A stretch of DNA of 64,000 bases, taken from assembly GCA_964588685.1 (NCBI GenBank), contig CAZPQG010000002.1, forward strand, positions 35,481 to 99,480. The letters run 5' to 3'. A model generated the notes under the pieces. The model did not search any database. It was not told the DNA's origin and saw only the letters and a program-made list of their open reading frames with translations. The stretch is from an uncultured Pseudomonadales bacterium. GTDB taxonomy: Bacteria > Patescibacteriota > Microgenomatia > UBA1400 > PJMF01. How positions within the stretch are numbered: the stretch's first letter is position 1; each line of letters begins with the position of its first letter. The position numbers and the translations under genes were made by a program. This document shows positions 1 to 64,000 of this stretch, piece by piece.

Positions 1-657
1 AACCGCGACAGAAACATGCCTTACACTGCCGGTAAAAAAGGCATGCTGCCTCCAAAATTAGCTAGAACTATGGTTAATCTCGGTTTAGGCAGATTAAACT
101 TATTGGGGAAAGAACCGCCAGTTTTATATGACCCTTTTTGCGGTACAGGCACAGTTTTAATTGAAGGTTTATTAAGAGGCTGCCGAGCAATAGGTTCTGA
201 TCTCAATCAAGAAGCGGTAGCCGGTACTGAGCGAAATCTGGCCTGGTTTGAACAACAAGCTGATTCAAAATTTGATTATGAATTGTTCCAAGCCGATGCT
301 GCTCACGTAGATAAACTAGACTGGGAAGTAAAAGTTGATTTGATTGTGACGGAACCGTTCTTAGGCAAACCCAATCCTAAAAAAAATGAGCTGCCCAATA
401 TCTTTCAGGGCTTAACCTCCTTATACCTGGGAGCATTTAAAACTTGGGCTAAAATTTTAGCTAAACAAGCACTAGTTGTGATCGTCTTCCCTCAAGTTAC
501 AGGCGACAACAAAGAATACAACCTTTTAGCTTTAGTTGATAAATTAACTCAATATGGCTATACACTTGAAGCTGATCCTATTGATTACGGTTATGAAAAA
601 GCGACTGTTAAAAGACAGATTATGGTCTTTAGCTACCAAGCAGACAAAAAGAAGTAA
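1..657 (+). CDS. Class I SAM-dependent methyltransferase (Trm11/RlmL-like RNA m2G or N6-adenine type), 5' end probably outside window
   Basis: ORF 16..657 remains open back to nt 1. Motif I DPFCGTGT (FxGxG SAM loop) and a TEPF motif-IV variant of D/NPPY. Likely N-terminally truncated by the window edge. Confidence 0.5.
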   Translation, partial: NRDRNMPYTAGKKGMLPPKLARTMVNLGLGRLNLLGKEPPVLYDPFCGTGTVLIEGLLRGCRAIGSDLNQEAVAGTERNLAWFEQQADSKFDYELFQADAAHVDKLDWEVKVDLIVTEPFLGKPNPKKNELPNIFQGLTSLYLGAFKTWAKILAKQALVVIVFPQVTGDNKEYNLLALVDKLTQYGYTLEADPIDYGYEKATVKRQIMVFSYQADKKK

Positions 658-996
658 AAGCATTAAGCAAGTAAAAAATAAAGCCTCTTTCTCATTGAAA
701 AGCGAAAAGCGTCAATCTGTTTAAACAAATTAATTTTGCCCCATTTTAATTTAAGCCGAGTGAAATAAAGTTTCTTCACAGCTCCAATAAGGGGTTAGTG
801 TTGAAAATTAATAGCTAAATCTGTTAAAATTAAATGACAATTTATCAGAACTAGTTATCAGTATCAGCATTTACTTTTAACACTGACTTAATTGCAGCTG
901 CTAATTTTCATAATTTTCAGCTAACATTATTTTCTAGGTACTAAAAGTTAATAATTTTTTAAATTTAATCGCACTATAAAATATAAAGGACAATAT

Positions 997-1257
997 ATGG
1001 CACACGTTAAAGGCTCAGGCACAGTTAGACAACATTCACAGAAAAAACGCAGAGGTAGAAGACTAGGCGTGAAGCTGCAGGACGGCCAAAATATTAAAAC
1101 CGGTCAAATTATTATTAGACAACGAGGCATGGTTTATAAAGCAGCCAAAGGTGTGGGTGTAGGCAAAGATCACACTCTTTTTGCAACTAGAGACGGCATT
1201 GTAAATTTTGGTCAAAAACACGGCAAAACAACTGTTGGAGTAGTAGACGAAAGCTAA
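997..1257 (+). CDS. rpmA: 50S ribosomal protein L27
   Basis: MAHVKGSGT...RLGVK...IIRQRG...GKDHTLFA matches the L27 consensus. Confidence 0.85.
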   Translation: MAHVKGSGTVRQHSQKKRRGRRLGVKLQDGQNIKTGQIIIRQRGMVYKAAKGVGVGKDHTLFATRDGIVNFGQKHGKTTVGVVDES

Positions 1258-1334
1258 ACAAATTTTTAAATTTAGCAATCATTGCTGAAAATCAAGTTAA
1301 TAAAAGCAATTAATTTAATTCGTTAGCTCTAATT

Positions 1335-2153
1335 ATGGCAAACACTCTAACTCATTTAGATGTCAATCAACTTCAGCCTAATCCTTTCCAGCCTCGAGAT
1401 AAAATCAAACAAGAGAGTATTCAAGAGTTAAGTGCTTCCATCAAAGAACACGGCATTATAGAACCTCTGTCTGTGGCTAAAACTCCGGCCGGCTATCAAA
1501 TTATTGCCGGCGAAAGACGCTGGAGAGCAGCCAAAGCAGCCGGTTTGTCAGAAGTGCCCGTCATCATCTCTAAGACTACTCCCAAGAGAATGCTGGAAAT
1601 TGCATTGGTTGAGAATGTACAAAGAAAAGATCTAAATGCCATTGAAAGAGCCAAAGGCTTTCAACAACTCATGAAAGACTTTGATTTGGGAGTAAAAGAT
1701 ATTACTCAACGAATTTCAAAATCAAAATCATATGTCAGCAACAGTTTACGCTTGCTGTCTTTACCTGACGCTATTAAAGATGGGGTGATTAACGGCAAAA
1801 TCAGCGAAGGTCATGCTCGCGCTTTAGCCGGCTTAAATTCAGAATCAATGCAAATTAAATGTTTTCGGCAAATAGTGAAGGAGAGTGCTTCCGTGCGCAG
1901 AGCAGAACAAATGGTAAGACAGGTTAAACAAAAAAATAAAAAAGATCAAAAAAGTGAAGATAGCTTGATTAAAGAAGATCCTGACGGCAAAATCAGTGTC
2001 ATTGAGCAGTCTTTAAAAAAAGAATTTAAGGCTCCGGCTTTAATTCACCTTAGAAGATCAAAACAGCAAACCAAACTAACTATTACCTTACAAGGCAACC
2101 AGGAAAGTACGGACCGCGATCTCAAACTGGTGTTAGCAAAACTGCGCCGATAG
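1335..2153 (+). CDS. parB: ParB/Spo0J-like partition protein
   Basis: ParB N-domain (LQPNPFQPR, IIAGERRWRAAK box) followed by an HTH segment; divergent C-terminal tail. Confidence 0.75.
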   Translation: MANTLTHLDVNQLQPNPFQPRDKIKQESIQELSASIKEHGIIEPLSVAKTPAGYQIIAGERRWRAAKAAGLSEVPVIISKTTPKRMLEIALVENVQRKDLNAIERAKGFQQLMKDFDLGVKDITQRISKSKSYVSNSLRLLSLPDAIKDGVINGKISEGHARALAGLNSESMQIKCFRQIVKESASVRRAEQMVRQVKQKNKKDQKSEDSLIKEDPDGKISVIEQSLKKEFKAPALIHLRRSKQQTKLTITLQGNQESTDRDLKLVLAKLRR

Positions 2154-2188
2154 TAAAATACAAGGGTAAGAGATAAAGGAATATCTTT

Positions 2189-3256
2189 TTATTTAAGCCG
2201 CAATTTAAGTTGCGGCTTTTGTTGTTCAATTAGATTGAAGGCTATTCCCAGCGCAATCATAAAAGCAATAATTGAGCTGCCTCCGTAAGAAATTAAGGGT
2301 AAAGTTAAACCGGTAATCGGCAGGAGGCCTAAATTCATCCCAATATTAATTAAGACATGCAAAAATAAATTCATCATTATAATAAGCGTAAACAATTGAT
2401 GGCTTTTGTTTTTCATTGAAACAGCGTATTGCCACAGTACCAGTAACAAAGCAAATAACAAACTGACCAATACCATTGAGCCAATAAACCCCCATTCTTC
2501 AGCAATTGAAGCAAAAATGAAATCAGTTTGTCTTTCCGGCAAAAATTTCAAATGTGACTGAACACCAAAGCCTAAGCCTCTGCCAAAAAGCTGCCCTGAA
2601 CCAACGGCAATTAAAGCTTGACGAGCATTATAATTAGCATCCGCGCTTTGCTCTTCTTGTATAGAAAAAAAGCTTATCACTCTATTTTTTTGATAAGGTT
2701 GAAGCAAAGAATTCCAAGCTACTATCAACAAGATAACAGCTGCAACACTCCCAGCCAGCATTTGTTTGAATTTAATAGGGATTAAAAAGAAAATCATGCT
2801 TAAACTGAGCGCCAACACTAAACTGGTGCTAAAATCTGGCTGCAGAAAAATTAAAAAAACAGGTAAAGCTATTATGGCAATTAACTTACTGAGTCCTAAC
2901 AAAGTTTTAATTTCAATTTTAGGGATAATGAAAGCTAAATATAAAGCTGTGATTAAACCGGCAAATTGTGAAGGTTGTATTTTAAAGCCGGCAAATAAAT
3001 CAATCCATCTTACGGTTGCTCGAGTGGTTTGGCCAATCACCAGCAGCAACAATAAAACTAAATTTAACAACCAATAAGCAATAATGCTTGGTTTTTCCAA
3101 GTGGTTAAAATTAAGAAAACGCATTACAAAAAACAATCCGAACCCCATTAAAAAATAAAAAAACTGTCTAAAAACTAACTCCGGAGCAATGCTGTATAAA
3201 CCTATGAGGCTTAAACAGGCTAAAACAAAACTAATAATTGGGATGAGCCATTTCAT
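2189..3256 (-). CDS. SEDS-family peptidoglycan glycosyltransferase (RodA/FtsW-like), second copy
   Basis: Multi-TM protein with C-terminal GLTLPLISYGGSS SEDS signature, paralogous to the ftsW at 11237..12316. Confidence 0.7.
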   Translation of the reverse strand: MKWLIPIISFVLACLSLIGLYSIAPELVFRQFFYFLMGFGLFFVMRFLNFNHLEKPSIIAYWLLNLVLLLLLVIGQTTRATVRWIDLFAGFKIQPSQFAGLITALYLAFIIPKIEIKTLLGLSKLIAIIALPVFLIFLQPDFSTSLVLALSLSMIFFLIPIKFKQMLAGSVAAVILLIVAWNSLLQPYQKNRVISFFSIQEEQSADANYNARQALIAVGSGQLFGRGLGFGVQSHLKFLPERQTDFIFASIAEEWGFIGSMVLVSLLFALLLVLWQYAVSMKNKSHQLFTLIIMMNLFLHVLINIGMNLGLLPITGLTLPLISYGGSSIIAFMIALGIAFNLIEQQKPQLKLRLK

Positions 3257-3307
3257 AAAAATTAAATTTCAGCTGCTGAAATATTGAAGTAAAGATTTTA
3301 AAAATTA

Positions 3308-6145
3308 TTACTGCACTATTTTCATCTCATCACCTTGAACTAATTGAGTGTTAGTTTTGGTTTCTATCTCTTCCTGCCAATTTTCCGGCCAATCCGGCAG
3401 CTGCAACACAACTTCTGCCTCTACATCTAATTTAGCCTTGCGTCGTAAATTCTGGATTTCTCTAATTAAATCTCTGACTTCTGCCTCTTGTTTTAAGTCA
3501 GGAGTAATGTCAAAATCGTACTCTAATTTCAACTCAGATTGATCTGCTTCAACCTCCCAATAAACTTCTTTAATATTTAATTCATGTTTAATTAATTCTG
3601 ATAATTCATCTTGATAGGAAAGAGGAGTGTTAGTTTTAATTACAGCACTGGCTAAAGGATGCCTTAATTTCAAGCCTTTGTCACGGCGAATACCTCGGCC
3701 CAGTTCAACTATTTCCGTCACTTTTGCCATTTCTGACTCTAGTTTTTCATTAATTTCTTCTTGTTTAATCTCGGGCCAATCAGTTAAATGAATCGAGCTG
3801 TTTTCATCCACTAAATTATGATAGCTTAATTCACTGAAAAAAGGGCATAATGGTGCAAATAGCTGGGCTAGAGAATGCAGCCCGGCTCCAAACACACGGC
3901 TGACTTCTTGATTTTCATCTTGTTTAATTCTTTCTCTAGACAAGCGTAAATACCAGGTTGAAAAGTCGTTCACAAATTCTATTAAACTGCGGCTGGTTTT
4001 GACAACATCATATTCTTTTAGATGAGTAGTTACCTTTTGTCTTAAGCTATTAATTCGACTCACCAGCCACTGATCTAAAATATGTTCAGGCTCAGTTGGA
4101 AGAGTGGTAATATCATGTTCTTGGTCAGCAAACATTTTATAAAAAGAAATCATATTCCACCAAATTAAGAACACCCTGCGTCTTAGATCTGCTACTTCTT
4201 GTTCACTAAAATTTAAATTTTCAGCCTTCATGACAGGGGAACTCATTAAATATAAGCGCAAGCTGTCGGCACCGTACTGTTCTAATACATGGCTTGGATC
4301 CGGAAAATTCTTTTTTGATTTACTCATCTTAGTGCCGTCTTCAGCTAAAATAGTGCCTGTGGTTAAAACATTTTCAAAAGGCGGTTGTTCAAAAATAGCT
4401 ACTGACATCACATGCATGGTATAAAACCAAGCTCTAGTTTGAGCAATATACTCACTTACAAATTGAGCCGGATAATTTTCTTCAAAAAAATCTTTATGTT
4501 CAAACGGATAGTGAATATGAGCAAAAGGCATAGAGCCTGATTCTACCCAGCAGTCAAAAACTTCCGGCACTCTAGTGCCCACAATAGTTCGTTCATCATC
4601 AACATAAACTTTAACCTCATCAATAAATTCGCGGTGTAAATCAAGTATCTCTTCAACCTGTTCGGAATCAACAGCCCATTCTTGCAGCTCTGCCACTGAA
4701 CCAATAATTCTACTAACTGTTTTATTGTTTTCATCTTTACCCTGCCAAATTGGCATCGGAGTTCCCCAATAGCGAGAACGCGAAATATTCCAATCCGGGG
4801 CACTTTCCAAACCTTTTAAAAAACGGCCGTGTTTTAAATGCTTTGGCACCCAATTTATTTTTTCATTGTGCTCGATTAAATCATCTTTAATGGATTGAAT
4901 ATCAATAAACCAAGCCGGGACAGGTGCATAATAAAGCCTAGTCTCACAACGATGACAGACCGGCACCGTGTGAGTATATTGATTTTCACTATAAATTAAA
5001 CCACGTTCTCTTAAATCACGATTCACTAACTTATTGACTTCATTGATAGATGTGCCTGCCCACGGTTCTACTTCTTTTTTAAGCTTACCTTCTTCGTCAA
5101 CATGCAGCACAATTTGAATTTGATGCTCTTTCATGACACGATAGTCATCTTCGCCATAAGCGGCTAAAGTTACTACACCAGTTCCTTCATCTGCTGTTAC
5201 AAAATCATCAGTCACCACTACACCGACTCGCTCATTAGCACTGCGGTCAGGATAAAAATCATAATGCAGCTCAAATTCTAAATCTTGCAGCTGACTGCCT
5301 TTGAATTCGTCAACAATTTTATAGCTGGGCTCATCCTTTAGCATCTCCAACCTGTCTTGAGTTAAGACATAATATTTATCTCCCTGCTTAATTTTGATAT
5401 ACATCAAGTCCGGATTAACTGCCAGCGCAGGAGTGGCTAACTTATTCCAAGGCGTGGTGGACCAGGCCAATAAATAAGTATTTTTTTGATCTTTGATTGG
5501 GTATTTATAAACAGTTGAAGCTTCAGTAATTTGCTTGTAGCTGTTATCCATTGCTATTTCGAAGTTTGAAAGAGGAGTACCGCAGCGAGGACAATAAAGT
5601 ATAACTTTTCTGCCCTGATAAATTAAGTCTTTTTTAGCTAATTGCTTAAAGCCCCACCAAACAGATTCCATATAAGACTTGCTCATCGTCTTATAGCTAT
5701 TTTCAAAATCAACCCAGCGGCCAATACGATTAATGGTTTTCTTCCATTCTTTATCTAAGCGCAGCACCTCACTACGACAAGCTTGATTGAACTTTTCAAT
5801 ACCTAATTTTTCTATTTCTTGTTTGCCATCCTCAATATCTAACTTGTTTTCAATAATATTTTCAATGGGTAAACCATGACAGTCCCAGCCCCAAACGCGG
5901 CGCACTCTTTTTCCCAACATAGTTTGAAAGCGGGGAATTACGTCTTTAGTAGTAGAAGCTAACAAATGCCCGTAATGAGGCATGCCGGTAGCAAAAGGCG
6001 GGCCGTCATAAAAAACATAGGCATTATCTTTTGGTCTTTTGTTGATAGATTTTTCAAAAATCTTATTTTTTTTCCAAAAAGAAATAATCTCTTTTTCTAA
6101 TTTTGGTAAATCCGGGACTTGTCGAAATGATTTAACTTTAGGCAT
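3308..6145 (-). CDS. ileS: Isoleucyl-tRNA synthetase, eukaryote-like type 2
   Basis: 945 aa. PPFATGMPHYGHLLA HIGH region (type 2 style), WDCHGLPIE, and KMSKS present as GTKMSKSKKN. Confidence 0.85.
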   Translation of the reverse strand: MPKVKSFRQVPDLPKLEKEIISFWKKNKIFEKSINKRPKDNAYVFYDGPPFATGMPHYGHLLASTTKDVIPRFQTMLGKRVRRVWGWDCHGLPIENIIENKLDIEDGKQEIEKLGIEKFNQACRSEVLRLDKEWKKTINRIGRWVDFENSYKTMSKSYMESVWWGFKQLAKKDLIYQGRKVILYCPRCGTPLSNFEIAMDNSYKQITEASTVYKYPIKDQKNTYLLAWSTTPWNKLATPALAVNPDLMYIKIKQGDKYYVLTQDRLEMLKDEPSYKIVDEFKGSQLQDLEFELHYDFYPDRSANERVGVVVTDDFVTADEGTGVVTLAAYGEDDYRVMKEHQIQIVLHVDEEGKLKKEVEPWAGTSINEVNKLVNRDLRERGLIYSENQYTHTVPVCHRCETRLYYAPVPAWFIDIQSIKDDLIEHNEKINWVPKHLKHGRFLKGLESAPDWNISRSRYWGTPMPIWQGKDENNKTVSRIIGSVAELQEWAVDSEQVEEILDLHREFIDEVKVYVDDERTIVGTRVPEVFDCWVESGSMPFAHIHYPFEHKDFFEENYPAQFVSEYIAQTRAWFYTMHVMSVAIFEQPPFENVLTTGTILAEDGTKMSKSKKNFPDPSHVLEQYGADSLRLYLMSSPVMKAENLNFSEQEVADLRRRVFLIWWNMISFYKMFADQEHDITTLPTEPEHILDQWLVSRINSLRQKVTTHLKEYDVVKTSRSLIEFVNDFSTWYLRLSRERIKQDENQEVSRVFGAGLHSLAQLFAPLCPFFSELSYHNLVDENSSIHLTDWPEIKQEEINEKLESEMAKVTEIVELGRGIRRDKGLKLRHPLASAVIKTNTPLSYQDELSELIKHELNIKEVYWEVEADQSELKLEYDFDITPDLKQEAEVRDLIREIQNLRRKAKLDVEAEVVLQLPDWPENWQEEIETKTNTQLVQGDEMKIVQ

Positions 6146-6274
6146 ATTGGAATTATAACTTAAAAAAATAAATTACTAAAATTAAAATATTAAATTCATC
6201 AGGGAAATTACTACGGCTATTAGCAATAAACAACTCACACCTCAAGCGGTAATGAGTTTAATTGCAGAGTATTA

Positions 6275-7573
6275 TTACAAATTTCTTAAAAAGGCCGGCA
6301 CTTCAAAATCATCTTTAAAAGCTGAGTCATCATCTTCGGCCGATTGAGCTTTGTTATCCTCAGATGCCGATGAAGGCTGCTGTTTGGCAGCTGCTTGGCC
6401 GGCTGAGCCGGAAGTTTTAATAAAGGAAGAAGTTTTTGGCTGCGCTTCTTCTTTTTGCGGTTGTTCAGCCTGATGGGATCTTTGGGACTTTGTTATCGGC
6501 TGAGTAAAACCATTAGGAGCACGATCAATTTTATTACCATTTTCATCAAATTTTTTAGTTTTAGAGCGTTTGCTGTAAGCGCCAAACATGGCACGCCGCG
6601 AACTAGTGGCTAACGCTTCCTGTTCAAAACCGGTCGCTATGACGCTGATTTTAATTTTATCGCCTAATTCGTCGTCAATATTGGCTCCAAAAATAATATT
6701 AGCATCCGGATCTGCTGCGCTGGCAATAATTGCCGAGGCATCAGATACTTCAGTCATAGTCATCTTGGAATCTCCGTGTATGTTATACAGCAGTCCTTTT
6801 GCCCCTTCAACTGAAACTTCCAACAGCGGTGAAGAAATTGCCATTCTAGCAGCATTGACAGCTCTATCAGTACCTGAAGCTTCGCCAATGCCCATTAAAG
6901 CGGTGCCTGAGTCATACATTATTGTCTTTACATCAGCAAAATCAACATTAATTAAACCCGGAATGGTAATCAAATCTGAAATACCTTTTACTCCCTGACC
7001 TAACACATTGTCAGCCAGTTTAAATGCATCAATTAAAGTCATTTTTTTATCAACTACTTCCATTAATCTTTGGTTGGGAATTACAATTAGAGTATCGACA
7101 CAGTCTTTTAACACTTCAATGCCTTCTTCGGCAGTCTGCATCCTTTTCACACCCTCAAAAACAAATGGTTTAGTCACTACTGCCACTGTTAATGCGCCGG
7201 CTTCTTTAGCCACTTGAGCAATAATTGGGGCTGCACCGGTGCCGGTGCCCCCGCCCATACCAGCTGTGATAAAGACCATATCACTGTCAAAAAGTAAATC
7301 TTTAATTTTTTCTTGACTTTCTTCAGCAGCGGTTCTGCCGACTTCCGGATCAGCTCCTGCTCCCAACCCTCGCGTAAAATTACTGCCGATTTGTAATTTA
7401 GCTTCAGCTTTGGATTTTAGTAAAGCTTGAGCATCAGTATTTACAGATACAAATTCTACACCCTCAATTTGCTTGGATTCAATCATAGTATTAATAGCAT
7501 TGCAGCCTCCGCCGCCAATGCCTAAAACTCTAATTTTGGCAAATGTATTGTTTGAAGGTTTAACTAATCCCAT
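6275..7573 (-). CDS. ftsZ: Cell division GTPase FtsZ
   Basis: [10 protein letters not shown] tubulin signature, long C-terminal linker ending in a [13 protein letters not shown]-terminal peptide. Confidence 0.95.
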
Positions 7574-7821
7574 ACAAAGTTAAGTTCGTTTTATTATTAA
7601 TTATTTTTATTATTTTTTTGAAATAATTAGAAGTCAAGGCTGATAATTATTGCTGGTAATTATTATTGTAACAAATTACTCTTAACTCTTAATTAAGCTC
7701 TATTCTTTGCTTATTCTTGACTTATGTTTTAATTATATTTAGGTGCTAATTAATATATCAAAGTCTACCATTATTTACAACAAATTCCTAGTAAGAAAGC
7801 CCGTGAAGTTATAAAAAACAA

Positions 7822-9132
7822 TCAAGGTAATAGCTTTTGCAAAAAATTAAGTAATTTTTTGCTGATATTCTTAAGATTAATCTCTTGAAAAATTTCCCCA
7901 AAATTAATTGCAGGCCCAACTAATTCTCCGGCTCCCTGTCTGCGCCCGTAAACCAGCAAACCAACCGCAGCTGAAAAAGACGGGCCTTGAATTTCATTAA
8001 TGACCCCTTTGAGTTCAGGCGGCCGGCCAATGCGGGCAGGTAGTCCCAATACCTTTTCCGCAACCTCAACTAAATCAATAGTTTGAGCACCGCCGCCGGA
8101 AATAATTAATCCAGCCGGTACCTCAGTAAATAAATCTTCTCGGTCTAATTTTTCTCCCAATAAAGTTACAATTTCTTTCATCCTGGGATGCATGATGCGC
8201 TTAATAACATAAGAACGAGTCAATTCTTCCTTGACTCCGGTAATGCCGTATTTATCTAAATCAATAACATCAGCAGCCTTTTTTCTAAGAGTGAACTCCT
8301 TTTTAGATTCACCCGGCATTGGTTTCAACTCTGTCTTTTTTTGCTCTGACAAAGCTATTTTCAATTTCTCAGCACTCTCGCGATCAATGCGGCAGCCTAA
8401 GGCAATATCTTGAGTGATATGTTTGGCACCAACGGGCAGAGAACCAGACAATTCTAAAGCACCATCAACATAAGCACAGAATGAACTGCTGTCACCGCCA
8501 ATGTCCAGTGCCACTGCGCCTAATTCTTTTTCGGTCTCAGTTAAAGTTACCTCGGCAGCAGCCAAAGCTGCAAAGACAAATTTTTCAACTTCAACTCCTA
8601 AATCATTTAAGCATTTTTCAAAATTATTTAAGGTAGTGCTCAAACCGGTAATAATATGCGCTTCAGACTCAAGCCTTACGCCGGTCATGCCAACCGGATC
8701 TTTAATGCCTGCTTGGGAATCAACTTTAAAAAATCGCGGCACCACGTGGATAATTTCATTTTCTGAAGGAATAGACACAGCCCGAGCTGCTTCAATCACT
8801 CGTTCAACGTCCAGATTAGTAATTTCCTGCTCCGGATCTGCTACAGCCACCACTCCTTTTGAATTTTTTGAAGAAACGTGAGGACCGGAAACTAAAAGAT
8901 AAGCACTGCGAACACTTAAACCGGCCATTCTCTCAGCAGAATTTAAGCTTTTTTCAATTGATCCCAGCGCAGACTCTAAGTTAACAATAGCGCTTTTTTT
9001 AATCCCCAAGGAAGGCACAGCGGAAAATCCCAACACTCTTAATTGCGGACTGTCACCGCCGTAGCCGGCAATTAAAGTGGCCACTTTATCGCTGCCGATA
9101 TCTATTGCGGTGATAATATTTTCTTTACTCAT
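7822..9132 (-). CDS. ftsA: Cell division protein FtsA (actin-like ATPase)
   Basis: Actin-fold N-terminus IDIGSDKV and DIGG phosphate loops; located immediately upstream of ftsZ. Confidence 0.85.
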   Translation of the reverse strand: MSKENIITAIDIGSDKVATLIAGYGGDSPQLRVLGFSAVPSLGIKKSAIVNLESALGSIEKSLNSAERMAGLSVRSAYLLVSGPHVSSKNSKGVVAVADPEQEITNLDVERVIEAARAVSIPSENEIIHVVPRFFKVDSQAGIKDPVGMTGVRLESEAHIITGLSTTLNNFEKCLNDLGVEVEKFVFAALAAAEVTLTETEKELGAVALDIGGDSSSFCAYVDGALELSGSLPVGAKHITQDIALGCRIDRESAEKLKIALSEQKKTELKPMPGESKKEFTLRKKAADVIDLDKYGITGVKEELTRSYVIKRIMHPRMKEIVTLLGEKLDREDLFTEVPAGLIISGGGAQTIDLVEVAEKVLGLPARIGRPPELKGVINEIQGPSFSAAVGLLVYGRRQGAGELVGPAINFGEIFQEINLKNISKKLLNFLQKLLP

Positions 9133-9296
9133 AAAATGGTAGCTGCTGATATTACTTTAGCTGCTGATATCACTTAAAATGTTAAAAGCCTAATAATGAA
9201 CCTAACTGCTGACTTAAAATTATTAAAAATTATTTGCCTCGTTGTATGTAGTAATTATAGCCAGGCTGTCTTTTGCCGCAGCAGTGCTTCTAATTT

Positions 9297-10055
9297 TTAG
9301 CTCTCTTGAATTTTAACTACCGGCAGATCAAATCGCAGGTCAATCACTCTAATTTCTTGATCGGCAGTTAAATCTTGTTTTATTTTTGCCAAATCATCAC
9401 TAATTAATTTAACCTTCATGGCTGTTAAAGCCGGCAGCATAGTATCTTCAAAAATATAATCAGTATTATTAACTGTTACTGAGCTTTCTTTTTTATTTAA
9501 TTTAAAATCATTATAATCCAATTCTTGTTGATTAAAATACTCAACATAATCAGTTATCGTTTGATGCAAATCTAAATCTATTTTTTCAGCACTGATTTCG
9601 TTTTGGTAAGCCTCAGTCATTGTAATCAACGGCAAATCAAATTGGTTGGAATCTTGTGCCAAATAGCCTTGAGAATTAACAATATATGTTTGTTGGTCTA
9701 TCTTTATTTTATATGATGGATCTTTTTTAAGAAAAGAGATAAGCAAAGTGTCGGGTAATCTTTTTTGTATTTGCAGCGGCTCAAAAACTTGTCCCTGTTC
9801 ATTAACCAGAGTTGATAAAAATAACGGAGTTTGGTCAAAACGGGTGAAAAATAAAGATTTATTTTTTAAAAAAGACAACTGCTCACATAATTCCGGATTA
9901 GGTTGACCGTCAACTAAACATTTTATCTGCTGTACCTTAAATAAAATTCCTCCTGCACCAAAAACAGTCAATATCAATATAACTGCTAAGAAATAGTTAA
10001 GTTTAGAATGTTGAGGTTGGTTTGTATTTAATTTGGCAGGCGATCTTTTTCGCAT
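9297..10055 (-). CDS. ftsQ: FtsQ/DivIB-like division protein (single-TM anchor plus POTRA-like region)
   Basis: N-terminal TM helix, position between murG and ftsA, and loose POTRA/beta-domain pattern. Sequence is divergent. Confidence 0.45.
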   Translation of the reverse strand: MRKRSPAKLNTNQPQHSKLNYFLAVILILTVFGAGGILFKVQQIKCLVDGQPNPELCEQLSFLKNKSLFFTRFDQTPLFLSTLVNEQGQVFEPLQIQKRLPDTLLISFLKKDPSYKIKIDQQTYIVNSQGYLAQDSNQFDLPLITMTEAYQNEISAEKIDLDLHQTITDYVEYFNQQELDYNDFKLNKKESSVTVNNTDYIFEDTMLPALTAMKVKLISDDLAKIKQDLTADQEIRVIDLRFDLPVVKIQES

Positions 10056-10070
10056 TGTTAAAGGTAGAAC

Positions 10071-11207
10071 TTATGAATTGGACAATGTAGTTAATATTTT
10101 AAAAAGTTTTTTAGCTGCATTCTGAGGTGTTTGAGCTTTTAATTGAGCCAAATTGGCAACAAAGGAGGCATGTTCTTGCTGAATCCGGTTAATCGCATTT
10201 TGCAAGTTATCTAAAGTTAGATCTTTTTGCAAAAGCATAACACCGGCTTTGTGCTTGGCTGCAAATTCTGCATTGCGCTGCTGCTCAGCAAAATGAGCAT
10301 GAGGCAAGGGCACTAAAATTGAAGGCAAAGTGTAGTGAATTAGTTCTTCAATGGTATTGATACCGGCTCTGGACAAAGCTAAAAAAGCATGTTGATAAAG
10401 CCAAGCTAAATCCGCAGCATCAATCCACGGCAAAATAAAATAACGGTCTGGATTAATGCCTTGACCATTAGCAGCGCTGCTTAATTCTTGTTGATAATTA
10501 TAAAGTTTATTAGCTCTTCCGCATTGATGAATCACTATATAACGTTTGGTTAACCAGTGAAGATGCTGTGCCACGAAATCGTTAATAGTTTTAGATCCCT
10601 GGTTGCCCCCCATTACTAACAGTAGTTTGTCATTAAGCTCAAACGGGAGCCAGTTAGGTTTAGCCGCTTGCTGAGGTGTTTTAAGTACTGACCGTAATGG
10701 GGTACCGGTTAAAACAGCTTTATTTTTAATTTTTTCTAAATTAAAATTAGCTAAATCAGGATATGAATAAGCCACTTTAGCAGCAAATTTAAAAATTATT
10801 TTATTAGCCAAACCCACTACCATCGTTCCTTCATGAGCTAAGGATGGAACGCCTTTTATTTTCCCTGCCAAAACAAATGGAACAGCCACGTAGCCGCCAA
10901 AAGACATAATAACATCAGGTTTTTCTTGTTGGATAATCCTTAAAGCTTTCACAAAGCTAATGATAAAAAAAAATGGTTTTATTAACCAGGAAAAAAAACC
11001 TGACCAGCCGAGTTTAACTGTTTTAACAGGGATAAACGGAACTTTTCTTTTATTGACTTCATATGCTTCCACAGCCGGCTGCTTAAGATTTTCCTGACTG
11101 TAAATTCTGCCGGCAAAAACTATCTCAGTATCAGGCTGATTGTTATTAAGCCAATCAATTAATCCTAAAGCCGGTGTTAAGTGTCCACCCGGAATTAAAA
11201 TTTTCAT
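10071..11207 (-). CDS. murG: Lipid II synthase MurG (UDP-GlcNAc:lipid I GlcNAc transferase)
   Basis: GGHLTPALGL N-terminal G-loop and GT-B fold pattern, located in the dcw run. Confidence 0.8.
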   Translation of the reverse strand: MKILIPGGHLTPALGLIDWLNNNQPDTEIVFAGRIYSQENLKQPAVEAYEVNKRKVPFIPVKTVKLGWSGFFSWLIKPFFFIISFVKALRIIQQEKPDVIMSFGGYVAVPFVLAGKIKGVPSLAHEGTMVVGLANKIIFKFAAKVAYSYPDLANFNLEKIKNKAVLTGTPLRSVLKTPQQAAKPNWLPFELNDKLLLVMGGNQGSKTINDFVAQHLHWLTKRYIVIHQCGRANKLYNYQQELSSAANGQGINPDRYFILPWIDAADLAWLYQHAFLALSRAGINTIEELIHYTLPSILVPLPHAHFAEQQRNAEFAAKHKAGVMLLQKDLTLDNLQNAINRIQQEHASFVANLAQLKAQTPQNAAKKLFKILTTLSNS

Positions 11208-11236
11208 AATTAATTAAGATTATTTTTAATAATCGC

Positions 11237-12316
11237 TTACTTTTTATTTTTCGCTAATTTAAAAACTAATCCTGAAGCAAACAGGACTGTGGTTAAAGAC
11301 GATCCTCCATAAGAAAACAGCGGTAACGGCAAACCTGTTAACGGAACCAAAGCTACGATTGAAGCTAAATTTAAAATAGTTTGAACAGCAATCCAAGTTA
11401 AAACGCCAATCAATAAAAGCTGTTCAAATGACTGCGATTTTTGCCTAATTGCAGTTTGATAGATCAAATAAAACCAATAACTAAAAGCAGTAATAATAAT
11501 CATCGAACCAATAAAACCTATTTCTTCTGCCACAATGGAAAAAATTGAATCACTGCTGACTTCAGGAATAAAGGCGTATTTTTGTTGCGAATTACCTAAA
11601 CCTCGACCAAGCCAGCCGCCGCTGCCTAATGCCAAGGTGATCTGTCTAATTTGAAAACTAGCGCCCAACGGATCTGTTTGGGGATTGAAAAATGTTTGTA
11701 TTCTCCTAAGCCGATAAGGAGAAAGAGCTACTACAATTACTAATGCCAAGCCCGTCACGGCGCCAATAGGCAATATTTTCTTGATATCTCCGCCGGCTGT
11801 AAAAAAAATACTGGCAGCAATTGTTAATAAAACTAACAATGAGCCTATGTCAGGCTGTAATAAAAGGATTAAAGAGGGGAGAGCAGTTAAAAAGATAAAA
11901 GGTGTTATTTTTTGATGATCGCTCATCCAGTTAGCAAAAAATATAGCTAATCCCAGTTTGAACAATTCCACCGGTTGGAAAGAGGTAAAGCCCAGATCCA
12001 GCCAACGTCGGGCAGCATTAACTTCTACTCCAATAGCAGGAACCAAAGTTAAGGCTAACAAAATTAAAAAAAGAATGTATAACGGAAAGCTCAATTTTGA
12101 CCAGATTTTAAGAGGCATGAAATAAGCAATAAAAAAACCCAGCACCCCGATCACAAACCAAATTAATTGCCGCACAATAAAATAATATTGATGGCCGTAC
12201 AGTGTAAAGCTTTCAACAGTTGAAGCTTCAAAAACAAAAAATAAGCCAACCAAAGACAAAAGCGTGAGTACAAAAATAAATTTACCGGCGAGAGAAGTTT
12301 TAAAGACGTTGGGCAT
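11237..12316 (-). CDS. ftsW: SEDS peptidoglycan polymerase FtsW
   Basis: Multi-TM protein with PLTGLPLPLFSYGGSS signature, located between mraY and murG. Confidence 0.8.
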   Translation of the reverse strand: MPNVFKTSLAGKFIFVLTLLSLVGLFFVFEASTVESFTLYGHQYYFIVRQLIWFVIGVLGFFIAYFMPLKIWSKLSFPLYILFLILLALTLVPAIGVEVNAARRWLDLGFTSFQPVELFKLGLAIFFANWMSDHQKITPFIFLTALPSLILLLQPDIGSLLVLLTIAASIFFTAGGDIKKILPIGAVTGLALVIVVALSPYRLRRIQTFFNPQTDPLGASFQIRQITLALGSGGWLGRGLGNSQQKYAFIPEVSSDSIFSIVAEEIGFIGSMIIITAFSYWFYLIYQTAIRQKSQSFEQLLLIGVLTWIAVQTILNLASIVALVPLTGLPLPLFSYGGSSLTTVLFASGLVFKLAKNKK

Positions 12317-12419
12317 GATGCGCCATAAATTTATTAATAAGTGATGGCAATAATGTTTGAATTTAATTTATTTTTAATAACAGTTTGAGTTCAGTCAAGC
12401 AAAATTAAACAAAAGCCAA

Positions 12420-13466
12420 CTAGATTACAGCCAACCAGACTCCAAATAAAGTGAGCATAATCTGAACTAACCATGCTCTTTGGACAATTTTAGGCTCTTC
12501 CCAGCCATAAGACTGTAAAGATAAATGAAAAGGAGCAGCAACAAACACTTTTTTATTTTTAAACTTTTTTGCCAGCAATTGAATTAAAGAGCTGGAAGCT
12601 TCAAACACAAAAATAAAGCCAATAATTAATAATGCCACAATCTTGCCTAATAATAACCCTACCACTGCCAAAGTAGCTCCAAAAGCTAACGAACCAACAT
12701 CGCCCAACATAATCCTAGCCGGATAAACATTAAAATAAAGAAAGGAAATTAAAGCCCCAATCCATAAAGCTAAAAATACTGATAAAGTTAAATCCAAAAT
12801 AGAAGCAGACAATATCCATAAACCAAACAATGAAATCATTAATATTCCGCTAGCTAAACCATCTAAGCCGTCAGTAATATTAACAGCATTGGCAAAAGCC
12901 ACGATCACAAACGCAGCAAAAGGAATATACAGCCAACCTAATTCAAAGATGCCGACAAAAGGAATGTTAAGGAATGAGATACCTAAATTTAGATACAGCA
13001 TTAAAGCAATAATTACAGCCAGAACAATCTGAATAACTAGTTTAAACCTCATTTTTAAACCAAAAAATCCGGTCTGATCAAAAGCAAAAAATTTTTTAAT
13101 GTCATCATATAAACCTAACAAGGCAAATGACAAGAAAGTAAAGAATAAGACATTAACTTCTGACTCAAAACATTCATATGCACTAAACAATTCCACCCCA
13201 ATTAAATTGAGAATGGGAATTAATAAGGCAAACAATAAAGAGATAATTAAAACAAGCAGCAAGCCGCCGCCAATAGGCGTGCCGTCTTTATCTTTGTGAT
13301 AATAATTAAAAACAGTTGTTTTTTCACCAAAAGCATCGGTAGCTTTATCTTGTTTTTTTCGTTGAAAGTGAAACTTATAAAGAACATTAATAAAAGGAAC
13401 TATCAGGATACTGACTACAATAAAAGAAAAAATGAGTAATCCCAAAGAAAGCGCTAGAGTGTTCAT
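12420..13466 (-). CDS. mraY: Phospho-N-acetylmuramoyl-pentapeptide transferase
   Basis: NAVNITDGLDGLA motif and multi-TM MraY/WecA family topology. Confidence 0.85.
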   Translation of the reverse strand: MNTLALSLGLLIFSFIVVSILIVPFINVLYKFHFQRKKQDKATDAFGEKTTVFNYYHKDKDGTPIGGGLLLVLIISLLFALLIPILNLIGVELFSAYECFESEVNVLFFTFLSFALLGLYDDIKKFFAFDQTGFFGLKMRFKLVIQIVLAVIIALMLYLNLGISFLNIPFVGIFELGWLYIPFAAFVIVAFANAVNITDGLDGLASGILMISLFGLWILSASILDLTLSVFLALWIGALISFLYFNVYPARIMLGDVGSLAFGATLAVVGLLLGKIVALLIIGFIFVFEASSSLIQLLAKKFKNKKVFVAAPFHLSLQSYGWEEPKIVQRAWLVQIMLTLFGVWLAVI

Positions 13467-13549
13467 GTTAATAACATATTATTTATTATTTTTTTTAACG
13501 AAAATTTTACCCGCCCGCGGTCTATTTCAACTGCCTTTACATCATTATT

Positions 13550-14926
13550 TTAAGCCGCCCTTGCTCTCTCGATATTAGCCCCCAGTGATCTAAGCTTAAC
13601 ATCAATCTGTTCATAACCACGATCAATTTGATTAACATCCGTCAAAATTGTTTGGCCCTGTCCGCTGATAGCAGCCAATAATATTGTGGCACCGGCCCTA
13701 AGATCGCAGACTTTGAATTTACCGCCGGTAAACTGAGTTGGACCGCTGATTTTAATGGCATGAATATCACTTTCTTTTCTATCTTTCCAATTAAAATTAT
13801 ATATTTTTTCCGGATAAGGTACATCCAGTTCGATTGGCTTAATGTCAGCGCCCATTTTGTTTAAATGTTCAATATATTGGAAACGATTTTGCATCACCGT
13901 TTCATGAACAATACTATCCCCCTCAGCTTGAGAAATTAAAGTAGTCCACAACGGCTGCCAATCAGTCATAAATCCGGGATGTATGCCGGTAGCAACATCA
14001 GTGGCGCGTAATTTGTCCTGATAAAAAAATCTTGCACCGTAATTACCCGCCTCGAAACCTCCTCCTGCTTCCTCCAGTTTATCAATAAAAGCCGTAAAAT
14101 CTTGACACTGCGCGTTCTCAATAATAACATCGCCTTTAGTGGCCACGGCTGCACAGGCATAACTCACAGCTTCATTCCGGTCAGGCATTACTTGGTGAAT
14201 AGCCCCATGCAGCTGTGATACTCCTTCTATTTCAATCACTCTATTAGCCCGTCTTCTCACGCGGGCTCCCATTTCATTTAAAAATAAAATTAAATCATCA
14301 ATTTCCGGCTCTTGAGCGGCATTCTCCAAAATTGTTGTTCCCTCAGCTAAAACGGCAGCCATAATTAGTGTCTCGGTACCGGTATGAGTATTTTTTGCAA
14401 AACGATAATTAGCGCCGATTAATTGGTCTGTTTCCAGATGTAAAAACCCATCATGATATTCATAATCCACTCCTAATTTTTTTAAACCGGCTAAATGCCT
14501 GTCTAAGGGACGGACTCCTATTTGATCACCACCGGGTAGAGGTAGTTTGGCTTTACTAAATTTTGCTAATAACGGACCGATAAACAAAGTAGAAGCTCTT
14601 GATAATGGGCCGTATTCATTAGCAATTTCAAATTGATCAATTCCCCGGGGATCAAGAAACAGCATTTTAGGACCTGCTTCCCACACCTTGCCTCCTAATT
14701 TTTTAATAACATCAGCTACTAAATAAACGTCTTCAATATCAGGCAAGTTCAACAGACAGCTTTTACTATCTGCCATCAGAGAAGCAATCATTAATTTATA
14801 AGAAGCATTTTTAGCTCCACCCAACCTCACTACGCCGCTTAAAGGAGTGCCGCCCTGGATAACGAGCTTAGTTTGATTTAACTTGTTTTCCGGTGAGCCA
14901 TTATTACTAAAATTCATAGAATTCAT
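13550..14926 (-). CDS. murA: UDP-N-acetylglucosamine 1-carboxyvinyltransferase; active-site Cys replaced by Asp
   Basis: LGGAKNASYKLMIASL and EPT fold. The position of E. coli Cys115 reads PGGDQIGVRPLD. Confidence 0.85.
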   Translation of the reverse strand: MNSMNFSNNGSPENKLNQTKLVIQGGTPLSGVVRLGGAKNASYKLMIASLMADSKSCLLNLPDIEDVYLVADVIKKLGGKVWEAGPKMLFLDPRGIDQFEIANEYGPLSRASTLFIGPLLAKFSKAKLPLPGGDQIGVRPLDRHLAGLKKLGVDYEYHDGFLHLETDQLIGANYRFAKNTHTGTETLIMAAVLAEGTTILENAAQEPEIDDLILFLNEMGARVRRRANRVIEIEGVSQLHGAIHQVMPDRNEAVSYACAAVATKGDVIIENAQCQDFTAFIDKLEEAGGGFEAGNYGARFFYQDKLRATDVATGIHPGFMTDWQPLWTTLISQAEGDSIVHETVMQNRFQYIEHLNKMGADIKPIELDVPYPEKIYNFNWKDRKESDIHAIKISGPTQFTGGKFKVCDLRAGATILLAAISGQGQTILTDVNQIDRGYEQIDVKLRSLGANIERARAA

Positions 14927-15134
14927 AGCATGTTAATTTAAACTTAAATACTTATCGCAATAAATTATCTTAATAAATACAATAAATTATTAATCCTGAT
15001 TATACTTTGCAGCTTGTTTCGCTAACTACAGCTTTGCTTACTCCTGAGAGTAGTAGTGCTTTTATTGTACTATAGATTGTTTTAATAGCTAGCAGATTGT
15101 CCTATTTTTTTTATTTTTGATTGTAAAACAAATA

Positions 15135-15176
15135 TTGTTATTGATGTTAATTAATTGTTATTGATGCTAATTACCT
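15135..15176. repeat. Two tandem copies of a ~20-nt motif ATTGTTATTGATGYTAATTA between murB stop and murA start
   Basis: Direct reading of ...attgttattgatgttaattaattgttattgatgctaatta... Confidence 0.5.
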
Positions 15177-15180
15177 GAAT

Positions 15181-16176
15181 TTAATCAATCCAAAATACTT
15201 CCTCTTCCAGCTCAAGATTATATTTATTTTTCACTTCAGTCTTAACTTTGACAATCAACTGCTTAACATCCTTGGCTGTACCGCCGTTAGTATTAATCAT
15301 AAAATTAGCATGTTGTTTGCTGATTTGGATAGAACCTTCTGTCATACCTTTTAATCCGGCTTGATCAATAATCAATCCAACTGAAACATAATCTTTATCT
15401 TTAAATTGAGGCAATAACTGTTTTAAACGATTATTGTTGGGTACATTCTTAAAAATACAACCACTCGAAGGCATCCCTAGTGGCTGCGTTTTCATGCGGT
15501 GCAGAGTGTATTTCCTCATTAATTCTTCAGCAGCTTGGGCAGTTTCTTTTTGCAAAACAATAATTGCCCGCATAATTACTTCTTTAGTATTATGAAATCG
15601 AGTGTAATCATAAGCAAAATCACATTCCTCGCGATCCAGCCAAATTACTTCACCTGCGTGATTAATAATTTCTACTTTAAAAACACAGTCGCTAATCAAA
15701 AAATCTTGATAATGAGCATTGTTGTAAATCGCTCCTCCTAAAGTACCGGGGACACCTACTAATGGTTCCAAACCACTTAAGCCTCGGCTGACAGTTTGTT
15801 TCACCACTGAAGATAAATTGGCTCCGCTATCTATTTGTAAAACATAATTGCCATTGGCATTATTGACTATTTTAAAATCGTTGTGTCTCGCTAAAATTAC
15901 CAAACCTGAAACGCCTTCATCAGCTATAATGACATTGCTAGCTTCCCCTAAAATTGTAAATTTCAAATCTTGCTGATAACAAAATTTAACTAAATTAAAT
16001 AAATCTTGACGGGTCTTTGTTTTAACTAAGACTTCTGCCGGACCTCCAATTTTGAAGTGAGCAATTTTAGCCAACGGAACTTTTACTTTAAACTTTAAAT
16101 CAGAAAACTGATGTTTAAGCTGTCTTAAAATCTCATTAGTAATAGTTGACATAATGCTCGATAAATTTCTTGTCAA
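15181..16176 (-). CDS. murB: UDP-N-acetylenolpyruvoylglucosamine reductase
   Basis: FAD-binding FKIGGPAE start and MurB C-terminal domain pattern. Confidence 0.8.
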   Translation of the reverse strand: MTRNLSSIMSTITNEILRQLKHQFSDLKFKVKVPLAKIAHFKIGGPAEVLVKTKTRQDLFNLVKFCYQQDLKFTILGEASNVIIADEGVSGLVILARHNDFKIVNNANGNYVLQIDSGANLSSVVKQTVSRGLSGLEPLVGVPGTLGGAIYNNAHYQDFLISDCVFKVEIINHAGEVIWLDREECDFAYDYTRFHNTKEVIMRAIIVLQKETAQAAEELMRKYTLHRMKTQPLGMPSSGCIFKNVPNNNRLKQLLPQFKDKDYVSVGLIIDQAGLKGMTEGSIQISKQHANFMINTNGGTAKDVKQLIVKVKTEVKNKYNLELEEEVFWID

Positions 16177-16245
16177 TAAATTTTAAAATATCGTTCTCTT
16201 GCTGCTGATCAATAAATTAATTTCTTTAGCTGTTTATCAGGAAAA

Positions 16246-16821
16246 CTAGTATGCGGCTGAACGAATCATACCCACGGATTCAGAGGGCCAATATCTGAAA
16301 AAGGCTTTGCCGACAATCATAGATTGAGTAATAGGCCCCCAAACTCTTGAGTCGCTGGAATGATTTCTATTATCGCCCATAACAAAATATTCATCTGCAG
16401 CTAAAGTTACAGCTTCGTCATCAATAAATTGGCCCGGGTTGGTTTTTGTATCCGCTGGTAAATACTTTTCTTCCAAAACAGCGGAGTTAACAAATACTTG
16501 ACGGGATTTAATTTCAATTCTTTCGCCGGGTAAAGCGATGACCCGTTTTATAAAATCACAGCCTGTACCTACCGGGCAATTTGCTTCAGGAGGAGCTTTA
16601 AAAACGATAACATCTCCTCGCTCCGGTTGTTTAAAAGAATAACTGATTTTATCTGTCAAAACATAATCACCGCTGTGAAAATTTGGCTCCATAGATTGAC
16701 CGTTAACCTGGTGTGGTTGGAGCAAAAAAATATAAACAATTAAAAAAATTGAGAGGGCAATTACCAGCGTTTCAAAAACATCAAGAATAAAGGCGGCAAT
16801 TTTTCTAAAAAAATTTGGCAT
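16246..16821 (-). CDS. lepB: Signal peptidase I
   Basis: N-terminal TM, catalytic Ser box GQSMEPNF, and VMGDNRNHSSDSR box. Confidence 0.8.
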   Translation of the reverse strand: MPNFFRKIAAFILDVFETLVIALSIFLIVYIFLLQPHQVNGQSMEPNFHSGDYVLTDKISYSFKQPERGDVIVFKAPPEANCPVGTGCDFIKRVIALPGERIEIKSRQVFVNSAVLEEKYLPADTKTNPGQFIDDEAVTLAADEYFVMGDNRNHSSDSRVWGPITQSMIVGKAFFRYWPSESVGMIRSAAY

Positions 16822-16969
16822 AATTGAATGATAATAAGTTTTAATCTAGAATACAATGCACGTTTTGATAAAATTTAATCTATTAACTAGTATATCAGCA
16901 GCACTGCTTATTCCAATAAATTCCAATAAAAATTTCTACAAAAAATTTGACAAATTAAATTTAATTTAA

Positions 16970-18193
16970 ATGAATTATACAAAAAAAATCATCGCAGGAT
17001 TTTCTTGGGAAACCGTATTGAAACTTTCTACTTATGGTTTAACTTTAATTAAAATTTATTTTTTAGCTAGAATTCTTGATCCGGCTGATTTTGGTTTATT
17101 TTCTCTAGCCCTAATTGCACTGGGGATCAGTGAATCTATGACCCAAACTGGGATTAATCTCACTATGATTCAATCAAAATTATCAGTTGAATATTTCTTG
17201 GATACTGCCTGGGTTATCTCCATTATCAGAGGTTTTCTTATCGGCATTATTATGCTTATTGTCGGCTATGGAATGAACTTTTTCTATCAAGAACCAGCCT
17301 TATTAACGTTAATAGCCTTAGCTACTTTAATTCCCGTAATTAAAGGCTTTATTAATCCTTTTGTTGTGGTACTGCATAAAAAAATGTTTTATTGGCAAGA
17401 TACACTTTACCGCATAAGCGTGTTTTTGATACAAACCATCTTTGCCATTATTTTAGGTGCTTTAACTAAATCAGCTCATGGTTTAATCCTTGGCTTTATC
17501 ACAGCTGCCGTGTTTGAAACCGTTATCTCTTTTTTAGTTTTTAAAAAACATCCAATTTTTAAATATACCAGTTCCAGAGCCAAAATCATTTTTGATAATG
17601 CCAAGTGGTTAAGCATAGGGTCGCTGCTCAATTATTTAGTGGAAAATATTGATGACTTTTTAATTGGTGCTATCACCAGCACACATTTGTTAGGTATCTA
17701 TCATAATGCCTACAGCCTTACTCATAAATTTAGCTACGAAGTAGCTAAATCAACACACTATGGCACCATCCCTGTTTACACTAAAATTATTCAACAAAAA
17801 GATAAATTAAAAAAAACTTTTACCAAATCATTTTTAGCTACAATCGGTTTAGCATTAGCTGTTTCTATTCCGCTTTATATTTTTAATGAACCGATTATCA
17901 CCATTCTATTAGGAGAAAAATGGCTTGAAGCAATTCCTTTAGTCAGACCGCTGGTTGCAGCTGGAGTTATTCAAACAATTTCAATGACTAGTTATACCAT
18001 GATGCTGGCTAGTAAAAAATATAAAATTATGAACTTGCACTTATTGCTTTCGCTGCTCTTAATGATTTTATTCATTATAGTTCTCGGACGGCGACAAGGA
18101 TTAATCGGAGCAATTTACGGCATAGTGTGGTCTCGAGCCTTAACAACACCGATTATTATTTATTATTTTTGGCATTTTTTTAAAAAAAATTGA
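16970..18193 (+). CDS. PST-family (Wzx-like) lipid-linked oligosaccharide flippase
   Basis: N-terminal LARILDPADFGLFSLALIAL matches the polysaccharide-biosynthesis (PST/MOP) consensus; about 12 predicted TM segments. Confidence 0.55.
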   Translation: MNYTKKIIAGFSWETVLKLSTYGLTLIKIYFLARILDPADFGLFSLALIALGISESMTQTGINLTMIQSKLSVEYFLDTAWVISIIRGFLIGIIMLIVGYGMNFFYQEPALLTLIALATLIPVIKGFINPFVVVLHKKMFYWQDTLYRISVFLIQTIFAIILGALTKSAHGLILGFITAAVFETVISFLVFKKHPIFKYTSSRAKIIFDNAKWLSIGSLLNYLVENIDDFLIGAITSTHLLGIYHNAYSLTHKFSYEVAKSTHYGTIPVYTKIIQQKDKLKKTFTKSFLATIGLALAVSIPLYIFNEPIITILLGEKWLEAIPLVRPLVAAGVIQTISMTSYTMMLASKKYKIMNLHLLLSLLLMILFIIVLGRRQGLIGAIYGIVWSRALTTPIIIYYFWHFFKKN

Positions 18194-18288
18194 CTTTTTG
18201 TGCAGATATCTGTCTACCATTTCGCTTAGCATCATTTAATTAAAATTAGTTAGCAAGTAAAATTGATTGGTTTTATAAAAAACTAGAA

Positions 18289-19521
18289 TTGGTTGCTTTT
18301 ATAAATTTAAGACACAATAATATTTATATGTCATTAAAATTTAGCAAAACTATTTCTTTAAACTTTCCATTGTTACTGCTGTTTATTAGCTACTGCTTAG
18401 TTAGCCTAGGCCAGCTGCAGCGAATTCAACTCAGTCATCAGGTGGCATTTTACGCTCATGATGTTTTTATTAGTTTTTTTGTGCTAGTTTTGATAATTTC
18501 CTCGGGTAAATCTTTATTCAAATTTTTAAAAAAGAAACTAGCGACCAACGCCGCTTGGCGCTGGCTGGCTCTTTTTTTAGCCTGGTCTTTATTGAGCCTT
18601 ATCATTAATCAGCTGCATTTAGGCTTAAACTATCTACCTTGGCTTTATTGGTTGAGACTATCCGTCTATCTCAGTGCAGCCATCGTCATGGCTTATCTGA
18701 AGACAAATCGGAAGCAAACTCAACAATGGTTTGCTATTTTTTATTTACTGATATTTGCTCTTTTTATTTTACTGGGGTTTGTACAGTATTTGCTGATTCC
18801 TGATTTAAGATTCTTAAGCGATCAAGGCTGGGACGTACATTATTTTAGGTTTGCCGGAACTTTGCTGGACCCTAATTTTTTAGGTCTGATTATTATTAAC
18901 GGCTTATTAGTGTGGCTTTTTAAACTTGCCCCCAATGACAACTGGAGATTGGGAGGTGGAGTTATTTTGATTTTATCCTTGTTGCTAACCTATTCTCGCA
19001 GCAGCTACGGAACGTTTCTTTTAATAACCGGTATTTATCTTTTTTTATCATATCGATCACAAATTACAAAGAAAATAAAAAAGTCCTTGCTGATATTAAC
19101 CGGTATTTTTGTTATTCTGATACCTTTTTTGCCGAAACCGGGTGGATCAGGGGTAAATCTTGTCAGAACCGAAACTATCAGCAGTAGAGCAGAAGTGAAT
19201 CGGTCAGTGCTTGAATCTATTCAAGCGGTAGACTTAATATTAGGCAGAGGCTTATTTATCTCAACAATTAATTTGGATGTAGTTGATAAAATCGTGCATG
19301 CAAATTTTCCCGACAATCTTTTTGTGTTTATTTTAATCAGCGCCGGCATACCGGGTTTAATTTTATTTTGCAAATTTCTTTACCAAGCCTTTATAAAATT
19401 GTTAAGCTCAGATGGCTTGCATTTTTTATTACTAGCTGCTGTTTTAGTCCACTCAATGTTTAATTTGAGTTTAGTGGAACCAATAAATTTACTAGTACTG
19501 CTGTTGGTGCTGCAAATTTGA
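18289..19521 (+). CDS. Wzy_C / O-antigen ligase-like polytopic membrane protein
   Basis: 410 aa with about 10-12 TM segments and a central loop with a YSRSSYG-type motif; adjacent to the Wzx-like gene. Confidence 0.4.
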   Translation: MVAFINLRHNNIYMSLKFSKTISLNFPLLLLFISYCLVSLGQLQRIQLSHQVAFYAHDVFISFFVLVLIISSGKSLFKFLKKKLATNAAWRWLALFLAWSLLSLIINQLHLGLNYLPWLYWLRLSVYLSAAIVMAYLKTNRKQTQQWFAIFYLLIFALFILLGFVQYLLIPDLRFLSDQGWDVHYFRFAGTLLDPNFLGLIIINGLLVWLFKLAPNDNWRLGGGVILILSLLLTYSRSSYGTFLLITGIYLFLSYRSQITKKIKKSLLILTGIFVILIPFLPKPGGSGVNLVRTETISSRAEVNRSVLESIQAVDLILGRGLFISTINLDVVDKIVHANFPDNLFVFILISAGIPGLILFCKFLYQAFIKLLSSDGLHFLLLAAVLVHSMFNLSLVEPINLLVLLLVLQI

Positions 19522-19594
19522 AGAAAAAAAATAAAAAAAATGAGTTGGCAAGCAAGTTATACCAGTTTGGAAATTTTAGCGAGCTGTAAAATTC

Positions 19595-20311
19595 TTAGCG
19601 GCGATAATAAACTGTTATTTCTGTTTCATTTTCGTTGCCTGCTTGGTCCAGAACTCTAATTTCAATAGTATTTTCGCCGCTACTTAACTGAAATCTGGTG
19701 GAAAAAACACCGTCACTGTCAGCATAAGTTAAACGATTATTAACATAAACTTTTGATTTAGGTTCTGTTGTACCTTCTATTTGAATAACCTCATCTTTTT
19801 TTAAATCAAACTCCGCCTCATCTTCGGGAAAATCAATCTCTATTTCCGGGGGTTCTTTATCAAGCGTTACAAAAAACTGTTGATGTTGGGATTTATTACC
19901 CTGTGAATCAATACTAAACAAGCTAACGATATTTTCACCCGAAGACAAGTGAACAATTACCTCAAACTGATCAGAGTCATCTACTGCCACTGTATCTTGA
20001 ACTTGATTATTTACTTCCAGCCTAATTTTAGATTCACTTTCCCCATAGCCGCTTAGTTGCAGCTTATCTTGATTGGTAAACTCCGGTGGAGCAGAAACTA
20101 TAGGCGGCTGCGGCGGAATGGTGTCAGCTTGATGTATGTCCGTTTGCTTGTCTAAAATATCAAAAAAAAGCCTAACTCCGCTAGGCAAAATTATCAACAA
20201 AAATAATAAGCCGACAATGATTGAGAGTAGAATTAAAACAATGGTTTGCTTAGTTAATTCTTTTTTTTGTTTTTTTGCTAGTCTGGAAGTGACGCGTTTT
20301 GCCATTGCCAT
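19595..20311 (-). CDS. Membrane-anchored surface protein with two Ig-like/beta-sandwich repeats
   Basis: N-terminal TM, Pro-rich stalk, then two ~60-aa repeats sharing a V(N)N..D..FS..LSSGENI pattern. Confidence 0.4.
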   Translation of the reverse strand: MAMAKRVTSRLAKKQKKELTKQTIVLILLSIIVGLLFLLIILPSGVRLFFDILDKQTDIHQADTIPPQPPIVSAPPEFTNQDKLQLSGYGESESKIRLEVNNQVQDTVAVDDSDQFEVIVHLSSGENIVSLFSIDSQGNKSQHQQFFVTLDKEPPEIEIDFPEDEAEFDLKKDEVIQIEGTTEPKSKVYVNNRLTYADSDGVFSTRFQLSSGENTIEIRVLDQAGNENETEITVYYRR

Positions 20312-20463
20312 ATAAATAGTAAATTAACTTGTTGATCAATTATAGTAATTATACTAAATTAAAATTAAATTTAGAAATCATTACTTAATTTTTGACCATC
20401 TCTTATTTTTCTAAGCGCTAATATTAATAATTAAAAATTCAAATTTAATTTTTTAATACCTTG

Positions 20464-20536
20464 AGCCAGGAATGGGAGTTGAACCCATGACCTACGGTTT
20501 ACGATACCGGCGCTCTACCAGCTGAGCTATCCTGGC
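20464..20536 (-). tRNA. tRNA-Thr (anticodon CGT)
   Basis: Reverse complement GCCAGGATAGCTCAGCTGGTAGAGCG...ATCGTAA...GGTTCAACTCCCATTCCTGGC folds as a cloverleaf with a CGT anticodon. Confidence 0.8.
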
Positions 20537-20618
20537 ATAATATTATCATCAAACTCAATTGAGTATTTTTAATTTTAGCAGGAATTTTCAACAGATAGTA
20601 GAGGAAGGGCAAAAAATT

Positions 20619-21272
20619 CTAAAGCCTATTAATTATTTCATTAATTTGTTGAGGTTTATCAATTAAAAAATCAGGCTCAGCTTGATTTAAGAGAGTACGG
20701 CTCTCAATGCCCCAGCTGACTGCAATAATCTTAACACCAATCTTTTTACAAGCTTCTACATCCCTGGTCTCATCACCAATATAAATCGCCTGTTGCTTTG
20801 TTAACTTTTGTTTCTTTAAAAATGAGGCTATGGTTTTATCTTTACCAAATAAATTTTTACTAGATTGAATAAATTTAAAAACATTACTTTTATTTTGTTT
20901 CAAAAATGTTGTTACATTTTGTACTGAATTGGAAGTTAGAATACTTTGCCCCACCTCTTTTTGTGCAAAATCTTTAATTACCGCTTGCATGCCCGGCTGC
21001 CAATTGAGCTGATCAATTCTTTTACCAAATTCTTGCTGTATTTGCTTGATAAAATTAGGGAGTTTAAAAACTGACAACTCATATTCTTTTATTAATTGGG
21101 CGGTATTTTTTTGCAGCAAATCTTTTTTAATTTGTTCGGAGGAGACTTGATCATAGCCATACTCAGCTTTTAACTGATTAAAAATTTGAGTCATTATTGG
21201 AAGACTGTCAACCAGTGTGCCGTCAAAGTCATAAATGAGTGCTGGTGAGTTAGATGTGGCTTGTGATTTCAT
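20619..21272 (-). CDS. HAD-IA family phosphatase (phosphoglycolate phosphatase-like)
   Basis: YDFDGTLVDS motif I and GDETRD motif IV. Confidence 0.7.
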   Translation of the reverse strand: MKSQATSNSPALIYDFDGTLVDSLPIMTQIFNQLKAEYGYDQVSSEQIKKDLLQKNTAQLIKEYELSVFKLPNFIKQIQQEFGKRIDQLNWQPGMQAVIKDFAQKEVGQSILTSNSVQNVTTFLKQNKSNVFKFIQSSKNLFGKDKTIASFLKKQKLTKQQAIYIGDETRDVEACKKIGVKIIAVSWGIESRTLLNQAEPDFLIDKPQQINEIINRL

Positions 21273-21299
21273 ATTTATTATGAAGATTCGTATTTATTG

Positions 21300-21370
21300 A
21301 GCGGGATACGGGAATCGAACCCGTTTTTTTACCTTGGGAAGGTAATGTTGAACCGATCAACTAATCCCGC
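21300..21370 (-). tRNA. tRNA-Gly (anticodon CCC)
   Basis: Reverse complement GCGGGAT...TTACCTTCCCAAGGTAA...CGGGTTCGATTCCCGTATCCCGC with U73 discriminator. Confidence 0.75.
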
Positions 21371-21388
21371 AGACCAGTCGATAAAAAA

Positions 21389-21670
21389 TTAAAAATCTTC
21401 TTTTTGGGAAGTGCAGCCTGCCTTTTCAAACTCGGCCCTTGCAAGTGAAGCCAGAAAGTGACACACCCGAGCCCCATTAACTACACTTTGGCAAAAATCA
21501 GCGTATACTTTTTTGAATCTTGTATTGCACTCAAAACTTAATTTTTTAGCTACCATCTCAGCATTATCTTCAGTCCAACTTGATCTCTTGCTAAGATCAA
21601 TGCTGTTTGTTTCCATATTCTCCACATTCAGTATTAAGTTTGAAGGCTGCAAACGTTCTGCCATAAACAA
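21389..21670 (-). CDS. Hypothetical small Cys-containing protein (93 aa) between tRNA-Gly and tRNA-Asp
   Basis: ORF only, 4 Cys, no recognisable family. Coding status uncertain. Confidence 0.25.
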   Translation of the reverse strand: MFMAERLQPSNLILNVENMETNSIDLSKRSSWTEDNAEMVAKKLSFECNTRFKKVYADFCQSVVNGARVCHFLASLARAEFEKAGCTSQKEDF

Positions 21671-21695
21671 GTGAAGTTAATTTAATTTTAAACTG

Positions 21696-21769
21696 CGACC
21701 CCGACCGGGCTCGAACCGGCGATCTCTTCCGTGACAGGGAAGTATGTTAACCAACTACACCACGGGGCC
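21696..21769 (-). tRNA. tRNA-Asp (anticodon GTC)
   Basis: Reverse complement GGCCCCGTGGTGTAGTTGGTTAACAT...CTTCCCTGTCACGGAAG...GGTTCGAGCCCGGTCGGGGTCG. Confidence 0.8.
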
Positions 21770-22303
21770 TGATAATAATTTACTGCTGTTGAATCTCTTC
21801 TTTTGAATAGACTCTGGCAAATTAGTTGTATTCAAAACTCTTATTCTGCTTTTCTAATTACAACACTGTCAGCAGCATATCTCTTCAATCTTCCTATAAA
21901 GTGGTCGCCTTTCACAAATAATCTTAACTTTCTTGTCAATTCAACTCATTGCTTAAGGCCTTAATTATAGCTAAAATGATTGACATTTTCCAGTTCTAAA
22001 ATCAGGTATTATGCTTTTTATTCTACCAAATTTTATTGCAAAAGCTAAATTTAAAGTAAAAAACAGACAAAAAACGATTCCTTAAAAAATTTGGGCTTTT
22101 TTTAAGAAAACTAGAACGGCAGTCAAACTAACATTACGACAGTCAGCCTAGCATCTCAGTTAAAATTTTAGTCTACTAAAATTGCTAAAAATAAGCTATA
22201 CTAATAACTTGAAACTAAGCGTATTTTTAAACAACATAACATAATAAAATTTATTAATTCTTTAAAAATAATTTGCTTAGCTTACTAATTAAAAAAAGAA
22301 ATT

Positions 22304-22903
22304 ATGTCAACATTAACCATCGCACTCATTGTCATTTTAATGATCATTTTTTATGTTGCTTTTGTCTTTAATGCCTTGCAAAAGCTTAAAACTCAAATTG
22401 AAGCCAGCATCCAAGAAATCGGCAATCAATTAAAACGACAGGCTAATTTAATTCCTAATCTGCAAGCGTCTGTTAAAAGTTATATGAAGCAAGAAAAGAA
22501 AATCTTTAAGATGCTAACTGAGGCTCGAAAATCTGTTGCTCAAGCAGAAAATTCCGGCCAAATGGAAGATATTAATGAAGCCATTGATCAAGTACAAAAT
22601 TTAGTGCCGCAATTAAGAGTGGTATTAGAAAGTAATCCGGAGATTAAATCAAACCAAACCATAGTTAAATTTATGAACGAATTAACTGATACGGCTGATA
22701 AATTAACCTATGCTAGACGAAGCTTAATCGATTTAGCTCAAATGTATAATCAAAAATTAGTTACTTTTCCCTCTAATTTAGTAGCTAATATGTTTGGTTT
22801 TGAACGCGAAAAAGGGCTGGAAACAGCCAAAACAGGGGAACATGTCACTGTTTCAGCTGAAGACATGAAAATGCCAAAAGTAGATTTAGATCAGGAAGAA
22901 TAA
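22304..22903 (+). CDS. lemA: LemA family membrane protein
   Basis: N-terminal TM plus LemA domain; the conserved partner htpX lies immediately downstream. Confidence 0.75.
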   Translation: MSTLTIALIVILMIIFYVAFVFNALQKLKTQIEASIQEIGNQLKRQANLIPNLQASVKSYMKQEKKIFKMLTEARKSVAQAENSGQMEDINEAIDQVQNLVPQLRVVLESNPEIKSNQTIVKFMNELTDTADKLTYARRSLIDLAQMYNQKLVTFPSNLVANMFGFEREKGLETAKTGEHVTVSAEDMKMPKVDLDQEE

Positions 22904-23023
22904 GCTTAAACAACAATTTGTAAAATAGCATTTTGAGATTAAAATGCTGGCTTTCAATGTTGTTTTGCCGTTCAATCTTACAATAGGTTGTTGTTTTTTA
23001 TATTTTAAATTTTTATCTTAAAT

Positions 23024-23965
23024 ATGGCAGTCAGTCATTACCAGCGCATCAGTAGCAACAAACGCCGCTCTACTTTAATTGTGGCTTTATTTATTATTTT
23101 TATTGCTGCTGCCAGCTATATTATGACTTTAGCTTTTGGCTACAGTTTAAATATAGTGGCTTATGCCTTAATTTTCTCAGGAATCACGACCTTTGTTAGT
23201 TACTGGTGGTCTGACAAAATAATTTTATCCATTTCCAATGCTGTGCCTGCCAACAGAAAAAATCATTTTGATTTTTACACGACAGTTGAAAATATTGCCA
23301 TTGGGCAAAGAATGCCAATGCCAAAATTGTATGTCATTCATGATACTGCCATCAATGCTTTCGCCACCGGTAGAAATCCCCAAAACGCTGTAGTTTGTGC
23401 CACCACTGGTCTGCTTAATAGGTTAAATCGATCAGAAATCGAAGGAGTAATGGCTCACGAAATGTCTCATGTTCAAAATTATGATATTTTATTGATGTCA
23501 GTTGTGACGATTTTAGTAGGTTTAGTGGCTTTACTTTCAGATTGGTTTTTAAGAATGAGTTTTTTTGGCAGAAGCCGCAATAGTCGTGACAATAAGAGCC
23601 AATTGCAGGCTATTTTAACCATTGTCGGCTTGCTTTTGGCACTTTTATCTCCTCTTATTGCCCAACTAATAAAGCTGGCAATATCACGCCGTAGAGAATT
23701 TTTAGCAGATTCAAGCGCAGTAGCTATGACTAGAAATCCGGAAGGCTTGGCTCGAGCTCTAGCCGCTATTTCTTCTGATCAACAGCCTTTGGAGGCAGCT
23801 AATAAAGCCACAGCCCACCTTTACATAGCTAATCCTCTTAAAAATCACAGAGGCTCACTTGGTTGGTTTGCTAGCTTATTTCAAACTCATCCTCCTATTA
23901 AAGAAAGAATTAAGCATTTAAGAGAATTGTCTATGTCGGAACATGATGCTGCAGCTAATAATTAA
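23024..23965 (+). CDS. htpX: Zinc metalloprotease HtpX (M48)
   Basis: HEMSH zinc motif (VMAHEMSHV), 4 TM segments, C-terminal second zinc-ligand region. Confidence 0.8.
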   Translation: MAVSHYQRISSNKRRSTLIVALFIIFIAAASYIMTLAFGYSLNIVAYALIFSGITTFVSYWWSDKIILSISNAVPANRKNHFDFYTTVENIAIGQRMPMPKLYVIHDTAINAFATGRNPQNAVVCATTGLLNRLNRSEIEGVMAHEMSHVQNYDILLMSVVTILVGLVALLSDWFLRMSFFGRSRNSRDNKSQLQAILTIVGLLLALLSPLIAQLIKLAISRRREFLADSSAVAMTRNPEGLARALAAISSDQQPLEAANKATAHLYIANPLKNHRGSLGWFASLFQTHPPIKERIKHLRELSMSEHDAAANN

Positions 23966-24215
23966 CATTAATTACAGGCAGGAGCAAATATTTTAAATAA
24001 GAGATTGGCTTTATTGAACTTAAATTGTTTTATTAAATTAACTTAAAAATGATAACTTTATGAGTATTTTTTTCTTGTATAATAAATTAATTCTAAAGGC
24101 TTAAAAAAGACTGAAAAAGATAAAACAAATTTAAAAAGTACAACAGCAAATTCAAACTAAACGAAATTAAACACATACTGCATTACCTTTATAGATAAAC
24201 ATTTTATACTTAACC

Positions 24216-24515
24216 ATGTCAAACATTACTCAAAAAATTATTGAACACGTAGCAAAATTGGCTAATATTCCTATTTCCAAACAAGAAGCGCAAGACTTAA
24301 CAACAGCTTTTCAAGAAACGCTGGAAGTAGTTGACAACCTGAAACAAATATCTGTAGAAGAAGTTGAACCAACCCATCAAGTAACCGGTCTTAGCAATGT
24401 TACCCGGCCCGATAAAATAGAAAAAGAATTTATGTTTTCCCAAAAAGAGGCATTAGCCAATGCTAAAGACACATATCAAGGTTATTTTGTTGTACCCAGA
24501 ATTCTCAAAAAATAA
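24216..24515 (+). CDS. gatC: Glu/Asp-tRNA amidotransferase subunit C
   Basis: ~99 aa, directly upstream of gatA in the gatCAB order. Confidence 0.75.
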   Translation: MSNITQKIIEHVAKLANIPISKQEAQDLTTAFQETLEVVDNLKQISVEEVEPTHQVTGLSNVTRPDKIEKEFMFSQKEALANAKDTYQGYFVVPRILKK

Positions 24516-24517
24516 TT

Positions 24518-25900
24518 ATGTCTGATTTAAACACACTCACTCTTAAACAAGCTCTTGATTTGCTCAAGAAGAAAAAAGTAACGATTGATGAAATTTATTC
24601 AGATTTGTTGGCAGCTATCGACCAAAAAAATAAAGATTACAACATCTATTTAGATAGGCCGCAAAATCCTCTGCAGCAAGCCAAAGAAGTAAAGCAGCAA
24701 TCTTTGGCCGGCTTGCCTATAGCTGTGAAAGATAATTTTTGCACCCGAGATTTAACTACCACGGCTGCTTCTAAAATTTTAGAAAAATTTAAGCCACCCC
24801 ATGAATCAACTGTCACTAAAAAAATTAAACAACATGGCGGTGTGATAATCGGCAAAACCAATATGGACGCTTGGGCTCACGGCAGTTCAACTGAAACCAG
24901 CTCCTTTGGCACCACTTTGAATCCACGCAATAAAAAATATGTTCCGGGTGGTTCTTCCGGCGGCAGTGCCGCAGCTATAGCAGCTGATTTGTCATTGGCA
25001 GCCCTCGGCACTGAAACAGCCGGCTCAATTCGCCAACCGGCATCCTGGTGTGGAGTAGTTGGTTTAAAACCAACTTACGGTCGAGTCAGCCGTCACGGAG
25101 TCATTGCTATGGCTTCATCTACTGACAGCCCGGGGCCGATTGCTAAAACCGTGGAAGACGCAACTATTTTGTTCAATACTATAGCCGGCCCGGATGAACA
25201 CGATGCCACCACTTCCAAGCTGCCGGTTCCTGATTTAAGCCAATCATTAAATCAATCAATCAAAGACCTCAAAATTGGAGTAATGTATCTGAACTTGGAT
25301 GGTTTGGCATCTATCCGCCCTATTTTTAAAGAACAGTTAAAAGTTTTTGAGGAGCTAGGCGCGAAGGTAGAGCCAGTCAAAGCTTTAGACCCCCATTACG
25401 CCATTGGCGTTTACACAGTCGTGCAAAGAGCAGAGGTCAGCAGTAATCTAGCTCGCTTTGACGGCGTTAGATACGGTCGCAATCGGTCATTGTTCGGACC
25501 AGAAGCTAAACGACGCATTATGCTCGGCACCTTCACCTTAAGCAAAGGCTACGCGGAGCAATATTATAAATTAGCTCAAAAAGTAAGAACTTTGTTTATT
25601 CAAGATTTTCAACGCTTATTTAAAAACTATGACTTACTGGTGGCCCCTACTTCTCCCGGCTACGCGAAAAAAAGAGGCATTAGTGCCAGCAGTCCTATGT
25701 TCGGCGAATTAGAAGATATGCTGCTTGAAGCCAGTTCTGTAGCTGGTTTGCCGGGTATCTCAATTCCTTGCTATCGAAACAAGAAAAGCAACTTATATTT
25801 AGGCATGAACATCATGGCGCCCATGTTTAAAGAAGATGTAATGGTCAAAGCTGCCGACGCCTTTGAAAAAAACACGCCATGGAATAGTTGGAGAAATTAA
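24518..25900 (+). CDS. gatA: Glu/Asp-tRNA amidotransferase subunit A (amidase)
   Basis: Amidase signature GGSSGGSAAA and a Ser-cisSer-Lys triad region. Confidence 0.9.
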   Translation: MSDLNTLTLKQALDLLKKKKVTIDEIYSDLLAAIDQKNKDYNIYLDRPQNPLQQAKEVKQQSLAGLPIAVKDNFCTRDLTTTAASKILEKFKPPHESTVTKKIKQHGGVIIGKTNMDAWAHGSSTETSSFGTTLNPRNKKYVPGGSSGGSAAAIAADLSLAALGTETAGSIRQPASWCGVVGLKPTYGRVSRHGVIAMASSTDSPGPIAKTVEDATILFNTIAGPDEHDATTSKLPVPDLSQSLNQSIKDLKIGVMYLNLDGLASIRPIFKEQLKVFEELGAKVEPVKALDPHYAIGVYTVVQRAEVSSNLARFDGVRYGRNRSLFGPEAKRRIMLGTFTLSKGYAEQYYKLAQKVRTLFIQDFQRLFKNYDLLVAPTSPGYAKKRGISASSPMFGELEDMLLEASSVAGLPGISIPCYRNKKSNLYLGMNIMAPMFKEDVMVKAADAFEKNTPWNSWRN

Positions 25901-25934
25901 TCATAATTAAAAAAACATCAGCCAAACAAATATT

Positions 25935-27344
25935 ATGGCGACTAAAACAAAAACTAATAACACCACCCAAAACAGCAAAAAGACAAGTCAGCCGGGGTCT
26001 TATTCCAAAAAATACAAGCCTCGTATTGGATTAGAAATTCACGCCGAATTAAAAACAAACTCAAAAATGTTTTGCGGCTGTGTTAATGATCCTTTTGCAG
26101 CCGAGGAACCCAATATTTATACTTGTCCGGTCTGTTTAGGCATGCCGGGAGCTTTACCGGTACCTAATCAAAAAGCGATCGAGTGGACTATCAAATTAGG
26201 CTTAGCCCTCAACTGCAAAATTAATAAATTTTCAAAATTTGACCGTAAACACTATTTTTATCCGGATTTAGCCAAGGGCTATCAAATTAGTCAATACGAC
26301 ATCCCCTTTTGCTATCAAGGCTCTATTGAGACTTCTGAGGGAGAAGTTAAAATCCGCAGAATCCATTTGGAAGAAGATACCGGCAAATTAATTCATGAAA
26401 CTATTGATGGTCAACCTGTGAGCTTGATTGACTTTAATCGCAGTGGAGTACCGTTAGTAGAAATTGTCTCTGAACCGGATGTTAAAAACAGTCAACAAGC
26501 TAAAGAGTATAGTCAAAATTTAACGCAAGTGCTGAGATATCTAGATATTTCTGATTGCAAGATGGCTGAAGGGGGCATGCGATTGGAAGCCAATGTCTCT
26601 TTAAGCAAAATTGACTCAGACAAACTACCGGCTTATAAAGTTGAGCTTAAAAACATTAACTCCTATCGCTTTTTACAAGACGCCATTGAATATGAAATTA
26701 AACGGCAGACTAAAATTTTAGAACAAGGACAAATTCCCGCCCAAGAAACCAGAGGCTGGGATCCAGCGCAGCAACAATCTTTTTCACAAAGAAGTAAAGA
26801 AGAAGCAGAAGACTACCGCTATTTTCCGGAGCCTGATATACCTCCGCTAGAATTCACTGCAGAGCAAATTAGCCACATTCAAGACAGCTTGCCTGAAATG
26901 CCTCAACAAGTGAGTGCCCGCTGGCAAAAAGAATATCAAATAGAGCCATATAACGCTCAACAGTTAACTTCAAATATTAATCAAACACAGTGGGCAGAAC
27001 AAGTTTTTGTCATAGCGCAAGAAGAGAATATTAAGGCTAATGATATAGCTAATGATATCATCAACCAGAAAATTGAAGTTAACTCACAGACTCCGGCTCA
27101 AAAAGTAATTGCAGCGTATCAAGATCTTCACCAAACAGTTGCTCTTGATGAAGAAAAACTAACAACAATTATCAACCAAGTTTTAGCTGAAAACCAGGAC
27201 GTAGAAGCTAAATACCATGCCGGCAAAACTCAGGTGCTTGGATTTTTAATGGGGCAGGTAATGACCCGGCTTGATAAATCAGCAGACCCTCATCAAATAA
27301 AATCAGCTTTAACATCAATTTTAAAACAAAGAACGGCAAACTAA
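25935..27344 (+). CDS. gatB: Glu/Asp-tRNA amidotransferase subunit B
   Basis: GLEIHAEL, CPVCLG, and a YqeY-like C-terminus. Confidence 0.9.
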   Translation: MATKTKTNNTTQNSKKTSQPGSYSKKYKPRIGLEIHAELKTNSKMFCGCVNDPFAAEEPNIYTCPVCLGMPGALPVPNQKAIEWTIKLGLALNCKINKFSKFDRKHYFYPDLAKGYQISQYDIPFCYQGSIETSEGEVKIRRIHLEEDTGKLIHETIDGQPVSLIDFNRSGVPLVEIVSEPDVKNSQQAKEYSQNLTQVLRYLDISDCKMAEGGMRLEANVSLSKIDSDKLPAYKVELKNINSYRFLQDAIEYEIKRQTKILEQGQIPAQETRGWDPAQQQSFSQRSKEEAEDYRYFPEPDIPPLEFTAEQISHIQDSLPEMPQQVSARWQKEYQIEPYNAQQLTSNINQTQWAEQVFVIAQEENIKANDIANDIINQKIEVNSQTPAQKVIAAYQDLHQTVALDEEKLTTIINQVLAENQDVEAKYHAGKTQVLGFLMGQVMTRLDKSADPHQIKSALTSILKQRTAN

Positions 27345-27472
27345 GATAAAAAAAGAAAGATAAAAATAGAAAGACAAACCTAATAAGATAAAATTAGAAC
27401 GCCAGAAATTAAATTTTAAGATCATATGACATTATTTTAATGATACTTATATTTTGTTAAGCTTTTATATTC

Positions 27473-30400
27473 ATGCCCGACTTCGTTCATCTCCATCTTC
27501 ACTCTGAATACTCTATGCTGGACGGCCTAGTAAAATTTCCTGATTTAATTGACAAAGTCAAAGCACAAGGCCAAAACGCAGTAGCTTTAACTGATCACGG
27601 CAATATGTATGGAGCTGTAGAGTTTCATAATATTTGCCGAGAACGTGATGTTAAGCCTATTATCGGCTGTGAGATGTACTTGGCAGAAAATGGCTTAAAA
27701 ACAAAACAGACAAGACCGGGTCAAGATCAAAGTCATTTGACATTATTGGCAAAAAATTTTACCGGCTATCAAAATTTAATGGAGTTAGTTAGTATTGCTC
27801 ATTTTGAAGGCTTTCATTATAAACCTCGTATCGATAAAAAAAAATTATTTAGCCACAGTGAAGGTTTGATAGTTTTAACCGGCTGCTTAAATGGATTGAT
27901 TGCCAAGGATATTATTACTCACAACATAAGTGCAGCTAAGGAAAATCTGGATCAACTACAGCAAGCTTTCCCCAATCATTTATATATTGAAATACAAAAT
28001 CACGGCCTAACAGAACAGGAAGAATTAAATCAACATTTGATAAAAATGGCCCGCGAATTCAATCTTCCTTTAGCAGCTACTAATGATGTGCATTATTTAA
28101 ATGCTGATGATGCTGAAGCGCAAGATGCTTTATTAGCTGTAGGCACGCGTAGTTTAGTTTCAGATCAAGATCGATTGTCAATGATTAATACACCTGAATT
28201 TTATTTAAAAAGCCCTAACCAAATGGCGGATTTGTTTGCTGATACTCCGGAGGCAGTCAAAAATACTCTTGAAATTGCTGAGCGCTGCCAAGTTGATATA
28301 CCAACCGGCAATCTTATTTTTCCTAAATTTCCCCTACCGAAAAACGAAACTGATGCTTCTTATTTAAAAAAACTGACCATAGAGGGGTTAAAAAATAAAT
28401 ATCCGGAGATTACTCCAAAAATAAAAAAACGGCTGGAATATGAACTTAAAATTATTCATGATAAAGGCTACGACACTTACTTTTTAGTGACTCATGACTT
28501 TGTGAAATGGGCTAAAGAACAAGACATCGGAGTTGGGCCCGGACGGGGGAGCGCTGCCGGCTCCATTGTTTCTTACGGTTTAGATATTACCACTCTTGAC
28601 CCCTTTGAACACGGCTTGCCTTTTGAAAGATTTTTAAATCCACAACGGCCAACCCCGCCTGATATAGATATTGATTTTGCTGACGACAGAAGAGATGAAG
28701 TCATTCATTATGTAGCTAATAAATACGGGGATGATGTGGTCGGCCATGTAATTACCTTTGGCCGAATGGAAGCCAGAGGAGCCATTCGTGATATCGGCCG
28801 TGTATTAGGCATGCCTTATGAACAGCCGGACCGCATTGCCAAACTTATTCCAAACAACCCTCAACAAAAAACCTCCATTAAACAAGCCATCAAAAGTGTG
28901 CCTGAATTAAACGAATATTACAAACAACCTAAATATGAAAAATTGTTGGACTTAGCAATGAGAGTTGAGGGAACTGTCAGGCACAGCAGTGTGCACGCCG
29001 CTGCAGTAGTCATTGCTGATAAGCCCCTTTTAAGGTATACACCTATTCAAAAAGATTCTAAAACCAACGCCACTGTTACTCAGTATGACATGTATTCACT
29101 CGACTGCAATATTAATGACGATGCAATTGGTTTGATTAAATTTGATTTTTTAGGCTTAAGAAATCTATCAATTTTACAGAATGCTATTGATTTAATTGAA
29201 AAATATCATCAAGTTGAGATTAATTGGGATCAAATTGAATTGGATGATGAAGAAACTTACAAACTCATTAGCAGCGGCGAAACTACGGGCATCTTTCAAC
29301 TTGAGTCAGCAGGCATGCGGCGAGTCGCCAGAAATCTTAAGCCTTCACAATTCTCAGATATCACTGCTATGCTGGCTCTGTATAGACCCGGCCCCATGGA
29401 CTTAATTCCTCAGTTTATTCAAGGCAAGCATAATCCTGAAGCAGTAACTTATCCTCATCCCACTTTAAAACCAGTGCTTGAAGAAACCTACGGCATCATG
29501 GTTTACCAAGAGCAAATCCTGCAAATTGCTCATATTATGGCCGGCTACTCTTTAGGAGAAGCAGATATTTTACGGCGAGCCATCGGTAAAAAAAAGAAAA
29601 AAATTCTTGATAAAAATAAAAAAAGATTTATTAAACAAGCAGTTAAAAAAGGTTATAAAGAACAAACCGCTGTTAAGGTCTGGGGTTTTATTGAAGCTTT
29701 CGCCAATTATGGTTTTAATAAATCTCATGCTGCCAGCTACGGCATGATCTCTTATCAAACGGCTTACCTCAAAGCCCATTATCCGGTTGAATTTATGACA
29801 GCTCTTATGAGCGTAGAAAGCGATTCAAGTTCCGCCAACAGAGATGAAAAAATTGCTATAGCCATTGATGCTTGTAAAAAATTAGGCATTAAAATTTTAC
29901 CGCCTGATATCAACAAGTCCGGTAAAAATTTTACTATTGAATCTGATGATAATTCCTTAAACGGCCGAGCTATTCGCTTTAGTTTAAACGCCATTAAAAA
30001 TATCGGTGCAGCTGCAATCGAAAATATACTTTCTACACGTCAAGAACATGGTAAATTTGCTTCGTTTACCCAATTTATCCACTTAACTGATACCCGTAAA
30101 GTTAATAAAACAGTTTTAGAATCATTAATTAAAGTGGGAGCCATGGACAGCTTTGGCACCAGAGCTAGTATGCTGGAAAATTTTGAGGGCATTAGACAAA
30201 CGGCTGCTTCTTTTGAAACAGAACAAAAAGGTCAAGACAACCTGTTTGCAGAAGTAGCTCAGAAGGTAACAGAAATTAAAGATAATTTTGAAAAAATACC
30301 GGAATATCCGGAAAAAGAATTGCTTTCCTTTGAAAAAGAGCTGCTTGGAATTTATTTAACAGACCATCCTTTAGCTGATTCTTTAAAAGCAGTGACCAAC

Positions 30401-30925
30401 TTGGCCAGCAAAACCATTACTGAGATTGATCCCGCTATTCACCTTAACCAAGTTTTTGTTTTCGGAGGAGTTATTAATAGAATTAAGCATGTTAAAACCC
30501 GTAAAAGCAACAAAGACATGTGCTTCGGCCGCTTAGAAGACCAGACCGGCTCGATTAGATTCGTAGTTTTTCCTCGAACATATGAAAAATATCAATCTTT
30601 ACTGTCCAATAATAAAGTAGTGTTGATGAAGGGCAAAATTAATGAAAGAGAAGGGGAGATTAATCTGATTGCGGAAAAAATATTTTTACCTAAAAAACAA
30701 GTAATGAAACAAAAAGAAGAAAGTAATTATAAAGAAATCTTTATTCCCCGTAAAACTTCTAAAGATGCGTTGAAAAAATTAGGACAATTGCTCAAAAAAC
30801 ATCCGGGAAAGGACAAAGCTATGGTCGTGATTCCCAATGGTGATACTCCGAAAAAAATGAAATTGCCCTATACCATCAACTTTTCTGATAAATTAGAAAA
30901 GAAAATTGATCAATTATTAAAATAG
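27473..30925 (+). CDS. dnaE: DNA polymerase III alpha subunit
   Basis: N-terminal PHP domain (HLHLHSEYSMLDG), polymerase core, C-terminal OB fold; 1150 aa, no intein-length insertion. Confidence 0.9.
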   Translation: MPDFVHLHLHSEYSMLDGLVKFPDLIDKVKAQGQNAVALTDHGNMYGAVEFHNICRERDVKPIIGCEMYLAENGLKTKQTRPGQDQSHLTLLAKNFTGYQNLMELVSIAHFEGFHYKPRIDKKKLFSHSEGLIVLTGCLNGLIAKDIITHNISAAKENLDQLQQAFPNHLYIEIQNHGLTEQEELNQHLIKMAREFNLPLAATNDVHYLNADDAEAQDALLAVGTRSLVSDQDRLSMINTPEFYLKSPNQMADLFADTPEAVKNTLEIAERCQVDIPTGNLIFPKFPLPKNETDASYLKKLTIEGLKNKYPEITPKIKKRLEYELKIIHDKGYDTYFLVTHDFVKWAKEQDIGVGPGRGSAAGSIVSYGLDITTLDPFEHGLPFERFLNPQRPTPPDIDIDFADDRRDEVIHYVANKYGDDVVGHVITFGRMEARGAIRDIGRVLGMPYEQPDRIAKLIPNNPQQKTSIKQAIKSVPELNEYYKQPKYEKLLDLAMRVEGTVRHSSVHAAAVVIADKPLLRYTPIQKDSKTNATVTQYDMYSLDCNINDDAIGLIKFDFLGLRNLSILQNAIDLIEKYHQVEINWDQIELDDEETYKLISSGETTGIFQLESAGMRRVARNLKPSQFSDITAMLALYRPGPMDLIPQFIQGKHNPEAVTYPHPTLKPVLEETYGIMVYQEQILQIAHIMAGYSLGEADILRRAIGKKKKKILDKNKKRFIKQAVKKGYKEQTAVKVWGFIEAFANYGFNKSHAASYGMISYQTAYLKAHYPVEFMTALMSVESDSSSANRDEKIAIAIDACKKLGIKILPPDINKSGKNFTIESDDNSLNGRAIRFSLNAIKNIGAAAIENILSTRQEHGKFASFTQFIHLTDTRKVNKTVLESLIKVGAMDSFGTRASMLENFEGIRQTAASFETEQKGQDNLFAEVAQKVTEIKDNFEKIPEYPEKELLSFEKELLGIYLTDHPLADSLKAVTNLASKTITEIDPAIHLNQVFVFGGVINRIKHVKTRKSNKDMCFGRLEDQTGSIRFVVFPRTYEKYQSLLSNNKVVLMKGKINEREGEINLIAEKIFLPKKQVMKQKEESNYKEIFIPRKTSKDALKKLGQLLKKHPGKDKAMVVIPNGDTPKKMKLPYTINFSDKLEKKIDQLLK

Positions 30926-30954
30926 TTTTAGTTATTGAAATAAATTAAAAATTT

Positions 30955-31791
30955 ATGAATGAACCTCTGAGTTCAGCTGAAATTAAACGACTGACTAACA
31001 CAGCACAAGTGGTGAGAATTAAAATAATTGAGATGCTAGCTCGAGCCGGGTCCGGGCATCCGGCCGGAGCTCTAGGCATGACTGATATTTTTACAGCGCT
31101 ATATTTTAAATTACTCAAACATCGACCTGACCAACCGGACTGGGATCAACGTGACTACCTTCTTTTATCAAATGGACACATCTGTCCGGTCTTATATGTT
31201 TGTTTGGCTGTGGCTGGTTATTTTCCGGTCGAAAAATTAACTCAACTACGGCAAATAGACAGCCCTTTGCAAGGTCATCCTAAATTATCATCATTACCTG
31301 GTGTTGAAATTACCTCCGGTTCTTTAGGTCAGGGTTTATCTCAAGCTTGCGGCTTGGCGCTGGCATTAAAACACGATCAAAAAAATAATCATATTTATTG
31401 TTTAATGAGTGATGGTGAGCAACAAGAAGGCCAAACTTGGGAGGCATATATGCTGGCTGCTAAATATCAATTAATAAATTTAACAGCCATTATTGATCGC
31501 AATATGATTCAAATCGGCGGCAGGACTGAACAAATTATGCCCTTGGAAAATCTTGTGGCAAAACTTAAATCTTTTGGCTGGCAGACTTTAGCAATTGACG
31601 GTCATAATTTAAATAACATTGCTGCTGCAGTCTCAGAAGCCAAATCAGATAATGCTCCCACTGCGATAATAGCCAATACAATTCCGGGGAAAGGTGCTGA
31701 TTTAATGGAACATGATCATCGCTGGCACGGCAAAGCTCCAACTTTAGAACAAGCTCAACAAATTATTCGTAATCTAGCTTCAAAACCATGA
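30955..31791 (+). CDS. Transketolase, N-terminal (TPP pyrophosphate-binding) subunit
   Basis: GHPAGALGM, GHICPVLY, and GSLGQGLSQACG TPP motif; its stop overlaps the start of the next gene. Confidence 0.8.
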   Translation: MNEPLSSAEIKRLTNTAQVVRIKIIEMLARAGSGHPAGALGMTDIFTALYFKLLKHRPDQPDWDQRDYLLLSNGHICPVLYVCLAVAGYFPVEKLTQLRQIDSPLQGHPKLSSLPGVEITSGSLGQGLSQACGLALALKHDQKNNHIYCLMSDGEQQEGQTWEAYMLAAKYQLINLTAIIDRNMIQIGGRTEQIMPLENLVAKLKSFGWQTLAIDGHNLNNIAAAVSEAKSDNAPTAIIANTIPGKGADLMEHDHRWHGKAPTLEQAQQIIRNLASKP

Positions 31792-32831
31792 ATTCTAATT
31801 CAACATCAGTTATTGATGAACCATTAGCAACCAGAGACGGGTTTGGTCTTGGGTTAGTACAAGCCGCTCAAGTTAATCCGGCTGTCTTTGCCTTAACAGC
31901 TGATTTGACCAAATCTTTAAGAATGACTAAATTTAAAGAAAAATTTCCTGATCGGTTCGTACAAGTTGGTGTGGCTGAACAAAATTTAATCGGAACTGCG
32001 GCTGGTTTATCTTTAGCCGGAAAAATTCCTTTTGCAGCCAGTTTTGCTGTCTTTAGTCCAGCTCGAAGTTGGGATCAAATTAGATTGTCAGTAGCTTACA
32101 GTAATTTAAATGTAAAAATTGTTAGCTCTCATGCCGGATTAGCCACCGGCGCTGACGGGGCCTCGCACCAATCATTGGAAGATATTGGTTTGATGAGAGT
32201 TTTGCCTAACATGAAAGTGATTGAGCCTTGCGACGCTGAACAAGCCCGGCAAGTAGTACACGCTCTGGCGGCTGATCAAGGCCCAGCTTATTTAAGACTA
32301 ACCCGGCCGAAAGCACCTATTATTACTCAGCAACAAAAATTTGTTTTAGGGCAAGCTCAAGTTTTGTATCCCGACCCGGAAACAGAAAGTCAAAAGCGTG
32401 CTACAGTGAACAACAAACAAAAAGAAACAAATCGAACATCAGTTAATTATGAAGCAGTTATTATTGCTTGCGGCAGTATGGTGCATCAGGCTTTAAAGGC
32501 TGCCCGCCAACTAAAAAATGAAAATATTTCAGTACAAGTGATTAATATGCACACTATTAAGCCCCTTGACAAACAAGCTCTTATTGAAGCTGCTAAACAG
32601 GCAAAAATAATCCTCACGGCAGAAGATCATCAAATTAACGGCGGATTAGGTTCTGCAGCAGCAGAAGTGTTATTAACGTCACAAGAATTAATCTCGCCGC
32701 ATCAATTTAAATTCAGCATGATTGGAGTTAGAGATAAATTTGGAGAATCCGGCCGGCCCGAAGAGCTAAGAGAAAAATACGGCCTCAGCAGTGAAAAAAT
32801 TACACAAACGATTAAAAATTTGTTGGATTAA
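31788..32831 (+). CDS. Transketolase, C-terminal (pyrimidine-binding and C-terminal domain) subunit
   Basis: Transketolase Pyr domain and C-terminal domain pattern; 4-nt overlap with the upstream subunit. Confidence 0.8.
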   Translation: MNSNSTSVIDEPLATRDGFGLGLVQAAQVNPAVFALTADLTKSLRMTKFKEKFPDRFVQVGVAEQNLIGTAAGLSLAGKIPFAASFAVFSPARSWDQIRLSVAYSNLNVKIVSSHAGLATGADGASHQSLEDIGLMRVLPNMKVIEPCDAEQARQVVHALAADQGPAYLRLTRPKAPIITQQQKFVLGQAQVLYPDPETESQKRATVNNKQKETNRTSVNYEAVIIACGSMVHQALKAARQLKNENISVQVINMHTIKPLDKQALIEAAKQAKIILTAEDHQINGGLGSAAAEVLLTSQELISPHQFKFSMIGVRDKFGESGRPEELREKYGLSSEKITQTIKNLLD

Positions 32832-32891
32832 GAATACTTCTTGGGTTGCTTCATCAATATTTTTTCAGCTCTTAAACTACTCTGCTAGTCA

Positions 32892-33392
32892 TTATTTTTT
32901 TAAAAAATCGATGTTAATTTGCTCCACTTTCTCTTGATTATTGAGCTTAATACGAGCAAAAAAATTCTTTTGATGAGCAACTATATGGTCAAATAAATAA
33001 TGCAAATCATCTACCAACTCAAAATCTTGCGTCAATATTTCTTCAGGTTTCAGCCACAGAAATTTACCTTCTCGGCAATCTTTACCAGCCGGTATTTCAA
33101 AACCAGGAACCCGTACTTTAAAAAAAGCGACCAGCCAATCAACTGGATAACCACCGCTGATATGAGCCAAACCACAAAAAACAACCTTCTTTTTTTGAAT
33201 CTCAAATCCGGATTCCTCCTTAATTTCCCGCACTGCTGCCTGCACATATGTTTCATCAGACTCAACTTTGCCTCCCAAACCATTTAAGCGTTGCGCATCA
33301 ACTGCCGCCTCAGCAGAGCGTTGCAGCATTAAATATTTATGTTGGTGATAAAGAAAGACGGTCACTGCAGGCTGCAGCTTACGATTTGTCAT
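32892..33392 (-). CDS. NUDIX hydrolase
   Basis: Nudix box GGKVESDETYVQAAVREIKEESGF. Confidence 0.7.
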   Translation of the reverse strand: MTNRKLQPAVTVFLYHQHKYLMLQRSAEAAVDAQRLNGLGGKVESDETYVQAAVREIKEESGFEIQKKKVVFCGLAHISGGYPVDWLVAFFKVRVPGFEIPAGKDCREGKFLWLKPEEILTQDFELVDDLHYLFDHIVAHQKNFFARIKLNNQEKVEQINIDFLKK

Positions 33393-33449
33393 ATTAGAAT
33401 ATTTCTGATATTAAGATTAACACTTAAATCTTTAGCGCAAACAGCTTAA

Positions 33450-34298
33450 TCACTTTTGGCAGGAAGGGCAATAATATGTCCCTCGATTATTAATTTTAAT
33501 TTTTTTAACTTGACCGCCGCATTCATAGCATGGCTCACCCTCCCGGCCATAAACATATAACTTATCTTGAAATTGACCGGATAAACCATTAACGTCAACA
33601 AATTTATCATCGAAAGTAGTGCCGCCGTGTCTAACAGCCCGCTTCATTAATTTTTTAATAACGGTGACTAAAGTTTCTACTTCTTGTTTACTTAATTTTT
33701 GAGCAGATTTTTGAGGATCAATGCCGGCTAAAAACAATGCTTCTGAGGCATAAATATTACCAATGCCGCCCACAATCTTGCCAATCATGAGAGCTTGTTT
33801 AATAGCAATAGTTCTTCTTTGCAATTTTTCAAATAGATAATCGGGGGTGAATTCAGGATCAATAGCATCAGGGCCGTACTTATCAAATTCTTGTTTAATT
33901 TCTTTTTCCGTCAATACTTTTATCCAACCGAAAATTCTCATATCGTTAAAAAACAATTTCGCGTCAGATTTAAAAGTGATGATAACTCGAGTATGATCGC
34001 TGGGTAAATCCTTAACCCAATCAGCTGTGGGGTGGCCTCCACCTATCCTTAGGTCATTATTAATGAAAATTAATTGACCGGTCATTTTCAAATGAATCAG
34101 CAAATTATATTTTCCTGCTAAATTAATTTTAATTAATTTAGCTTTGCGCGAAACAGCATCAATGCTGTTGCCAACAATCTGTTGAGGCAATCCTTGAAAA
34201 CTCTTTTTTTTCAAAATTTTTACATCATCAATCACTTGCCCCACCAACAAGTCTTCCAAACGGGATTTAACTGTTTCTACTTCCGGTAATTCAGGCAT
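33450..34298 (-). CDS. mutM: Formamidopyrimidine-DNA glycosylase
   Basis: N-terminal MPELPEVE (catalytic Pro2 and Glu3), H2TH region, C-terminal zinc finger CYECG...CPSCQK. Confidence 0.8.
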   Translation of the reverse strand: MPELPEVETVKSRLEDLLVGQVIDDVKILKKKSFQGLPQQIVGNSIDAVSRKAKLIKINLAGKYNLLIHLKMTGQLIFINNDLRIGGGHPTADWVKDLPSDHTRVIITFKSDAKLFFNDMRIFGWIKVLTEKEIKQEFDKYGPDAIDPEFTPDYLFEKLQRRTIAIKQALMIGKIVGGIGNIYASEALFLAGIDPQKSAQKLSKQEVETLVTVIKKLMKRAVRHGGTTFDDKFVDVNGLSGQFQDKLYVYGREGEPCYECGGQVKKIKINNRGTYYCPSCQK

Positions 34299-34360
34299 AA
34301 TAATAAAATTAAAACCAATAATAAATTCTGCTCTTAAATTATTTAATTTGCTTATGAGGA

Positions 34361-37300
34361 TTAACTTATCCCTCTATGCTGGGGAGATTTAATTAAGCCG
34401 CACTCTTTATATTTTAAACCACTTCCGCAGGGGCAGGGGTCGTTGCGGCCTATCTTAGCTTTCTTATTGCCTTGTCCAGTTTGATTAACTGATCCAGCTT
34501 TTCGGAGGGCACTGGCTAAATCAGAAGATGAACCGTCCACTGACTGAGGTACAGTGGCTCCGGTTGGCGTTTGAGCATCAGCTACTTCTTTAGAAATCGG
34601 TTCATTCACATCTTCTTTTTGGAAATCAGCTCGATCTAACAACTGCTGCGCTGCTGTGGTTAATGTTCTTCGTCTGGAAGGCTGAACTCTAAAAATACGT
34701 CGCGCCACAGTTGATTCAATAGTGCTAATCAAATTATCAAACATTAAAAAAGCTTCTTTTTTGTATTCTGATAAAACCGTATCTTTATCGCCTCTTAACC
34801 AGATTCCCTCTTTTAAAGCTTGCATTTGATCTAAATGATCAATCCATTTTTCATCAATAGTTGACAAAATCACATAACGTTCTAAGCGGCGCATAGTTTC
34901 ATCAGGAAGCTTGCTTTCCTTAGCCTGATAAACGTCTTTTACTAAATTAAGAAGTTCTTGGTAAATATTTGCCTCATCCGATTGAGTCTGAGTTTGAAGT
35001 AATTTTTCTTCAATGCGCTGTTGAGAATTTTCGTCAAAGGGCACAATCTTAGCAAACTCATTTACTAAATCCTCAATGTCTTCTTCTGCCGCTGTCGAAT
35101 CGTCCGGCAAATACTGATTGTAGATTGCTTTAGTTTCATCTCGAATATACTCTAATATTTCATCTTTAACTGAAGCTGCCTTTGCATCAATTAAGTTATC
35201 AGGTTTGACAGTTGTCTCAGCAATACTTTCTTGTTTTTTTGCAGTCGTTGTTGCTTCGTCCTCATCCTTAGCTGGCTTTTCTTCAACTTCATGAGTGGAT
35301 AATTCTAGCAGTCGTCTTCTCCGTTGATAAATAATTTCTCGATGCTTATTCATAACATCATCAAAATCAACCAATCGTTTTCTTTGATCAAAAAAGAAAG
35401 TTTCTACTTTGACCTGCGCGGACTCAATAGACTTGCTAATCATTTTATTTTCGATCGGTTGGTCTTCTTCAATATTGAGAAAATCCATCACTTTTGAAAT
35501 CTTATCGCCTCCAAAAATACGCATAATCTCATCTTCCAAACTCACAAAAAATTGAGAAGCTCCCGGATCACCCAGCCTGCCTGAACGCCCTCGCAGCTGA
35601 TTATCAATCCGCCTTGCTTCGTGGCGTTCCGAACCAATCACAAATAAACCGCCCGCTGCAATCACTTCCTGATTACGCTTTTTCCACTTATTAAGCTCTT
35701 TTTGATATTTAGCCAAATCATAATTGGCCGGATTAATAGAAGGCGGTAGATCGATATCTTGATATTTTTCGGGTACGTCAATTTTTTTATCGGTCGGATT
35801 TTCTTTGCGAAAATCTTTTAATTCAGGCTTAGCGCCGCCTAAAATAATGTCTACTCCCCGGCCAGCAATGTTGGTAGCTACAGTAATAGCTCCTTTTTTA
35901 CCGGCATCAGCAATAATAAAAGCTTCTTTTTCATGATTCTTTGCATTTAAAATATTGTGTTTGACGCCTTTGCGCTGTAAAAAATTAGACACAATTTGAT
36001 TATTTTCAATAGAACGGGTTCCAATCAGAATTGGTTGACCGGTTTCATTAATTTTTTCTACCTTTTTTGCTATAGCGGAAAATTTAGCTGACTGAGTTTT
36101 ATAAATTACATCAGGTTTATCATCACGAATAATTGGTTTATAGGTCGGAATAGCTACAACATCTGTCTCATAAATTTGATTAAACTCATCAGCTTCTGTA
36201 ACAGCAGTACCGGTCATGCCGGACAACTTGTCATACATTCTAAAATAATTCTGAATGGAAATAGTGGCCAATGTTTTTGACTCTTGTTGAATTGGTACGC
36301 CTTCTTTAGCTTCAATCGCTTGATGCAAGCTGTCACTGTAGCGGCGGCCATACATTAAACGTCCGGTATGTTCATCCACAATAATAACTTCATTGTCACG
36401 CACAATATATTCTTTATCTCTTTGAAAAACAGCCATGGCTTTTAAAGCAGTTTCAATATGATGAATCACTGAAAAATCTTCTTCATAAAGATTGTCAACT
36501 CCTAATTTTTTTTCCAATCTTTTAACACCTAAATCCGTTAACATCGCCGTTTTAGCTTTTTCATCAATTTTATAATCATGATCTTTAGAAAGAGTCTTCA
36601 CTAATTTGGCATATTCATAATATTTATCAGTTGGTTCAGTATCAGGAGCGGAAATAATTAAAGGGGTTCGGGCTTCGTCAATTAAAATAGAGTCTGCCTC
36701 ATCAATAATGGCAAAGTGGTGGGCAAAGTCACGACGCTGGGCTAATTTATCCAGCGACTGCACCATGTTGTCGCGCAAATAATCAAACCCAAATTCATTA
36801 TTAGTGCCGTAAGTAATGTCAGCTAAATAAGCTTCCTGTCTGGTTATATTTTGAAAATGTTCCAACCGCTCATCGCCTCTGGACTCACTGTCAATATCAG
36901 GATTGTAAAGTTTAGATTCATCATGAACAATAACAGCTGCCGAAACATTTAAAAAATCATAAATCGGACCCATCCAGCCCACACCAATCTCGGCTAGATA
37001 ATCATTAACAGTCACTAAATGACAGCCTTTGCCTAATAAAGAATTTAAATAGAGGGGACAAGTGACAGTTAAAGTTTTACCTTCACCAGTTTTTTGCTCG
37101 GTAATCATACTATTGTGAATAGCTATGCCGGCTAAAAGCTGCACATCAAAATGACGCATGCCCGTGATACGCCGTGATACCTCCCTTACAGTGGCAAAGG
37201 CTTCAGGTAAAAGGTCATCTAAAATTTCCTTTTCAGCAGCTTTCTCTTCTTCAATGGTTTGAGGATTAATTGTTGCTAATTGTTTTTTAATTCTTTTTTT

Positions 37301-37444
37301 AAACTTATCAGTTTGAGCCGTCAGCTCTTCATCAGTTAATTTTCTGATAGATGGTTCCAAAGCATTAATTTCATCAACAATAGCCTGATATTGATTAAGG
37401 TAACGCTGGTTTGTATCAAAAATATTTTGTACGAATTTAAGCAT
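34361..37444 (-). CDS. secA: Preprotein translocase ATPase SecA
   Basis: DEAD motor (GEGKT Walker A, DEADS-like), PPXD, and a C-terminal zinc-binding tail CPCGSG..C. Confidence 0.9.
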   Translation of the reverse strand: MLKFVQNIFDTNQRYLNQYQAIVDEINALEPSIRKLTDEELTAQTDKFKKRIKKQLATINPQTIEEEKAAEKEILDDLLPEAFATVREVSRRITGMRHFDVQLLAGIAIHNSMITEQKTGEGKTLTVTCPLYLNSLLGKGCHLVTVNDYLAEIGVGWMGPIYDFLNVSAAVIVHDESKLYNPDIDSESRGDERLEHFQNITRQEAYLADITYGTNNEFGFDYLRDNMVQSLDKLAQRRDFAHHFAIIDEADSILIDEARTPLIISAPDTEPTDKYYEYAKLVKTLSKDHDYKIDEKAKTAMLTDLGVKRLEKKLGVDNLYEEDFSVIHHIETALKAMAVFQRDKEYIVRDNEVIIVDEHTGRLMYGRRYSDSLHQAIEAKEGVPIQQESKTLATISIQNYFRMYDKLSGMTGTAVTEADEFNQIYETDVVAIPTYKPIIRDDKPDVIYKTQSAKFSAIAKKVEKINETGQPILIGTRSIENNQIVSNFLQRKGVKHNILNAKNHEKEAFIIADAGKKGAITVATNIAGRGVDIILGGAKPELKDFRKENPTDKKIDVPEKYQDIDLPPSINPANYDLAKYQKELNKWKKRNQEVIAAGGLFVIGSERHEARRIDNQLRGRSGRLGDPGASQFFVSLEDEIMRIFGGDKISKVMDFLNIEEDQPIENKMISKSIESAQVKVETFFFDQRKRLVDFDDVMNKHREIIYQRRRRLLELSTHEVEEKPAKDEDEATTTAKKQESIAETTVKPDNLIDAKAASVKDEILEYIRDETKAIYNQYLPDDSTAAEEDIEDLVNEFAKIVPFDENSQQRIEEKLLQTQTQSDEANIYQELLNLVKDVYQAKESKLPDETMRRLERYVILSTIDEKWIDHLDQMQALKEGIWLRGDKDTVLSEYKKEAFLMFDNLISTIESTVARRIFRVQPSRRRTLTTAAQQLLDRADFQKEDVNEPISKEVADAQTPTGATVPQSVDGSSSDLASALRKAGSVNQTGQGNKKAKIGRNDPCPCGSGLKYKECGLIKSPQHRGIS

Positions 37445-37688
37445 AATAAATTAAAAATTAATCTTATTAAGTTTAGCTGATGTTAATAGATTCTGAGAGA
37501 GGGCCCTCAGCATTTTGTCCGTTAAATATAGACCAGAGACTTGCCAAGACAACCTCAAATTTTAACTTTTTGCCTTGTTCTCTTGTTCGATAATAGAACT
37601 ATATATTATCACATAAAAAGCAAAAGATGAAAACAGATAACTCCCAAACAGGAGCGCTGTTGCTAAGACAAAAACTACTGGAAAATTT

Positions 37689-38942
37689 TTATAAATACTT
37701 TTGTAAAATTTTTGGAATTTTTACTGTTCCATCCGCCTGTTGGCAATTTTCCACAATAGCAGCCAATAAGCGGGGCGTTGCTAAAACCGTATTATTTAAA
37801 GAATAAGCAAATTTCGTCTGACCATCTTTAGCTTGATATTTAATTTTTAAACGTCTTGTTTGAAAATCATGAAAAGAACTTGCGCTGTGAGTCTCTCGAT
37901 AACAATTTTGTGACGGAAACCAAGTTTCTAAATCATACTTTTTATGCTGACCAGCACCCATGTCACCGCTGCTCATTAAAACCATTTGATATGGCAGACC
38001 CAATTGCTGCAGTAGTTCTTCTGAAAAGCTAATCATTTTTTTATGCCAGCGGCTCGAAGCTTCTTGATCGGCCTTGGTTAAAACCACTTGTTCCACTTTA
38101 TTAAACTGATGAACTCTAATAACGCCTTGCGTGTCTTTGCCGTGAGCGCCAACTTCTCTACGATAACAAGGCGATAACCCTGCCAACTTAATCGGCAAGT
38201 CATCTTCAACCAAAGTTTCATTCATATAATAAGAAGTCAAAGCTACTTCAGCCGTGCCTGTTAAATATTTATTGTCCTGGGTTTGATAATGATCTTCCTT
38301 ACCCCAAGGAAAAAAGCCGGTGCCAATCAACGCCGCTTGCTTTACCATAACCGGCACAGTCATGGCTGTAAAACCTTGATCTACCATATAATCTAAAGCT
38401 AAACGCAAAATAGCTTGTTCTAACAACACTGCTTTATTTTTTAAAAAGTAAGAACGAAAGCCACCAATCTTAACTCCTCTTTCTGTGTCCAGCCAATCTA
38501 ATTGCTCCATAATTTGATCATGGGGGAGAGGAGTAAAATCAAACTGCGGTAGTTCGCCAACTTGCTTCATAATTTTATTGCCTGACTCATCAGCGCTTAT
38601 CGGCACGTCATCGGCAGGAATATTAGGAATTTGCAACATTAACTGCTCAAACTCTTGCTGTACTTCTTTAAACTCAGGTTCAACTTTTTTTAATTCATTT
38701 TTAAGCTGACGACCTTTTTCAATCAATTCCTCATCCGGTTTTGAGCCTTGGTGCACCTGCTTTTCTACCTGTTCGGCATTATTGTTAATGCGGCGTCTAA
38801 TCTCATCTACCTGTTGTTTTAAAAAGCGTCGCTTCTGATCTATCTCTAATAAATCATCCACCACTTGCGGCTCTAATTGTTTATCTTGACAAGCCTGTTT
38901 AACTACTCCCGGATTATTTCTAATAAAATTAAGATCAAGCAT
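37689..38942 (-). CDS. serS: Seryl-tRNA synthetase
   Basis: N-terminal coiled coil and class II motifs (FRSE-type motif 2, GSGLAxGR-type region). Confidence 0.85.
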   Translation of the reverse strand: MLDLNFIRNNPGVVKQACQDKQLEPQVVDDLLEIDQKRRFLKQQVDEIRRRINNNAEQVEKQVHQGSKPDEELIEKGRQLKNELKKVEPEFKEVQQEFEQLMLQIPNIPADDVPISADESGNKIMKQVGELPQFDFTPLPHDQIMEQLDWLDTERGVKIGGFRSYFLKNKAVLLEQAILRLALDYMVDQGFTAMTVPVMVKQAALIGTGFFPWGKEDHYQTQDNKYLTGTAEVALTSYYMNETLVEDDLPIKLAGLSPCYRREVGAHGKDTQGVIRVHQFNKVEQVVLTKADQEASSRWHKKMISFSEELLQQLGLPYQMVLMSSGDMGAGQHKKYDLETWFPSQNCYRETHSASSFHDFQTRRLKIKYQAKDGQTKFAYSLNNTVLATPRLLAAIVENCQQADGTVKIPKILQKYL

Positions 38943-38960
38943 ATCTAATTACATCAATAA

Positions 38961-41081
38961 TTAAGTGTTATTTTTTTGGATAAAGAGATCAATCAAAAAT
39001 TCTAAATGTTCATCTGCATCTTCCTCAATTAAGTCAAAACCTTTATTAATATCGTCTCTGCTGATGTTAGCAGCAAACGACTTATCGCCCAATTTCTTTT
39101 TAACTTTGCTTGGCTTCATACCCACAAAATCTTTGGGCCTCATCAGAGAATAGGCATATAAAAACCCACTTAATTCATCGCAAGCAAAAAGATAACGATC
39201 AAGCATTGCGCTGGGCTCAACTTTGGTCCTCAAAGGGGCATGAGCTCTCACGGCTTCAATAAGTTCTAAGGGATAATCAGTTAACAACTCTTCGGCTGCC
39301 TTTAACGGGTGCTCATCCGGATATTTTTCCCAATCTAAATCATGCAATAAGCCGGTTTGATACCATAATTCCGGATTTTGTCCTAGTTTCTCAGCATAAG
39401 CTGCTAAAGCTTGAGCAGTCATCAAACAGTGGTGTCTTAAATTTTTATTTTTTATATATTGATGCATTAATTTTGTAGATTCCTCTCGAGTAGGAAGCTC
39501 GACTGCAGCTGAAGCAGCGGCGGTGTTACTAGAGCCAGCTTGCGCATCCTCCTTCTGTTTAACTGCCTTCTCTTGCCCTTGATCAGTTTTTTGATTATTG
39601 ATTTTTTCCGGCTGACGAGGAGCTTGTTGTGAAAACTCAGGTTTTAAAGTTGGAAATGCAATTACTTCTTTAATTGACCAAGTATTAGTTAAAAACATTA
39701 CTAACCGATCAATGCCCATGCCTATTCCTCCTAAAGGCGGCAGGCCGTATTCTAAAGCTCTTAAAAAATCTTCATCAGTCGGATGAGCCTCTTCGTCTCC
39801 GGCTCTCATCTGCTGCTGTTCATTTTTAAAAAGATTTCTCTGATCAATCGGATCTACTACCTCGCTCCAGCCGTCAGCTAACTCTTTGCCGCCGACATAG
39901 GCTTCAAAGCGTTCACAATACCAATCATCTTCGCGGTGAACTTTAGCCAGCGGGCTGACATCACGAGGATAATCAATAATCCATACCGGTTGAATTAATT
40001 TATCTGTGACTAATTTGTCAAACAAATTAAACATTGCTTTGCCACGACTATAACCGCCCGGCAAGTCAATTTCATGTTCAGTTAAAAGTTGTTTGACGGC
40101 TTGATCATCCAACTGTTTAAAATCAATCTCAGCAAACTCTTGCAAAGCATCAATCATCTTAATACGCGGCCAGCTGCCGCTTAAGTCAATACTTGTTTCA
40201 CCGACCATTATTTCATGACTGCCATGAATAACCTGCGTCAGCTCTTGAATCATTTCTTCAGCTATATCCATCATAGTATGATAATCAGCGTAAGCCTGAT
40301 ACCATTCAATCATAGTAAATTCAGGCTGGTGAGTTTGGTCAATACCTTCATTTCTAAAATTACGGGCAATTTCAAAAATCCGTTCATAACCACCTACAAT
40401 CAATCTTTTTAAATATAATTCCGGGGCAATTCGCAAATAAAAATCACTGTCCAAGGCATTCATATTGGTGGAAAACGGACGGGCATTAGTGCCGCCGTAT
40501 ATAGCCTGTAGGACAGGTGTTTCCACTTCAGTGTAATTGTGTTTTTCCTGTAAAAATCGACGCATTTCTTTGAGTATTTTCCAGCGCGTATCTAAAATTT
40601 GGCGGACATCGTCATTAATCAAAATATCTACATATCTTTGACGAAACCGCACCTCTTTATCTTCTGCTGCATTCCATTCAGTCGGAATTGGCCGCAAAGC
40701 TTTGCCTAAAAACTTAAATTTTTCTGCTTGAATAGTTAATTCACCCGCCTTTGTTTTAATGACTTCTCCGCTTACTCCTAGAAAGTCTCCCGGATCTATA
40801 TGCTGCAAAAGTTCAAATTGTTTTTTTGACAACTCGTCTTGGCGAAGCATTACCTGTATAACAGCTGTCGAATCTTTAAGATCTAAAAAAACTACCTTAC
40901 CGTGTGGTCGTTTCGCCATGATTCGACCTGAAGTTTTGGCTTGACCACCCACACCAGTTCCAATAAGCTCTTCAATAGTTTGTTGTTTATCAAAGCTATA
41001 GGGATGAATATCAACGCCTTGATCTTGCAAAGCTTTCCGCTTTTGGATTTTAGCTTTAATAGCAGATTCTAATCTTGACAT
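38961..41081 (-). CDS. lysS: Lysyl-tRNA synthetase (class II) fused to a C-terminal HD-domain phosphohydrolase
   Basis: Residues ~1-480 carry LysRS motifs (FRNEG, GGIGMGIDRL). They are followed by a Q/K-rich linker and an HD core LRHH...LLHDLD (roughly 38961..39550). Confidence 0.85.
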   Translation of the reverse strand: MSRLESAIKAKIQKRKALQDQGVDIHPYSFDKQQTIEELIGTGVGGQAKTSGRIMAKRPHGKVVFLDLKDSTAVIQVMLRQDELSKKQFELLQHIDPGDFLGVSGEVIKTKAGELTIQAEKFKFLGKALRPIPTEWNAAEDKEVRFRQRYVDILINDDVRQILDTRWKILKEMRRFLQEKHNYTEVETPVLQAIYGGTNARPFSTNMNALDSDFYLRIAPELYLKRLIVGGYERIFEIARNFRNEGIDQTHQPEFTMIEWYQAYADYHTMMDIAEEMIQELTQVIHGSHEIMVGETSIDLSGSWPRIKMIDALQEFAEIDFKQLDDQAVKQLLTEHEIDLPGGYSRGKAMFNLFDKLVTDKLIQPVWIIDYPRDVSPLAKVHREDDWYCERFEAYVGGKELADGWSEVVDPIDQRNLFKNEQQQMRAGDEEAHPTDEDFLRALEYGLPPLGGIGMGIDRLVMFLTNTWSIKEVIAFPTLKPEFSQQAPRQPEKINNQKTDQGQEKAVKQKEDAQAGSSNTAAASAAVELPTREESTKLMHQYIKNKNLRHHCLMTAQALAAYAEKLGQNPELWYQTGLLHDLDWEKYPDEHPLKAAEELLTDYPLELIEAVRAHAPLRTKVEPSAMLDRYLFACDELSGFLYAYSLMRPKDFVGMKPSKVKKKLGDKSFAANISRDDINKGFDLIEEDADEHLEFLIDLFIQKNNT

Positions 41082-41188
41082 GAAGAATAATGAGAAATAA
41101 ATAAAATTTTAAAAACTCAACCGCAAAAATCTTAATACAAACTGCAATTATTGCTGCACTGCTTATTGCTTCGTTTGTTCAATAATTT

Positions 41189-41665
41189 TTATTCAACCTT
41201 TTTAATAATATATACAATTTCTCCCGACGGAGCCGAAACTGTAACTTCGTCTCCTTCTTTTTTATCAAGCAACGCTTTTCCCAATGGAGAGACAACAGAA
41301 ATTTTACCCTCTTCCACATTACCTTCAAATTCTCCCACAATGGTAATTTTTTTCTTATTATTTTTATTATTTTTAGGATAAGTTGTTACCTTGCTGCCAA
41401 CGCCAATTTTGGTCTTGCTGCGCGTTTTATTAACAACTTCAGCTCTCTTTAATACTTCTTCGATTTCAGCTATTCTGGCATCAATAATGTCTTTTTCTTC
41501 TTTAGCATTTTGATACTCTGTGTTTTCACTTAGATCCCCCTTATCGCGAGCCTTTGAAATTTTTTCAACCACCTCAGGCAGCTTCTCGTCCACAAGTTCT
41601 TTAAGCTCTGCTTGTAGGTCCTCATAGCCCTCTTTAGTTAATTGAATTTTATTTTTTGTTGGCAT
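41189..41665 (-). CDS. greA: Transcription elongation factor GreA
   Basis: Coiled-coil N-domain with acidic tip and FKBP-like C-domain consensus. Confidence 0.85.
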   Translation of the reverse strand: MPTKNKIQLTKEGYEDLQAELKELVDEKLPEVVEKISKARDKGDLSENTEYQNAKEEKDIIDARIAEIEEVLKRAEVVNKTRSKTKIGVGSKVTTYPKNNKNNKKKITIVGEFEGNVEEGKISVVSPLGKALLDKKEGDEVTVSAPSGEIVYIIKKVE

Positions 41666-41812
41666 AATGTTGGATAGTATAGTAAAAAAAAGAAAAAAGT
41701 CAAAATTTTATGAGGAAAAATAAATTTTTCAAAGCCAACTAGCTGCTGAATTTCAAACAACTAGCTCTCGATAAATTCAGTTTAATTTTTTATAAACCGC
41801 CATTTAGCTTTC

Positions 41813-43813
41813 TTATTCCCCTAAAACTAGGACTGCATCAAATTCTTCCGTCGGATCTTCAGTTCTAATTTCCTCAGAAAAAACCAGTTCCTGTTCTAAA
41901 TCTTCAGCCATTGTCTCTAGCAGAAGATCATCACGTTCAGCCATTAATAAATAAAAACCCGGTTCATAGGTATCAACTGCATTTTTAGCTTCAACTTCAC
42001 CATAACCTAAGTCTAATAATTCTGTAGAAATTTCTCCGGCATAACCTGCTTGAGTGGTGGCATTTACCACTCTTATTGAATATTCGGAGCGATCAATTTC
42101 CGGCTCCGGAGTAGGGGAGGGCTCTTCTTCAATTGTTTCAGGCTCTTCAACTTCAGTCGTTGTTTCCTGATCACCGGTCACCGGGGTCCGAATAGTGTCT
42201 GGTTGAGACAATTTTAATACTCCATAGCCAACGCCGATGCCAACCGCAACAGTTAATGCAAATGCTCCAAAGCCAACCAAAATCATTTTTAACAGGCCGC
42301 TGGTGCCATCATCATTTTTAATAGTTCTTTTCATGGTAGGCTGCTCCTTTGACTTTAAATTTTGTTTAGCTGATAATTTTTTTTCTTTACGTTTACTAGT
42401 GAATTTACTTAGGTCAACAGCAAACATATCACCATCCTCTTCTTTCTTTTTTTGATCAGATTGATCTACTTCTTTACTTTCAGCTGCCTCTTGAGCGCTG
42501 TCTTTAATTACTGCAGTTGATGCTGAAGCTGCTGCTGGCGCTGCTTGAGCAGCCGGCTGATAAACTCGTTTGCCAGCTTTGTCAGCTGATTTTTCCTCAG
42601 TGCCGCTGTCTGCTTGAGTCGCTCTTTCTGCTTCGTTTTTCTTAGATTGTTTTTCTTCTTGTGTTGAGATTGCCGTTTCTGGTTCCGGTTCTTCTTTTTT
42701 ATCATTTGTTTCTTGAGCTTGGCCCCCAGTTTTTTCAGCAACTGCTGCATCGTCTAGATCTATGGACGATTCAGGCTCAATTTCAACATCAGCCCTTTCA
42801 GTATCAGCAGCGTTCTTTTCATCGTCTGACATTGCTGCTGATTTTTCGCCCGGCTTAGGCAATTGGCCGGCAGCTCCATTTTTTTCTTCAGGAACTTTTT
42901 TTGCAGCATCAATTTCAACTGCTGCTTTTTTAAATTGATCTTTAATTTCAGCTGAAACTTTTATCTTTTCTCGGTTAAATTCAGGAATCTCAAATTCATC
43001 AATACTAATCGTACGCATGGCAATAGTCATAGCTTCTGCCACATAATTCGGCAATTCATCGCCATTCTCTTTTTGAACCAATTGTTGAATCGGTAAAATA
43101 TCATCCAACTTCTCTTTTAATTCATCTTCTACTGCCTCATTGGATAATAAATAAGCCGTTTGCAGGCTAGGCTCAACGCCTTTCAAGGTTTTAATTGCTT
43201 CTACAAACCGATCAATATTTTTTATGGAATCCACCATCGGCTGGTCTACACCAATATAATGTTTAGCCATAAATAAATTTTCTCCCAGCTGCAACAACGA
43301 AACAGAAGGTTCGAGAGAAATGATAGATTTAATAGTCCAGCTTAAGGGGTAAATTTTATTAAAAACAACTTTTTTACTTTCAAAAGCGTATTTAAGAGGA
43401 GCCAATATAGAATGCTGAACTGTTGATAATTGAACTTTAAAACTACCTTTATACTCACTTAAAATAAAAGTTTCGATTAAGTGCGAATCTGGAGAAATAT
43501 GTAAGCTAGGGATAACTTCTTCTGTTAAATGCTCTTTTACTTGAGCTTCATTTTCTTTTTCCAGATCAATAATAGTATTGGTAAACATTTCATCAGCCAA
43601 AACTATTTCAATTTCACCTTCCTCGAGTTTATCTTCAACCCTGGCTGCTAATTTAACAATGTTCTCAGGAATAAGCTGCCCGTCTTTAATGAGCTTACCA
43701 TTAAATTGCTTAAAACTTTGGATTGAAAAATTATGAGGTTTTTTGCCAGGTAAAAATTCAGCTAAATAAGCTAAATTTGGCAAAATGTATAAAAGTTTTT
43801 GGGTATCAAGCAT
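41813..43813 (-). CDS. Hypothetical bitopic protein: ~330-aa cytoplasmic domain, ~200-aa acidic/Lys-rich disordered linker, single TM, C-terminal LytR_C-like domain
   Basis: TM at LLKMILVGFGAFALTVAVGIGVGYGVL. C-terminal IRVVNATTQAGYAGEISTELLDLGYGEV...YLLMAER resembles the LytR_C/DUF4115 consensus. N-domain unassigned. Confidence 0.35.
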   Translation of the reverse strand: MLDTQKLLYILPNLAYLAEFLPGKKPHNFSIQSFKQFNGKLIKDGQLIPENIVKLAARVEDKLEEGEIEIVLADEMFTNTIIDLEKENEAQVKEHLTEEVIPSLHISPDSHLIETFILSEYKGSFKVQLSTVQHSILAPLKYAFESKKVVFNKIYPLSWTIKSIISLEPSVSLLQLGENLFMAKHYIGVDQPMVDSIKNIDRFVEAIKTLKGVEPSLQTAYLLSNEAVEDELKEKLDDILPIQQLVQKENGDELPNYVAEAMTIAMRTISIDEFEIPEFNREKIKVSAEIKDQFKKAAVEIDAAKKVPEEKNGAAGQLPKPGEKSAAMSDDEKNAADTERADVEIEPESSIDLDDAAVAEKTGGQAQETNDKKEEPEPETAISTQEEKQSKKNEAERATQADSGTEEKSADKAGKRVYQPAAQAAPAAASASTAVIKDSAQEAAESKEVDQSDQKKKEEDGDMFAVDLSKFTSKRKEKKLSAKQNLKSKEQPTMKRTIKNDDGTSGLLKMILVGFGAFALTVAVGIGVGYGVLKLSQPDTIRTPVTGDQETTTEVEEPETIEEEPSPTPEPEIDRSEYSIRVVNATTQAGYAGEISTELLDLGYGEVEAKNAVDTYEPGFYLLMAERDDLLLETMAEDLEQELVFSEEIRTEDPTEEFDAVLVLGE

Positions 43814-44094
43814 ATTTTTGGGCAGTTAGTTTAATAAAGGTTGACAACAAGCAATAAGTAATAAAAGTTCTGCCAACAGCCGGTCAAAAATTTACAGCTG
43901 CTTTGAAATTACAACCACTTCTTAGTATGAGCAAAAATCACTAATTTTGCAAGAGTAAATATGTATTAAAAAAGAGCTTTTTAAAAGCATGTTAACTAAC
44001 ATGTTAAATCAAACCTTTTTAAAAACAGCTATTTTAAAAAGACTTTGCTAGACGCAATATCTAAACAAAATGATGGTTTGACCCAGGCTTAATT

Positions 44095-44481
44095 CTAGTG
44101 ATCGTGCTCTGCTTCATAAGCTTCGGCTTCAGCCTTATTTTTATGCACTGTTCCAGCCGGATGATTAGGAGGAGAATAAATCGTATAAAGCTTCAGCGTC
44201 TTTTCTGGCGAAACATTAATGACATTATGTTCAGCACCGGCAGGAACAATCACCGCCTCGTCCTCTTGAGCTGTAATTTCCTCACCGTCTATGATAAATT
44301 TAGCCTGACCCTGCTCAAGTCTAAAAAATTGATCTACATTTTCATGAATTTCTAACCCGATTTCTTCTTTCGGCTTCAGTGCCATAAGCACTAGTTGCTG
44401 GTGTTGACCGGTAAAAATAACTTCTCTAAAATTTTCATTTTTCAGAGTAGCTGTTTCTATATTATCGTAATACCCCTTCAT
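44095..44481 (-). CDS. Cupin-domain protein
   Basis: Small beta-barrel with a conserved His/Glu pattern (HENVDQFF...EHNV). Confidence 0.55.
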   Translation of the reverse strand: MKGYYDNIETATLKNENFREVIFTGQHQQLVLMALKPKEEIGLEIHENVDQFFRLEQGQAKFIIDGEEITAQEDEAVIVPAGAEHNVINVSPEKTLKLYTIYSPPNHPAGTVHKNKAEAEAYEAEHDH

Positions 44482-44660
44482 ATTTAACCTTTCTTTTTTA
44501 ATTGTGTAGAAAAAATTCTTCTCTTAGTATCAATATAACAAATTATAATCACTTTAGAAATCACTAAAACTAAATTTCTAAGGAAGGAATTGCAAGATGA
44601 AAGAGGATTTACTGAAGAATATCTATCTTTAAAAACTAGCTAAAGTTAGTTTATTAATTA

Positions 44661-44676
44661 TGTGAGCCCGGTGGGA
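44661..44676. repeat. 16-nt direct repeat of the 3' end of tRNA-Lys (tgtgagcccggtggga), 165 bp from the tRNA copy; att-like
   Basis: Identical 16-mer at 44661..44676 and 44839..44854. The second copy is the T-stem/acceptor 3' terminus of tRNA-Lys. Confidence 0.5.
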
Positions 44677-44840
44677 ATCTACTGCTCGCTCACTTTTCAA
44701 GTTCGCTCCCAGCATTACTCGGGTGCTGCGCGTATTGTTAATTGGAACTCCGCACTCGACGGCTGAACCGTTGGTTTCTCATTCAACACCAAGCGACTTA
44801 CAAAATTAGTAACTTAGCTAAAGCTAAGTTATAAATTTTG

Positions 44841-44914
44841 TGAGCCCGGTGGGAGTCGAACCCACGACGCACAGCTTAAAAGGCTGTCGCTCTGACCACC
44901 TGAGCTACGGGCCC
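44841..44914 (-). tRNA. tRNA-Lys (anticodon TTT)
   Basis: Reverse complement GGGCCCGTAGCTCAGGTGGTCAGAGCGACAGCCTTTTAAGCTGTG...GTGGGTTCGACTCCCACCGGGCTCA. Confidence 0.8.
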
Positions 44915-45122
44915 TCGATTTAAAATTTTCTTTTTAGGATTAGAGGCATATTATACCAAGTACAGCTTAAAATCTCCATACTTTAAATAGAGCCACAACC
45001 TAAACAGCCAGCAATAATTTATTTAATTTTTAATTTTAATAATGACCAATATTACATTTCAACCTTCTCATTATTTTAAACCATAATACGCCATAATAGT
45101 CTATGGCCGCAAACCTACCAGC

Positions 45123-45692
45123 TTAAGCTCGAGATACATATGTTCCATTTTCAGTGTTAATCAGTAAAGTTTCGCCCTTTTCAATAAACAGAGGAACTTG
45201 CACCACCAAACCAGTTTCCATTTTCACCGGCTTAGTACCAGCACTGCTTCGATCTCCGGTTACAGCTTCCCTAGCTTCAGCTACCGTCATTCTCACTCTG
45301 GACGGCAAACTGACTGCTAACGGCCGATCTTTATAAATTAATAAATGCACTTTGAGCTCCGGCGCTAGAAAATCTTTTTTATTACCTAACACTGCCGCAG
45401 AGACTTCTATTTGTTCATAGCTGTTAGGATCCATAAAAACCAATTTGTCGTTAGAGGCATACAAAAACTGCATCTCTCTTGACCTAACACTAATTTGTTC
45501 TATTTCGTCGTGAGACTTAAAAACATGCTGAATAAAACTGCCTGTTTCTAAATTCTCCAACTTTGTTCTCGTAAAAGCGGAGCCTTTACCGGGAGAGACA
45601 AACTTTTTTTTAACTACCCTATAGGGTTGATCGTGATGCAGCAAATACATTCCTCGTTCAATATTACCTGCTTTGATTTTTGACATGGTCAA
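45123..45692 (-). CDS. efp: Elongation factor P
   Basis: KOW-like N-domain with the VSPGKGSAF loop and two OB domains; 189 aa. Confidence 0.85.
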   Translation of the reverse strand: MTMSKIKAGNIERGMYLLHHDQPYRVVKKKFVSPGKGSAFTRTKLENLETGSFIQHVFKSHDEIEQISVRSREMQFLYASNDKLVFMDPNSYEQIEVSAAVLGNKKDFLAPELKVHLLIYKDRPLAVSLPSRVRMTVAEAREAVTGDRSSAGTKPVKMETGLVVQVPLFIEKGETLLINTENGTYVSRA

Positions 45693-45804
45693 GATTTTAC
45701 CTTAAATTTATTACTTCTGTAAAGGAAAAGTGTTCAAACTCAATTCAATTATAATTTTATTTAACTCATTTAAAATTACTCGCCCTCACACAGTTAAAAT
45801 TAAA

Positions 45805-46782
45805 CTAAAAACCGAATGATTTAAGCAAGGCATAAATTACATAAAGCAGTAAAACTAAAATTGATTCTTTACGATCAAACTGCCGCTTGCTCAACAAAAA
45901 TAATACCACCACTACCGCGCATAATAATAAATAAGCTATGTCAAAAGTAGCTACCTCTCGAGCAATCGGCCAATCTGTGATTAAGGCTGACCCACCTAAA
46001 GCAGCTAATGTCACAATAATATTACCTCCCAGCATAGTTCCAACTGACAAGCGGCTGGAACCCTTAGTTAAAGCCGCTACCGACACAAACATTTCAGGCA
46101 GACTAACACCAATACCAATAATAAATACTCCTACTCCTAATTGATTAACATTTAATATATCAGCTGCGTTCAAACTCGAATTTACAGTTAATTCAGAAGC
46201 AAAGCCAATAATAATTAAGCCCACAATTAACTTAATAAAGGCTTTTAAATTAAGTTTAGTTTGTAATTTTTTTGACTTTCTTTTAAAACTTGCGATTGCT
46301 TTTGCTTGTGTTGATTTTAAACCATTTTTACTCAACAGCAATATATATAAAAAATAAGAAGCTAATAAAATCAAGCCATTTATCTGAGTAATTTTGCCAT
46401 TAATTGCAAATAAAAATAATAATAAAGTGCTAATAATTAAAGCTAAACCATTGCCGATTATTTCTTTTTTATCAACTTTAATGATTTGAAAAAGTCCGGC
46501 CAAACCAAGCACTAAAGTGATTCGAATCATATTAGAGCCCACAATACTGCCTATAATCAATTGTGAAACTTCTTCCCCTCCGGCTTGCCTAAAAGCACCA
46601 CTGAAAGTAATCACAATTTCAGTAAAATTTAAAGCAAAAGAAACTAAAGTCAAGCCTATAAAAGATTGTGACCAGCCTTTATTCTTTGCAATCATTACAG
46701 CGCCTTTAACAGTGAGTTCTGTGCCCAGCCACAATAAAACAAAAGAAATTATCAACAAGAAAAAATTAGCTTCTAAAGTCAT
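45805..46782 (-). CDS. CaCA-family cation/Ca2+ exchanger (YrbG-like)
   Basis: Two alpha-repeat motifs GTELTVKG... and ELTVNS...GVSLPE, ~10 TM segments. Confidence 0.7.
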   Translation of the reverse strand: MTLEANFFLLIISFVLLWLGTELTVKGAVMIAKNKGWSQSFIGLTLVSFALNFTEIVITFSGAFRQAGGEEVSQLIIGSIVGSNMIRITLVLGLAGLFQIIKVDKKEIIGNGLALIISTLLLFLFAINGKITQINGLILLASYFLYILLLSKNGLKSTQAKAIASFKRKSKKLQTKLNLKAFIKLIVGLIIIGFASELTVNSSLNAADILNVNQLGVGVFIIGIGVSLPEMFVSVAALTKGSSRLSVGTMLGGNIIVTLAALGGSALITDWPIAREVATFDIAYLLLCAVVVVLFLLSKRQFDRKESILVLLLYVIYALLKSFGF

Positions 46783-47101
46783 GTAGGTTTAAAAATATTT
46801 AATAAGTAGATTGACATAATTATTTACTGCAAATACTCATGGTAAATATAAACAATCCTATAACAAAAGGGTTAAGCAGTTTTTTGCCACCACCTTATTT
46901 ATTAAAACAAAATTTATTAATTTATGTTAGAGCAATACTAAAACTAAAGCCAATTCAAACTGCTGCTAATTCTAGTTAGTTAATAATTAAAAGGTAATTT
47001 TAAAGCTAAAAAGATACGGGATTTTTCAAAACCTTTATTTTTCAATGAACTATTAACAGCTATTATTAGCAGCTAAATTAACAGGTGGTTTTCTCTTAAA
47101 A

Positions 47102-47171
47102 TTAGCAACTCTTGACACTGTCTGCTAATTTGCTATATTAAAAATTAGCAATTATAAATTACAACTGCTAA
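47102..47171 (+). promoter_or_regulatory. Two TTAGCA-N15-TGCTAA (CIRCE-geometry) inverted repeats overlapping and following a TTGACA-16-TATATT promoter for hsp20; a third compact palindrome TTAGCAGCTAA lies at 47066..47076
   Basis: Sites at 47102-47128 and 47145-47171; -35 at 47112-47117; -10 at 47134-47139; AAAGG SD at 47181-47185. Confidence 0.6.
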
Positions 47172-47192
47172 TCTGCAGTGAAAGGCTTAACC

Positions 47193-47609
47193 ATGGATTT
47201 AATTCCATTCCAACCACTACAAATGTTAAATCGTTGGCCAGATTTTTGGGATGATCAAGATTGGCCTTTAACTACACAAGGATCTAATAACTTAGATCTT
47301 TATGAAACAGAAGATGAAATTGTGATTAAAACGAATGTAGCAGGAGTAGACGCTAATGATATTGATTTAACCTTTGAGGACGGAGTACTCTGGGTTAAAG
47401 CTGATAAGGTGGAAGAAAAAACTGATGAAGAAAAAAAACATTATGCTAAATCAGCTTGGAGTTATTCATATAAGATAGCTGTTCCGGGAAAAATTGACCC
47501 CAGTAAAGAACCTGCTGCTGAAGTTGAAAATGGCATTTTAACTGTTACTTTTGAGAAGGCTGAAATTTCTAAGCCTAAAAAACTCAAGGTAACTGCTAAG
47601 GAAAAGTAG
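47193..47609 (+). CDS. Small heat-shock protein (Hsp20/alpha-crystallin family)
   Basis: Alpha-crystallin-domain pattern (LDLYETEDEIVIK...GVLWVKADK...ENGILTV). ATG at 47193 is preferred over GTG at 47178 because of the SD spacing. Confidence 0.8.
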   Translation: MDLIPFQPLQMLNRWPDFWDDQDWPLTTQGSNNLDLYETEDEIVIKTNVAGVDANDIDLTFEDGVLWVKADKVEEKTDEEKKHYAKSAWSYSYKIAVPGKIDPSKEPAAEVENGILTVTFEKAEISKPKKLKVTAKEK

Positions 47610-47766
47610 CTTGGAATAAAGAGGCTAGAGCAGTTGGTGCATCAAAAACAAGCTAGCCACGCTCTAGCCTTTTTTTTGTTTATATTTTTATGATCATAGT
47701 ATCTATTGGCATTAATTTTTTATTAATCAGTCATTTTTATTTGCTTTGCTTCGCTATTGTTCATTT

Positions 47767-48786
47767 TTACTCGCTATCAACAACTGCCTCAATTCCAGCT
47801 TGAAAAGCTTCAAAAATATTAGTGGGCTGATTTTGTTCATCAAAAAAACTAAATTGAGAAAATTGTCCCGGAGCTCCTCGTAATATAAAGGGTGTAATGC
47901 CGATTACTTTAGGATGTGACCAAATATGCTGCATGGCATATAAATAATAACTTTTAAGCCAGGGGCGAGTATAGTGATTATCAACCCAGCCGGTTTCAGT
48001 AATAATTACCTTAAAATCTTTACCTGTTCTTTTCTTTAAAAAGTTAAGCTCATGTTCAAAGCCGCGAATTGAATCTTGAGCGGTTCGCGTTGGACTGGAG
48101 GAAAAACCAGGATTTGGATAAGAGTGAGAATTCCAAACATCAATATGATCAAAAATCCAAGGATTATGAGCCAGCATTTTTTTCAAATAAGTAAAAGCTT
48201 CCATGGTTTCATCTGAATTTGGAGCTGCTAAGTCCATTGCAGCCGGCATTACTACGTAATCCGCCTGCTCAGTATTTGCCCAGCTGGCAGCAAACTCTAA
48301 AACTTGAGTATAACTAAGTGGATCAACTTGACCTCCCCATTCCTGAGCATGATTTACTTCATTAAAAATAATCACGTGCCGTTGCTCAGTCGGCCAATCT
48401 AACTTATCCATAAACTGAAACATTTTTACGATCTGGTATCTAGTAGGACGGGCCCAAACACCAGGCTCTTCATGAAAAGTGGCTAGTCTTAATAGAGGAA
48501 TAAATTTATTTTTGCCGGCCTCCTGAAAAAATTTTTGCCACAGCTCCAACTGATTCAAGTCATTAACAGTTAATGGAATTGTTAAAAAATGCCAATCATC
48601 TTTCATTGCACCTTCTTTTAACAACAACTTAGCACTGTCTAAATCAGTTGGAGAAAGAATATGTACTCCTAAAACTTTATTTTCAATAGCTTGAGCTGAT
48701 GATGGGCGGAAAAGCTGCCCAAAAAAAAGGGAGGCGATAAAAATTACAATAAAAATTGGATGAAGTAAAAAATGTTTCAAACGCAT
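47767..48786 (-). CDS. Secreted clan GH-A (TIM-barrel) glycoside hydrolase-like protein
   Basis: Signal peptide/TM; FNEVN (NEP-like acid/base) and ITETGW (TExG nucleophile) motifs typical of the GH5/26/113 clan. Confidence 0.45.
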   Translation of the reverse strand: MRLKHFLLHPIFIVIFIASLFFGQLFRPSSAQAIENKVLGVHILSPTDLDSAKLLLKEGAMKDDWHFLTIPLTVNDLNQLELWQKFFQEAGKNKFIPLLRLATFHEEPGVWARPTRYQIVKMFQFMDKLDWPTEQRHVIIFNEVNHAQEWGGQVDPLSYTQVLEFAASWANTEQADYVVMPAAMDLAAPNSDETMEAFTYLKKMLAHNPWIFDHIDVWNSHSYPNPGFSSSPTRTAQDSIRGFEHELNFLKKRTGKDFKVIITETGWVDNHYTRPWLKSYYLYAMQHIWSHPKVIGITPFILRGAPGQFSQFSFFDEQNQPTNIFEAFQAGIEAVVDSE

Positions 48787-49013
48787 AAAGACAAAAATCT
48801 CTTTTAATTAAAAATTAATGTAATCAATTATTTTCAAGCACTTTGTCGCTTATTTTGTCTCTTTCAATTTATCTCCTATCAGCTATTATTTTACTACAAT
48901 TTATCTTTAAATATACAGCTTTATATCCTTCATTTGTACTTCCCAATTATATTTCCTTACGAAGGAATTTCTTTTTTGCAGTTTTGCCTTAATCTTTATG
49001 CTATACTGACACT

Positions 49014-49673
49014 ATGAAAAAAATTTGGAAAACTTTACTGTGGCTGTCGTTTGCAACTTCCACCATTTTATCAAGTATTATTCTCTTTTGTTTATTTTAT
49101 CAAACCCCGCAAACTACCATTGTGCAGCAAGAATTACAGCAGGTCAGTATTAACTCCAGCAACCAAGAAAATACTAAGGTGCAAGGAATACAAAGCACTG
49201 TTAAACTGGAAGACGCTCGAGCAGAAATTGTAGCAAATTTTTTAGCCCAGCACAATTCTCCTTTAAGACCTTACACTTATTACGGTCAATTGCTAGTTAA
49301 AATCGCAGACCGCCATCAATTAGATTTTAGATTTTTGCCTGCTATTATGATGCAAGAAAGCAATCTGTGCAAAAATATTCCTGAAGGGACTTATAACTGC
49401 TTAGGTTTTGGCATTCATTCCGGAGGCACTTTAGGTTTTGAAAGCTATGAGGCAGGTTTTGAACGAGCAGCTCGAGAACTACGCGCCAATTATGTAGAAC
49501 AAGGCAGAATTAAAGTCTCAGAAATAGCTCGCAAATATACTGCCAGTGTTGATCAGTGGACTAATGCAGTCAGCCAATTTATGTCTGAAATGGAATATGA
49601 TGATCGACAAAAGGGAATTGAGAAAAGAGGTGATGCCAGTGTTTTGGAATACGTAAGGTTGGATGAATTATAA
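49014..49673 (+). CDS. Membrane-anchored lysozyme-like/SLT-like domain protein
   Basis: N-terminal TM; AIMMQESNL resembles the lytic transglycosylase catalytic E-S motif. Weak assignment. Confidence 0.3.
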   Translation: MKKIWKTLLWLSFATSTILSSIILFCLFYQTPQTTIVQQELQQVSINSSNQENTKVQGIQSTVKLEDARAEIVANFLAQHNSPLRPYTYYGQLLVKIADRHQLDFRFLPAIMMQESNLCKNIPEGTYNCLGFGIHSGGTLGFESYEAGFERAARELRANYVEQGRIKVSEIARKYTASVDQWTNAVSQFMSEMEYDDRQKGIEKRGDASVLEYVRLDEL

Positions 49674-49846
49674 TTTATAAGTTAATTATAAGATGATTTA
49701 ATTTTTAATATTCTATAATATTTTCAATCATATTAATATCTTTTGATAGTCAATGAATAAGGATTGACAATCTTATAATAATTCTATATAGTAATAAATA
49801 CCTCAGAAGGTTCTCCTCACCGGGAGATACGTTCTGAGTCAAAAAA

Positions 49847-49872
49847 CCTCGAGGCAACTCGAGGTTTTTTTT
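49847..49872. terminator. Bidirectional rho-independent terminator (A-run, CCTCGAGG...CTCGAGG hairpin, T-run)
   Basis: aaaaaacctcgaggcaactcgaggtttttttt, read directly. Confidence 0.6.
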
Positions 49873-49873
49873 G

Positions 49874-49956
49874 TGCCGAAGAGAGGAGTCGAACCTCCAA
49901 GGGCAAAGCCCACACGGTCCTAAGCCGTGCGCGTCTACCAGTTCCGCCACTTCGGC
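49874..49956 (-). tRNA. tRNA-Leu (anticodon TAG), long variable arm
   Basis: Reverse complement GCCGAAGTGGCGGAACTGGTAGACGCGCACGGCTTAGGACCGTG...GGTTCGACTCCTCTCTTCGGCA. Confidence 0.8.
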
Positions 49957-50051
49957 TCTTTATTTAAAAATACTTGCAAAATCATTGTCTAAAGAAAAAA
50001 TTTTCCGAACTTATTTGCAAACACTCTTATTTTACAATATCTTAATGATTA

Positions 50052-50756
50052 ATGCAGTATGACACCCGTTTTTCAGCCCGAGCCAAACATATCTCAATTA
50101 AAATTGAATTTCCCTCACAAGTGGTGGTAGTTGCACCCAAAAAGACTTCTCCCAAAAAAATTAAGAACTTTGTACAAAATCAGACTGATTGGATTAAAAA
50201 AAATCTTAAAAAAATTAAACAAAAACATGCTCGTATTGAATCAAATTCTCAAATTTTAATTTTAGGCACTAAATATCAAAAAAAATACATTTTTGATCAA
50301 CAGCAACCCTTGCGAATTTTTGTTAAAAACCAACAGCTTTTTTTTAATTATCCTCAACTAAATTCTGAAGCACGCTCACAATATTCAAATAAAACAATTC
50401 CTTCATCAGCCGCCATTAAGAAAGACTTAGAAATATTTTTAAAAAAAATAGGTCGCAGGTATTTACGGCAGAAAACTAAAAATTTAGCTCAAAAAATAAA
50501 TGTCAGCTATTCTAAAATCAATCTCAGAAATCAGAAAACACGCTGGGGCAGCTGTTCCGGTAAAAAAACAATTAGTTTAAATTGGCGGTTAGTACATTAT
50601 CCAACTCAAATTATTGATTATGTTATTATTCATGAACTAACTCATCTAATCCACCCAAATCATTCTAAAAAATTTTGGCAGCAGGTGGCACAATTTGATC
50701 CCGACTACAAACAGCATCGCTCTTATCTTAAAAAATACGGAGTAACTTTTAACTAA
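50052..50756 (+). CDS. DUF45/YgjP-family metal-dependent hydrolase (M48-like HExxH)
   Basis: C-terminal IIHELTHLIHPNHS motif and WxxxV tail typical of the family. Confidence 0.65.
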   Translation: MQYDTRFSARAKHISIKIEFPSQVVVVAPKKTSPKKIKNFVQNQTDWIKKNLKKIKQKHARIESNSQILILGTKYQKKYIFDQQQPLRIFVKNQQLFFNYPQLNSEARSQYSNKTIPSSAAIKKDLEIFLKKIGRRYLRQKTKNLAQKINVSYSKINLRNQKTRWGSCSGKKTISLNWRLVHYPTQIIDYVIIHELTHLIHPNHSKKFWQQVAQFDPDYKQHRSYLKKYGVTFN

Positions 50757-50908
50757 ACAGTTTAATACGGCGGTATTTACTATAATAATAAACACACAGA
50801 CTACAGCCATACTTTAACAAAGCCTCTGATAATTTAGACGCTGTTACATCAGAGTATTGAACTAAAAAAACTTTTTAAATTAATTCATGGTAAAAAAATC
50901 ACAACCTT

Positions 50909-51589
50909 ATGATCGTCATTCACGGGGATAATATTATTAAATCTAAAAATAAACTGCTTGAAATCATTAATCAAGCTAAAGAAAATAATATTTTAGTAGA
51001 GCGCTTATCAGCTCAGGATTTAACCCTACCTTTGTTAGAAAGCAAGCTGCAAAAAACTGACTTATTTGGCCATAACAGAATGATCGTGATTGAAGAACTA
51101 CACAGCCAGCGGCGCTCTAAGAAAAGAACAGCCCTCATGGAAAAAATTACTGCTTCAGATGTCAAAATTTGCTTGTGGGAAAAACGCGAGCTTACTGCTA
51201 ATATGCTTAAAAAAATAGGCCAAGCAGAAGTGCATAAATATAAGTTGGCCAACTCATTGTTTACTTGGCTTGATTCTCTGTCACCAAAAAAAAATACTAA
51301 AGCTAAACAAATTAAACTCTTACGCCAAGCAGTAGTAGAAAATGATGAGTATATGTGTTTTGCGATGCTGATGAGGCAAGTGAGAATGTTAATTCAAGCA
51401 ACCGGCGGCGGCAAAATTAAAGCTCCTTATTTTGTTATCAGAAAAATTAATTCTCAAGCAAAAAAATTTACTTTAAAAGAACTGCTTAGTCTTCATCAGC
51501 AGCTTTACGAGCTAGATAACAAAATCAAAACTTCAGCCAATCATCAACCTTTAACAGAAGCTATTGAATTAATTATAGTCAATCTTTAA
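50909..51589 (+). CDS. holA: Short DNA polymerase III delta subunit-like protein
   Basis: N-terminal ...IHGDN...LLE.I pattern and C-terminal L..L.ELD.KIKT pattern reminiscent of HolA. Only 226 aa. Confidence 0.4.
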   Translation: MIVIHGDNIIKSKNKLLEIINQAKENNILVERLSAQDLTLPLLESKLQKTDLFGHNRMIVIEELHSQRRSKKRTALMEKITASDVKICLWEKRELTANMLKKIGQAEVHKYKLANSLFTWLDSLSPKKNTKAKQIKLLRQAVVENDEYMCFAMLMRQVRMLIQATGGGKIKAPYFVIRKINSQAKKFTLKELLSLHQQLYELDNKIKTSANHQPLTEAIELIIVNL

Positions 51590-51768
51590 TTTATTCTTTA
51601 ATTAATTGCTCTAGGTTTTATTTGCCTACACCCAAAGAATCAAATCACATTAAACACAATTTACCTCTAAAATAGAGGCTTTTTAAAGCTCATGCTCTGA
51701 GTGTGGTATCGAATAAATTTTATTTTGCTTATTTACAGCTTTTAAAAAAATATGATAAAGTATGAAAA

Positions 51769-52569
51769 ATGAGCAAACAACGAATTACCATCACCTTGTC
51801 TCAATCAACATTAAATAAAATTGATCAATTAATTGATAAAAAACAAGTACGAAGCCGATCTCATGCCATTGAAACTATTTTGCAAAAACAACTAAAACCC
51901 GCGGTTGACACAGCTGTAATTTTAGCCGGCGGTAAAAGTGAAAATGCCGAGACTATTAAACCTTTAATTGAGTATCAAAATCAGCCTTTAATTTTTCACA
52001 TTATTGATCATCTCTTAACTCAGCAGGTATCTAAAATTATTATTCTTGCGCATTCTCAAGCTCAAGGAATTAAAACAAAAATTCAGCAAAGACATCCCAA
52101 CCTTAACGTTAAATATATTTTTGAAGACAAGCCGCTTGGCACTGCCGGCGCTTTAAAAAATGCGCAGCGCTGGCTAAAAAGCAATTTTTTTTGTTTGCAT
52201 GGCGATATTTACACTGATATTAATTTGCAAGAACTAGCCATCTTTCATGAACAGCAAAATAGTTTAGCTACCATTGCTGTTAAACCAAGAATGTCGCATC
52301 ATTCATTTGACAATATCTCGGTGCAGGGCAGTCAAATTACCGCTTTTGAACCAAAAAATAAAGAGCCTCAGCCCAGTTTAGTTAACAGCGGCGTTTATCT
52401 TTTTAGCCCTAAAATTTTTAATTATATGCCTGATAAAACCCCTGCTATGTTAGAGAAAGACGTCTTTCCTCAATTGGTGAATTCAAACCAACTGCATGCT
52501 TTTACTTTTGAAGGTATTTGGTTGGATATTACTACAGAACAACAATATCAGCAGGATTTGCATAATTAG
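51769..52569 (+). CDS. Sugar-phosphate nucleotidyltransferase with an N-terminal ribbon-helix-helix (CopG-like) domain
   Basis: Residues 1-45 (KQRITITLSQSTLNKIDQLIDKKQVRSRSHAIETIL) fit RHH. The remainder is an NTP_transferase fold (AVILAGGKS..., GTAGAL). Confidence 0.65.
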   Translation: MSKQRITITLSQSTLNKIDQLIDKKQVRSRSHAIETILQKQLKPAVDTAVILAGGKSENAETIKPLIEYQNQPLIFHIIDHLLTQQVSKIIILAHSQAQGIKTKIQQRHPNLNVKYIFEDKPLGTAGALKNAQRWLKSNFFCLHGDIYTDINLQELAIFHEQQNSLATIAVKPRMSHHSFDNISVQGSQITAFEPKNKEPQPSLVNSGVYLFSPKIFNYMPDKTPAMLEKDVFPQLVNSNQLHAFTFEGIWLDITTEQQYQQDLHN

Positions 52570-52607
52570 TTGACACTTAAAATTTATTAATAATTAATAA
52601 AAACAAA

Positions 52608-53978
52608 ATGACAAAACCAAATCTTGACTTTTTTAAAGCCTACGACATCCGCGGCGCTTATCCGGATCAAGTCAACGAAGATTTAGCTTATAAGCTCGGT
52701 AGAGGCTACGCCACTCTCTTGCAGCAAGAAATTCCTGATAAAAAACTGTCAATTGTTGTTTCGCGTGATATGAGACCTTCTTCTAAAAAATTACACAAAC
52801 ATCTTATTAAAGGCTTGACTGCAGGCGGGGTTAATGTGGTGGATATTGGTTTAAATACCACGCCCACTTTTTATTTTGGAGTCGCTTACTACGGCCATGA
52901 CGGCGGCATTCAAATTACCGCTTCACACAATCCTAGTGAATACAACGGTTTTAAATTAGTGAGAGCAAAGGCTCGACCAATTGGAAAAGGCACGGGTATG
53001 AATAAAGTTAAAAAAATAGTGGCTGCTGAAGACTTTTTAGAACCAGAAACACCAGGCTCGGTAACTGAATTTAATCAAGTATTACAGGATCAAGTTAAAG
53101 AAACACTGAAACAAGTTGATTTAAATGCTATTAAACCCTTAAAAGTAGTGGTAGATGCAGCCAATTCAGTTGGGGCTTTAGATATAAAAGCTATTTTCCC
53201 GCACCTTCCTTGCAAATTAATTCCGCTTTATTTTGAACTGGACGGCACCTTCCCTCATCATGAGGCTGACCCTCTCAAGCCTGAAAATTTAATAGATATT
53301 AAACAAGCAGTTAAAGAACATGAGGCTGATTTGGGAATTGCTTTAGATGGAGATGGAGACCGTATGTTTTTTATTGATGAAACAGGGGAGGAAGTGCCTC
53401 AGCCTATTTTACGCGGTATTATGGCTCAATTGGCTTTGCAAGATAATCCGGGGGCTACAGTTTGTTACGACATCAGACCGGGCAAAATAACGCGAGACAT
53501 GATTGATGAGGTCGGAGGCAAAGCAGTAGTAACCAGGGTAGGGCATTCATTAATTAAAGCCAGAATGGAAGAAGTAGATGCTGTGTTCGGCGGCGAATCT
53601 TCCGGTCACTATTTTTATAAATTTGACTACGGCACCTATGACATGCCTCTAATTCTGTTAGTTAAATTTTTAGAATTCATCAGTCAACAAAATAAACCAG
53701 TCTCAAAAATTATTGAACCTTATAAAAAATATTCTCATTCCGGCGAGATTAACTCTGTCGTTGAGGACAAAGATGCTGTTATTCAACGTTTGGCGGAAAA
53801 ATATGCAGATGCAGAAATTTCCCGCCTTGACGGGATAACCATTACTTATCCGAATTTTTGGTTTAATGTTAGACCTTCTAACACTGAACCTAAACTTAGA
53901 TTAAATTTGGAAGCTGTGAACCGGGAAGTAATGGAGAAGAAAAAAGACGAGGTATTAGCTATTATTAGGCAAGAATAG
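52608..53978 (+). CDS. Phosphomannomutase/phosphoglucomutase
   Basis: Active-site TASHNPSEYNGFK, Mg loop DGDGDR, sugar-binding GGESSGH. Confidence 0.85.
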   Translation: MTKPNLDFFKAYDIRGAYPDQVNEDLAYKLGRGYATLLQQEIPDKKLSIVVSRDMRPSSKKLHKHLIKGLTAGGVNVVDIGLNTTPTFYFGVAYYGHDGGIQITASHNPSEYNGFKLVRAKARPIGKGTGMNKVKKIVAAEDFLEPETPGSVTEFNQVLQDQVKETLKQVDLNAIKPLKVVVDAANSVGALDIKAIFPHLPCKLIPLYFELDGTFPHHEADPLKPENLIDIKQAVKEHEADLGIALDGDGDRMFFIDETGEEVPQPILRGIMAQLALQDNPGATVCYDIRPGKITRDMIDEVGGKAVVTRVGHSLIKARMEEVDAVFGGESSGHYFYKFDYGTYDMPLILLVKFLEFISQQNKPVSKIIEPYKKYSHSGEINSVVEDKDAVIQRLAEKYADAEISRLDGITITYPNFWFNVRPSNTEPKLRLNLEAVNREVMEKKKDEVLAIIRQE

Positions 53979-54025
53979 CTAATAAATTTATTCCGGACCG
54001 GTAAATTAGTTAAAATTAAAGCAGC

Positions 54026-54538
54026 ATGAGTCAAATCCATCAGTATTACCAAAAAAATTATTTATTTTGTCCTCGCTGTCAAACTAAGTTCCCTGACACT
54101 GAAGAGCCGCTGCATTGCAGCAACTGTGATTTTAAAATTTATGCCAACCCGGCTCCCAGCACAGCTATCTTAGTGATTGAAGATAATAAAATACTGCTAG
54201 CTAAACGAAAATTTGAGCCTAAAAAAAATTGTTGGGATACACCGGGCGGATTCTTGAATGTTGATGAAAGTGTTGAACAATGCGCGAGGCGTGAAATGAA
54301 AGAGGAAACTGGCCTGAAAATAAAAATTGCTGCTTATATCGGCTCTGCTCCGGATTATTATCAACAAGTACCGATTCTCACCATTGGTTTACAAGCAGAA
54401 ATAGTGTCAGGAAAAATGAAAGCTCAAGATGATGTGGCCAGCTTACATTGGTTTGAACTTGGTCAAACTCCAAAAAACATTGGCTTTGAGTCTGTCGCCG
54501 CACTTTTGAAGAAGATAAAATCAAAATATAAATTATAA
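54026..54538 (+). CDS. NUDIX hydrolase with N-terminal C4 zinc ribbon (NudC-like core)
   Basis: CPRC...CSNC zinc ribbon, then Nudix box GGFLNVDESVEQCARREMKEETGL. Confidence 0.7.
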   Translation: MSQIHQYYQKNYLFCPRCQTKFPDTEEPLHCSNCDFKIYANPAPSTAILVIEDNKILLAKRKFEPKKNCWDTPGGFLNVDESVEQCARREMKEETGLKIKIAAYIGSAPDYYQQVPILTIGLQAEIVSGKMKAQDDVASLHWFELGQTPKNIGFESVAALLKKIKSKYKL

Positions 54539-54556
54539 ACTAAGAATTCATTAATT

Positions 54557-55651
54557 ATGAAAAAAAATAAAAAAGAATTTGATGCAAAAAATATAGATTC
54601 ATTGGAAAAAATCAAAAAAATTGACAAGGAAAATGTGCTTGGCTCAATCGAGGCTTTACCTGACCAAATACGCCAGGCCTGGCAAGAAACCAAGCAACTT
54701 GATTTTGACCTCAACCAATCCATTCATAATATTACCGTAGCTGGAATGGGAGGCTCCGGTTTGGGAGCTGATGTTGTTAAGCACGCCTTTAAAAATGAAC
54801 TTGAAGTGCCCTTAAACATTGTCAACAGCTACTTACTACCCGGCTATATTAAATCTGATTCTTTGGTAATTTTATCCAGCTACTCAGGTAATACTGAAGA
54901 AGTACTAAGCTGTGCAGAGCAAGCGCAAGAGAAAAAAGCACAAATATTAGTTATTACCCAAGGTGGAAAGCTGGCTAAAATTGCTCAGCAAAATAACTAT
55001 CCAACTTATATGATCAAGCCGGACCACAATCCCTCTGACCAACCAAGAATGGCTATTGGCTATGCCATTGTTGGTTTAATGGGTTTGCTGCACCAAGCTG
55101 AATGCATTCAAATTAAAGATACTGAAATCGAACAAATAGTAGAGACAGTTTTAACCAACATGCATCAGTGTTCTGTGGATAGGAAAAGCGACAACAACCC
55201 GGCCAAAACATTGAGCTACACTTTAATTGACCGACGGCCCAATATTGCCACTGCTCAATTTTTAAACGGAGCCGGACATGTAGCCTCAAACCAATTCAAT
55301 GAAAATGCTAAAACCTTTGCCAACTACTATCAGATACCGGAAATTAACCACCATTTGCTTGAAGCTTTACAATTTCCGGCCAGCAACAAATTAGATAACT
55401 TTTTCTTATTTTTTAATTCTGACTTATATCATGAAAAAAACAAGCAAAGAATGAAGCTGACGCAAAAAGCAGTAGAGAAGCAGGGCATGGAGTCGCTCAT
55501 GATTAACCTTAAAAGTGATTCTAAGTTGGATCAAATCTTTGAATTAATTACCCTTATGGCTTATGCCAACTTTTATTTGTCGATTTTACAGCAAATTAAT
55601 CCCAGCAAAATTCCAATGGTAGATTGGTTTAAAGAACAATTGTCTAACTAA
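54557..55651 (+). CDS. Bifunctional phosphoglucose/phosphomannose isomerase (archaeal-type, SIS domain)
   Basis: SIS motif VAGMGGSGLGADV; ~360 aa, the size and pattern of the PGI/PMI family. Confidence 0.7.
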   Translation: MKKNKKEFDAKNIDSLEKIKKIDKENVLGSIEALPDQIRQAWQETKQLDFDLNQSIHNITVAGMGGSGLGADVVKHAFKNELEVPLNIVNSYLLPGYIKSDSLVILSSYSGNTEEVLSCAEQAQEKKAQILVITQGGKLAKIAQQNNYPTYMIKPDHNPSDQPRMAIGYAIVGLMGLLHQAECIQIKDTEIEQIVETVLTNMHQCSVDRKSDNNPAKTLSYTLIDRRPNIATAQFLNGAGHVASNQFNENAKTFANYYQIPEINHHLLEALQFPASNKLDNFFLFFNSDLYHEKNKQRMKLTQKAVEKQGMESLMINLKSDSKLDQIFELITLMAYANFYLSILQQINPSKIPMVDWFKEQLSN

Positions 55652-55973
55652 TTTTTTTTAAAGTCATAGTCAAAAAAATATACTCAAAAAAAAATTAGTC
55701 TGGGCAAACTATGGCAACTAATAGCAATTGATGATTGTCAATCTTTGTCAACTGTTATCAATAATTGTGGTTTAGAGTATAAAATTACTATTAACTTTAA
55801 TTTAAGAATTAGCTGCCAGTCAGCTAGTATCTCATTCAACCTCTGAACTTTTGGAGCTTAACTTTTATCATCTCTAATTTTAAAATATGATAGTATTGAT
55901 ATTGATATCAATTTAAGCAATCAATTGAAAGTATTATAAATATTTTAAGCATCTAATAAGCTTAATTTTTAAC

Positions 55974-58142
55974 ATGCCCGTAGTTAATCCTGCTCATCAA
56001 TTTTTACAATTTCCTAAAACTGAAGTCGGTACATACGCTCTGGATTTAGCTCGATTAGCAGCCAATAAGATTCCTCTCCCACCCACTTACTGCATCCCCA
56101 TCAGTACTTTAAAAAAAATAGGTCAAGCTAATAATCTGCAAACTAAATTTAATAAAATTGCTAACAGCACCGATCTTCAATCTCAAGAAGAACTGGAGCA
56201 AACTGTGGCCAAGATACAAAATTTAATTAGACAACAAGTTTATCCGCATCAAATTTCTAAAAAACTTTTACAATTCTATGCTAAAAAATTAGATAAAGAT
56301 TATATTCGGCTTACAGCCAGCCCGGTAGACGGTAAAAAAATAGATTTTAAACGCGAAGATAATATTAAAGGTGAGGCCAATATGATGGAATCTATTTTAA
56401 ATGTGTGGGCGCTCAACATTGATCTCACTGATATCCAGGACAACAATTTATTTCCGGTCGCCATTGTTATGCAGGCACAAACCCAGCCCATTAGTTCAGG
56501 CCTAGCTTATAGCATGAATATTAATAATGGAGATAAATCTAAAATTACAATCTCTTCAGTGTTTGGAGTATACGCTATTCCGGAATCAGAGCAAGCCCAT
56601 GACACTTATATTATTGATCAGCGCAGCTGGCAAATTTCCCAACAGACTAAAGCAGAAAGCAAACAATTTTTTAAACGGCAGCCTGATCAATTAACAATTC
56701 AACAAAAGCCTAAACTTGGTAACCAATTTAGTTTAAGCACTGACAAAGCTATTGAACTAGCGCATTTAGTTAAAAAAATTAAGTTAACTAGAACAGAGCA
56801 AATTAAAATACATTGGGAACTGCAGAACGATCAGCTACTAATTACAAAAATTAAACCCTATCATTACTCCTCAGCTCACGCTTTTGATCAAGAAAAATAT
56901 ACTACTTTAGTGATAGGGCATGGTGTTACCTCAGGTTTTGTTTCAGGCAGATGCTTTTTAATTGAACAAGCACAAGATGTAAAAGCAATTAAACCGGGCA
57001 TGATAGCAGTAGTTAAAGAATTAACCAGAGAGCATCAAAAGCTTTTGCAAGTCTGCAGTGCCATTATCTGTGAAACAACTATTAAAGATCAATTAATCTT
57101 AAACAAAATTCGAGACTATTCTTTGCCGGTCATTATCTCAGCCCAGCACGCCTTAAAACAACTGCGTAATGAGCAACTGGTGACAGTTGATGCCGCTGCC
57201 GGCAAAGTCTACCAAGTTAAATCAGAGCAAAAAATCGACCAAAAATTAACTGTCAGCAGTAAAACAAAGCTATATTTGGCTGTGAATAATTTTGACGAGA
57301 TATCAGAAAAAATGGCCTTAATTTCAAACGGCATTGGTTTACTGCGCAGCGAACATCTTTTTATCAAAACTGGCTTACACCCACAGCAAATTCTTAAAAC
57401 TAGAGCTAATCAATTTCAAAAAAAGACTGTCAATGATTTGCTCAGATTTTATCATCGCTTTATTAATTTAAAACAACAAGAGCCACTCATAATTTACCGC
57501 TCTAACAATTTAAATGCCAACCAGTTAGCTCAACTGGAAAGCGGTCATATTTATGAAAATATTGAAAATAATCCTTATTTAGGCTTTAGAGGAGGCATCA
57601 GGTATCTCAATCAAAATGATTGGTTTAAGTTTGAACTAAAACTGTTAACAAAAATCAATCAAAAGATTGATAAACCAGTTAATTTACAATTGCCTTTTGT
57701 TCGCTCTGCTTTTGAGCTCAACCAATTATTCCAACAAATTAACAATCAAATTGAAGCACCGGTTTTACAGCCCCCAATTTGGCTGGAAATTGACACCCCT
57801 GAAAATCTGCTGAATGTTGAAGAATATCTCCAAATTCCACTGGCCGGAATTAGTATTAATATTAAAAACATACACGCTTTATTAAATGGGATTGATCCCG
57901 GATTTACCGATATTTATAATCAATATACCCTTAATCATCAGTTGCTTATTCCGGCTCTTAAAAACCTTATTGCCAAAACAAAAGAAATTCATCAAAAAAT
58001 TAAAATTCATTTAATTTTACCTGATTTTTCTGAAAAACTGCTGCAAGAAGCTAAAGATTTAGGAATAGAAGGCGTGATTGTTCGACCCGAAGTTTCAGTA
58101 CAAACTAAAAAATACTTAATAGAACACGAAACAACTTTATAA
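55974..58142 (+). CDS. PEP synthase/PPDK-family three-domain protein apparently lacking the catalytic His and the C-domain Cys (probable pseudoenzyme)
   Basis: PPDK_N-like N-terminus; mobile-domain alignment G.G.TSGFVSG...PGMIAVV...AIICETTIKDQLILNKIRDYSLPVIIS where the consensus has [21 protein letters not shown]; C-domain GIGLLRSEHLF, NPYLGFRGGIRY, LPFVRS retained. Confidence 0.6.
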   Translation: MPVVNPAHQFLQFPKTEVGTYALDLARLAANKIPLPPTYCIPISTLKKIGQANNLQTKFNKIANSTDLQSQEELEQTVAKIQNLIRQQVYPHQISKKLLQFYAKKLDKDYIRLTASPVDGKKIDFKREDNIKGEANMMESILNVWALNIDLTDIQDNNLFPVAIVMQAQTQPISSGLAYSMNINNGDKSKITISSVFGVYAIPESEQAHDTYIIDQRSWQISQQTKAESKQFFKRQPDQLTIQQKPKLGNQFSLSTDKAIELAHLVKKIKLTRTEQIKIHWELQNDQLLITKIKPYHYSSAHAFDQEKYTTLVIGHGVTSGFVSGRCFLIEQAQDVKAIKPGMIAVVKELTREHQKLLQVCSAIICETTIKDQLILNKIRDYSLPVIISAQHALKQLRNEQLVTVDAAAGKVYQVKSEQKIDQKLTVSSKTKLYLAVNNFDEISEKMALISNGIGLLRSEHLFIKTGLHPQQILKTRANQFQKKTVNDLLRFYHRFINLKQQEPLIIYRSNNLNANQLAQLESGHIYENIENNPYLGFRGGIRYLNQNDWFKFELKLLTKINQKIDKPVNLQLPFVRSAFELNQLFQQINNQIEAPVLQPPIWLEIDTPENLLNVEEYLQIPLAGISINIKNIHALLNGIDPGFTDIYNQYTLNHQLLIPALKNLIAKTKEIHQKIKIHLILPDFSEKLLQEAKDLGIEGVIVRPEVSVQTKKYLIEHETTL

Positions 58143-58160
58143 TTATTTATTAATAAATTC

Positions 58161-59423
58161 ATGTCAAAAATAGCTGCCATTAAGGCTAGAGAGATTTTAG
58201 ACAGCCAAGGACTACCTACCCTGCAGATTTTTTTGTGGATTGAAGACGGCAGATCAGTGGCAACCACAGTCCCCAATGAATGGAGTTACGACAACCCGCA
58301 GGCAGCAGTAAGTCGGGATAATGACAACCAGGAATTTAATGGCTTAGGAGTAAAGCAGGCAGTAACAACGATAAACGAAACTATTGCTCCTCAACTGTTA
58401 AATCTCTCTTGTATTCAGCAAGGGGCAATTGATCAAAGTTTACTGGAAATTGACGGCACCGGCAATAAATCTAAGCTGGGAGCAAATACCACTTTGGGCT
58501 TATCAATGGCAGTCTTGAAAGCCGGAGCATTAAGCACCAATTTACCTCTGTACAGCTATATTAGTCAAAAATACCAGTTAACTGATTATTTATCGATTCC
58601 CAATTGTGTTTATTCTCTCATCAATGGCGGCGAGTTCGGCAACGGTAATCTTGATTTTTTAGAATTTGAAATAATTCCAGCCAGCCATGTTTCCTTTCAT
58701 CAATCAATCACCATTGCTTCCACTTTAAAACAAAAAATTAGGGAAGTGATTGACACTAAAGGCGGCTCTGTCTGCATTGGCTCACAAGGTGGATATTTAC
58801 CCAGAATGAATAGCAACAGTGATGTTTTTGAGCTGCTGCTTGAAGCAATTAAAGTTTCTAATTACACTTTTGCTCAAGATGTATTCTTTGGCTTAAACGC
58901 CAATGCCGATGATTTAATCATTGACAACGGCTATCGTCTGCGTGACAAGCCTGATAAGTATAGTGCGGATGATCTTTTAAAGTTGTATTCTCAACTGCGC
59001 GAAAAATATAAAACTATTTATTTAGAAGATCCTTTTGACAGCGGAGATGAAAAGTCATGGCAAAAAATTACCAACCAACTAGGCACCACTACCAACATTG
59101 TGGGAGATGGATTAATTAGAGGCGATAAAGATAAACTGTCTACTGCCATTAAAAAGAATACCTGTAATTCTTTTTGTATTAAAACACTAGATTTTGGGAC
59201 CATTAGCGAAACTATATTTGCTATTAACTTAATAAAAGAAGCAGAGTTGTCATGTATTATTGCTGATCATTCCGGAGAAACTAACGATACTCTGACTGTA
59301 GATTTAGCAGTGGGAGTAGGCGCTGATTATGTTAAGTTCGGCCCTCCGAACAGAGGTGAAAAAATTGTTAAATACAATCGTTTAATAGAAATTAATGAAG
59401 AACTAGGGGCAGCCAATTCCTAA
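58161..59423 (+). CDS. Enolase-superfamily protein (enolase-like) with substitutions at several canonical catalytic/metal residues
   Basis: Aligns end to end with enolase (ILDSQGLPT, SIPN..INGGE, GGYLPR, IKT, SGETND, KYNRLIEI). However, GDEGG becomes GSQGG, MDCAASE becomes NANADD, and SHRSGE becomes ADHSGE. Confidence 0.7.
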   Translation: MSKIAAIKAREILDSQGLPTLQIFLWIEDGRSVATTVPNEWSYDNPQAAVSRDNDNQEFNGLGVKQAVTTINETIAPQLLNLSCIQQGAIDQSLLEIDGTGNKSKLGANTTLGLSMAVLKAGALSTNLPLYSYISQKYQLTDYLSIPNCVYSLINGGEFGNGNLDFLEFEIIPASHVSFHQSITIASTLKQKIREVIDTKGGSVCIGSQGGYLPRMNSNSDVFELLLEAIKVSNYTFAQDVFFGLNANADDLIIDNGYRLRDKPDKYSADDLLKLYSQLREKYKTIYLEDPFDSGDEKSWQKITNQLGTTTNIVGDGLIRGDKDKLSTAIKKNTCNSFCIKTLDFGTISETIFAINLIKEAELSCIIADHSGETNDTLTVDLAVGVGADYVKFGPPNRGEKIVKYNRLIEINEELGAANS

Positions 59424-59725
59424 TTACGACTTCTTTTTAATTTTATTTTACTACCGTTTTTAGTACCGTAAAATTCTGTAGCCTTTCTATTTTTTTTATT
59501 ATCTCACTCCCAAATAAAAGAAGAAACTTAATTTATTTATTTTGATGCTTTTAGATGCATTAATATGTACTTGCCTATTCGCTATCTGTTCGGTTATTCT
59601 TAAATTAATTCGGGTTTTTATATAAAAAGTTTCACTTAAACCCGAAACAGCACAACTATTGATTTAATCAAAAAATTAAATTATTGAATATTTATTAAAA
59701 AATTAAACTATAAAAGGAGGCTTTC

Positions 59726-60346
59726 ATGGTAGTGACTCTTTATAAAAGACAACGGCAAATTTTGGATTTTATTACACAGTACATCCAAAAAAATGGCTAC
59801 GCTCCAACTTTAAGAGAAATAGCAGATGCAATTAATGTCTCTTCTTTAGCAACAGTGCATGAGCATCTAGAGGCTTTAAATCGAAAAAAAGTGATTAAAA
59901 AACACAGCGGTAAAGTAAGAGGTATAGAACTAGTAGATAAAACATTTTTAAGCAATGACGAAAGCGTTGATTTGCCATTATTGGGTTATATCGCTGCAGG
60001 CTCACCTATTGAACCTTACGCAAATGATGACGCCACTTTTAAAGTCTCCCCAGAACTAATTACCGGTAAAAAACGGGCCTATGTTCTACAAGTAAAGGGG
60101 CAATCGATGATTGAGGATCACATTCAAGACGGAGATTATGTAGTGGTAGAAGAAACTTCTGAGGTTGATAACGGTGAAATTGTAGTAGCATTGCTAGACA
60201 ACGGCTTAGCCACTTTAAAAAAATATTATAAAGAAATGACGCGAGTAAGATTAGAACCAGCTAATGCCAATATGAGTCCAATTTACGCCACTAATGTCCA
60301 GATACAGGGTAGGGTAGTTGGTCTCATCAGAAAATTCAGAAACTAA
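59726..60346 (+). CDS. lexA: LexA repressor (S24 peptidase)
   Basis: Winged-HTH N-domain, AG cleavage site (YIAAGSP), catalytic Ser in GQSM and Lys in TLKK; strong AAAGGAGG SD. Confidence 0.85.
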   Translation: MVVTLYKRQRQILDFITQYIQKNGYAPTLREIADAINVSSLATVHEHLEALNRKKVIKKHSGKVRGIELVDKTFLSNDESVDLPLLGYIAAGSPIEPYANDDATFKVSPELITGKKRAYVLQVKGQSMIEDHIQDGDYVVVEETSEVDNGEIVVALLDNGLATLKKYYKEMTRVRLEPANANMSPIYATNVQIQGRVVGLIRKFRN

Positions 60347-60479
60347 AGCTTTATATTAGCCCTAACTGGAGCGATAGCTGGAATCATGCCGCCGATAAAT
60401 TTATTTGGATTTTAAATAATCATTTTTTTTGCTTTTGCTACTTACCAATATGCACTTTATTGTATTAAAATAATAACCC

Positions 60480-62186
60480 GTGAGAATACACGGACCTAAA
60501 AAATCTTCCACTCAATCTTCTAACACTAAGTATATTTTTATATCAGGCGGAGTTCTGTCCGGCTTAGGCAAAGGCATTACTGCTGCTTCACTGGGCGTGC
60601 TGCTTAAAAAACAAGGCTACAGCGTCACTAATATTAAGTGTGAAAATTACCTCAACCTCGATTCAGGCAATATTAACCCCATTGAACACGGCGATGTTTT
60701 TTTGTGTGAAGACGGCTTAGAAGCCGATCTGGATTTAGGCTCTTACGAACGATTTCTAAATCAAGAAGTAGGCTATCGTAACTTTACAACTATGGGCCAA
60801 ATTTATTCTACTGTTATTGAAAAGGCTAAAAATTTAAAATTTAACGGCTCAACAGTTGACACTATTCCCTATGTTCCGCTGGAAGTTGTTAACCGCATTA
60901 AAAAAGCCGCTGAAGGATTTAATATTGTTTTAATTGAACTCGGAGGAACAGCCGGCGAATATCAAAATGTAATTTATTATGAAGCCAACAGGATTATGAA
61001 GCTGGAAAATCCAAAAGATGTAGCTCATATTCATGTCACCTACTTTCCAGCTCCGGCGCATCTAAATGAACTAAAGTCAAAACCTACGCAGCTGTCAGTA
61101 AGTAAATTAAATTCAATGGGTATTCAACCCGACTTTATTGTTGGTAGAGCCAAAGAAGTAATTGACGATAAACGAAAAGAAAAAGTAGCATATTACTGCA
61201 ATATGAGTAAAGAGGATGTTATCTCAAACCCAGATGTAGAAAGTATTTATCAAATTCCTCTTATTTTTCATGAACAAAATTTTGATCGAAAAATTTTATC
61301 AAAACTAAATTTATCCAGCAAAAAAACAAAGCTTAAAGAATGGAGTCAAATGGTTGATAACATTTTTGCTGAAAAAGAAGAAACCGTCAATATTGCTATT
61401 ATTGCCAAATACATTTCTACAGGAAACTATGAACTAAAAGACTCTTACACCAGCTTGATTGAAGCTTTAGATCATGCCAGTTGGAAAAATAAGCAAGAGA
61501 TAAATTTAATTTTTATTAAAGCCGAAGATTTGGAAAGACGTAAAAAATTGGCCTTAAAAAAATTGCAAAATACAGATGGGGTAATTGTGCCTATTGGCTG
61601 GGGCGAAAGAGGAGTGAAAGGTAAAATCAAAGCTATTAAATATGCTCGAGAAAACAAAATCCCTTATCTGGGCCTGTGCTACGGTATGCAGTTGGCCGCA
61701 GTTGAATTTGCCCGTAATGTAGTTGAATTAAAAGATGCTCATACCAGTGAAGTTAAGCCGGACTGTAAAAACCCTGTCATTCATAAAATTCCTTTCAAAG
61801 AAAAATACCAACGTATTAAAGGTGAAGGCGCCAGCATGCGCTTAGGAGCCTATGACTGTCAGCTTAAACCAAAAACTTTAACTTATTCCATTTATAAAAA
61901 ACACCATAGCTTTAAAGACAAAAAAGAAAATTTGATTAGTGAACGCCACAGGCATCGTTTTGAATTTAATAATGAATACCGAGATATATTGCAAGAACAC
62001 GGCTTAATTATTTCCGGCACCAGCCCGGATGACTTTTTTGTGGAAATGATTGAGCTGCCTAAAAAAATGCATCCCTTTTTTCTTGCTACTCAAGCTCACC
62101 CGGAATACAAATCAGGACCGCTTAATCCTCATCCCATTTTTATTGAATATTTAAAAGCAGCTGCCAAATACAACAGTAATAAATAA
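60480..62186 (+). CDS. pyrG: CTP synthase
   Basis: KYIFISGGVLSGLGKG synthetase N-terminus and GATase GLCYGMQ with the catalytic Cys. No ATG in frame before the conserved NTKYIF start, so a GTG start is likely. Confidence 0.9.
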   Translation: MRIHGPKKSSTQSSNTKYIFISGGVLSGLGKGITAASLGVLLKKQGYSVTNIKCENYLNLDSGNINPIEHGDVFLCEDGLEADLDLGSYERFLNQEVGYRNFTTMGQIYSTVIEKAKNLKFNGSTVDTIPYVPLEVVNRIKKAAEGFNIVLIELGGTAGEYQNVIYYEANRIMKLENPKDVAHIHVTYFPAPAHLNELKSKPTQLSVSKLNSMGIQPDFIVGRAKEVIDDKRKEKVAYYCNMSKEDVISNPDVESIYQIPLIFHEQNFDRKILSKLNLSSKKTKLKEWSQMVDNIFAEKEETVNIAIIAKYISTGNYELKDSYTSLIEALDHASWKNKQEINLIFIKAEDLERRKKLALKKLQNTDGVIVPIGWGERGVKGKIKAIKYARENKIPYLGLCYGMQLAAVEFARNVVELKDAHTSEVKPDCKNPVIHKIPFKEKYQRIKGEGASMRLGAYDCQLKPKTLTYSIYKKHHSFKDKKENLISERHRHRFEFNNEYRDILQEHGLIISGTSPDDFFVEMIELPKKMHPFFLATQAHPEYKSGPLNPHPIFIEYLKAAAKYNSNK

Positions 62187-62289
62187 ACAGCTCGTTTGCT
62201 TTTTGCGTGCTTTACCTTAGCCCTGCTTGCTTTCTGGCTTGTTTTTGAATAAAATATCAGTTCCTGATAATTAGCAGACTCGAGAAACT

Positions 62290-62679
62290 ATGTCATTAAA
62301 AATAAAACATCAAGATACTATCGCCAGAATTGGAGATACCATTCGGGTACATCAAGAAGTGACTGAAGGTGATACTACCAGAATTCAAGTTTTTGAAGGA
62401 ATTTTAATTGCTGTTAAAAATAGAGATCGAAATAAAACTTTTACCGTTAGAAAAATCGGGGCCAATAACATTGGCGTTGAAAAAATTTTCCCTTTGTTTT
62501 TACCTTCTATCAAAAAAATTGAAGTAGTGAGAAAAGGCAAAGTTAAACGCAGCAAACTTTACTACTTAAGACAAAAAAAAGGAAAGGCAGCTTCAAAAAT
62601 CACAGAAAAAAAAGACTATGAGCAAAAGGCCTCAACTGCAGGCTCGGCGGCAAACTCAGCAGCCAGCTCAGCGGCTTAA
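62290..62679 (+). CDS. rplS: 50S ribosomal protein L19
   Basis: GDTIRVH...[15 protein letters not shown]...FTVRKI...KLYYLR matches the L19 consensus. Confidence 0.8.
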
Positions 62680-62700
62680 TCAACAAGCAAACAACCTTGA

Positions 62701-63037
62701 AATGGGCAGCCTTGGTGAAAAACAAGCTATTCAGTTTTTACAAAAGAACAACTATCAAATTTTAAGCCGCAACTTTAAATTCAAAAAATTAGAAATTGAT
62801 ATAATTGCCTTAGATAAAAAAGCTGATGTCATCGCCTTTGTTGAAGTTAAAAAACGCAGCAGCGCTTATTTTGGATCGCCGGCAGCCGCAGTAAACTTTA
62901 AAAAGCTGCAGCATTTAAAAACAGCCGGTCAAGTTTTTCTTCAGCAGCACAAAATAGATAAAAACTTTAGATTTGATATTATTAGCATATTACCGAATCA
63001 AGTCGAACATTTTAAAAACATATCAATTAATTTTTAA
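62701..63037 (+). CDS. yraN: YraN/UPF0102 family endonuclease
   Basis: GSLGEKQA..FL...YQILSRNF...EIDIIA...VIAFVEVK pattern. The upstream in-frame ATG at 62618 would overlap rplS by 62 nt, so the start at 62701 is preferred. Confidence 0.65.
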
Positions 63038-63096
63038 TTAACTCTAAAAAGGCAAATAAAATAAGTTAACTAAATTTATTTGCTGGGGCTTACCAA

Positions 63097-63150
63097 GGCC
63101 CCATTGTTTAGTGGACTAGGAAAACAGATTTTATCTTTAACAATTTTTAA
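63097..63150 (+). pseudogene. Decayed partial duplicate of tRNA-Glu (5' ~45 nt)
   Basis: ggccccattgtttagtggactagga is 23/25 identical to the 5' end of the downstream tRNA-Glu, with weaker similarity after that; no acceptor 3' half. Confidence 0.45.
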
Positions 63151-63155
63151 TACTA

Positions 63156-63228
63156 GGCCCCATCGTCTAGTGGACTAGGACACCAGGTTTTCATCCTGGC
63201 AACCGGGGTTCGATTCCCCGTGGGGTCA
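63156..63228 (+). tRNA. tRNA-Glu (anticodon TTC)
   Basis: GGCCCCATCGTCTAGTGGACTAGGACACCAGGTTTTCATCCTGGCAACCGGGGTTCGATTCCCCGTGGGGTCA cloverleaf. Confidence 0.8.
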
Positions 63229-63235
63229 CAAATAT

Positions 63236-63264
63236 AAAAATCCAGCTCTAAGCTGGATTTTTTA
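63236..63264 (+). terminator. Rho-independent terminator after tRNA-Glu
   Basis: aaaaatccagctctaagctggatttttt hairpin plus T-run. Confidence 0.6.
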
Positions 63265-63578
63265 TATTTACGGCCTCTTGATTTGTGATGAGAAACCAGT
63301 TCTGCCGCCAAATATGAGCGTAGCGAGTACCTGGGTAATACTTGGAGCGAGTCTAAAAGACGAGCGGAAAGTGGATTCCCAATTGCAACTAAGTAAAGTT
63401 GCACTGATTATATTTTGAAACAATTTTTCTCAACAAAAATACCAGAATAGTTATACCAAACTGATAGGAAGCAGATTAATATGAAAATATATTCCAAACC
63501 CCGTTGTACAGTTTAGTCCCCTGGATTATGTTATCATTTCTATACTACTAAACTAATTAGGCTTATTGTTGATACCAC

Positions 63579-64000
63579 CAATTACATGAAAAATAACAAA
63601 ACTCTGCTCCTACTTGTTTCAATCATTTTTATTAGTCTAACCACGTATATATTTAATTTCATTAGCAACAACAGCGGCAAAAATACTACTTTTCTAAATT
63701 CAAGTAAAAACTCACAATCCTCTCAAACAACTTCATCGGAAATTGAGTCCAATCGAGCTCCTAAACCCAAGAATACAACCCTTAGCCCATCTCCTTCTCC
63801 TCAATTTCAGACCTACAACCTCCCAGATATTCTCGAACAAGGAACGTATGAAATTTATCTTGTTGGTGATTCAATGACCAAAGCACTCGGCCCCTTTCCC
63901 TACCAGCTGAGCAAAATAATGAATAACTTCTATCCAGAAAAAAATTTTGTCATTGAAAACTACAGCCGAGGTCAGACCAGTATACAAAAACTCCCAGAAT
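63579..64000 (+). CDS. Secreted SGNH/GDSL-family hydrolase, 3' end outside window
   Basis: ATG at 63579, signal-peptide-like N-terminus, then the YLVGDSMT (GDS(L)) block; ORF runs off the window end. Confidence 0.5.

What the first reader, a model, noticed from the sequence alone, without database searches (positions are those of the whole stretch)
38961..41081. Lysyl-tRNA synthetase fused to a C-terminal HD-domain phosphohydrolase
The 706-aa product is a complete class II LysRS (~480 aa) joined through a Q/K-rich linker to an HD core (LRHH...LLHDLD...). LysRS is the classical cellular source of Ap4A and other dinucleoside polyphosphates. HD-domain enzymes such as YqeK-type hydrolases degrade Ap4A, and others hydrolyse (p)ppGpp or dNTPs. 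A covalent fusion would couple synthesis and removal of a LysRS by-product or alarmone in one polypeptide. Such fusions are rarely discussed.
Basis: partly seen in the sequence, partly recalled or inferred. Interest (0 to 1): 0.65.

Follow-up and report, generated by a model that had tools for sequence, protein, structure and literature searches.

The report
LysRS with a tethered HD hydrolase
This gene from a candidate-phyla (Patescibacteria) bacterium really does encode a lysyl-tRNA synthetase joined by a floppy linker to a metal-dependent HD phosphohydrolase, and the same hydrolase stays next to or fused with the lysine synthetase in related genomes even where that synthetase belongs to the unrelated class I, which points to an unstudied partner function.

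Summary
Window 38961-41081 (-) is one uninterrupted 706-aa ORF with three parts: a complete class II LysRS (residues 1-482), a disordered, non-conserved linker (about 483-528), and an HD domain (529-706). It is not a frameshift: at least 120 protein clusters of 673-734 aa share this architecture.

The HD domain belongs to an uncharacterised HD subfamily with no solved structure. All six ligands of the dinuclear H..HD..H..H..D motif are invariant in 87 of 87 relatives. YqeK, the Ap4A hydrolase, is the nearest named family, but only at sub-threshold scores, so this domain is not a YqeK member.

In related Microgenomates the operon GreA-LysRS-HD-SerRS-SecA is conserved:
- 21 species genomes carry a class I LysRS followed by a separate HD gene.
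- 13 carry a class II LysRS fused in frame to HD.
- The two states interleave on a SecA+SerRS tree with 100% bootstrap, and the HD follows the species tree.

Other forms exist: a second class II LysRS lineage fused to HD, HD at the N-terminus of LysRS, LysRS-NUDIX-HD, LysRS-DUF2000-HD and MazG-HD.

My best reading, which is inference only, is a LysRS-dedicated nucleotide phosphohydrolase, most likely for Ap4A-type by-products. No paper in the held library describes it.

The parts
38961..41081 (-). Whole lysS-HD fusion ORF (706 aa plus stop codon)
   Evidence: Continuous ORF. The same architecture occurs in at least 120 protein clusters.
39636..41081 (-). Class II lysyl-tRNA synthetase module, residues 1-482. 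It comprises an N-terminal helix, the OB anticodon-binding domain (residues 51-123, nt 40713-40931) and the catalytic core (residues 141-479, nt 39645-40661).
   Evidence: Pfam PF01336 and PF00152. NCBIfam NF001756 scores 611 bits against a cut-off of 468. Catalytic-core residues, including R243-N244-E245-G246 and G452/R459, are invariant across 71 fused proteins.
39498..39635 (-). Low-complexity Q/K/E/A-rich linker, residues 483-528
   Evidence: pLDDT is below 50 for residues 478-524 and pTM is 0.57. Length and sequence are not conserved among fused homologues.
38964..39497 (-). HD-domain phosphohydrolase module, residues 529-706. It starts at the conserved LPxRE motif that also begins the stand-alone proteins.
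   Evidence: Pfam HD and NCBIfam HDIG pass their cut-offs. It is 60-70% identical to stand-alone 175-187-aa proteins. The AlphaFold model has pLDDT 95.5 and is all-helical.
39429..39431 (-). Codon of H551, the first metal ligand
   Evidence: Invariant in 87/87 and 71/71 sequences.
39339..39344 (-). Codons of H580-D581, the HD doublet
   Evidence: Invariant in 87/87 and 71/71 sequences.
39309..39311 (-). Codon of H591, an extra histidine of the dinuclear motif
   Evidence: Invariant in 87/87 sequences. Motif logic from PMC8177086.
39240..39242 (-). Codon of H614, the second extra histidine
   Evidence: Invariant in 87/87 sequences.
39177..39179 (-). Codon of D635, the last metal ligand
   Evidence: Invariant in 87/87 sequences.
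41189..41665 (-). greA, the conserved upstream neighbour in the operon
   Evidence: ORF. Conserved upstream of LysRS in 30 or more related loci.
37689..38942 (-). serS (seryl-tRNA synthetase), the conserved downstream neighbour. It starts 18 nt after the lysS-HD stop codon.
34361..37444 (-). secA, a conserved member of the same gene string

Best explanation
The gene encodes a bifunctional protein. A fully functional housekeeping class II LysRS carries, on a disordered tether of about 45 residues, a catalytically competent HD phosphohydrolase with a two-metal site (H551, H580/D581, H591, H614, D635). The HD module belongs to a distinct, uncharacterised HD subfamily. In Microgenomates-type Patescibacteria this subfamily is a dedicated partner of LysRS, either encoded immediately downstream of lysS or fused to it, whichever class of LysRS the genome uses.

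The most likely job (inferred, not shown) is hydrolysis of an adenylylated nucleotide made at the LysRS active site. The leading candidates are Ap4A and related dinucleoside polyphosphates, cleaved as YqeK cleaves them. A less likely candidate is released lysyl-AMP or a non-cognate aminoacyl-AMP. Tethering would keep the hydrolase at 1:1 stoichiometry and high local concentration next to the source.

Shown here: the architecture, its conservation, the intact ligand set, the gene linkage to both LysRS classes, several distinct fused arrangements (at least three ways of joining HD to LysRS), and the partner domains NUDIX and MazG.
Inferred: metal content, substrate and benefit.
For: Architecture and conservation:
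- ORF and domain assignments.
- At least 120 fused clusters.
- Six ligands plus D583, E636, K662, K663 and R675 are invariant in 87/87 HD sequences and in 71/71 fused proteins.
- The linker is disordered and unconserved.

Linkage to LysRS:
- GreA-LysRS(class I)-HD-SerRS-SecA in 21 species genomes. Across all 27 class I loci read (these plus 6 from protein look-ups), HD starts 3-66 nt after the lysS stop in 25.
- 13/13 species loci with a class II LysRS at this position are fused in frame.
- There is also a class II plus separate HD state (L087).
- A second class II LysRS lineage, only 36-41% identical, is fused to the same HD.
- HD occurs at the N-terminus of LysRS in a different genomic context, on 9 contigs.
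- Among the best 150 hits of an exhaustive HMM search of 1.84 billion proteins, I scanned 20 of the longer ones. The 10 longest are all LysRS fusions, 4 more are truncated LysRS fragments, 1 is MazG-HD, and 5 have N-terminal extensions without a Pfam match.

Nucleotide substrate:
- The H..HD..H..H..D motif diagnoses a dinuclear site, and among HD phosphatases it is known only in YqeK (PMC8177086).
- The nearest named models are YqeK-type: NF005519 hits 90/90 members and TIGR00488 hits 36/90, all sub-threshold.
- YqeK structures are among the top Foldseek hits.
- Family members are fused with NUDIX (P0478) and MazG (P0391) nucleotide pyrophosphohydrolases.
- LysRS is the classical Ap4A source (PMC10148737).
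Against: - No activity was or could be measured here.
- The family fails the YqeK model cut-offs. Its HD-to-H spacing (10 residues, against 32 in YqeK) differs, so substrate transfer by homology is weak.
- Foldseek cannot separate YqeK from PgpH, YpgQ, SAH or the non-catalytic GlyRS-beta HD domain.
- The link to class I LysRS is not predicted by class II Ap4A chemistry. From my own knowledge, class I LysRS needs tRNA to activate lysine. I found no paper on Ap4A synthesis by class I LysRS.
- About 46 of 80 species loci, mostly Balneolales, carry the HD gene with no LysRS nearby and no conserved neighbours. The enzyme therefore does not need LysRS.
- Other appendages at the same LysRS position are tRNA-directed, not nucleotide-directed: B3_4, tRNA_bind, and DUF2000, which I recall as PTH2-like.
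Confidence: 0.45

Rival explanations
1. The role is directed at tRNA. The HD module would work on or with tRNA-Lys. It could bind the acceptor arm, as the HD domain of bacterial GlyRS beta does. It could act as a 3'-end phosphodiesterase or phosphatase, as the HD domain of bacterial CCA-adding enzymes does. Or it could be part of a trans-proofreading set together with B3_4 and DUF2000 modules.
For: - The best Foldseek hit is the E. coli GlyRS beta HD domain (7eiv_C, E 4.6e-3). That domain is implicated in acceptor-arm binding and in the tRNA transfer step (PMC8464048).
- tRNA-Lys and Lys-tRNA-Lys are among the things class I and class II LysRS share, which fits the class-independent linkage.
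- The same C-terminal position of Patescibacterial LysRS carries B3_4, tRNA_bind or DUF2000 in other lineages, and class I LysRS-B3_4 is followed by HD.
- An invariant basic patch (K662, K663, R675) is present.
- Some members weakly match the model of the archaeal tRNA (cytidine(56)-2'-O)-methyltransferase family, NF009343, over model positions 163-258 of 339.
Against: - In GlyRS beta the HD doublet is degenerate (Ser-Lys, PMC8464048), whereas here all six metal ligands are invariant. That argues for catalysis, not mere binding.
- Partner domains elsewhere in the family (NUDIX, MazG) act on free nucleotides.
- Most family members outside Patescibacteria are stand-alone with no tRNA-related neighbours.
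- The Foldseek preference for GlyRS beta over YqeK is marginal (4.6e-3 against 1.2e-2).
Confidence: 0.2
2. There is no mechanistic coupling. The HD enzyme would be a general nucleotide house-cleaning hydrolase (NTP/dNTP, (p)ppGpp, cyclic dinucleotide). Its gene happens to sit in a very stable operon, and in streamlined CPR genomes neighbouring genes fuse by stop-codon loss without functional meaning.
For: - The whole string GreA-LysRS-HD-SerRS-SecA is conserved, so HD is as constantly next to SerRS as to LysRS.
- The linker is unconserved and disordered, and AlphaFold gives no confident inter-domain placement (pTM 0.57).
- Balneolales use the enzyme without any LysRS link.
- The MazG-HD fusion suggests house-cleaning.
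Against: - Fusions are always to LysRS and never to SerRS, although serS follows within about 20 nt.
- The fused arrangement takes several distinct forms: two LysRS2 lineages, the N-terminal orientation in an unrelated genomic context, and forms with NUDIX or DUF2000 inserted.
- The linkage survives replacement of the LysRS class at least four times.
Confidence: 0.2
3. The HD module is a non-hydrolytic dinuclear HD enzyme (an oxygenase like MIOX, PhnZ or TmpB, or a lyase like Ddi2) acting on lysine or a lysine-derived metabolite.
For: The same H..HD..H..H..D motif is used by the HD-domain oxygenases (PMC8177086). The link is to the lysine enzyme specifically.
Against: - No fold or sequence affinity to MIOX or PhnZ appears among the top 50 Foldseek hits. 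Ddi2 is at rank 29 with E 0.16.
- Patescibacteria are mostly anaerobic fermenters (general knowledge).
- The partner domains are nucleotide hydrolases.
Confidence: 0.04
4. This is an artefact: two separate genes (lysS and an HD gene) joined by a frameshift or assembly error in this window.
For: Stand-alone HD genes immediately downstream of lysS exist in relatives, including one class II case with a 2-nt gap (L087).
Against: - At least 120 independent fused clusters, 13/13 fused species loci, and a 45-residue in-frame linker with no stop.
- No start codon lies at the position equivalent to the start of the stand-alone proteins (sequence read).
Confidence: 0.01

Closest known systems
YqeK (COG1713 / TIGR00488), the symmetrical Ap4A hydrolase of Gram-positive bacteria
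   Same: - Small (about 180 aa), all-helical HD protein.
- Same extended six-ligand H..HD..H..H..D motif, which diagnoses a dinuclear site (PMC8177086).
- Nearest named HMMs.
- Among the top Foldseek hits: 8wmy, 2ogi, 2o08, 3ccg.
- YqeK also occurs fused to another enzyme. From my own knowledge, NCBIfam model NF005519 stands for NadD-YqeK fusions.
   Different: - Scores are far below the family cut-offs, and the window's HD domain does not hit TIGR00488 at E<=1.
- TM is only about 0.45-0.5.
- Spacing from HD to the next His is 10 residues, against 32 in YqeK.
- The signature is HDLDW rather than the YqeK signature.
- The genomic partner is LysRS rather than NadD and the ribosome-associated genes.
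- Activity is unknown.
HD domain of the beta subunit of bacterial heterotetrameric GlyRS
   Same: An HD-fold domain built into an aminoacyl-tRNA synthetase. It is the best Foldseek hit (7eiv_C).
   Different: - In GlyRS the catalytic HD doublet is lost (Ser393-Lys394 in E. coli), and the domain is an internal tRNA-binding or allosteric module rigidly packed in the subunit (PMC8464048).
- Here the ligands are invariant, and the domain hangs on a disordered tether.
- Here the domain also exists as a free protein.
Synthetases with appended or partner hydrolases for their own products. From my own knowledge these include LysRS with HINT (hydrolysis of Lys-AMP and sensing of Ap4A), editing domains, and trans-editing factors such as the B3_4 domain of PheRS beta, YbaK and AlaX.
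   Same: A hydrolase is kept physically or genetically next to a synthetase. In Patescibacteria the same LysRS terminus alternatively carries B3_4, DUF2000 or tRNA_bind.
   Different: Known editing modules are ester hydrolases acting on aminoacyl-tRNA. An HD metallophosphohydrolase has not been described in that role, and HINT is a histidine-triad protein, not an HD protein.
Gene displacement of LysRS class I and class II. From my own knowledge, this is the classical case of non-orthologous displacement.
   Same: Two unrelated LysRS classes replace each other among close relatives.
   Different: Here the replacement happens in one and the same operon slot, repeatedly within one candidate phylum, while an accessory HD gene stays in place.

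Membership tests
Class II lysyl-tRNA synthetase (lysS) | Full-length match to the curated LysRS model above its cut-off | tested here: met
   NF001756 scores 611.1 bits (cut-off 468) and TIGR00499 scores 522.8 bits (cut-off 427.6) over residues 7-482.
Class II lysyl-tRNA synthetase (lysS) | N-terminal OB anticodon-binding domain plus a class II catalytic core with conserved core residues | tested here: met
   PF01336 at 51-123 and PF00152 at 141-479. R243-N244-E245-G246, G452 and R459 are invariant in 71 fused proteins.
Class II lysyl-tRNA synthetase (lysS) | Lysylation of tRNA-Lys | not testable with these tools
   Needs an aminoacylation assay.
HD-domain metallophosphohydrolase superfamily (PF01966) | Profile match above the gathering score | tested here: met
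   30.3 bits against 22. HDIG TIGR00277 scores 30.2-33.2 bits against 27.6.
HD-domain metallophosphohydrolase superfamily (PF01966) | H...HD...D metal ligands present | tested here: met
   H551, H580-D581 and D635 are invariant in 87/87 sequences.
HD-domain metallophosphohydrolase superfamily (PF01966) | All-helical HD fold | tested here: met
   The AlphaFold model has pLDDT 95.5 and ten helices. 49 of the 50 listed Foldseek hits are HD-domain proteins, though all are weak.
Dinuclear HD subgroup (H..HD..H..H..D) | Two additional conserved histidines between HD and the last D | tested here: met
   H591 and H614 are invariant in 87/87 sequences. Criterion from PMC8177086.
Dinuclear HD subgroup (H..HD..H..H..D) | Two bound metal ions | not testable with these tools
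   Needs metal analysis or a crystal structure.
YqeK Ap4A hydrolase (TIGR00488 / COG1713) | Match to the YqeK model at or above its cut-off | tested here: not met
   The window's HD domain has no TIGR00488 hit at E<=1. Only 36/90 stand-alone relatives hit it, with a best E of 7.7e-4. The best E for NF005519 is 5.2e-8, and the window's own domain scores 16-17 bits against a cut-off of 315.
YqeK Ap4A hydrolase (TIGR00488 / COG1713) | Close structural superposition | tested here: inconclusive
YqeK Ap4A hydrolase (TIGR00488 / COG1713) | Symmetrical hydrolysis of Ap4A to 2 ADP | not testable with these tools
   Needs an enzyme assay.
HD phosphodiesterases (PgpH, HD-GYP) | H..HD..H..HH..D motif with a His-His doublet | tested here: not met
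   The sequence reads R-A-H614-A-P, a single His. Motif from PMC8177086. I did not look for the GYP triad of HD-GYP.
Small alarmone hydrolase / Mesh1-type (p)ppGpp hydrolase | Sequence or fold membership | tested here: not met
   No alarmone-hydrolase model appears among the NCBIfam hits at E<=1. Foldseek TM is 0.40-0.45 and E>=0.047.
GlyRS-beta-type HD domain | Degenerate HD doublet, internal to the synthetase subunit | tested here: not met
   Here the HD doublet is intact and invariant and the domain is tethered, not integrated. GlyRS features from PMC8464048.

The most novel reading that the evidence does not exclude
The HD enzyme would be an obligatory, previously unrecognised accessory of lysyl-tRNA synthesis in Microgenomates. 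It would be a metal-dependent phosphohydrolase that proofreads or clears an adenylate-level product (lysyl-AMP, non-cognate aminoacyl-AMP or Ap4A) common to both LysRS classes. That would explain why it has been kept at LysRS through repeated class I/class II swaps and is found joined to LysRS in at least three different ways. It would be the first HD-type quality-control module of an aminoacyl-tRNA synthetase.
Probability: 0.15. Interest if true: 0.85.

Novelty: new variant of a known kind. Interest (0 to 1): 0.6.

Why it matters
From general knowledge, LysRS is the textbook source of Ap4A, and it is a synthetase without an editing domain. How cells contain its side products is only partly understood: ApaH, YqeK, Nudix and HINT each play a part.

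This locus offers a natural Rosetta-stone case. One small HD hydrolase is fused to LysRS or translationally coupled with it across many genomes. It occurs in both orientations and with both of the unrelated LysRS classes. That makes a concrete, cheap experiment possible: full-length protein against HD-dead protein, assayed for Ap4A, Lys-AMP and tRNA. The result would assign a function to an HD subfamily of at least 179 clusters (50% identity, E<=1e-30) that has no structure and no annotation.

The locus also documents repeated alternation of class I and class II LysRS in a single operon slot. That is of interest for how essential genes get displaced.

Tried and rejected
- A phmmer search and a profile search of the HD domain against all PDB sequences found no HD protein at all at E<=10. 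The family has no recognisable solved relative by sequence.
- Neighbourhoods of the stand-alone HD genes in Balneolales are variable and gave no functional clue. In L036 a probable thymidine kinase and a probable nucleoside transporter, judged by eye from their N-terminal sequences, lie beside the gene. This arrangement is not conserved in the other three loci.
- A PDB sequence search with the DUF2000 insert of P0516 found nothing. The PTH2-like nature of DUF2000 therefore remains my recollection only.
- Five literature searches for a LysRS-HD fusion, for synthetase-HD combinations in CPR/Patescibacteria, or for Ap4A synthesis by class I LysRS found no paper on them.
- My first bootstrap tree script timed out. 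I redid it with my own distance code.
- I looked for an internal start that could express HD separately. An AAGGAGGA string lies in the linker DNA (39547-39554, minus strand), but the nearby ATG is out of frame, and there is no ATG, GTG or TTG at the position equivalent to the stand-alone start. I rejected this idea.
- I could not resolve whether class I plus free HD or class II-HD fusion is ancestral, nor whether the switches are in-situ displacement or differential loss. Both LysRS types correlate only weakly with the species distances.
Full report
**1. What is in the window**

Window 38961..41081 on the minus strand is one ATG-initiated ORF of 706 codons with no interruption.
- Pfam places an OB anticodon-binding domain at residues 51-123 and the class II (D/K/N) catalytic core at 141-479. 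It places an HD domain at 550-637, scoring 30.3 bits against a gathering score of 22.
- The curated NCBIfam LysRS model NF001756 scores 611 bits (cut-off 468) over residues 7-482. The only HD-type model that passes its cut-off is the generic HDIG domain.
- The genes around it, all on the same strand, are greA (41189-41665), serS (37689-38942, starting 18 nt after the fusion's stop codon), secA (34361-37444), fpg and a NUDIX gene.
- G+C content of about 35-44% across the region, and the source names of the homologues, point to a Patescibacteria (CPR) genome of the Microgenomates, Woesebacteria or Pacebacteria type.

**2. The fusion is real and common**

- A search with the whole protein returned at least 120 clusters (90% identity) of 673-734 aa. 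They cover 99-100% of the query at 57-70% identity, and nearly all carry the precomputed Pfam set PF01336 + PF00152 + PF01966.
- In 13 of 13 species-representative genome loci where a class II LysRS sits at this position, LysRS and HD share one frame without a stop.
- An alignment of 71 fused proteins keeps the LysRS core residues and the HD residues invariant.
- AlphaFold2 on that alignment gives two confident domains (pLDDT above 90), a segment at 478-524 with pLDDT below 50, and pTM 0.57. The HD domain is therefore on a flexible tether with no fixed docking.
- The linkers of different fused proteins share neither length nor sequence.

**3. What the HD domain is**

- Its closest relatives are free-standing proteins of 175-187 aa, 60-70% identical. 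They begin at the same LPxRE motif that starts the domain in the fusion.
- An exhaustive HMM search of 1.84 billion representative proteins finds 179 clusters (50% identity) at E<=1e-30 and 3796 at E<=1e-3.
- No PDB sequence is detectable with phmmer or a family profile, even at E<=10.
- The domain model (pLDDT 95.5, ten helices) gives only weak Foldseek hits, with best E 4.6e-3 and TM about 0.5. These are the E. coli GlyRS beta HD domain, YqeK (8wmy, 2ogi, 2o08, 3ccg), SP1746, PgpH, YpgQ and small alarmone hydrolases.
- H551, H580, D581, H591, H614 and D635 are invariant in 87/87 sequences drawn from fused, LysRS-adjacent and unlinked genes. So are D583, E636, K662, K663 and R675.
- According to the HD-superfamily review, the extended H..HD..H..H..D motif diagnoses a dinuclear site. 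Among the phosphatases it is known only in YqeK, while phosphodiesterases have an HH doublet that is absent here (PMC8177086).
- A scan of 90 stand-alone members against NCBIfam shows that, apart from generic HDIG, the most consistent weak hits are the model NF005519 and YqeK itself. NF005519, which from my own knowledge stands for NadD-YqeK fusions, is hit by 90/90 members (best E 5e-8). TIGR00488 is hit by 36/90 (best E 7.7e-4). All are far below the cut-offs.
- Conclusion: this is a separate, uncharacterised dinuclear-type HD subfamily whose nearest named relative is YqeK. It is not a YqeK member.

**4. The link to LysRS does not depend on LysRS class**

This is the main new result.
- The contigs that encode three different stand-alone relatives (P0038, P0088, P0001) all show GreA, LysRS, HD, SerRS, SecA in that order. 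There the LysRS is the class I enzyme (PF01921, about 550 aa), which is unrelated in fold to the class II enzyme of the window.
- I scanned one genome per species with the HD profile and ran a tblastn census. Of the 80 loci kept:
  - 21 have class I LysRS followed by a separate HD ORF.
  - 13 have class II LysRS fused to HD.
  - 46 have HD with none of these neighbours. These are mostly Balneolales, plus a few loci with other labels, including Saccharibacteria, Woesebacteria, Dojkabacteria and Chitinophagales.
- Over all 27 class I loci read (the 21 above plus 6 from protein look-ups), HD begins 3-66 nt after the lysS stop in 25.
- On a SecA+SerRS neighbour-joining tree (1383 columns, 100 bootstraps), fused taxa are nested inside class I taxa with 100% support three times: (window,(L012,L045)), (L017,(L001,L013)) and (L028,(L040,L064)). 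A fourth case, L010, sits in a class I clade supported at 100%; its placement with L029, L030 and L068 inside that clade has 81%.
- HD divergence follows SecA+SerRS divergence (Spearman 0.62, slope 1.03). Sharing a LysRS state has no effect. For the window, L017 and L028, the most similar HD belongs to the nearest class I neighbour.
- The HD gene is therefore inherited with the operon, while the LysRS in front of it has changed class at least four times. Whether this is in-situ displacement or differential loss is not resolved.

**5. More ways of joining HD to LysRS**

- L010 carries a class II LysRS that is only 36-41% identical to the other fused LysRS domains, which are 56-79% identical among themselves. 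Its HD domain is nevertheless a normal family member at 60-70% identity.
- Among the 120 closest relatives of this second LysRS lineage, 44 carry HD, 7 carry DUF2000, 7 carry B3_4, 1 carries tRNA_bind and 61 are about 500 aa.
- One of the short ones (L087) has the HD gene as a separate ORF 2 nt after lysS. Another (L088) has no HD nearby.
- Of the best 150 hits of the exhaustive search, I scanned 20 of the longer ones.
  - The 10 longest are all class II synthetase fusions. They include LysRS-NUDIX-HD (P0478, 935 aa) and LysRS-DUF2000-HD (P0367, whose full-length cluster member is P0516, 833 aa, on 8 contigs). They also include HD at the N-terminus followed by LysRS (P0432 and P0509, 715 aa, on 9 contigs, in an unrelated genomic context). 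I checked three of these architectures against the curated LysRS model, and all three pass.
  - Of ten mid-length hits, four are truncated LysRS fusions, one is MazG-HD, and five have unassigned N-terminal extensions.
- No fusion to SerRS or to any other synthetase was seen, even though serS is the immediate downstream neighbour.

**6. Mechanism**

Shown:
- an active-looking LysRS;
- an intact dinuclear-type HD site under strong purifying selection;
- a disordered tether;
- genetic coupling to LysRS of either class;
- several distinct fused arrangements;
- partner domains (NUDIX, MazG) that act on nucleoside polyphosphates.

Inferred: the HD module hydrolyses a nucleotide species generated by LysRS. 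Ap4A-type dinucleoside polyphosphates are the leading candidates, for three reasons. LysRS is their classical source (PMC10148737). YqeK is the only HD phosphatase with this ligand set. YqeK is also the nearest named family. Lysyl-AMP or non-cognate aminoacyl-AMP is a second candidate and would fit the class-independent linkage better.

Several things count against overconfidence. There is no assay. The family fails the YqeK models. The structural similarity is only marginal and does not discriminate. The link to class I LysRS is unexplained by class II chemistry. The enzyme exists without LysRS linkage in Balneolales.

The main rivals are a tRNA-directed role and a general house-cleaning enzyme whose fusion has no mechanistic meaning. 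The tRNA-directed role draws on the GlyRS beta precedent (PMC8464048) and on the B3_4, DUF2000 and tRNA_bind appendages at the same position.

**7. Comparison with what is known, and novelty**

HD phosphohydrolases, synthetase-appended domains and LysRS class displacement are each known. I found no paper in the held library describing a LysRS-HD fusion or this HD subfamily. Public records label the fused proteins simply as lysine--tRNA ligase and the free ones as HD or HDIG domain proteins.

I rate it a new variant of a known kind: a catalytically intact HD hydrolase as a dedicated LysRS partner. The repeated class I/class II alternation in one operon slot is an added, independently interesting observation. 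Interest is moderate to high (0.6). The biology is testable with simple biochemistry and would annotate a sizeable orphan family, but the function is still inferred.

Noticed in passing
L001 3338-4996, L004 3340-4998 and L005 3311-4963, compared with window 38961-41081: Within one candidate phylum the operon slot between greA and the HD gene holds either a class I or a class II LysRS. At least four state changes are supported by a SecA+SerRS tree (three nested placements at 100% bootstrap; for the fourth, L010, the enclosing clade has 100% and the inner placement 81%). The window's closest relatives by that tree, L012 and L045, use class I.
   Followed up: partly
L011 3611-6004; also L018, L025, L039 and L064: In these loci the class I LysRS is about 800 aa because it carries a C-terminal B3_4 domain (PF03483, the fold of the PheRS-beta editing domain). 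The HD gene follows directly. Pfam confirmed this only for L011; the other four were found by tblastn with the L011 extension.
   Followed up: partly
Proteins P0271, P0280, P0316, P0317, P0335, P0356, P0360 (DUF2000); P0321, P0325, P0328, P0329, P0341, P0346, P0354 (B3_4); P0342 (tRNA_bind): A second Patescibacterial class II LysRS lineage carries alternative C-terminal appendages in place of HD. This suggests a general habit of decorating LysRS with accessory modules.
   Followed up: no
Proteins P0478 (935 aa), P0516 (833 aa), P0509 (715 aa; locus L089 4001-6148) and P0391 (310 aa): Rare architectures of the same HD family: LysRS-NUDIX-HD, LysRS-DUF2000-HD, HD-LysRS (HD at the N-terminus, in a different genomic context) and MazG-HD.
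   Followed up: partly
window 32892-33392 (-) and 33450-34298 (-): A stand-alone NUDIX hydrolase gene lies directly after fpg (formamidopyrimidine-DNA glycosylase) at the end of the same gene string. It could be a MutT/MutM-type pair. It is not obviously connected with the LysRS-HD gene.
   Followed up: no
window 44840-44914 (-) and 45123-45692 (-): tRNA-Lys(UUU) lies about 3.8 kb upstream of lysS-HD on the same strand, next to the EF-P gene. The proximity of the cognate tRNA gene may be coincidental.
   Followed up: no
window 41813-43813 (-): A 666-aa ORF with a long acidic and lysine-rich low-complexity centre, a predicted membrane segment and a C-terminal LytR_C domain sits upstream of greA. 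In several of the relatives read (for example L001, L004, L005 and L006) the ATP synthase genes (gamma, beta and epsilon subunits) occupy that position instead.
   Followed up: no
window 39547-39554 (-): A Shine-Dalgarno-like AAGGAGGA lies inside the linker-coding DNA, about 50 nt before the first conserved HD codon. The adjacent ATG is out of frame, and no in-frame start lies at the position of the stand-alone gene's start. It could be a relic of a former intergenic region, or chance.
   Followed up: partly
L007, L009, L010, L012 and other loci (record titles): Many MAG records that carry typical Patescibacteria operons are titled 'uncultured Pseudomonadales bacterium', and others 'Vitreimonas sp.' or 'Pelolinea sp.'. 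These look like wrong taxonomic labels in the public records.
   Followed up: no

What the first reader, a model, noticed from the sequence alone, without database searches (positions are those of the whole stretch)
47060..47175. CIRCE-geometry operator array overlapping the hsp20 promoter
Upstream of the small heat-shock gene there is a near-consensus sigma70-type promoter (TTGACA-16 nt-TATATT). It is overlapped by TTAGCA-N15-TGCTAA (47102-47128). A second TTAGCA-N15-TGCTAA (47145-47171) covers the predicted transcription start and leader. A compact TTAGCAGCTAA palindrome lies at 47066-47076. The outer hexamers and the 15-nt spacing equal those of the HrcA CIRCE element (TTAGCACTC-N9-GAGTGCTAA), but the inner three positions do not match. 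This argues for a heat-shock operator for an HrcA-like repressor, possibly with altered inner-arm specificity.
Basis: partly seen in the sequence, partly recalled or inferred. Interest (0 to 1): 0.55.

Follow-up and report, generated by a model that had tools for sequence, protein, structure and literature searches.

The report
Twin HrcA-type operators on hsp20 promoter
[quoted passage not shown] This is an expected kind of regulation, seen here in a little-studied lineage with its own variant of the site.

Summary
Window 47102-47128 and 47145-47171 are both exact (A)TTAGCA-N15-TGCTAA(T). They are the only such sites in 64 kb (0.02 expected). The first contains the -35 box of a near-consensus promoter (TTGACA-16-TGnTATATT). 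The second covers the predicted start site and leader of a monocistronic hsp20 gene.

The window comes from a Patescibacteria (Microgenomatia-like) genome. The same two-site layout is conserved upstream of hsp20 in 34 of 61 related loci. The clade consensus is TTAGCA(G/A)TC-N9-GA(C/T)TGCTAA. That is CIRCE with position 7 changed, not a different motif.

In relatives the same element precedes hrcA-grpE-dnaK and groES-groEL. More distant hsp20 promoters carry canonical CIRCE at the same place. An exact scan for the "-35 inside the spacer" design in metagenomes hit mostly hrcA, groES and groEL promoters.

The HrcA/CIRCE reading is therefore well supported, although hrcA of this genome could not be inspected. 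The third element (TTAGCAGCTAA, 47066) is not conserved.

A side finding is a covarying 5'-UTR hairpin that pairs the right arm of site 2 with GCAGT just before the ribosome-binding site.

Verdict: an ordinary mechanism and a lineage variant of a known kind, of modest interest.

The parts
47102..47128 (.). Operator 1: TTAGCAACT-CTTGACACT-GTCTGCTAA, a CIRCE-geometry inverted repeat with the -35 hexamer inside its spacer (7-nt arms if 47101 and 47129 are included)
   Evidence: Conserved with the same register (TTAGCA-N4-TTGACA-N5-TGCTAA) in 40 related hsp20 promoters. The same design sits upstream of hrcA/groES/groEL in metagenomes.
47112..47139 (+). Sigma-70-type promoter: -35 TTGACA (47112-17), 16-nt spacer, extended -10 TGcTATATT (47131-39); predicted transcription start about 47146
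   Evidence: 11 of 12 matches, TG present. Equivalent -35 and -10 boxes are seen in relatives. The start site is inferred from spacing, not measured.
47145..47171 (.). Operator 2: TTAGCAATT-ATAAATTAC-AACTGCTAA, covering the predicted start site and the first ~26 nt of the leader
   Evidence: An equivalent site is found in 53 related loci, consensus TTAGCA(G/A)TC-N9-GA(C/T/G)TGCTAA. Highest weight-matrix score in the window.
47164..47179 (+). 5'-UTR hairpin ACUGC-UAAUCU-GCAGU: the right arm of operator 2 pairs with the bases just 5' of the ribosome-binding site
   Evidence: Present in both the minimum-energy and centroid folds. 13 of 53 loci have an exact 5-mer complement against 1.4 expected. 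Pair 20-42 is A-U in 5 and U-A in 5 sequences.
47180..47185 (+). Ribosome-binding site GAAAGG, 7 nt before the ATG
   Evidence: Read from the sequence. (G/A)AAAGG or GGAGG occupies the same place in relatives. It is unpaired in the centroid fold.
47193..47609 (+). hsp20 (138 aa small heat-shock protein, alpha-crystallin domain), monocistronic
   Evidence: Pfam HSP20, E 2e-13. 63 homologues, the named ones from Patescibacteria. The neighbouring genes on either side are on the opposite strand.
47652..47677 (+). Intrinsic terminator-like hairpin GCTAGCC-ACG-CTCTAGC followed by a T run, ending the hsp20 transcript
47066..47076 (.). TTAGCAGCTAA: a lone TTAGCA half-site inside a short palindrome; probably not part of the conserved operator
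   Evidence: Present in the sequence. No partner half-site at N15, and no counterpart in relatives.

Best explanation
The region holds two tandem, diverged CIRCE operators for the heat-shock repressor HrcA, placed on the sigma-70-type promoter of a monocistronic hsp20 gene in a Patescibacteria (Microgenomatia-like) bacterium.

Proposed mechanism: at normal temperature an HrcA dimer on operator 1 occludes the -35 box, which lies inside the operator's spacer. A second dimer on operator 2 covers the start site and early leader. The centres are 43 bp apart, about four helical turns. RNA polymerase is therefore blocked twice. On heat shock HrcA loses activity (in model organisms because GroEL/ES is titrated away by unfolded proteins) and hsp20 is transcribed from a strong promoter.

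The lineage uses its own CIRCE variant, TTAGCA(G/A)TC-N9-GA(C/T)TGCTAA. The window's sites are further degenerate at the inner three positions.

Shown here: the sites, their uniqueness in the window, their conservation, and their link to hrcA-dnaK and groESL promoters in relatives. Inferred: HrcA binding, repression, heat induction, the GroE titration step, and the presence of hrcA in this particular genome.
For: Exact geometry and uniqueness in the window. hsp20 identity and promoter.

Conservation: 34 of 61 Patescibacteria hsp20 loci have both sites, 37-47 bp apart (mode 42). The outer hexamers are near-invariant, and T8, G19 and A20 follow canonical CIRCE.

Regulon link: of 89 hits (one mismatch or fewer) in 1.3 Mb of relatives' DNA, about 80 are at hsp20. 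The others include hrcA-grpE-dnaK (L045, L053) and groES-groEL (L051, L049). Four hrcA operons fetched without reference to the motif all carry TTGACA-N4-TTAGCAGTC-N9-TA(G/T)TGC(T/c)A(A/g).

The regulator in relatives is a true HrcA: Pfam PF01628 at 62 bits, N-terminal domain aligned to T. maritima HrcA 1STZ at E 7e-16, and a predicted structure (pLDDT 89.6) whose best PDB match is 1STZ.

Canonical TTAGCACTC-N9-GAGTGCTAA sits at the same place before hsp20 in more distant Patescibacteria, Chlamydiae and Verrucomicrobia (L058, L059, L063, L064, L076-78).

An exact scan for TTAGCA-N4-TTGACA-N5-TGCTAA in metagenomes gave 120 stretches. The downstream gene was hrcA in 29, groES in 20, groEL in 19 and hsp20 in 4; several of the rest read as ClpB on my inspection of the sequence.

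The operator arms are conserved as sequence, not as base pairs: no covariation, and the inner positions pair in only 5-7 of 12 sequences. That fits protein binding.

Literature: CIRCE before small heat-shock genes (PMC3179173; hsp1 in PMC3842655) and two CIRCE copies in one promoter (PMC3842655, PMC13284173).
Against: No hrcA, groESL or dnaK lies in the 64-kb window, and the rest of this genome could not be read. Presence of the repressor and of the regulon in this organism is therefore inferred from relatives (Hsp20 49-56% identical in the loci that also hold hrcA or groESL).

The inner triplets of the window's sites (ACT/GTC and ATT/AAC) match neither canonical CTC/GAG nor fully the clade consensus GTC/GAC, so affinity for HrcA could be low.

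The closest relatives (L003, L004) have a mismatch in the left arm of site 1 (TCAGCA).

There is no binding or expression data of any kind.
Confidence: 0.85

Rival explanations
1. The repeats act mainly at the RNA level. The leader folds into a regulatory structure (RNA thermometer or stability element), and the DNA symmetry is a by-product.
For: Operator 2 is transcribed. A hairpin that uses its right arm (47164-47179) is conserved with compensatory changes and appears in the minimum-energy and centroid folds. From my own knowledge, CIRCE in B. subtilis has been reported to affect mRNA stability as well.
Against: Operator 1 lies upstream of the predicted start site and cannot be RNA. The two arms of each operator show no covariation, and their inner positions often do not pair. 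The ribosome-binding site stays unpaired, and the fold is only modestly better than shuffles (z -1.9). No Rfam thermometer family matched. The hairpin is found in only about a quarter of loci, whereas the operator is found in most. This reading is best seen as an added layer, not a replacement.
Confidence: 0.1
2. The sites bind a different, unidentified dimeric regulator that recognises TTAGCA half-sites two helical turns apart, not HrcA.
For: The inner arm positions of the window's sites do not match CIRCE. hrcA was not seen in this genome.
Against: The same motif marks hrcA-grpE-dnaK and groESL promoters in relatives, which is the defining HrcA regulon. There is a graded series from canonical CIRCE to the window's form at the same promoter position. 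No regulator gene is linked to hsp20 in the window or in relatives. No HspR (HAIR) or CtsR boxes occur in the intergenic region at up to 4 mismatches.
Confidence: 0.04
3. Chance similarity in AT-rich intergenic DNA.
For: TTAGCA itself occurs at the expected frequency in the window (71 observed, 70 expected).
Against: Expected exact pairs 0.02 against 2 observed, adjacent to each other. The sites are conserved in register in dozens of loci whose surrounding sequence has diverged.
Confidence: 0.01

Closest known systems
CIRCE / HrcA class I heat-shock operator (TTAGCACTC-N9-GAGTGCTAA), as in Bacillus, lactobacilli, Chlamydia and Streptomyces
   Same: Identical outer hexamers and 27-bp geometry. 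Placed on a sigma-70-type promoter and start site of a chaperone gene. In relatives the same element precedes hrcA-grpE-dnaK and groESL, and a true HrcA is encoded.
   Different: The inner three positions of the window's sites do not match. The clade consensus has G or A instead of C at position 7, with C or T opposite. The lineage's HrcA is about 240 aa instead of about 340 aa.
CIRCE-controlled small heat-shock genes of lactobacilli (L. acidophilus hsp16, PMC3179173; L. plantarum hsp1, PMC3842655)
   Same: A small heat-shock gene with its own promoter carrying a CIRCE element; predicted HrcA control.
   Different: Those carry a canonical CIRCE (hsp1 also has a CtsR box). Here there are two diverged copies and no CtsR box.
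Promoters with two CIRCE copies (L. plantarum hrcA, PMC3842655; Streptomyces groES1 and groEL2, PMC13284173)
   Same: Tandem operators for the same repressor in one promoter region.
   Different: Here one copy encloses the -35 hexamer in its spacer and the other covers the start site. The target is hsp20 rather than groE or dnaK.

Membership tests
CIRCE (HrcA operator) | Inverted repeat with outer arms TTAGCA / TGCTAA in a 9+9+9 (27-bp) geometry | tested here: met
   Two exact matches at 47102-47128 and 47145-47171. Consensus as quoted in PMC3842655 and PMC3179173.
CIRCE (HrcA operator) | Inner arm positions 7-9 / 19-21 = CTC / GAG | tested here: not met
   The window has ACT/GTC and ATT/AAC. 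The clade consensus is (G/A)TC / GA(C/T): T8 in 50/53, G19 in 39/53, A20 in 42/53, but C7 in only 4/53. Hence filed as a variant, not a canonical member.
CIRCE (HrcA operator) | Located at the vegetative promoter or start site of a chaperone gene | tested here: met
   Overlaps the -35 box and the predicted +1 of hsp20.
CIRCE (HrcA operator) | Same element upstream of hrcA-grpE-dnaK and groESL in the same genome | not testable with these tools
   These genes are not in the window, and the rest of the genome was not retrievable. Met in relatives: L045, L053, L203, L209-L211 (hrcA operon) and L051, L049 (groESL).
CIRCE (HrcA operator) | An HrcA repressor is encoded | not testable with these tools
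   Not in the window. Relatives encode a 240-aa HrcA (PF01628 at 62 bits; 1STZ by sequence at E 7e-16 and by fold, TM 0.78 over the query).
CIRCE (HrcA operator) | HrcA binds the site and represses; derepression on heat shock | not testable with these tools
   Needs gel shift or DAP-seq and transcript measurements.
HspR / HAIR and CtsR operators | CTTGAGT-N7-ACTCAAG, or tandem GGTCAAA repeats, in the promoter region | tested here: not met
   No match with up to 4 mismatches in 46783-47192.
RNA thermometers (ROSE, fourU and other Rfam families) | Leader structure that sequesters the ribosome-binding site; match to a curated model | tested here: not met
   No Rfam hit other than tRNAs. The ribosome-binding site is unpaired in the centroid fold.

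The most novel reading that the evidence does not exclude
Microgenomatia carry a re-specified HrcA/CIRCE pair: a minimal ~240-aa HrcA, and an operator with G or A instead of C at position 7 and relaxed inner arms. In the window's subclade the right arm of the start-site operator also forms one strand of a covarying 5'-UTR hairpin next to the ribosome-binding site. The same bases would then serve both the DNA-level repressor and an RNA-level control of hsp20 mRNA stability or translation.
Probability: 0.2. Interest if true: 0.5.

Novelty: new variant of a known kind. Interest (0 to 1): 0.3.

Why it matters
It gives a concrete, testable picture of heat-shock control in Patescibacteria, a large uncultivated group for which I found no paper on HrcA. 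That picture covers the lineage's CIRCE consensus, its likely regulon (hsp20, hrcA-grpE-dnaK, groESL, ClpB and one unknown protein) and a compact HrcA. The consensus can be used to annotate regulons in these reduced genomes. The mechanism itself is the classical one, so the gain is in coverage and detail, not in concept.

Tried and rejected
1. I tried to find the source contig beyond the window through the exact Hsp20 sequence. Only two short Logan contigs identical to the window came back, so hrcA of this genome stayed out of reach.

2. I considered the third element (TTAGCAGCTAA, 47066) and the half-site at 46964 as parts of the array. Rejected, because they are not conserved.

3. I considered helical phasing of the two operators as evidence of cooperativity. 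The spacing in relatives spreads over 37-47 bp and is set by promoter geometry, so this is not used as evidence.

4. I tested whether the CIRCE arms behave as an RNA stem. They show no covariation.

5. I considered an RNA thermometer. The ribosome-binding site is unpaired and no Rfam family matches.

6. I considered whether the short HrcA form explains the variant inner arms. Rejected, because hrcA genes of about 236 aa are also preceded by canonical CTC/GAG CIRCE (for example L090, L112, L120).

7. A literature search for the strings TTAGCAGTC and GACTGCTAA returned only unrelated primer and oligonucleotide hits.

8. A start-codon hairpin ATGGA...TCCAT (47193-47208) is predicted, but it is confounded by the conserved M-D-L-I/V-P-F coding sequence and is broken in L003. 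Not pursued.

Full report
OBSERVATION

The two full sites are TTAGCAACTCTTGACACTGTCTGCTAA at 47102-47128 and TTAGCAATTATAAATTACAACTGCTAA at 47145-47171. Both are flanked so that the perfect arms are 7 nt long (ATTAGCA / TGCTAAT).

The promoter scan gives TTGACA (47112) - 16 nt - TATATT (47139), with a TG that makes an extended -10. This is 11 of 12 consensus matches and the best site in the region. The -35 hexamer therefore sits inside the spacer of site 1. Site 2 begins 5 nt after the -10 box, so it covers the predicted start (about 47146) and the first ~26 nt of a 47-nt leader.

The gene is a 138-aa Hsp20/alpha-crystallin protein (47193-47609; Pfam E 2e-13). It has a GAAAGG ribosome-binding site and its own terminator-like hairpin (47652-47668). 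Its neighbours on both sides are on the opposite strand.

IS IT MORE THAN CHANCE?

- TTAGCA alone is not enriched in the window (71 observed, 70 expected).
- The paired pattern occurs only at these two places, even with one mismatch allowed.
- From hexamer counts the expected number of exact pairs is 0.02. None of 300 Markov simulations had two.
- A weight matrix built only from relatives' sites scores these two places 20-23 bits. Nothing else in the window scores above 14.1.

WHERE THE WINDOW COMES FROM

The window holds housekeeping genes: ftsZ/ftsA, murein synthesis genes, secA, dnaE, several aminoacyl-tRNA synthetases, efp, greA, enolase, CTP synthase and lexA. GC content is about 36%.

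The Hsp20 homologues come from Patescibacteria. Those records that carry a sensible name are Pacebacteria, Woesebacteria or Microgenomates.

No hrcA, groES/EL, dnaK, grpE or clpB is in the window. The exact-sequence look-up returned only two short contigs identical to the window. The rest of this genome could therefore not be examined.

COMPARATIVE EVIDENCE AT hsp20

Eighty hsp20 loci were fetched from species-representative genomes. In them the pattern TTAGCA-N15-TGCTAA (one mismatch or fewer) occurs 89 times in 1.3 Mb, and about 80 of these hits lie within 180 nt upstream of hsp20.

Among 61 Patescibacteria loci:

- 40 have a site-1 equivalent in the same register, TTAGCA-N4-TTGACA-N5-TGCTAA.
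- 53 have a site-2 equivalent.
- 34 have both, 37-47 bp apart with a mode of 42; the window's sites are 43 bp apart.

The site-2 consensus is TTAGCA(G/A)TC-N9-GA(C/T/G)TGCTAA. T8 (50/53), G19 (39/53), A20 (42/53) and C9 (25/53) agree with canonical CIRCE, TTAGCACTC-N9-GAGTGCTAA. The systematic difference is position 7, which is G in 30, A in 19 and C in 4, together with its partner position 21.

At clade level, however, the element is recognisably CIRCE with one position changed and relaxed inner arms.

More distant hsp20 promoters carry near-canonical CIRCE at the same place. These are L058, L059, L063 and L064, Saccharibacteria L067, and Chlamydiae and Verrucomicrobia L076-L078. This gives a graded series.

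LINK TO THE HrcA REGULON

The few hits in relatives' flanks that are not at hsp20 are informative.

- In L045 and L053 the site sits directly upstream of an hrcA-grpE-dnaK operon.
- In L051 it sits about 80 nt before groES-groEL.
- In L049 two sites flank the groES promoter, one of them overlapping the -35 box.
- In L020 and L059 it precedes a conserved 168-197-aa protein of unknown function.

To avoid selecting on the motif, I fetched four further hrcA operons through the HrcA protein alone (L203, L209, L210, L211). All four read TTGACA-N4-TTAGCAGTC-N9-TA(G/T)TGC(T/c)A(A/g) in front of hrcA-grpE-dnaK(-dnaJ). The left arm TTAGCAGTC, with G at position 7, is thus the lineage's form in its core regulon as well.

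The first downstream gene was hrcA in 29, groES in 20, groEL in 19 and hsp20 in 4. Of the 48 left unclassified by my crude test, several read as ClpB and one as an RpoH-like sigma factor; that assignment is my reading of the sequences, without a Pfam check.

Placing the -35 box inside the CIRCE spacer is therefore a widespread HrcA-regulon promoter design. Microgenomates-like groES promoters in that set (L150, L157, L187, L192) also have non-canonical inner triplets, as the window does.

THE REGULATOR IN RELATIVES

The hrcA product of L045 is 240-244 aa. It matches Pfam HrcA (62 bits; the DNA-binding model is borderline at 20.2 against a cutoff of 21). Its N-terminal 97 residues align to T. 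maritima HrcA 1STZ at E 7e-16, with the helix ATIRNxM conserved.

A model built from 30 homologues (pLDDT 89.6, pTM 0.85) finds 1STZ as by far the best PDB match. TM is 0.78 over the query and 0.61 over the target. The protein is thus a compact HrcA lacking roughly 90-100 residues of the T. maritima protein. I infer, but did not map, that the missing part is the inserted dimerising domain.

The short form does not by itself explain the variant operator. Short HrcA genes are also preceded by canonical CIRCE (for example L090, L112 and L120).

MECHANISM

The sites, their conservation and their regulon context are shown. The following is inferred from established knowledge of HrcA/CIRCE in Bacillus, Chlamydia and others (summarised in PMC3842655). 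HrcA dimers occupy both operators at normal temperature. One blocks recognition of the -35 box and the other blocks the start site. Inactivation of HrcA on heat shock frees a near-consensus promoter.

The arms are conserved as sequence and not as pairs: there is no covariation, and the inner positions pair in only 5-7 of 12 sequences. This fits protein recognition of DNA.

No HspR or CtsR boxes are present, and no Rfam element other than tRNAs was found.

A SECOND LAYER: THE 5'-UTR HAIRPIN

The right arm of site 2 is complementary to the bases just 5' of the ribosome-binding site. In the window this is ACTGC-TAATCT-GCAGT at 47164-47179.

- An exact 5-mer complement is present in 13 of 53 leaders against 1.4 expected from shuffles.
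- It changes in step with the arm: tCTGC pairs with GCAGa in 7 loci, aCTGC with GCAGt in 5 (including the window), and aGTGC with GCACt in L064.
- The window's closest relatives, L003 and L004, have the T...A form while the window has A...T.
- On an alignment of 12 leaders the pair is A-U in 5 and U-A in 5. 81% of cells are paired, against 24-51% when the partner column is slid. 6 of 500 shuffles reach the observed covariation score.
- The stem survives insertions of about 35-50 nt in the loop (L008, L015). This argues for RNA pairing rather than a spaced protein half-site.
- The stem appears in the minimum-energy and centroid folds of the window's leader. The ribosome-binding site is left unpaired, and the overall z-score is only -1.9.

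The function of the hairpin is unknown. A role in mRNA stability or translation efficiency seems more likely than a thermometer. The evidence is moderate and the sequences are related to one another.

COMPARISON WITH WHAT IS KNOWN, AND NOVELTY

- CIRCE before small heat-shock genes is described in lactobacilli (PMC3179173; hsp1 in PMC3842655).
- Two CIRCE copies in one promoter are described for L. plantarum hrcA and for Streptomyces groES1 and groEL2.
- I found no paper dealing with HrcA in Patescibacteria or the candidate phyla radiation in the searchable library.
- I found no mention of the TTAGCAGTC form in a CIRCE context.

The finding is therefore a lineage variant of a well-known system. 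It is useful for annotating regulons in these reduced genomes and is not conceptually new.

They should not be counted as part of the operator.

Noticed in passing
window 47164-47179 (and the leaders of L003-L005, L008-L010, L015, L016, L020, L022, L038, L064): A conserved 5'-UTR hairpin pairs the right arm of operator 2 with GCAG(A/T) just before the ribosome-binding site. It shows compensatory A-U/U-A changes (also G-C in L064) and tolerates long loop insertions. Function unknown.
   Followed up: partly
L045 4159-4893 (-); proteins P0066-P0185: HrcA in Microgenomates-like genomes is only about 240 aa, against about 340 aa in T. maritima. The predicted structure matches 1STZ but lacks roughly 90-100 residues, possibly the inserted dimerising domain. 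The short form also occurs with canonical CIRCE, so it does not explain the variant site.
   Followed up: partly
L020 819-1465 and L059 1382-2197: A conserved protein of 168-197 aa with no Pfam family (61% identical between the two loci) is preceded by a CIRCE-type site. It is a candidate new HrcA-regulon member in Patescibacteria.
   Followed up: no
L083-L202 (metagenome contigs): CIRCE with the -35 hexamer TTGACA inside its 9-nt spacer is a widespread promoter design. It occurs upstream of hrcA, groES and groEL, of genes that read as ClpB (L106, L166, L194, L113), and of one RpoH-like sigma factor gene (L163). One recurrent form, TTAGCACTCATTGACAGGGAGTGCTAA, precedes groEL directly.
   Followed up: partly
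window 38961-41081 (-): The class II (Asp/Lys/Asn-type) aminoacyl-tRNA synthetase carries a C-terminal HD domain (705 aa; Pfam tRNA-synt_2 plus HD). This is an unusual fusion.
   Followed up: no
window 22304-23965 (+): A LemA plus M48 (HtpX-like) peptidase gene pair. HtpX is heat-inducible in other bacteria, but no CIRCE-like site scores above background anywhere near it.
   Followed up: partly
window 47193-47208: The start codon can pair with codons 4-6 (ATGGA-TTTAAT-TCCAT), and this pairing appears in the predicted fold. It is confounded by the conserved MDL(I/V)PF coding sequence and is broken in L003.
   Followed up: partly
L003-L059 record titles: Many of the related MAG records are titled 'uncultured Pseudomonadales bacterium' although their content and relatives are Patescibacteria. 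The titles look like a labelling artefact of those assemblies.
   Followed up: no

Follow-up and report, generated by a model that had tools for sequence, protein, structure and literature searches.

A PEP synthase-derived protein lacking its canonical catalytic sites, encoded beside an altered enolase in a Microgenomates-type Patescibacteria genome

Relationship to PEP synthase and other swivelling enzymes

PEP synthase (PpsA, or pyruvate,water dikinase, EC 2.7.9.2; e.g., E. coli b1702, N. meningitidis 2OLS, and the archaeal 24-mers 8A8E and 9DAE) is composed of an ATP-grasp domain, a swivel domain, and a PEP/pyruvate TIM barrel, and its reaction is ATP + pyruvate + H2O <-> AMP + PEP + Pi. 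Homologous swivel and PEP-binding barrel domains occur in PPDK and PTS Enzyme I (EI), each having a phospho-His (EI His189, PPDK His455), Mg ligands (EI Glu431/Asp455, PPDK Glu745/Asp769), and a Cys (EI Cys502, PPDK Cys831). Rifampin phosphotransferase, PigC/RedH, and HpeHI kinase have no PEP barrel but another third domain, and both their nucleotide site and their catalytic His are retained. Metabolic reconstructions of bacteria belonging to the candidate phyla radiation (CPR)/Patescibacteria tally ‘PEP synthase’ and ‘enolase’ by HMM matches. PEP synthase has been proposed in such reconstructions as a stand-in for pyruvate kinase, which is often missing (PMC7304191; see also PMC7143001).

The stretch of DNA analyzed here (64,000 nucleotides, hereafter the window) encodes a PpsA-derived protein of 722 amino acids (positions 55974–58142, with ATG at 55974 and the stop codon at 58140–58142; this and all genes and motifs below are on the plus strand). 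The identical protein is present on three independent assemblies. The three-domain architecture of PpsA is evident from Pfam and from an AlphaFold2 model (pLDDT 84.9), which has a full-length Foldseek match to PpsA 2OLS and to PPDK; PpsA is the best match in both sequence and structure. The protein scores 71.1 bits against PF01326 (PPDK_N; gathering threshold 27) and 54.5 bits against PF02896 (PEP-utilizers_C; threshold 22.8), the latter match covering only profile positions 8–160 of 293. Unlike in PpsA, Pfam does not recognize the barrel's second half. The mobile domain (PF00391) scores 21.3 bits, slightly under the 23.1 cut-off, and the swivel fold is present in the AlphaFold2 model. The scores against the PEP synthase equivalog models NF005057 and TIGR01418 (204.7 and 188.8 bits, in the order given) fall short of their cut-offs (598 and 739.75, respectively).

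The N-terminal ATP-grasp-like domain (amino acids 1–300; 55974–56873) superposes on the ATP-grasp domains of rifampin phosphotransferase, PigC/RedH, and HpeHI kinase (Foldseek to RPH/HpeI, TM 0.7–0.77), to which there are also weak NCBIfam matches. Unlike those proteins, this one retains the barrel and has lost the nucleotide site and catalytic His. A swivel domain without its catalytic His (amino acids 306–418; 56889–57227) and a C-terminal TIM barrel (amino acids 425–722; 57246–58139) follow in the alignments, and the predicted barrel superposes on that of 8A8E with a TM score of 0.85.

Catalytic columns of the three domains

Motif columns were read in two ways, from HMMER alignments to solved PpsA structures and from a MAFFT alignment anchored on E. 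coli PpsA, whose numbering is used for the parent residues. Unlike PpsA, the protein lacks Lys27, Arg127, Glu320, Gln334, Arg336, His421, Glu680, Asn703, Asp704, Arg714, and Cys751. In the N domain, the nucleotide-binding columns (GGK Lys, RSSA Arg, DIEW Glu, and QxR) are occupied by Tyr, Thr, His, Lys, and Lys. VGGK has become VGTY (56025–56048; Lys27 of VGGKNAS is Tyr21), DIEW has become KIHW (56802–56822; Glu320 lost), and QARPET has become TKIKPY (56841–56861; Gln334 and Arg336 lost). The same domain carries a derived conserved motif, KREDNIKGEANMMESIL (56349–56399).

The former phospho-His loop of the swivel domain reads SAIICETTIKDQLILNKIRDYSLPVIIS (57057–57140), and an ungapped alignment places Leu374 (57093–57095) in the column of His421 of GGRTCH. 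In none of the 29 aligned clade members does the GGxT[SC]H loop contain a His, and the residue in the His421 column varies (L, S, N, or E). We considered an alternative phospho-acceptor in or near this loop and rejected it, as neither a conserved His nor another conserved nucleophile exists there, and the sole His residues of the domain (354 and 392) lie beyond the loop. Cys366 was likewise rejected, being conserved in the three-domain clade only, with sister proteins lacking the entire domain.

In the barrel, WLEIDTPENLLN (57780–57815) stands in place of the Mg-Glu block, with the Mg ligand Glu680 replaced by Asp606 (mostly Asn among relatives). SIGSND is replaced by SINIKNI (57852–57872; Asn703 and Asp704 to Lys631 and Asn632), GLDRDS by GIDPGF (57888–57905; Arg714 to Pro642), and the GICGQ Cys block by KIKIHLILP (57996–58022; Cys751 of ICGQ to His679, a position that is variable within the clade). 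Like PpsA, the protein retains the LLRSE, NPxLGxRG, and PFVR blocks along with the four arginines that bind the phosphate and carboxylate of PEP (Arg511, Arg578, Arg608, and Arg649). These are Arg458 in GIGLLRSEHLF (57330–57362), Arg509 in YRS (57489–57512), Arg539 in NPYLGFRGG (57570–57605), and Arg577 in LPFVRS (57690–57707); GIEGVIVRPEV is retained as well. Arg509, Arg539, and Arg577 are at least 89% conserved family-wide. We take the retained arginines to correspond to EI Arg296, Arg332, and Arg358 and to PPDK Arg561 and Arg617; unlike EI and PPDK, the protein has no phospho-His, Mg ligands, or Cys. The family also has invariant motifs that are new with respect to PpsA, namely GEANxxES, NTPEN, SxNx[KR]S, and DP. 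As judged from the alignments, the barrel pocket is thus remodelled and not merely retained, with the Mg2+ ligands, Asn, a fifth Arg, and Cys giving way to new invariant residues.

Because the relay has been lost at each of its three sites (nucleotide, phospho-His, and Mg2+/acid-base), the protein would carry out no dikinase reaction as known. A sequence-only reading of this gene had claimed the loss of the GGRTSH histidine, NIKNI in place of the expected GTNDL, no Cys at the GxCGE position, the lack of a Gly-rich loop in the nucleotide-binding domain, retention of GIGLLRSEHLF, LPFVRS, and GIEGVIVRPEV, and hence a missing phosphotransfer relay, all of which agree with both alignments; the two-residue gap it placed in the swivel loop is unnecessary. 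Its proposal of a pseudoenzyme or PEP-binding module is partly supported: the relay is lost, but PEP binding is no more than possible, as the arginines are the sole half of the PEP site to have survived. The losses of Glu320, Gln334/Arg336, the Mg ligand Glu680, and Arg714 are additional to that reading.

Orthologues, gene order, and the adjacent enolase

Approximately 30 full-length orthologues (38–67% identity) have identical losses. The same residues are missing in 29 of 29 aligned clade members, and the losses are therefore due to neither chance nor sequencing error. A profile search returned 1097 cluster representatives at E<1e-30; among the 143 nearest full-length representatives, 38 have lost all sites, 43 are swivel-less, and only six are canonical. 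This is a large family in CPR bacteria, not one odd gene, and is apparently undescribed: we found no description in the literature of a His-less PpsA or PPDK, of a pseudo-PpsA or pseudo-PPDK, or of an enolase in CPR that lacks Glu211. His-less homologues in related genomes, the existence of which the sequence-only reading had raised, do occur; the size of the family, its swivel-less sisters, the positional orthology to canonical PpsA, and the loss of the enolase general acid had been missed.

The gene is under purifying selection, with a dN/dS of 0.076 for a pair of relatives (N domain 0.074, swivel 0.110, and C domain 0.066), as compared to 0.02 (PGI and enolase) and 0.11 (the nucleotidyltransferase). 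Pairwise identity within the window clade is 41–49% in all three domains. Of the 60 positions that are at least 80% conserved among 78 family members, 38 are in the barrel and none in the swivel, and T608, P609, E610, N611, and Y618 are 100% conserved. Degenerate forms have the new barrel motifs NTPEN, SxNx[KR]S, and DP in common. Absence of the parent family's catalytic residues, together with purifying selection and orthologues in dozens of genomes, makes the protein a pseudoenzyme in that sense, although its new invariant polar motifs leave room for a new activity. Unlike in pseudoenzymes in general, its catalytic columns hold a new conserved constellation and show no drift. A decaying pseudogene or assembly artefact might be suspected from the rate of evolution, the fastest in the cluster (mean distance 1.5, versus 0.65 for enolase and 0.2 for LexA). 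This explanation is effectively refuted by the low dN/dS (0.08) and invariant derived motifs, by dozens of genomes whose orthologues, as little as 26% identical, are full-length and free of in-frame stops, and by recovery of the same sequence in three independent assemblies; the AlphaFold2 pLDDT of 85 also speaks against it.

Upstream of the gene is a conserved neighbor, a SIS-type bifunctional PGI/PMI that appears intact (54557–55651), followed by a 322-nt intergenic gap (55652–55973), in which the promoter of the PpsA-like/enolase pair presumably lies. The gap yielded no conserved element; a 12-nt palindrome within it, ATTGATATCAAT, was considered as an operator and rejected, as it is not conserved in relatives. 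Promoter-like matches between 55500 and 59800 were at the level expected by chance, and the same scan found no terminator-like site between the PpsA-like gene and the enolase-derived gene (58161–59423), which begins 18 nt downstream. The two are probably co-transcribed. Rfam detected only tRNAs in the window. No pyruvate kinase, PPDK, second enolase, or iPGM was detected in the window by Pfam scans of 43 of its 45 ORFs of at least 150 amino acids (all but two at 60.5–64 kb). A PEP-consuming MurA, apparently intact, is encoded there, and PEP must therefore have some source.

The order PGM-PGI-X-enolase is kept wherever a retrieved contig extends far enough, including at the canonical PpsA locus of a related Patescibacteria genome (L034), which also has iPGM, ADP-forming acetyl-CoA synthetase (ACD), and PFOR. 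The PpsA-like ORF occupies the same PGI-PpsA-enolase slot and is the positional orthologue of that canonical PpsA. By their sequences, the positional orthologues form a graded series, from canonical through partly degraded and all sites lost to a swivel-less sister group, with NF005057 scores of 966 (L034), 620, 502, 205, and 146 bits. Partly degraded members pass the NCBI PpsA cut-off (620 versus 598 bits) and are therefore named as functional enzymes. In the sister group, in which the swivel domain is wholly absent, the operon consists of the PpsA-like gene, enolase, and an intact iPGM (72% conserved), spaced by 7–8 nt, with ACD downstream in one locus (L021). iPGM is absent at the locus of the window clade. 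Specific co-evolution of the PpsA-like protein with enolase was rejected, the mirror-tree partial r being 0.22 with PGI and LexA controlled; values were higher for the PpsA-like protein versus PGI (0.46) and versus LexA (0.52). The PpsA-like protein evolves at approximately twice the rate of its glycolytic neighbors.

The enolase has been altered in the same lineages. In the window, GDEGG is GSQGG (58776–58802), with loss of the general-acid Glu, and SGASTG is NEWSYD (58269–58295). GGEH is GGEF (58623–58646), MDCA is LNAN (58890–58907), and SHRSGET is ADHSGET (59262–59288). Lys342, Lys393, Glu168, Glu290, and Asp317 are retained. Asp208 and Glu209 are missing from 120 of the 120 nearest enolase clusters and from all readable enolase neighbors of degenerate PpsA-like genes, a loss parallel to that of the PpsA-like protein in these Microgenomates. 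The typical Glu209-less form keeps every catalytic residue except Asp208/Glu209; the window clade further lacks His159, His370/Arg371, and the Ser41 loop. To our knowledge, a clade missing only its general acid is unusual within the enolase subgroup.

Possible functions of the PpsA-like protein and its enolase partner

The explanation we favor, with about even confidence, is that the protein no longer transfers phosphoryl groups, would owe its retention to a remodelled pocket that binds anions without metal, and would work with the altered enolase. By position, it is the orthologue of the PEP synthase with which related CPR bacteria complete lower glycolysis. In this Microgenomates-type genome, loss of the relay at the nucleotide site, phospho-His, and Mg2+/acid-base site would preclude interconversion of PEP and pyruvate by the dikinase mechanism. 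Constraint in the family centers on the C-terminal face of the TIM barrel, where the putative pocket would comprise the four retained arginines and a Lys/Arg replacing the Asn beside a former Mg ligand. The former Mg ligands have become Asn/Asp and Ser/Thr/Asn, and the new invariant residues are Thr-Pro-Glu-Asn, Tyr618, Asn629, Asp-Pro, and Tyr651. Such a pocket may bind a phosphorylated or carboxylated small anion (PEP, 2- or 3-phosphoglycerate, pyruvate, or similar) independently of metal and without phosphoryl turnover, the ligand being a guess from the retained arginines. The pair might then serve as a sensing, regulatory, or scaffolding module, not as a glycolytic step. Several observations stand against this explanation. 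The sister-group operon with iPGM resembles a working route from 3-PG to pyruvate, which suggests that the pair may be catalytic there; the invariant polar residues of the barrel motifs (Glu, Asn, Asp, and Tyr) would fit a new active site equally well; the mirror-tree test gave no specific signal of co-evolution; and the apparently intact MurA requires a source of PEP.

The main rival, which we consider less probable, takes the remodelled barrel to be a new metal-independent active site that, with the Glu209-less enolase, would carry out a non-canonical lower-glycolysis conversion. Examples would be another route from 2-PG/PEP to pyruvate, or phosphoryl or enolpyruvyl transfer to another acceptor. 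The site would consist of the Arg cluster, Lys/Arg in place of metal, and the invariant Glu610, Asn611, Asp641, and Tyr. The size of the family, its swivel-less sisters, positional orthology to PpsA, and the enolase loss make a new enzymatic function a serious alternative. The former catalytic columns carry fixed, non-random substitutions (E to N, N to K/R, D to S/T, and R to P), and TPEN and Tyr618 are wholly conserved. The sister group preserves the logic of the operon (PpsA-like, enolase, and iPGM, with ACD in L021), the enolase is very strongly constrained (dN/dS 0.02) with only Asp208/Glu209 lost in its typical form, and MurA requires PEP. However, we know of no member of the PEP-utilising barrel family that works without a divalent metal and an acid/base Cys. 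The nucleotide site of the N domain is conserved in no subgroup, which leaves no obvious second site for a substrate; the PpsA-like protein also evolves about twofold faster than the glycolytic genes around it. In the window clade, the absence of iPGM from the locus and the loss from enolase of the phosphate-binding Arg371/His370 and of His159 argue against 2-PG/PEP chemistry. A broader version, which we regard as rather unlikely, is that the two proteins would form a co-opted module acting in a novel way on 2-PG, PEP, or a similar phospho-acid, with a metal-independent barrel and an enolase without a general acid, which would replace canonical final glycolysis throughout the class (Microgenomates/Microgenomatia). 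The swivel-less forms would then represent the streamlined end-point.

A purely structural or moonlighting role without a small-molecule ligand, in which the protein would be a scaffold for ancestral PpsA contacts (oligomer or enolase complex), appears improbable. It would account for the about equal constraint on the three domains in the window clade (41–49% identity; L001/L010 dN/dS 0.07–0.11) and for the conserved tight gene coupling to enolase, and the closest solved relatives are archaeal 24-mers built from the barrel domain. But a pure scaffold does not predict that conservation in the wider family centers on the barrel face that once held the active site, four substrate-binding arginines included; the swivel is dispensable in the sister group, and there is no specific signal of co-evolution with enolase. 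Least plausible among the functional explanations, and very doubtful, is that the protein might still be a PEP synthase or PEP-to-pyruvate enzyme by an unorthodox relay, e.g., through another phospho-acceptor. Some sources annotate it as ‘pyruvate, water dikinase’, its operon position is that of PpsA, and Cys366 (in IICE) hardly varies among three-domain clade members. Against this are the catalytic loop without a conserved nucleophile (L, S, N, or E at the His421 column), the disappearance of the nucleotide-site residues, Mg ligands, and Cys, the sister proteins without a swivel domain, and a score of 205 bits where the cut-off is 598.

The catalytic losses in the PpsA-like protein and enolase imply that the last steps by which these bacteria are usually inferred to break down sugar may be missing or work in an unknown way. 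If the class-level lineage has only the residue-less forms of both proteins, it would either neither make nor use PEP canonically, despite the need of MurA, or do so by unknown chemistry; in either case the inferred ATP-yielding end of fermentation would need revision. The graded orthologues, from intact to swivel-less, offer a natural experiment in the dismantling and repurposing of a three-site swivelling enzyme.

Catalytic residues of the PpsA-like protein

The PpsA-like gene (55974–58142, + strand) is an intact reading frame of 722 codons. Its product scores 71 bits against Pfam PPDK_N and 54.5 bits against PEP-utilizers_C, the latter through the first half only (profile positions 8–160 of 293), and falls narrowly below the cut-off for the Pfam mobile domain (21.3 bits; cut-off 23.1). 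Against the NCBI PpsA equivalog models it reaches 205 and 189 bits, short of the cut-offs of 598 and 740. The closest solved structures are the PEP synthases 8A8E, 9DAE, and 2OLS. AlphaFold2, given 29 orthologues, yields a model (pLDDT 84.9) that superposes on 2OLS and PPDK from end to end and on the 8A8E barrel with a TM of 0.85; the ATP-grasp domains of rifampin phosphotransferase and HpeI are matched at TM 0.7–0.77.

Fifteen catalytic columns were scored in alignments anchored on E. coli PpsA (from NC_000913): K27, R127, E320, Q334, R336, H421, R511, R578, R608, R649, E680, N703, D704, R714, and C751. In the same order, the window protein has Y, T, H, K, K, L, R, R, R, R, D, K, N, P, and H. 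The roles of these columns were assigned from PPDK (His455, Cys831, Glu745, Asp769, and Arg337) and Enzyme I (His189, Cys502, Glu431, Asp455, and Arg296/332/358/465), on the basis of established structural work on those enzymes. HMMER alignments to solved PpsAs agree with these column readings. As the sequence-only reading had held, the swivel-domain His is absent, its column being occupied by Leu374, and every sequence element quoted in that reading is present as described in both kinds of alignment. The gap it introduced into the swivel domain is not needed; the loop aligns ungapped. The losses it reported are real and were understated: neither of the Mg2+ ligands is kept, nor are the Asn, the fifth Arg, or the Glu, Gln, and Arg of the nucleotide site. 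The phosphotransfer relay is indeed lost, with all three stations gone from the alignment columns. These alignments firmly support the conclusion that pyruvate,water dikinase activity by any known mechanism would be impossible for this protein.

A family descended from glycolytic PpsA

A word-indexed search recovered 28 full-length relatives (38–67% identity) along with more distant ones, and the catalytic residues missing in the window protein are also missing in all of these relatives. When 1.8 billion cluster representatives were searched with a profile, 1097 matched at E<1e-30. Classes were assigned from an alignment for the 143 nearest full-length representatives: 38 have three domains and have lost all three sites, 43 (590–650 amino acids) lack the swivel domain, so that the N domain runs straight into the barrel, 32 are without the His and keep parts of the other sites, 24 have kept the His with the ATP or PEP site degraded, and 6 are fully canonical; borderline cases may be misplaced because the alignment was automatic. 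More careful alignments were used to recheck the window clade and the swivel-less group, and a 609-amino acid form shows no mobile domain among its precomputed Pfam hits. The swivel-less sister group (loci L021–L030 and L042–L044; for example, 8164–9993 of L042) occurs in an operon with a Glu209-less enolase and an intact iPGM. Metagenome-assembled genomes carrying close relatives are labeled Candidatus Pacebacteria, Candidatus Woesebacteria, Microgenomates group, and Patescibacteria group, and three independent assemblies carry the window protein in identical form. The title "uncultured Pseudomonadales" of many loci appears to be a placeholder label, since the same CPR-type gene order is found on those contigs. 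It is firmly supported that the window protein is one of the conserved proteins of a large CPR family, which is apparently undescribed; the literature searched yielded no account of PpsA/PPDK families without the His.

All retrieved family loci with sufficient contig have the order phosphogluco/mannomutase, SIS-type PGI/PMI, PpsA-like gene, and enolase, with LexA, PduO-type adenosyltransferase, CTP synthase, and L19 farther along. The sole exception is P0031, a very distant representative in an unrelated context. Catalytic motifs are retained in the upstream PGI/PMI. The PpsA-like gene and enolase are separated by 18 nt in the window and mostly by 7–60 nt in relatives, occasionally by more, or overlap. 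No terminator-like site lies between the two genes in the window, and their co-transcription is therefore predicted to be likely. Promoter, operator, and Rfam searches yielded nothing bearing on the PpsA-like gene. A perfect 12-nt palindrome, ATTGATATCAAT, lies at 55901–55912, 73 nt upstream of the start, in an unusually long intergenic gap of 322 nt; it is not conserved in relatives.

In another Patescibacteria-like contig, the position of the PpsA-like gene is taken by P0086, a fully canonical PpsA (966 bits), followed by enolase, iPGM, ADP-forming acetyl-CoA synthetase, and PFOR. A fermentative lower glycolysis is laid out in this way, and its PpsA would convert PEP to pyruvate. Positional orthologues form a series from P0083 (620 bits; His kept, barrel already INTPEN, Asn/Asp/Cys lost) through P0073 (502 bits; nucleotide site and Cys kept, His loop deleted) and the window clade (205 bits) to the swivel-less form (146 bits). 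Descent of the PpsA-like family from glycolytic PpsA by vertical, positional orthology is firmly supported. With 620 bits, a P0083-cluster gene at 6001–8247 of L035 still passes the PpsA cut-off of 598, and one member of that cluster bears the NCBI name "phosphoenolpyruvate synthase"; partly degraded orthologues of this type are likely to be systematically over-annotated in Patescibacteria.

The neighboring enolase and iPGM

The window enolase (58161–59423, + strand) was aligned to E. coli Eno and, independently with HMMER, to B. subtilis enolase. Its GDEGG motif reads GSQGG, so that Asp208 and Glu209 are missing; Glu209 corresponds to the general acid Glu211 of yeast enolase. According to work on yeast E211Q, loss of this Glu reportedly leaves the enzyme about five orders of magnitude less active. 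Further changes are SGASTG to NEWSYD (Ser41 loop), GGEH to GGEF (His159), SHRSGET to ADHSGET (His370 and Arg371), and, in the window genome only, the Mg ligand Asp246 to Asn; Lys342, Lys393, Glu168, Glu290, and Asp317 are kept. The losses of His159, His370/Arg371, and the Ser41 loop extend to the window clade. In the window and in loci L001–L030 and L042–L044, Asp208/Glu209 are missing from every readable enolase adjoining a fully degenerate PpsA-like gene. Enolases beside canonical and His-retaining PpsA orthologues keep GDEGG, and the one beside P0073 has GIEGG. The 120 nearest enolase clusters (48–100% identity) all lack Asp208/Glu209, most having G[LIV][VGL]GGFTP and all other catalytic residues. 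TIGR01060 scores are 350 bits for the window enolase, 454 for an enolase of the typical form, and 528 for a canonical enolase; being above the cut-off of 300, the altered enolases are annotated as phosphopyruvate hydratase. Constraint on the enolase is very strong (dN/dS 0.02). It is firmly supported that erosion of the PpsA-like protein is accompanied by a specific change in the adjoining enolase; a mirror-tree test for specific co-evolution of the two proteins gave no signal. No description of a Glu211-less enolase clade was found in the literature searched. An enolase of 630 amino acids, with an extension of ~210, adjoins P0030, the most divergent three-domain member (2562–4454 of L004).

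An iPGM gene follows the enolase in the swivel-less group and in L016, at a gap of 8 nt where genes were called, and L021 also has an acetyl-CoA synthetase. This iPGM is ~72% conserved and looks intact except for Thr in place of the phospho-Ser. In L042 (11272–13041), Thr replaces the phospho-acceptor Ser62, GNSEVGH reads GNTETGH, and the protein has an N-terminal extension of ~50 amino acids and an internal insertion of ~35 relative to the B. stearothermophilus enzyme. No iPGM was found at the window clade's locus or within the 64-kb window. The window does encode apparently functional MurA and MurB, and the cell therefore needs PEP. MurA (13550–14926, − strand) is of the Asp type, with PGGDQIG instead of PGGCxIG, a naturally fosfomycin-insensitive form, and otherwise looks intact.

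Remodeling of the barrel and its possible role

Selection was estimated from the closest usable locus pair, L001 and L010 (dS 0.81). The dN/dS of the PpsA-like gene is 0.076 (N domain 0.074, swivel 0.110, barrel 0.066), and those of its neighbors are 0.019 (PGI), 0.021 (enolase), 0.008 (LexA), and 0.109 (nucleotidyltransferase); a second locus pair gave 0.13 for the PpsA-like gene. It is the fastest-evolving gene of the cluster, yet clearly constrained in all three domains. Among 78 members with the derived TPEN motif, three-domain and swivel-less forms pooled, 60 positions are at least 80% conserved; the barrel accounts for 38 of them and the N domain for 22, and the swivel has none. Ancestral substrate-site residues surviving across this set are Arg509, Arg539, Arg577, Glu528, Asn533-Pro534, and, largely, Arg458. 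Replacements are fixed at the old catalytic columns Glu680 (Asn; Asp in the window protein), Asn703 (Lys or Arg), Asp704 (Ser, Thr, or Asn), and Arg714 (Pro), and Thr608-Pro-Glu610-Asn611, Tyr618, Asn629, Asp641-Pro642, Tyr651, Trp603, and Tyr508 are newly invariant. A cationic side chain beside the vacated metal site, together with amide or hydroxyl groups for metal ligands, would be expected of a pocket that holds an anion without Mg2+. Metal-independent KDO8P synthases, whose PEP-using barrel has Asn in place of the Cys that binds the metal, may serve as a loose precedent.

We favor, with about an even chance of its being correct, a role in which the remodeled barrel of the window clade would bind an anion without catalysis or metal, and the PpsA-like protein would act together with its enolase-derived partner. 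We do so because the relay has lost all three of its stations, no subgroup conserves the N-domain site, iPGM is gone from the window clade's locus, and the window enolase also lacks phosphate-binding residues. The main rival, which we consider possible and distinctly less probable, is that the PpsA-like/enolase pair has gained new chemistry; the PpsA-like/enolase/iPGM(/ACD) operon is intact in the swivel-less sister group and the polar residues of the new pocket are invariant, both of which argue for it. A ligand-free scaffold would be less likely than new chemistry, and an unorthodox dikinase less likely again. Gene decay ranks below these, and the pseudogene reading was rejected on the dN/dS values, which show constraint in all three domains.

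Metabolic surveys of CPR bacteria treat PEP synthase and enolase as functional and propose PEP synthase as a replacement for the frequently missing pyruvate kinase (PMC7304191; PMC7143001). A recent preprint notes that PEP synthase is retained in DPANN genomes without glycolysis and leaves its role open (10.64898/2026.05.13.725050). The fold and parent family of the PpsA-like protein were already known; the His-less PpsA family and the Glu211-less enolase clade appear to be new.

The window is AT-rich (GC ~36%) and is a housekeeping region, with a dcw/mur cluster, aminoacyl-tRNA synthetases, DNA polymerase III alpha, SecA, and a split transketolase. Four of its reading frames have no Pfam match at E<=1e-5: 41813–43813 (−, 666 amino acids), 47767–48786 (−, 339), 49014–49673 (+, 219), and 9297–10055 (−, 252). 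Two FtsW/RodA-family paralogues (2189–3256 and 11237–12316, both −) lie in and near the dcw cluster, and a class II aminoacyl-tRNA synthetase of the Asp/Lys/Asn type (38961–41081, −, 706 amino acids) has an HD-domain extension at its C-terminus. The N- and C-terminal parts of transketolase are encoded by separate genes (30955–31791 and 31788–32831, both +) that overlap by 4 nt.
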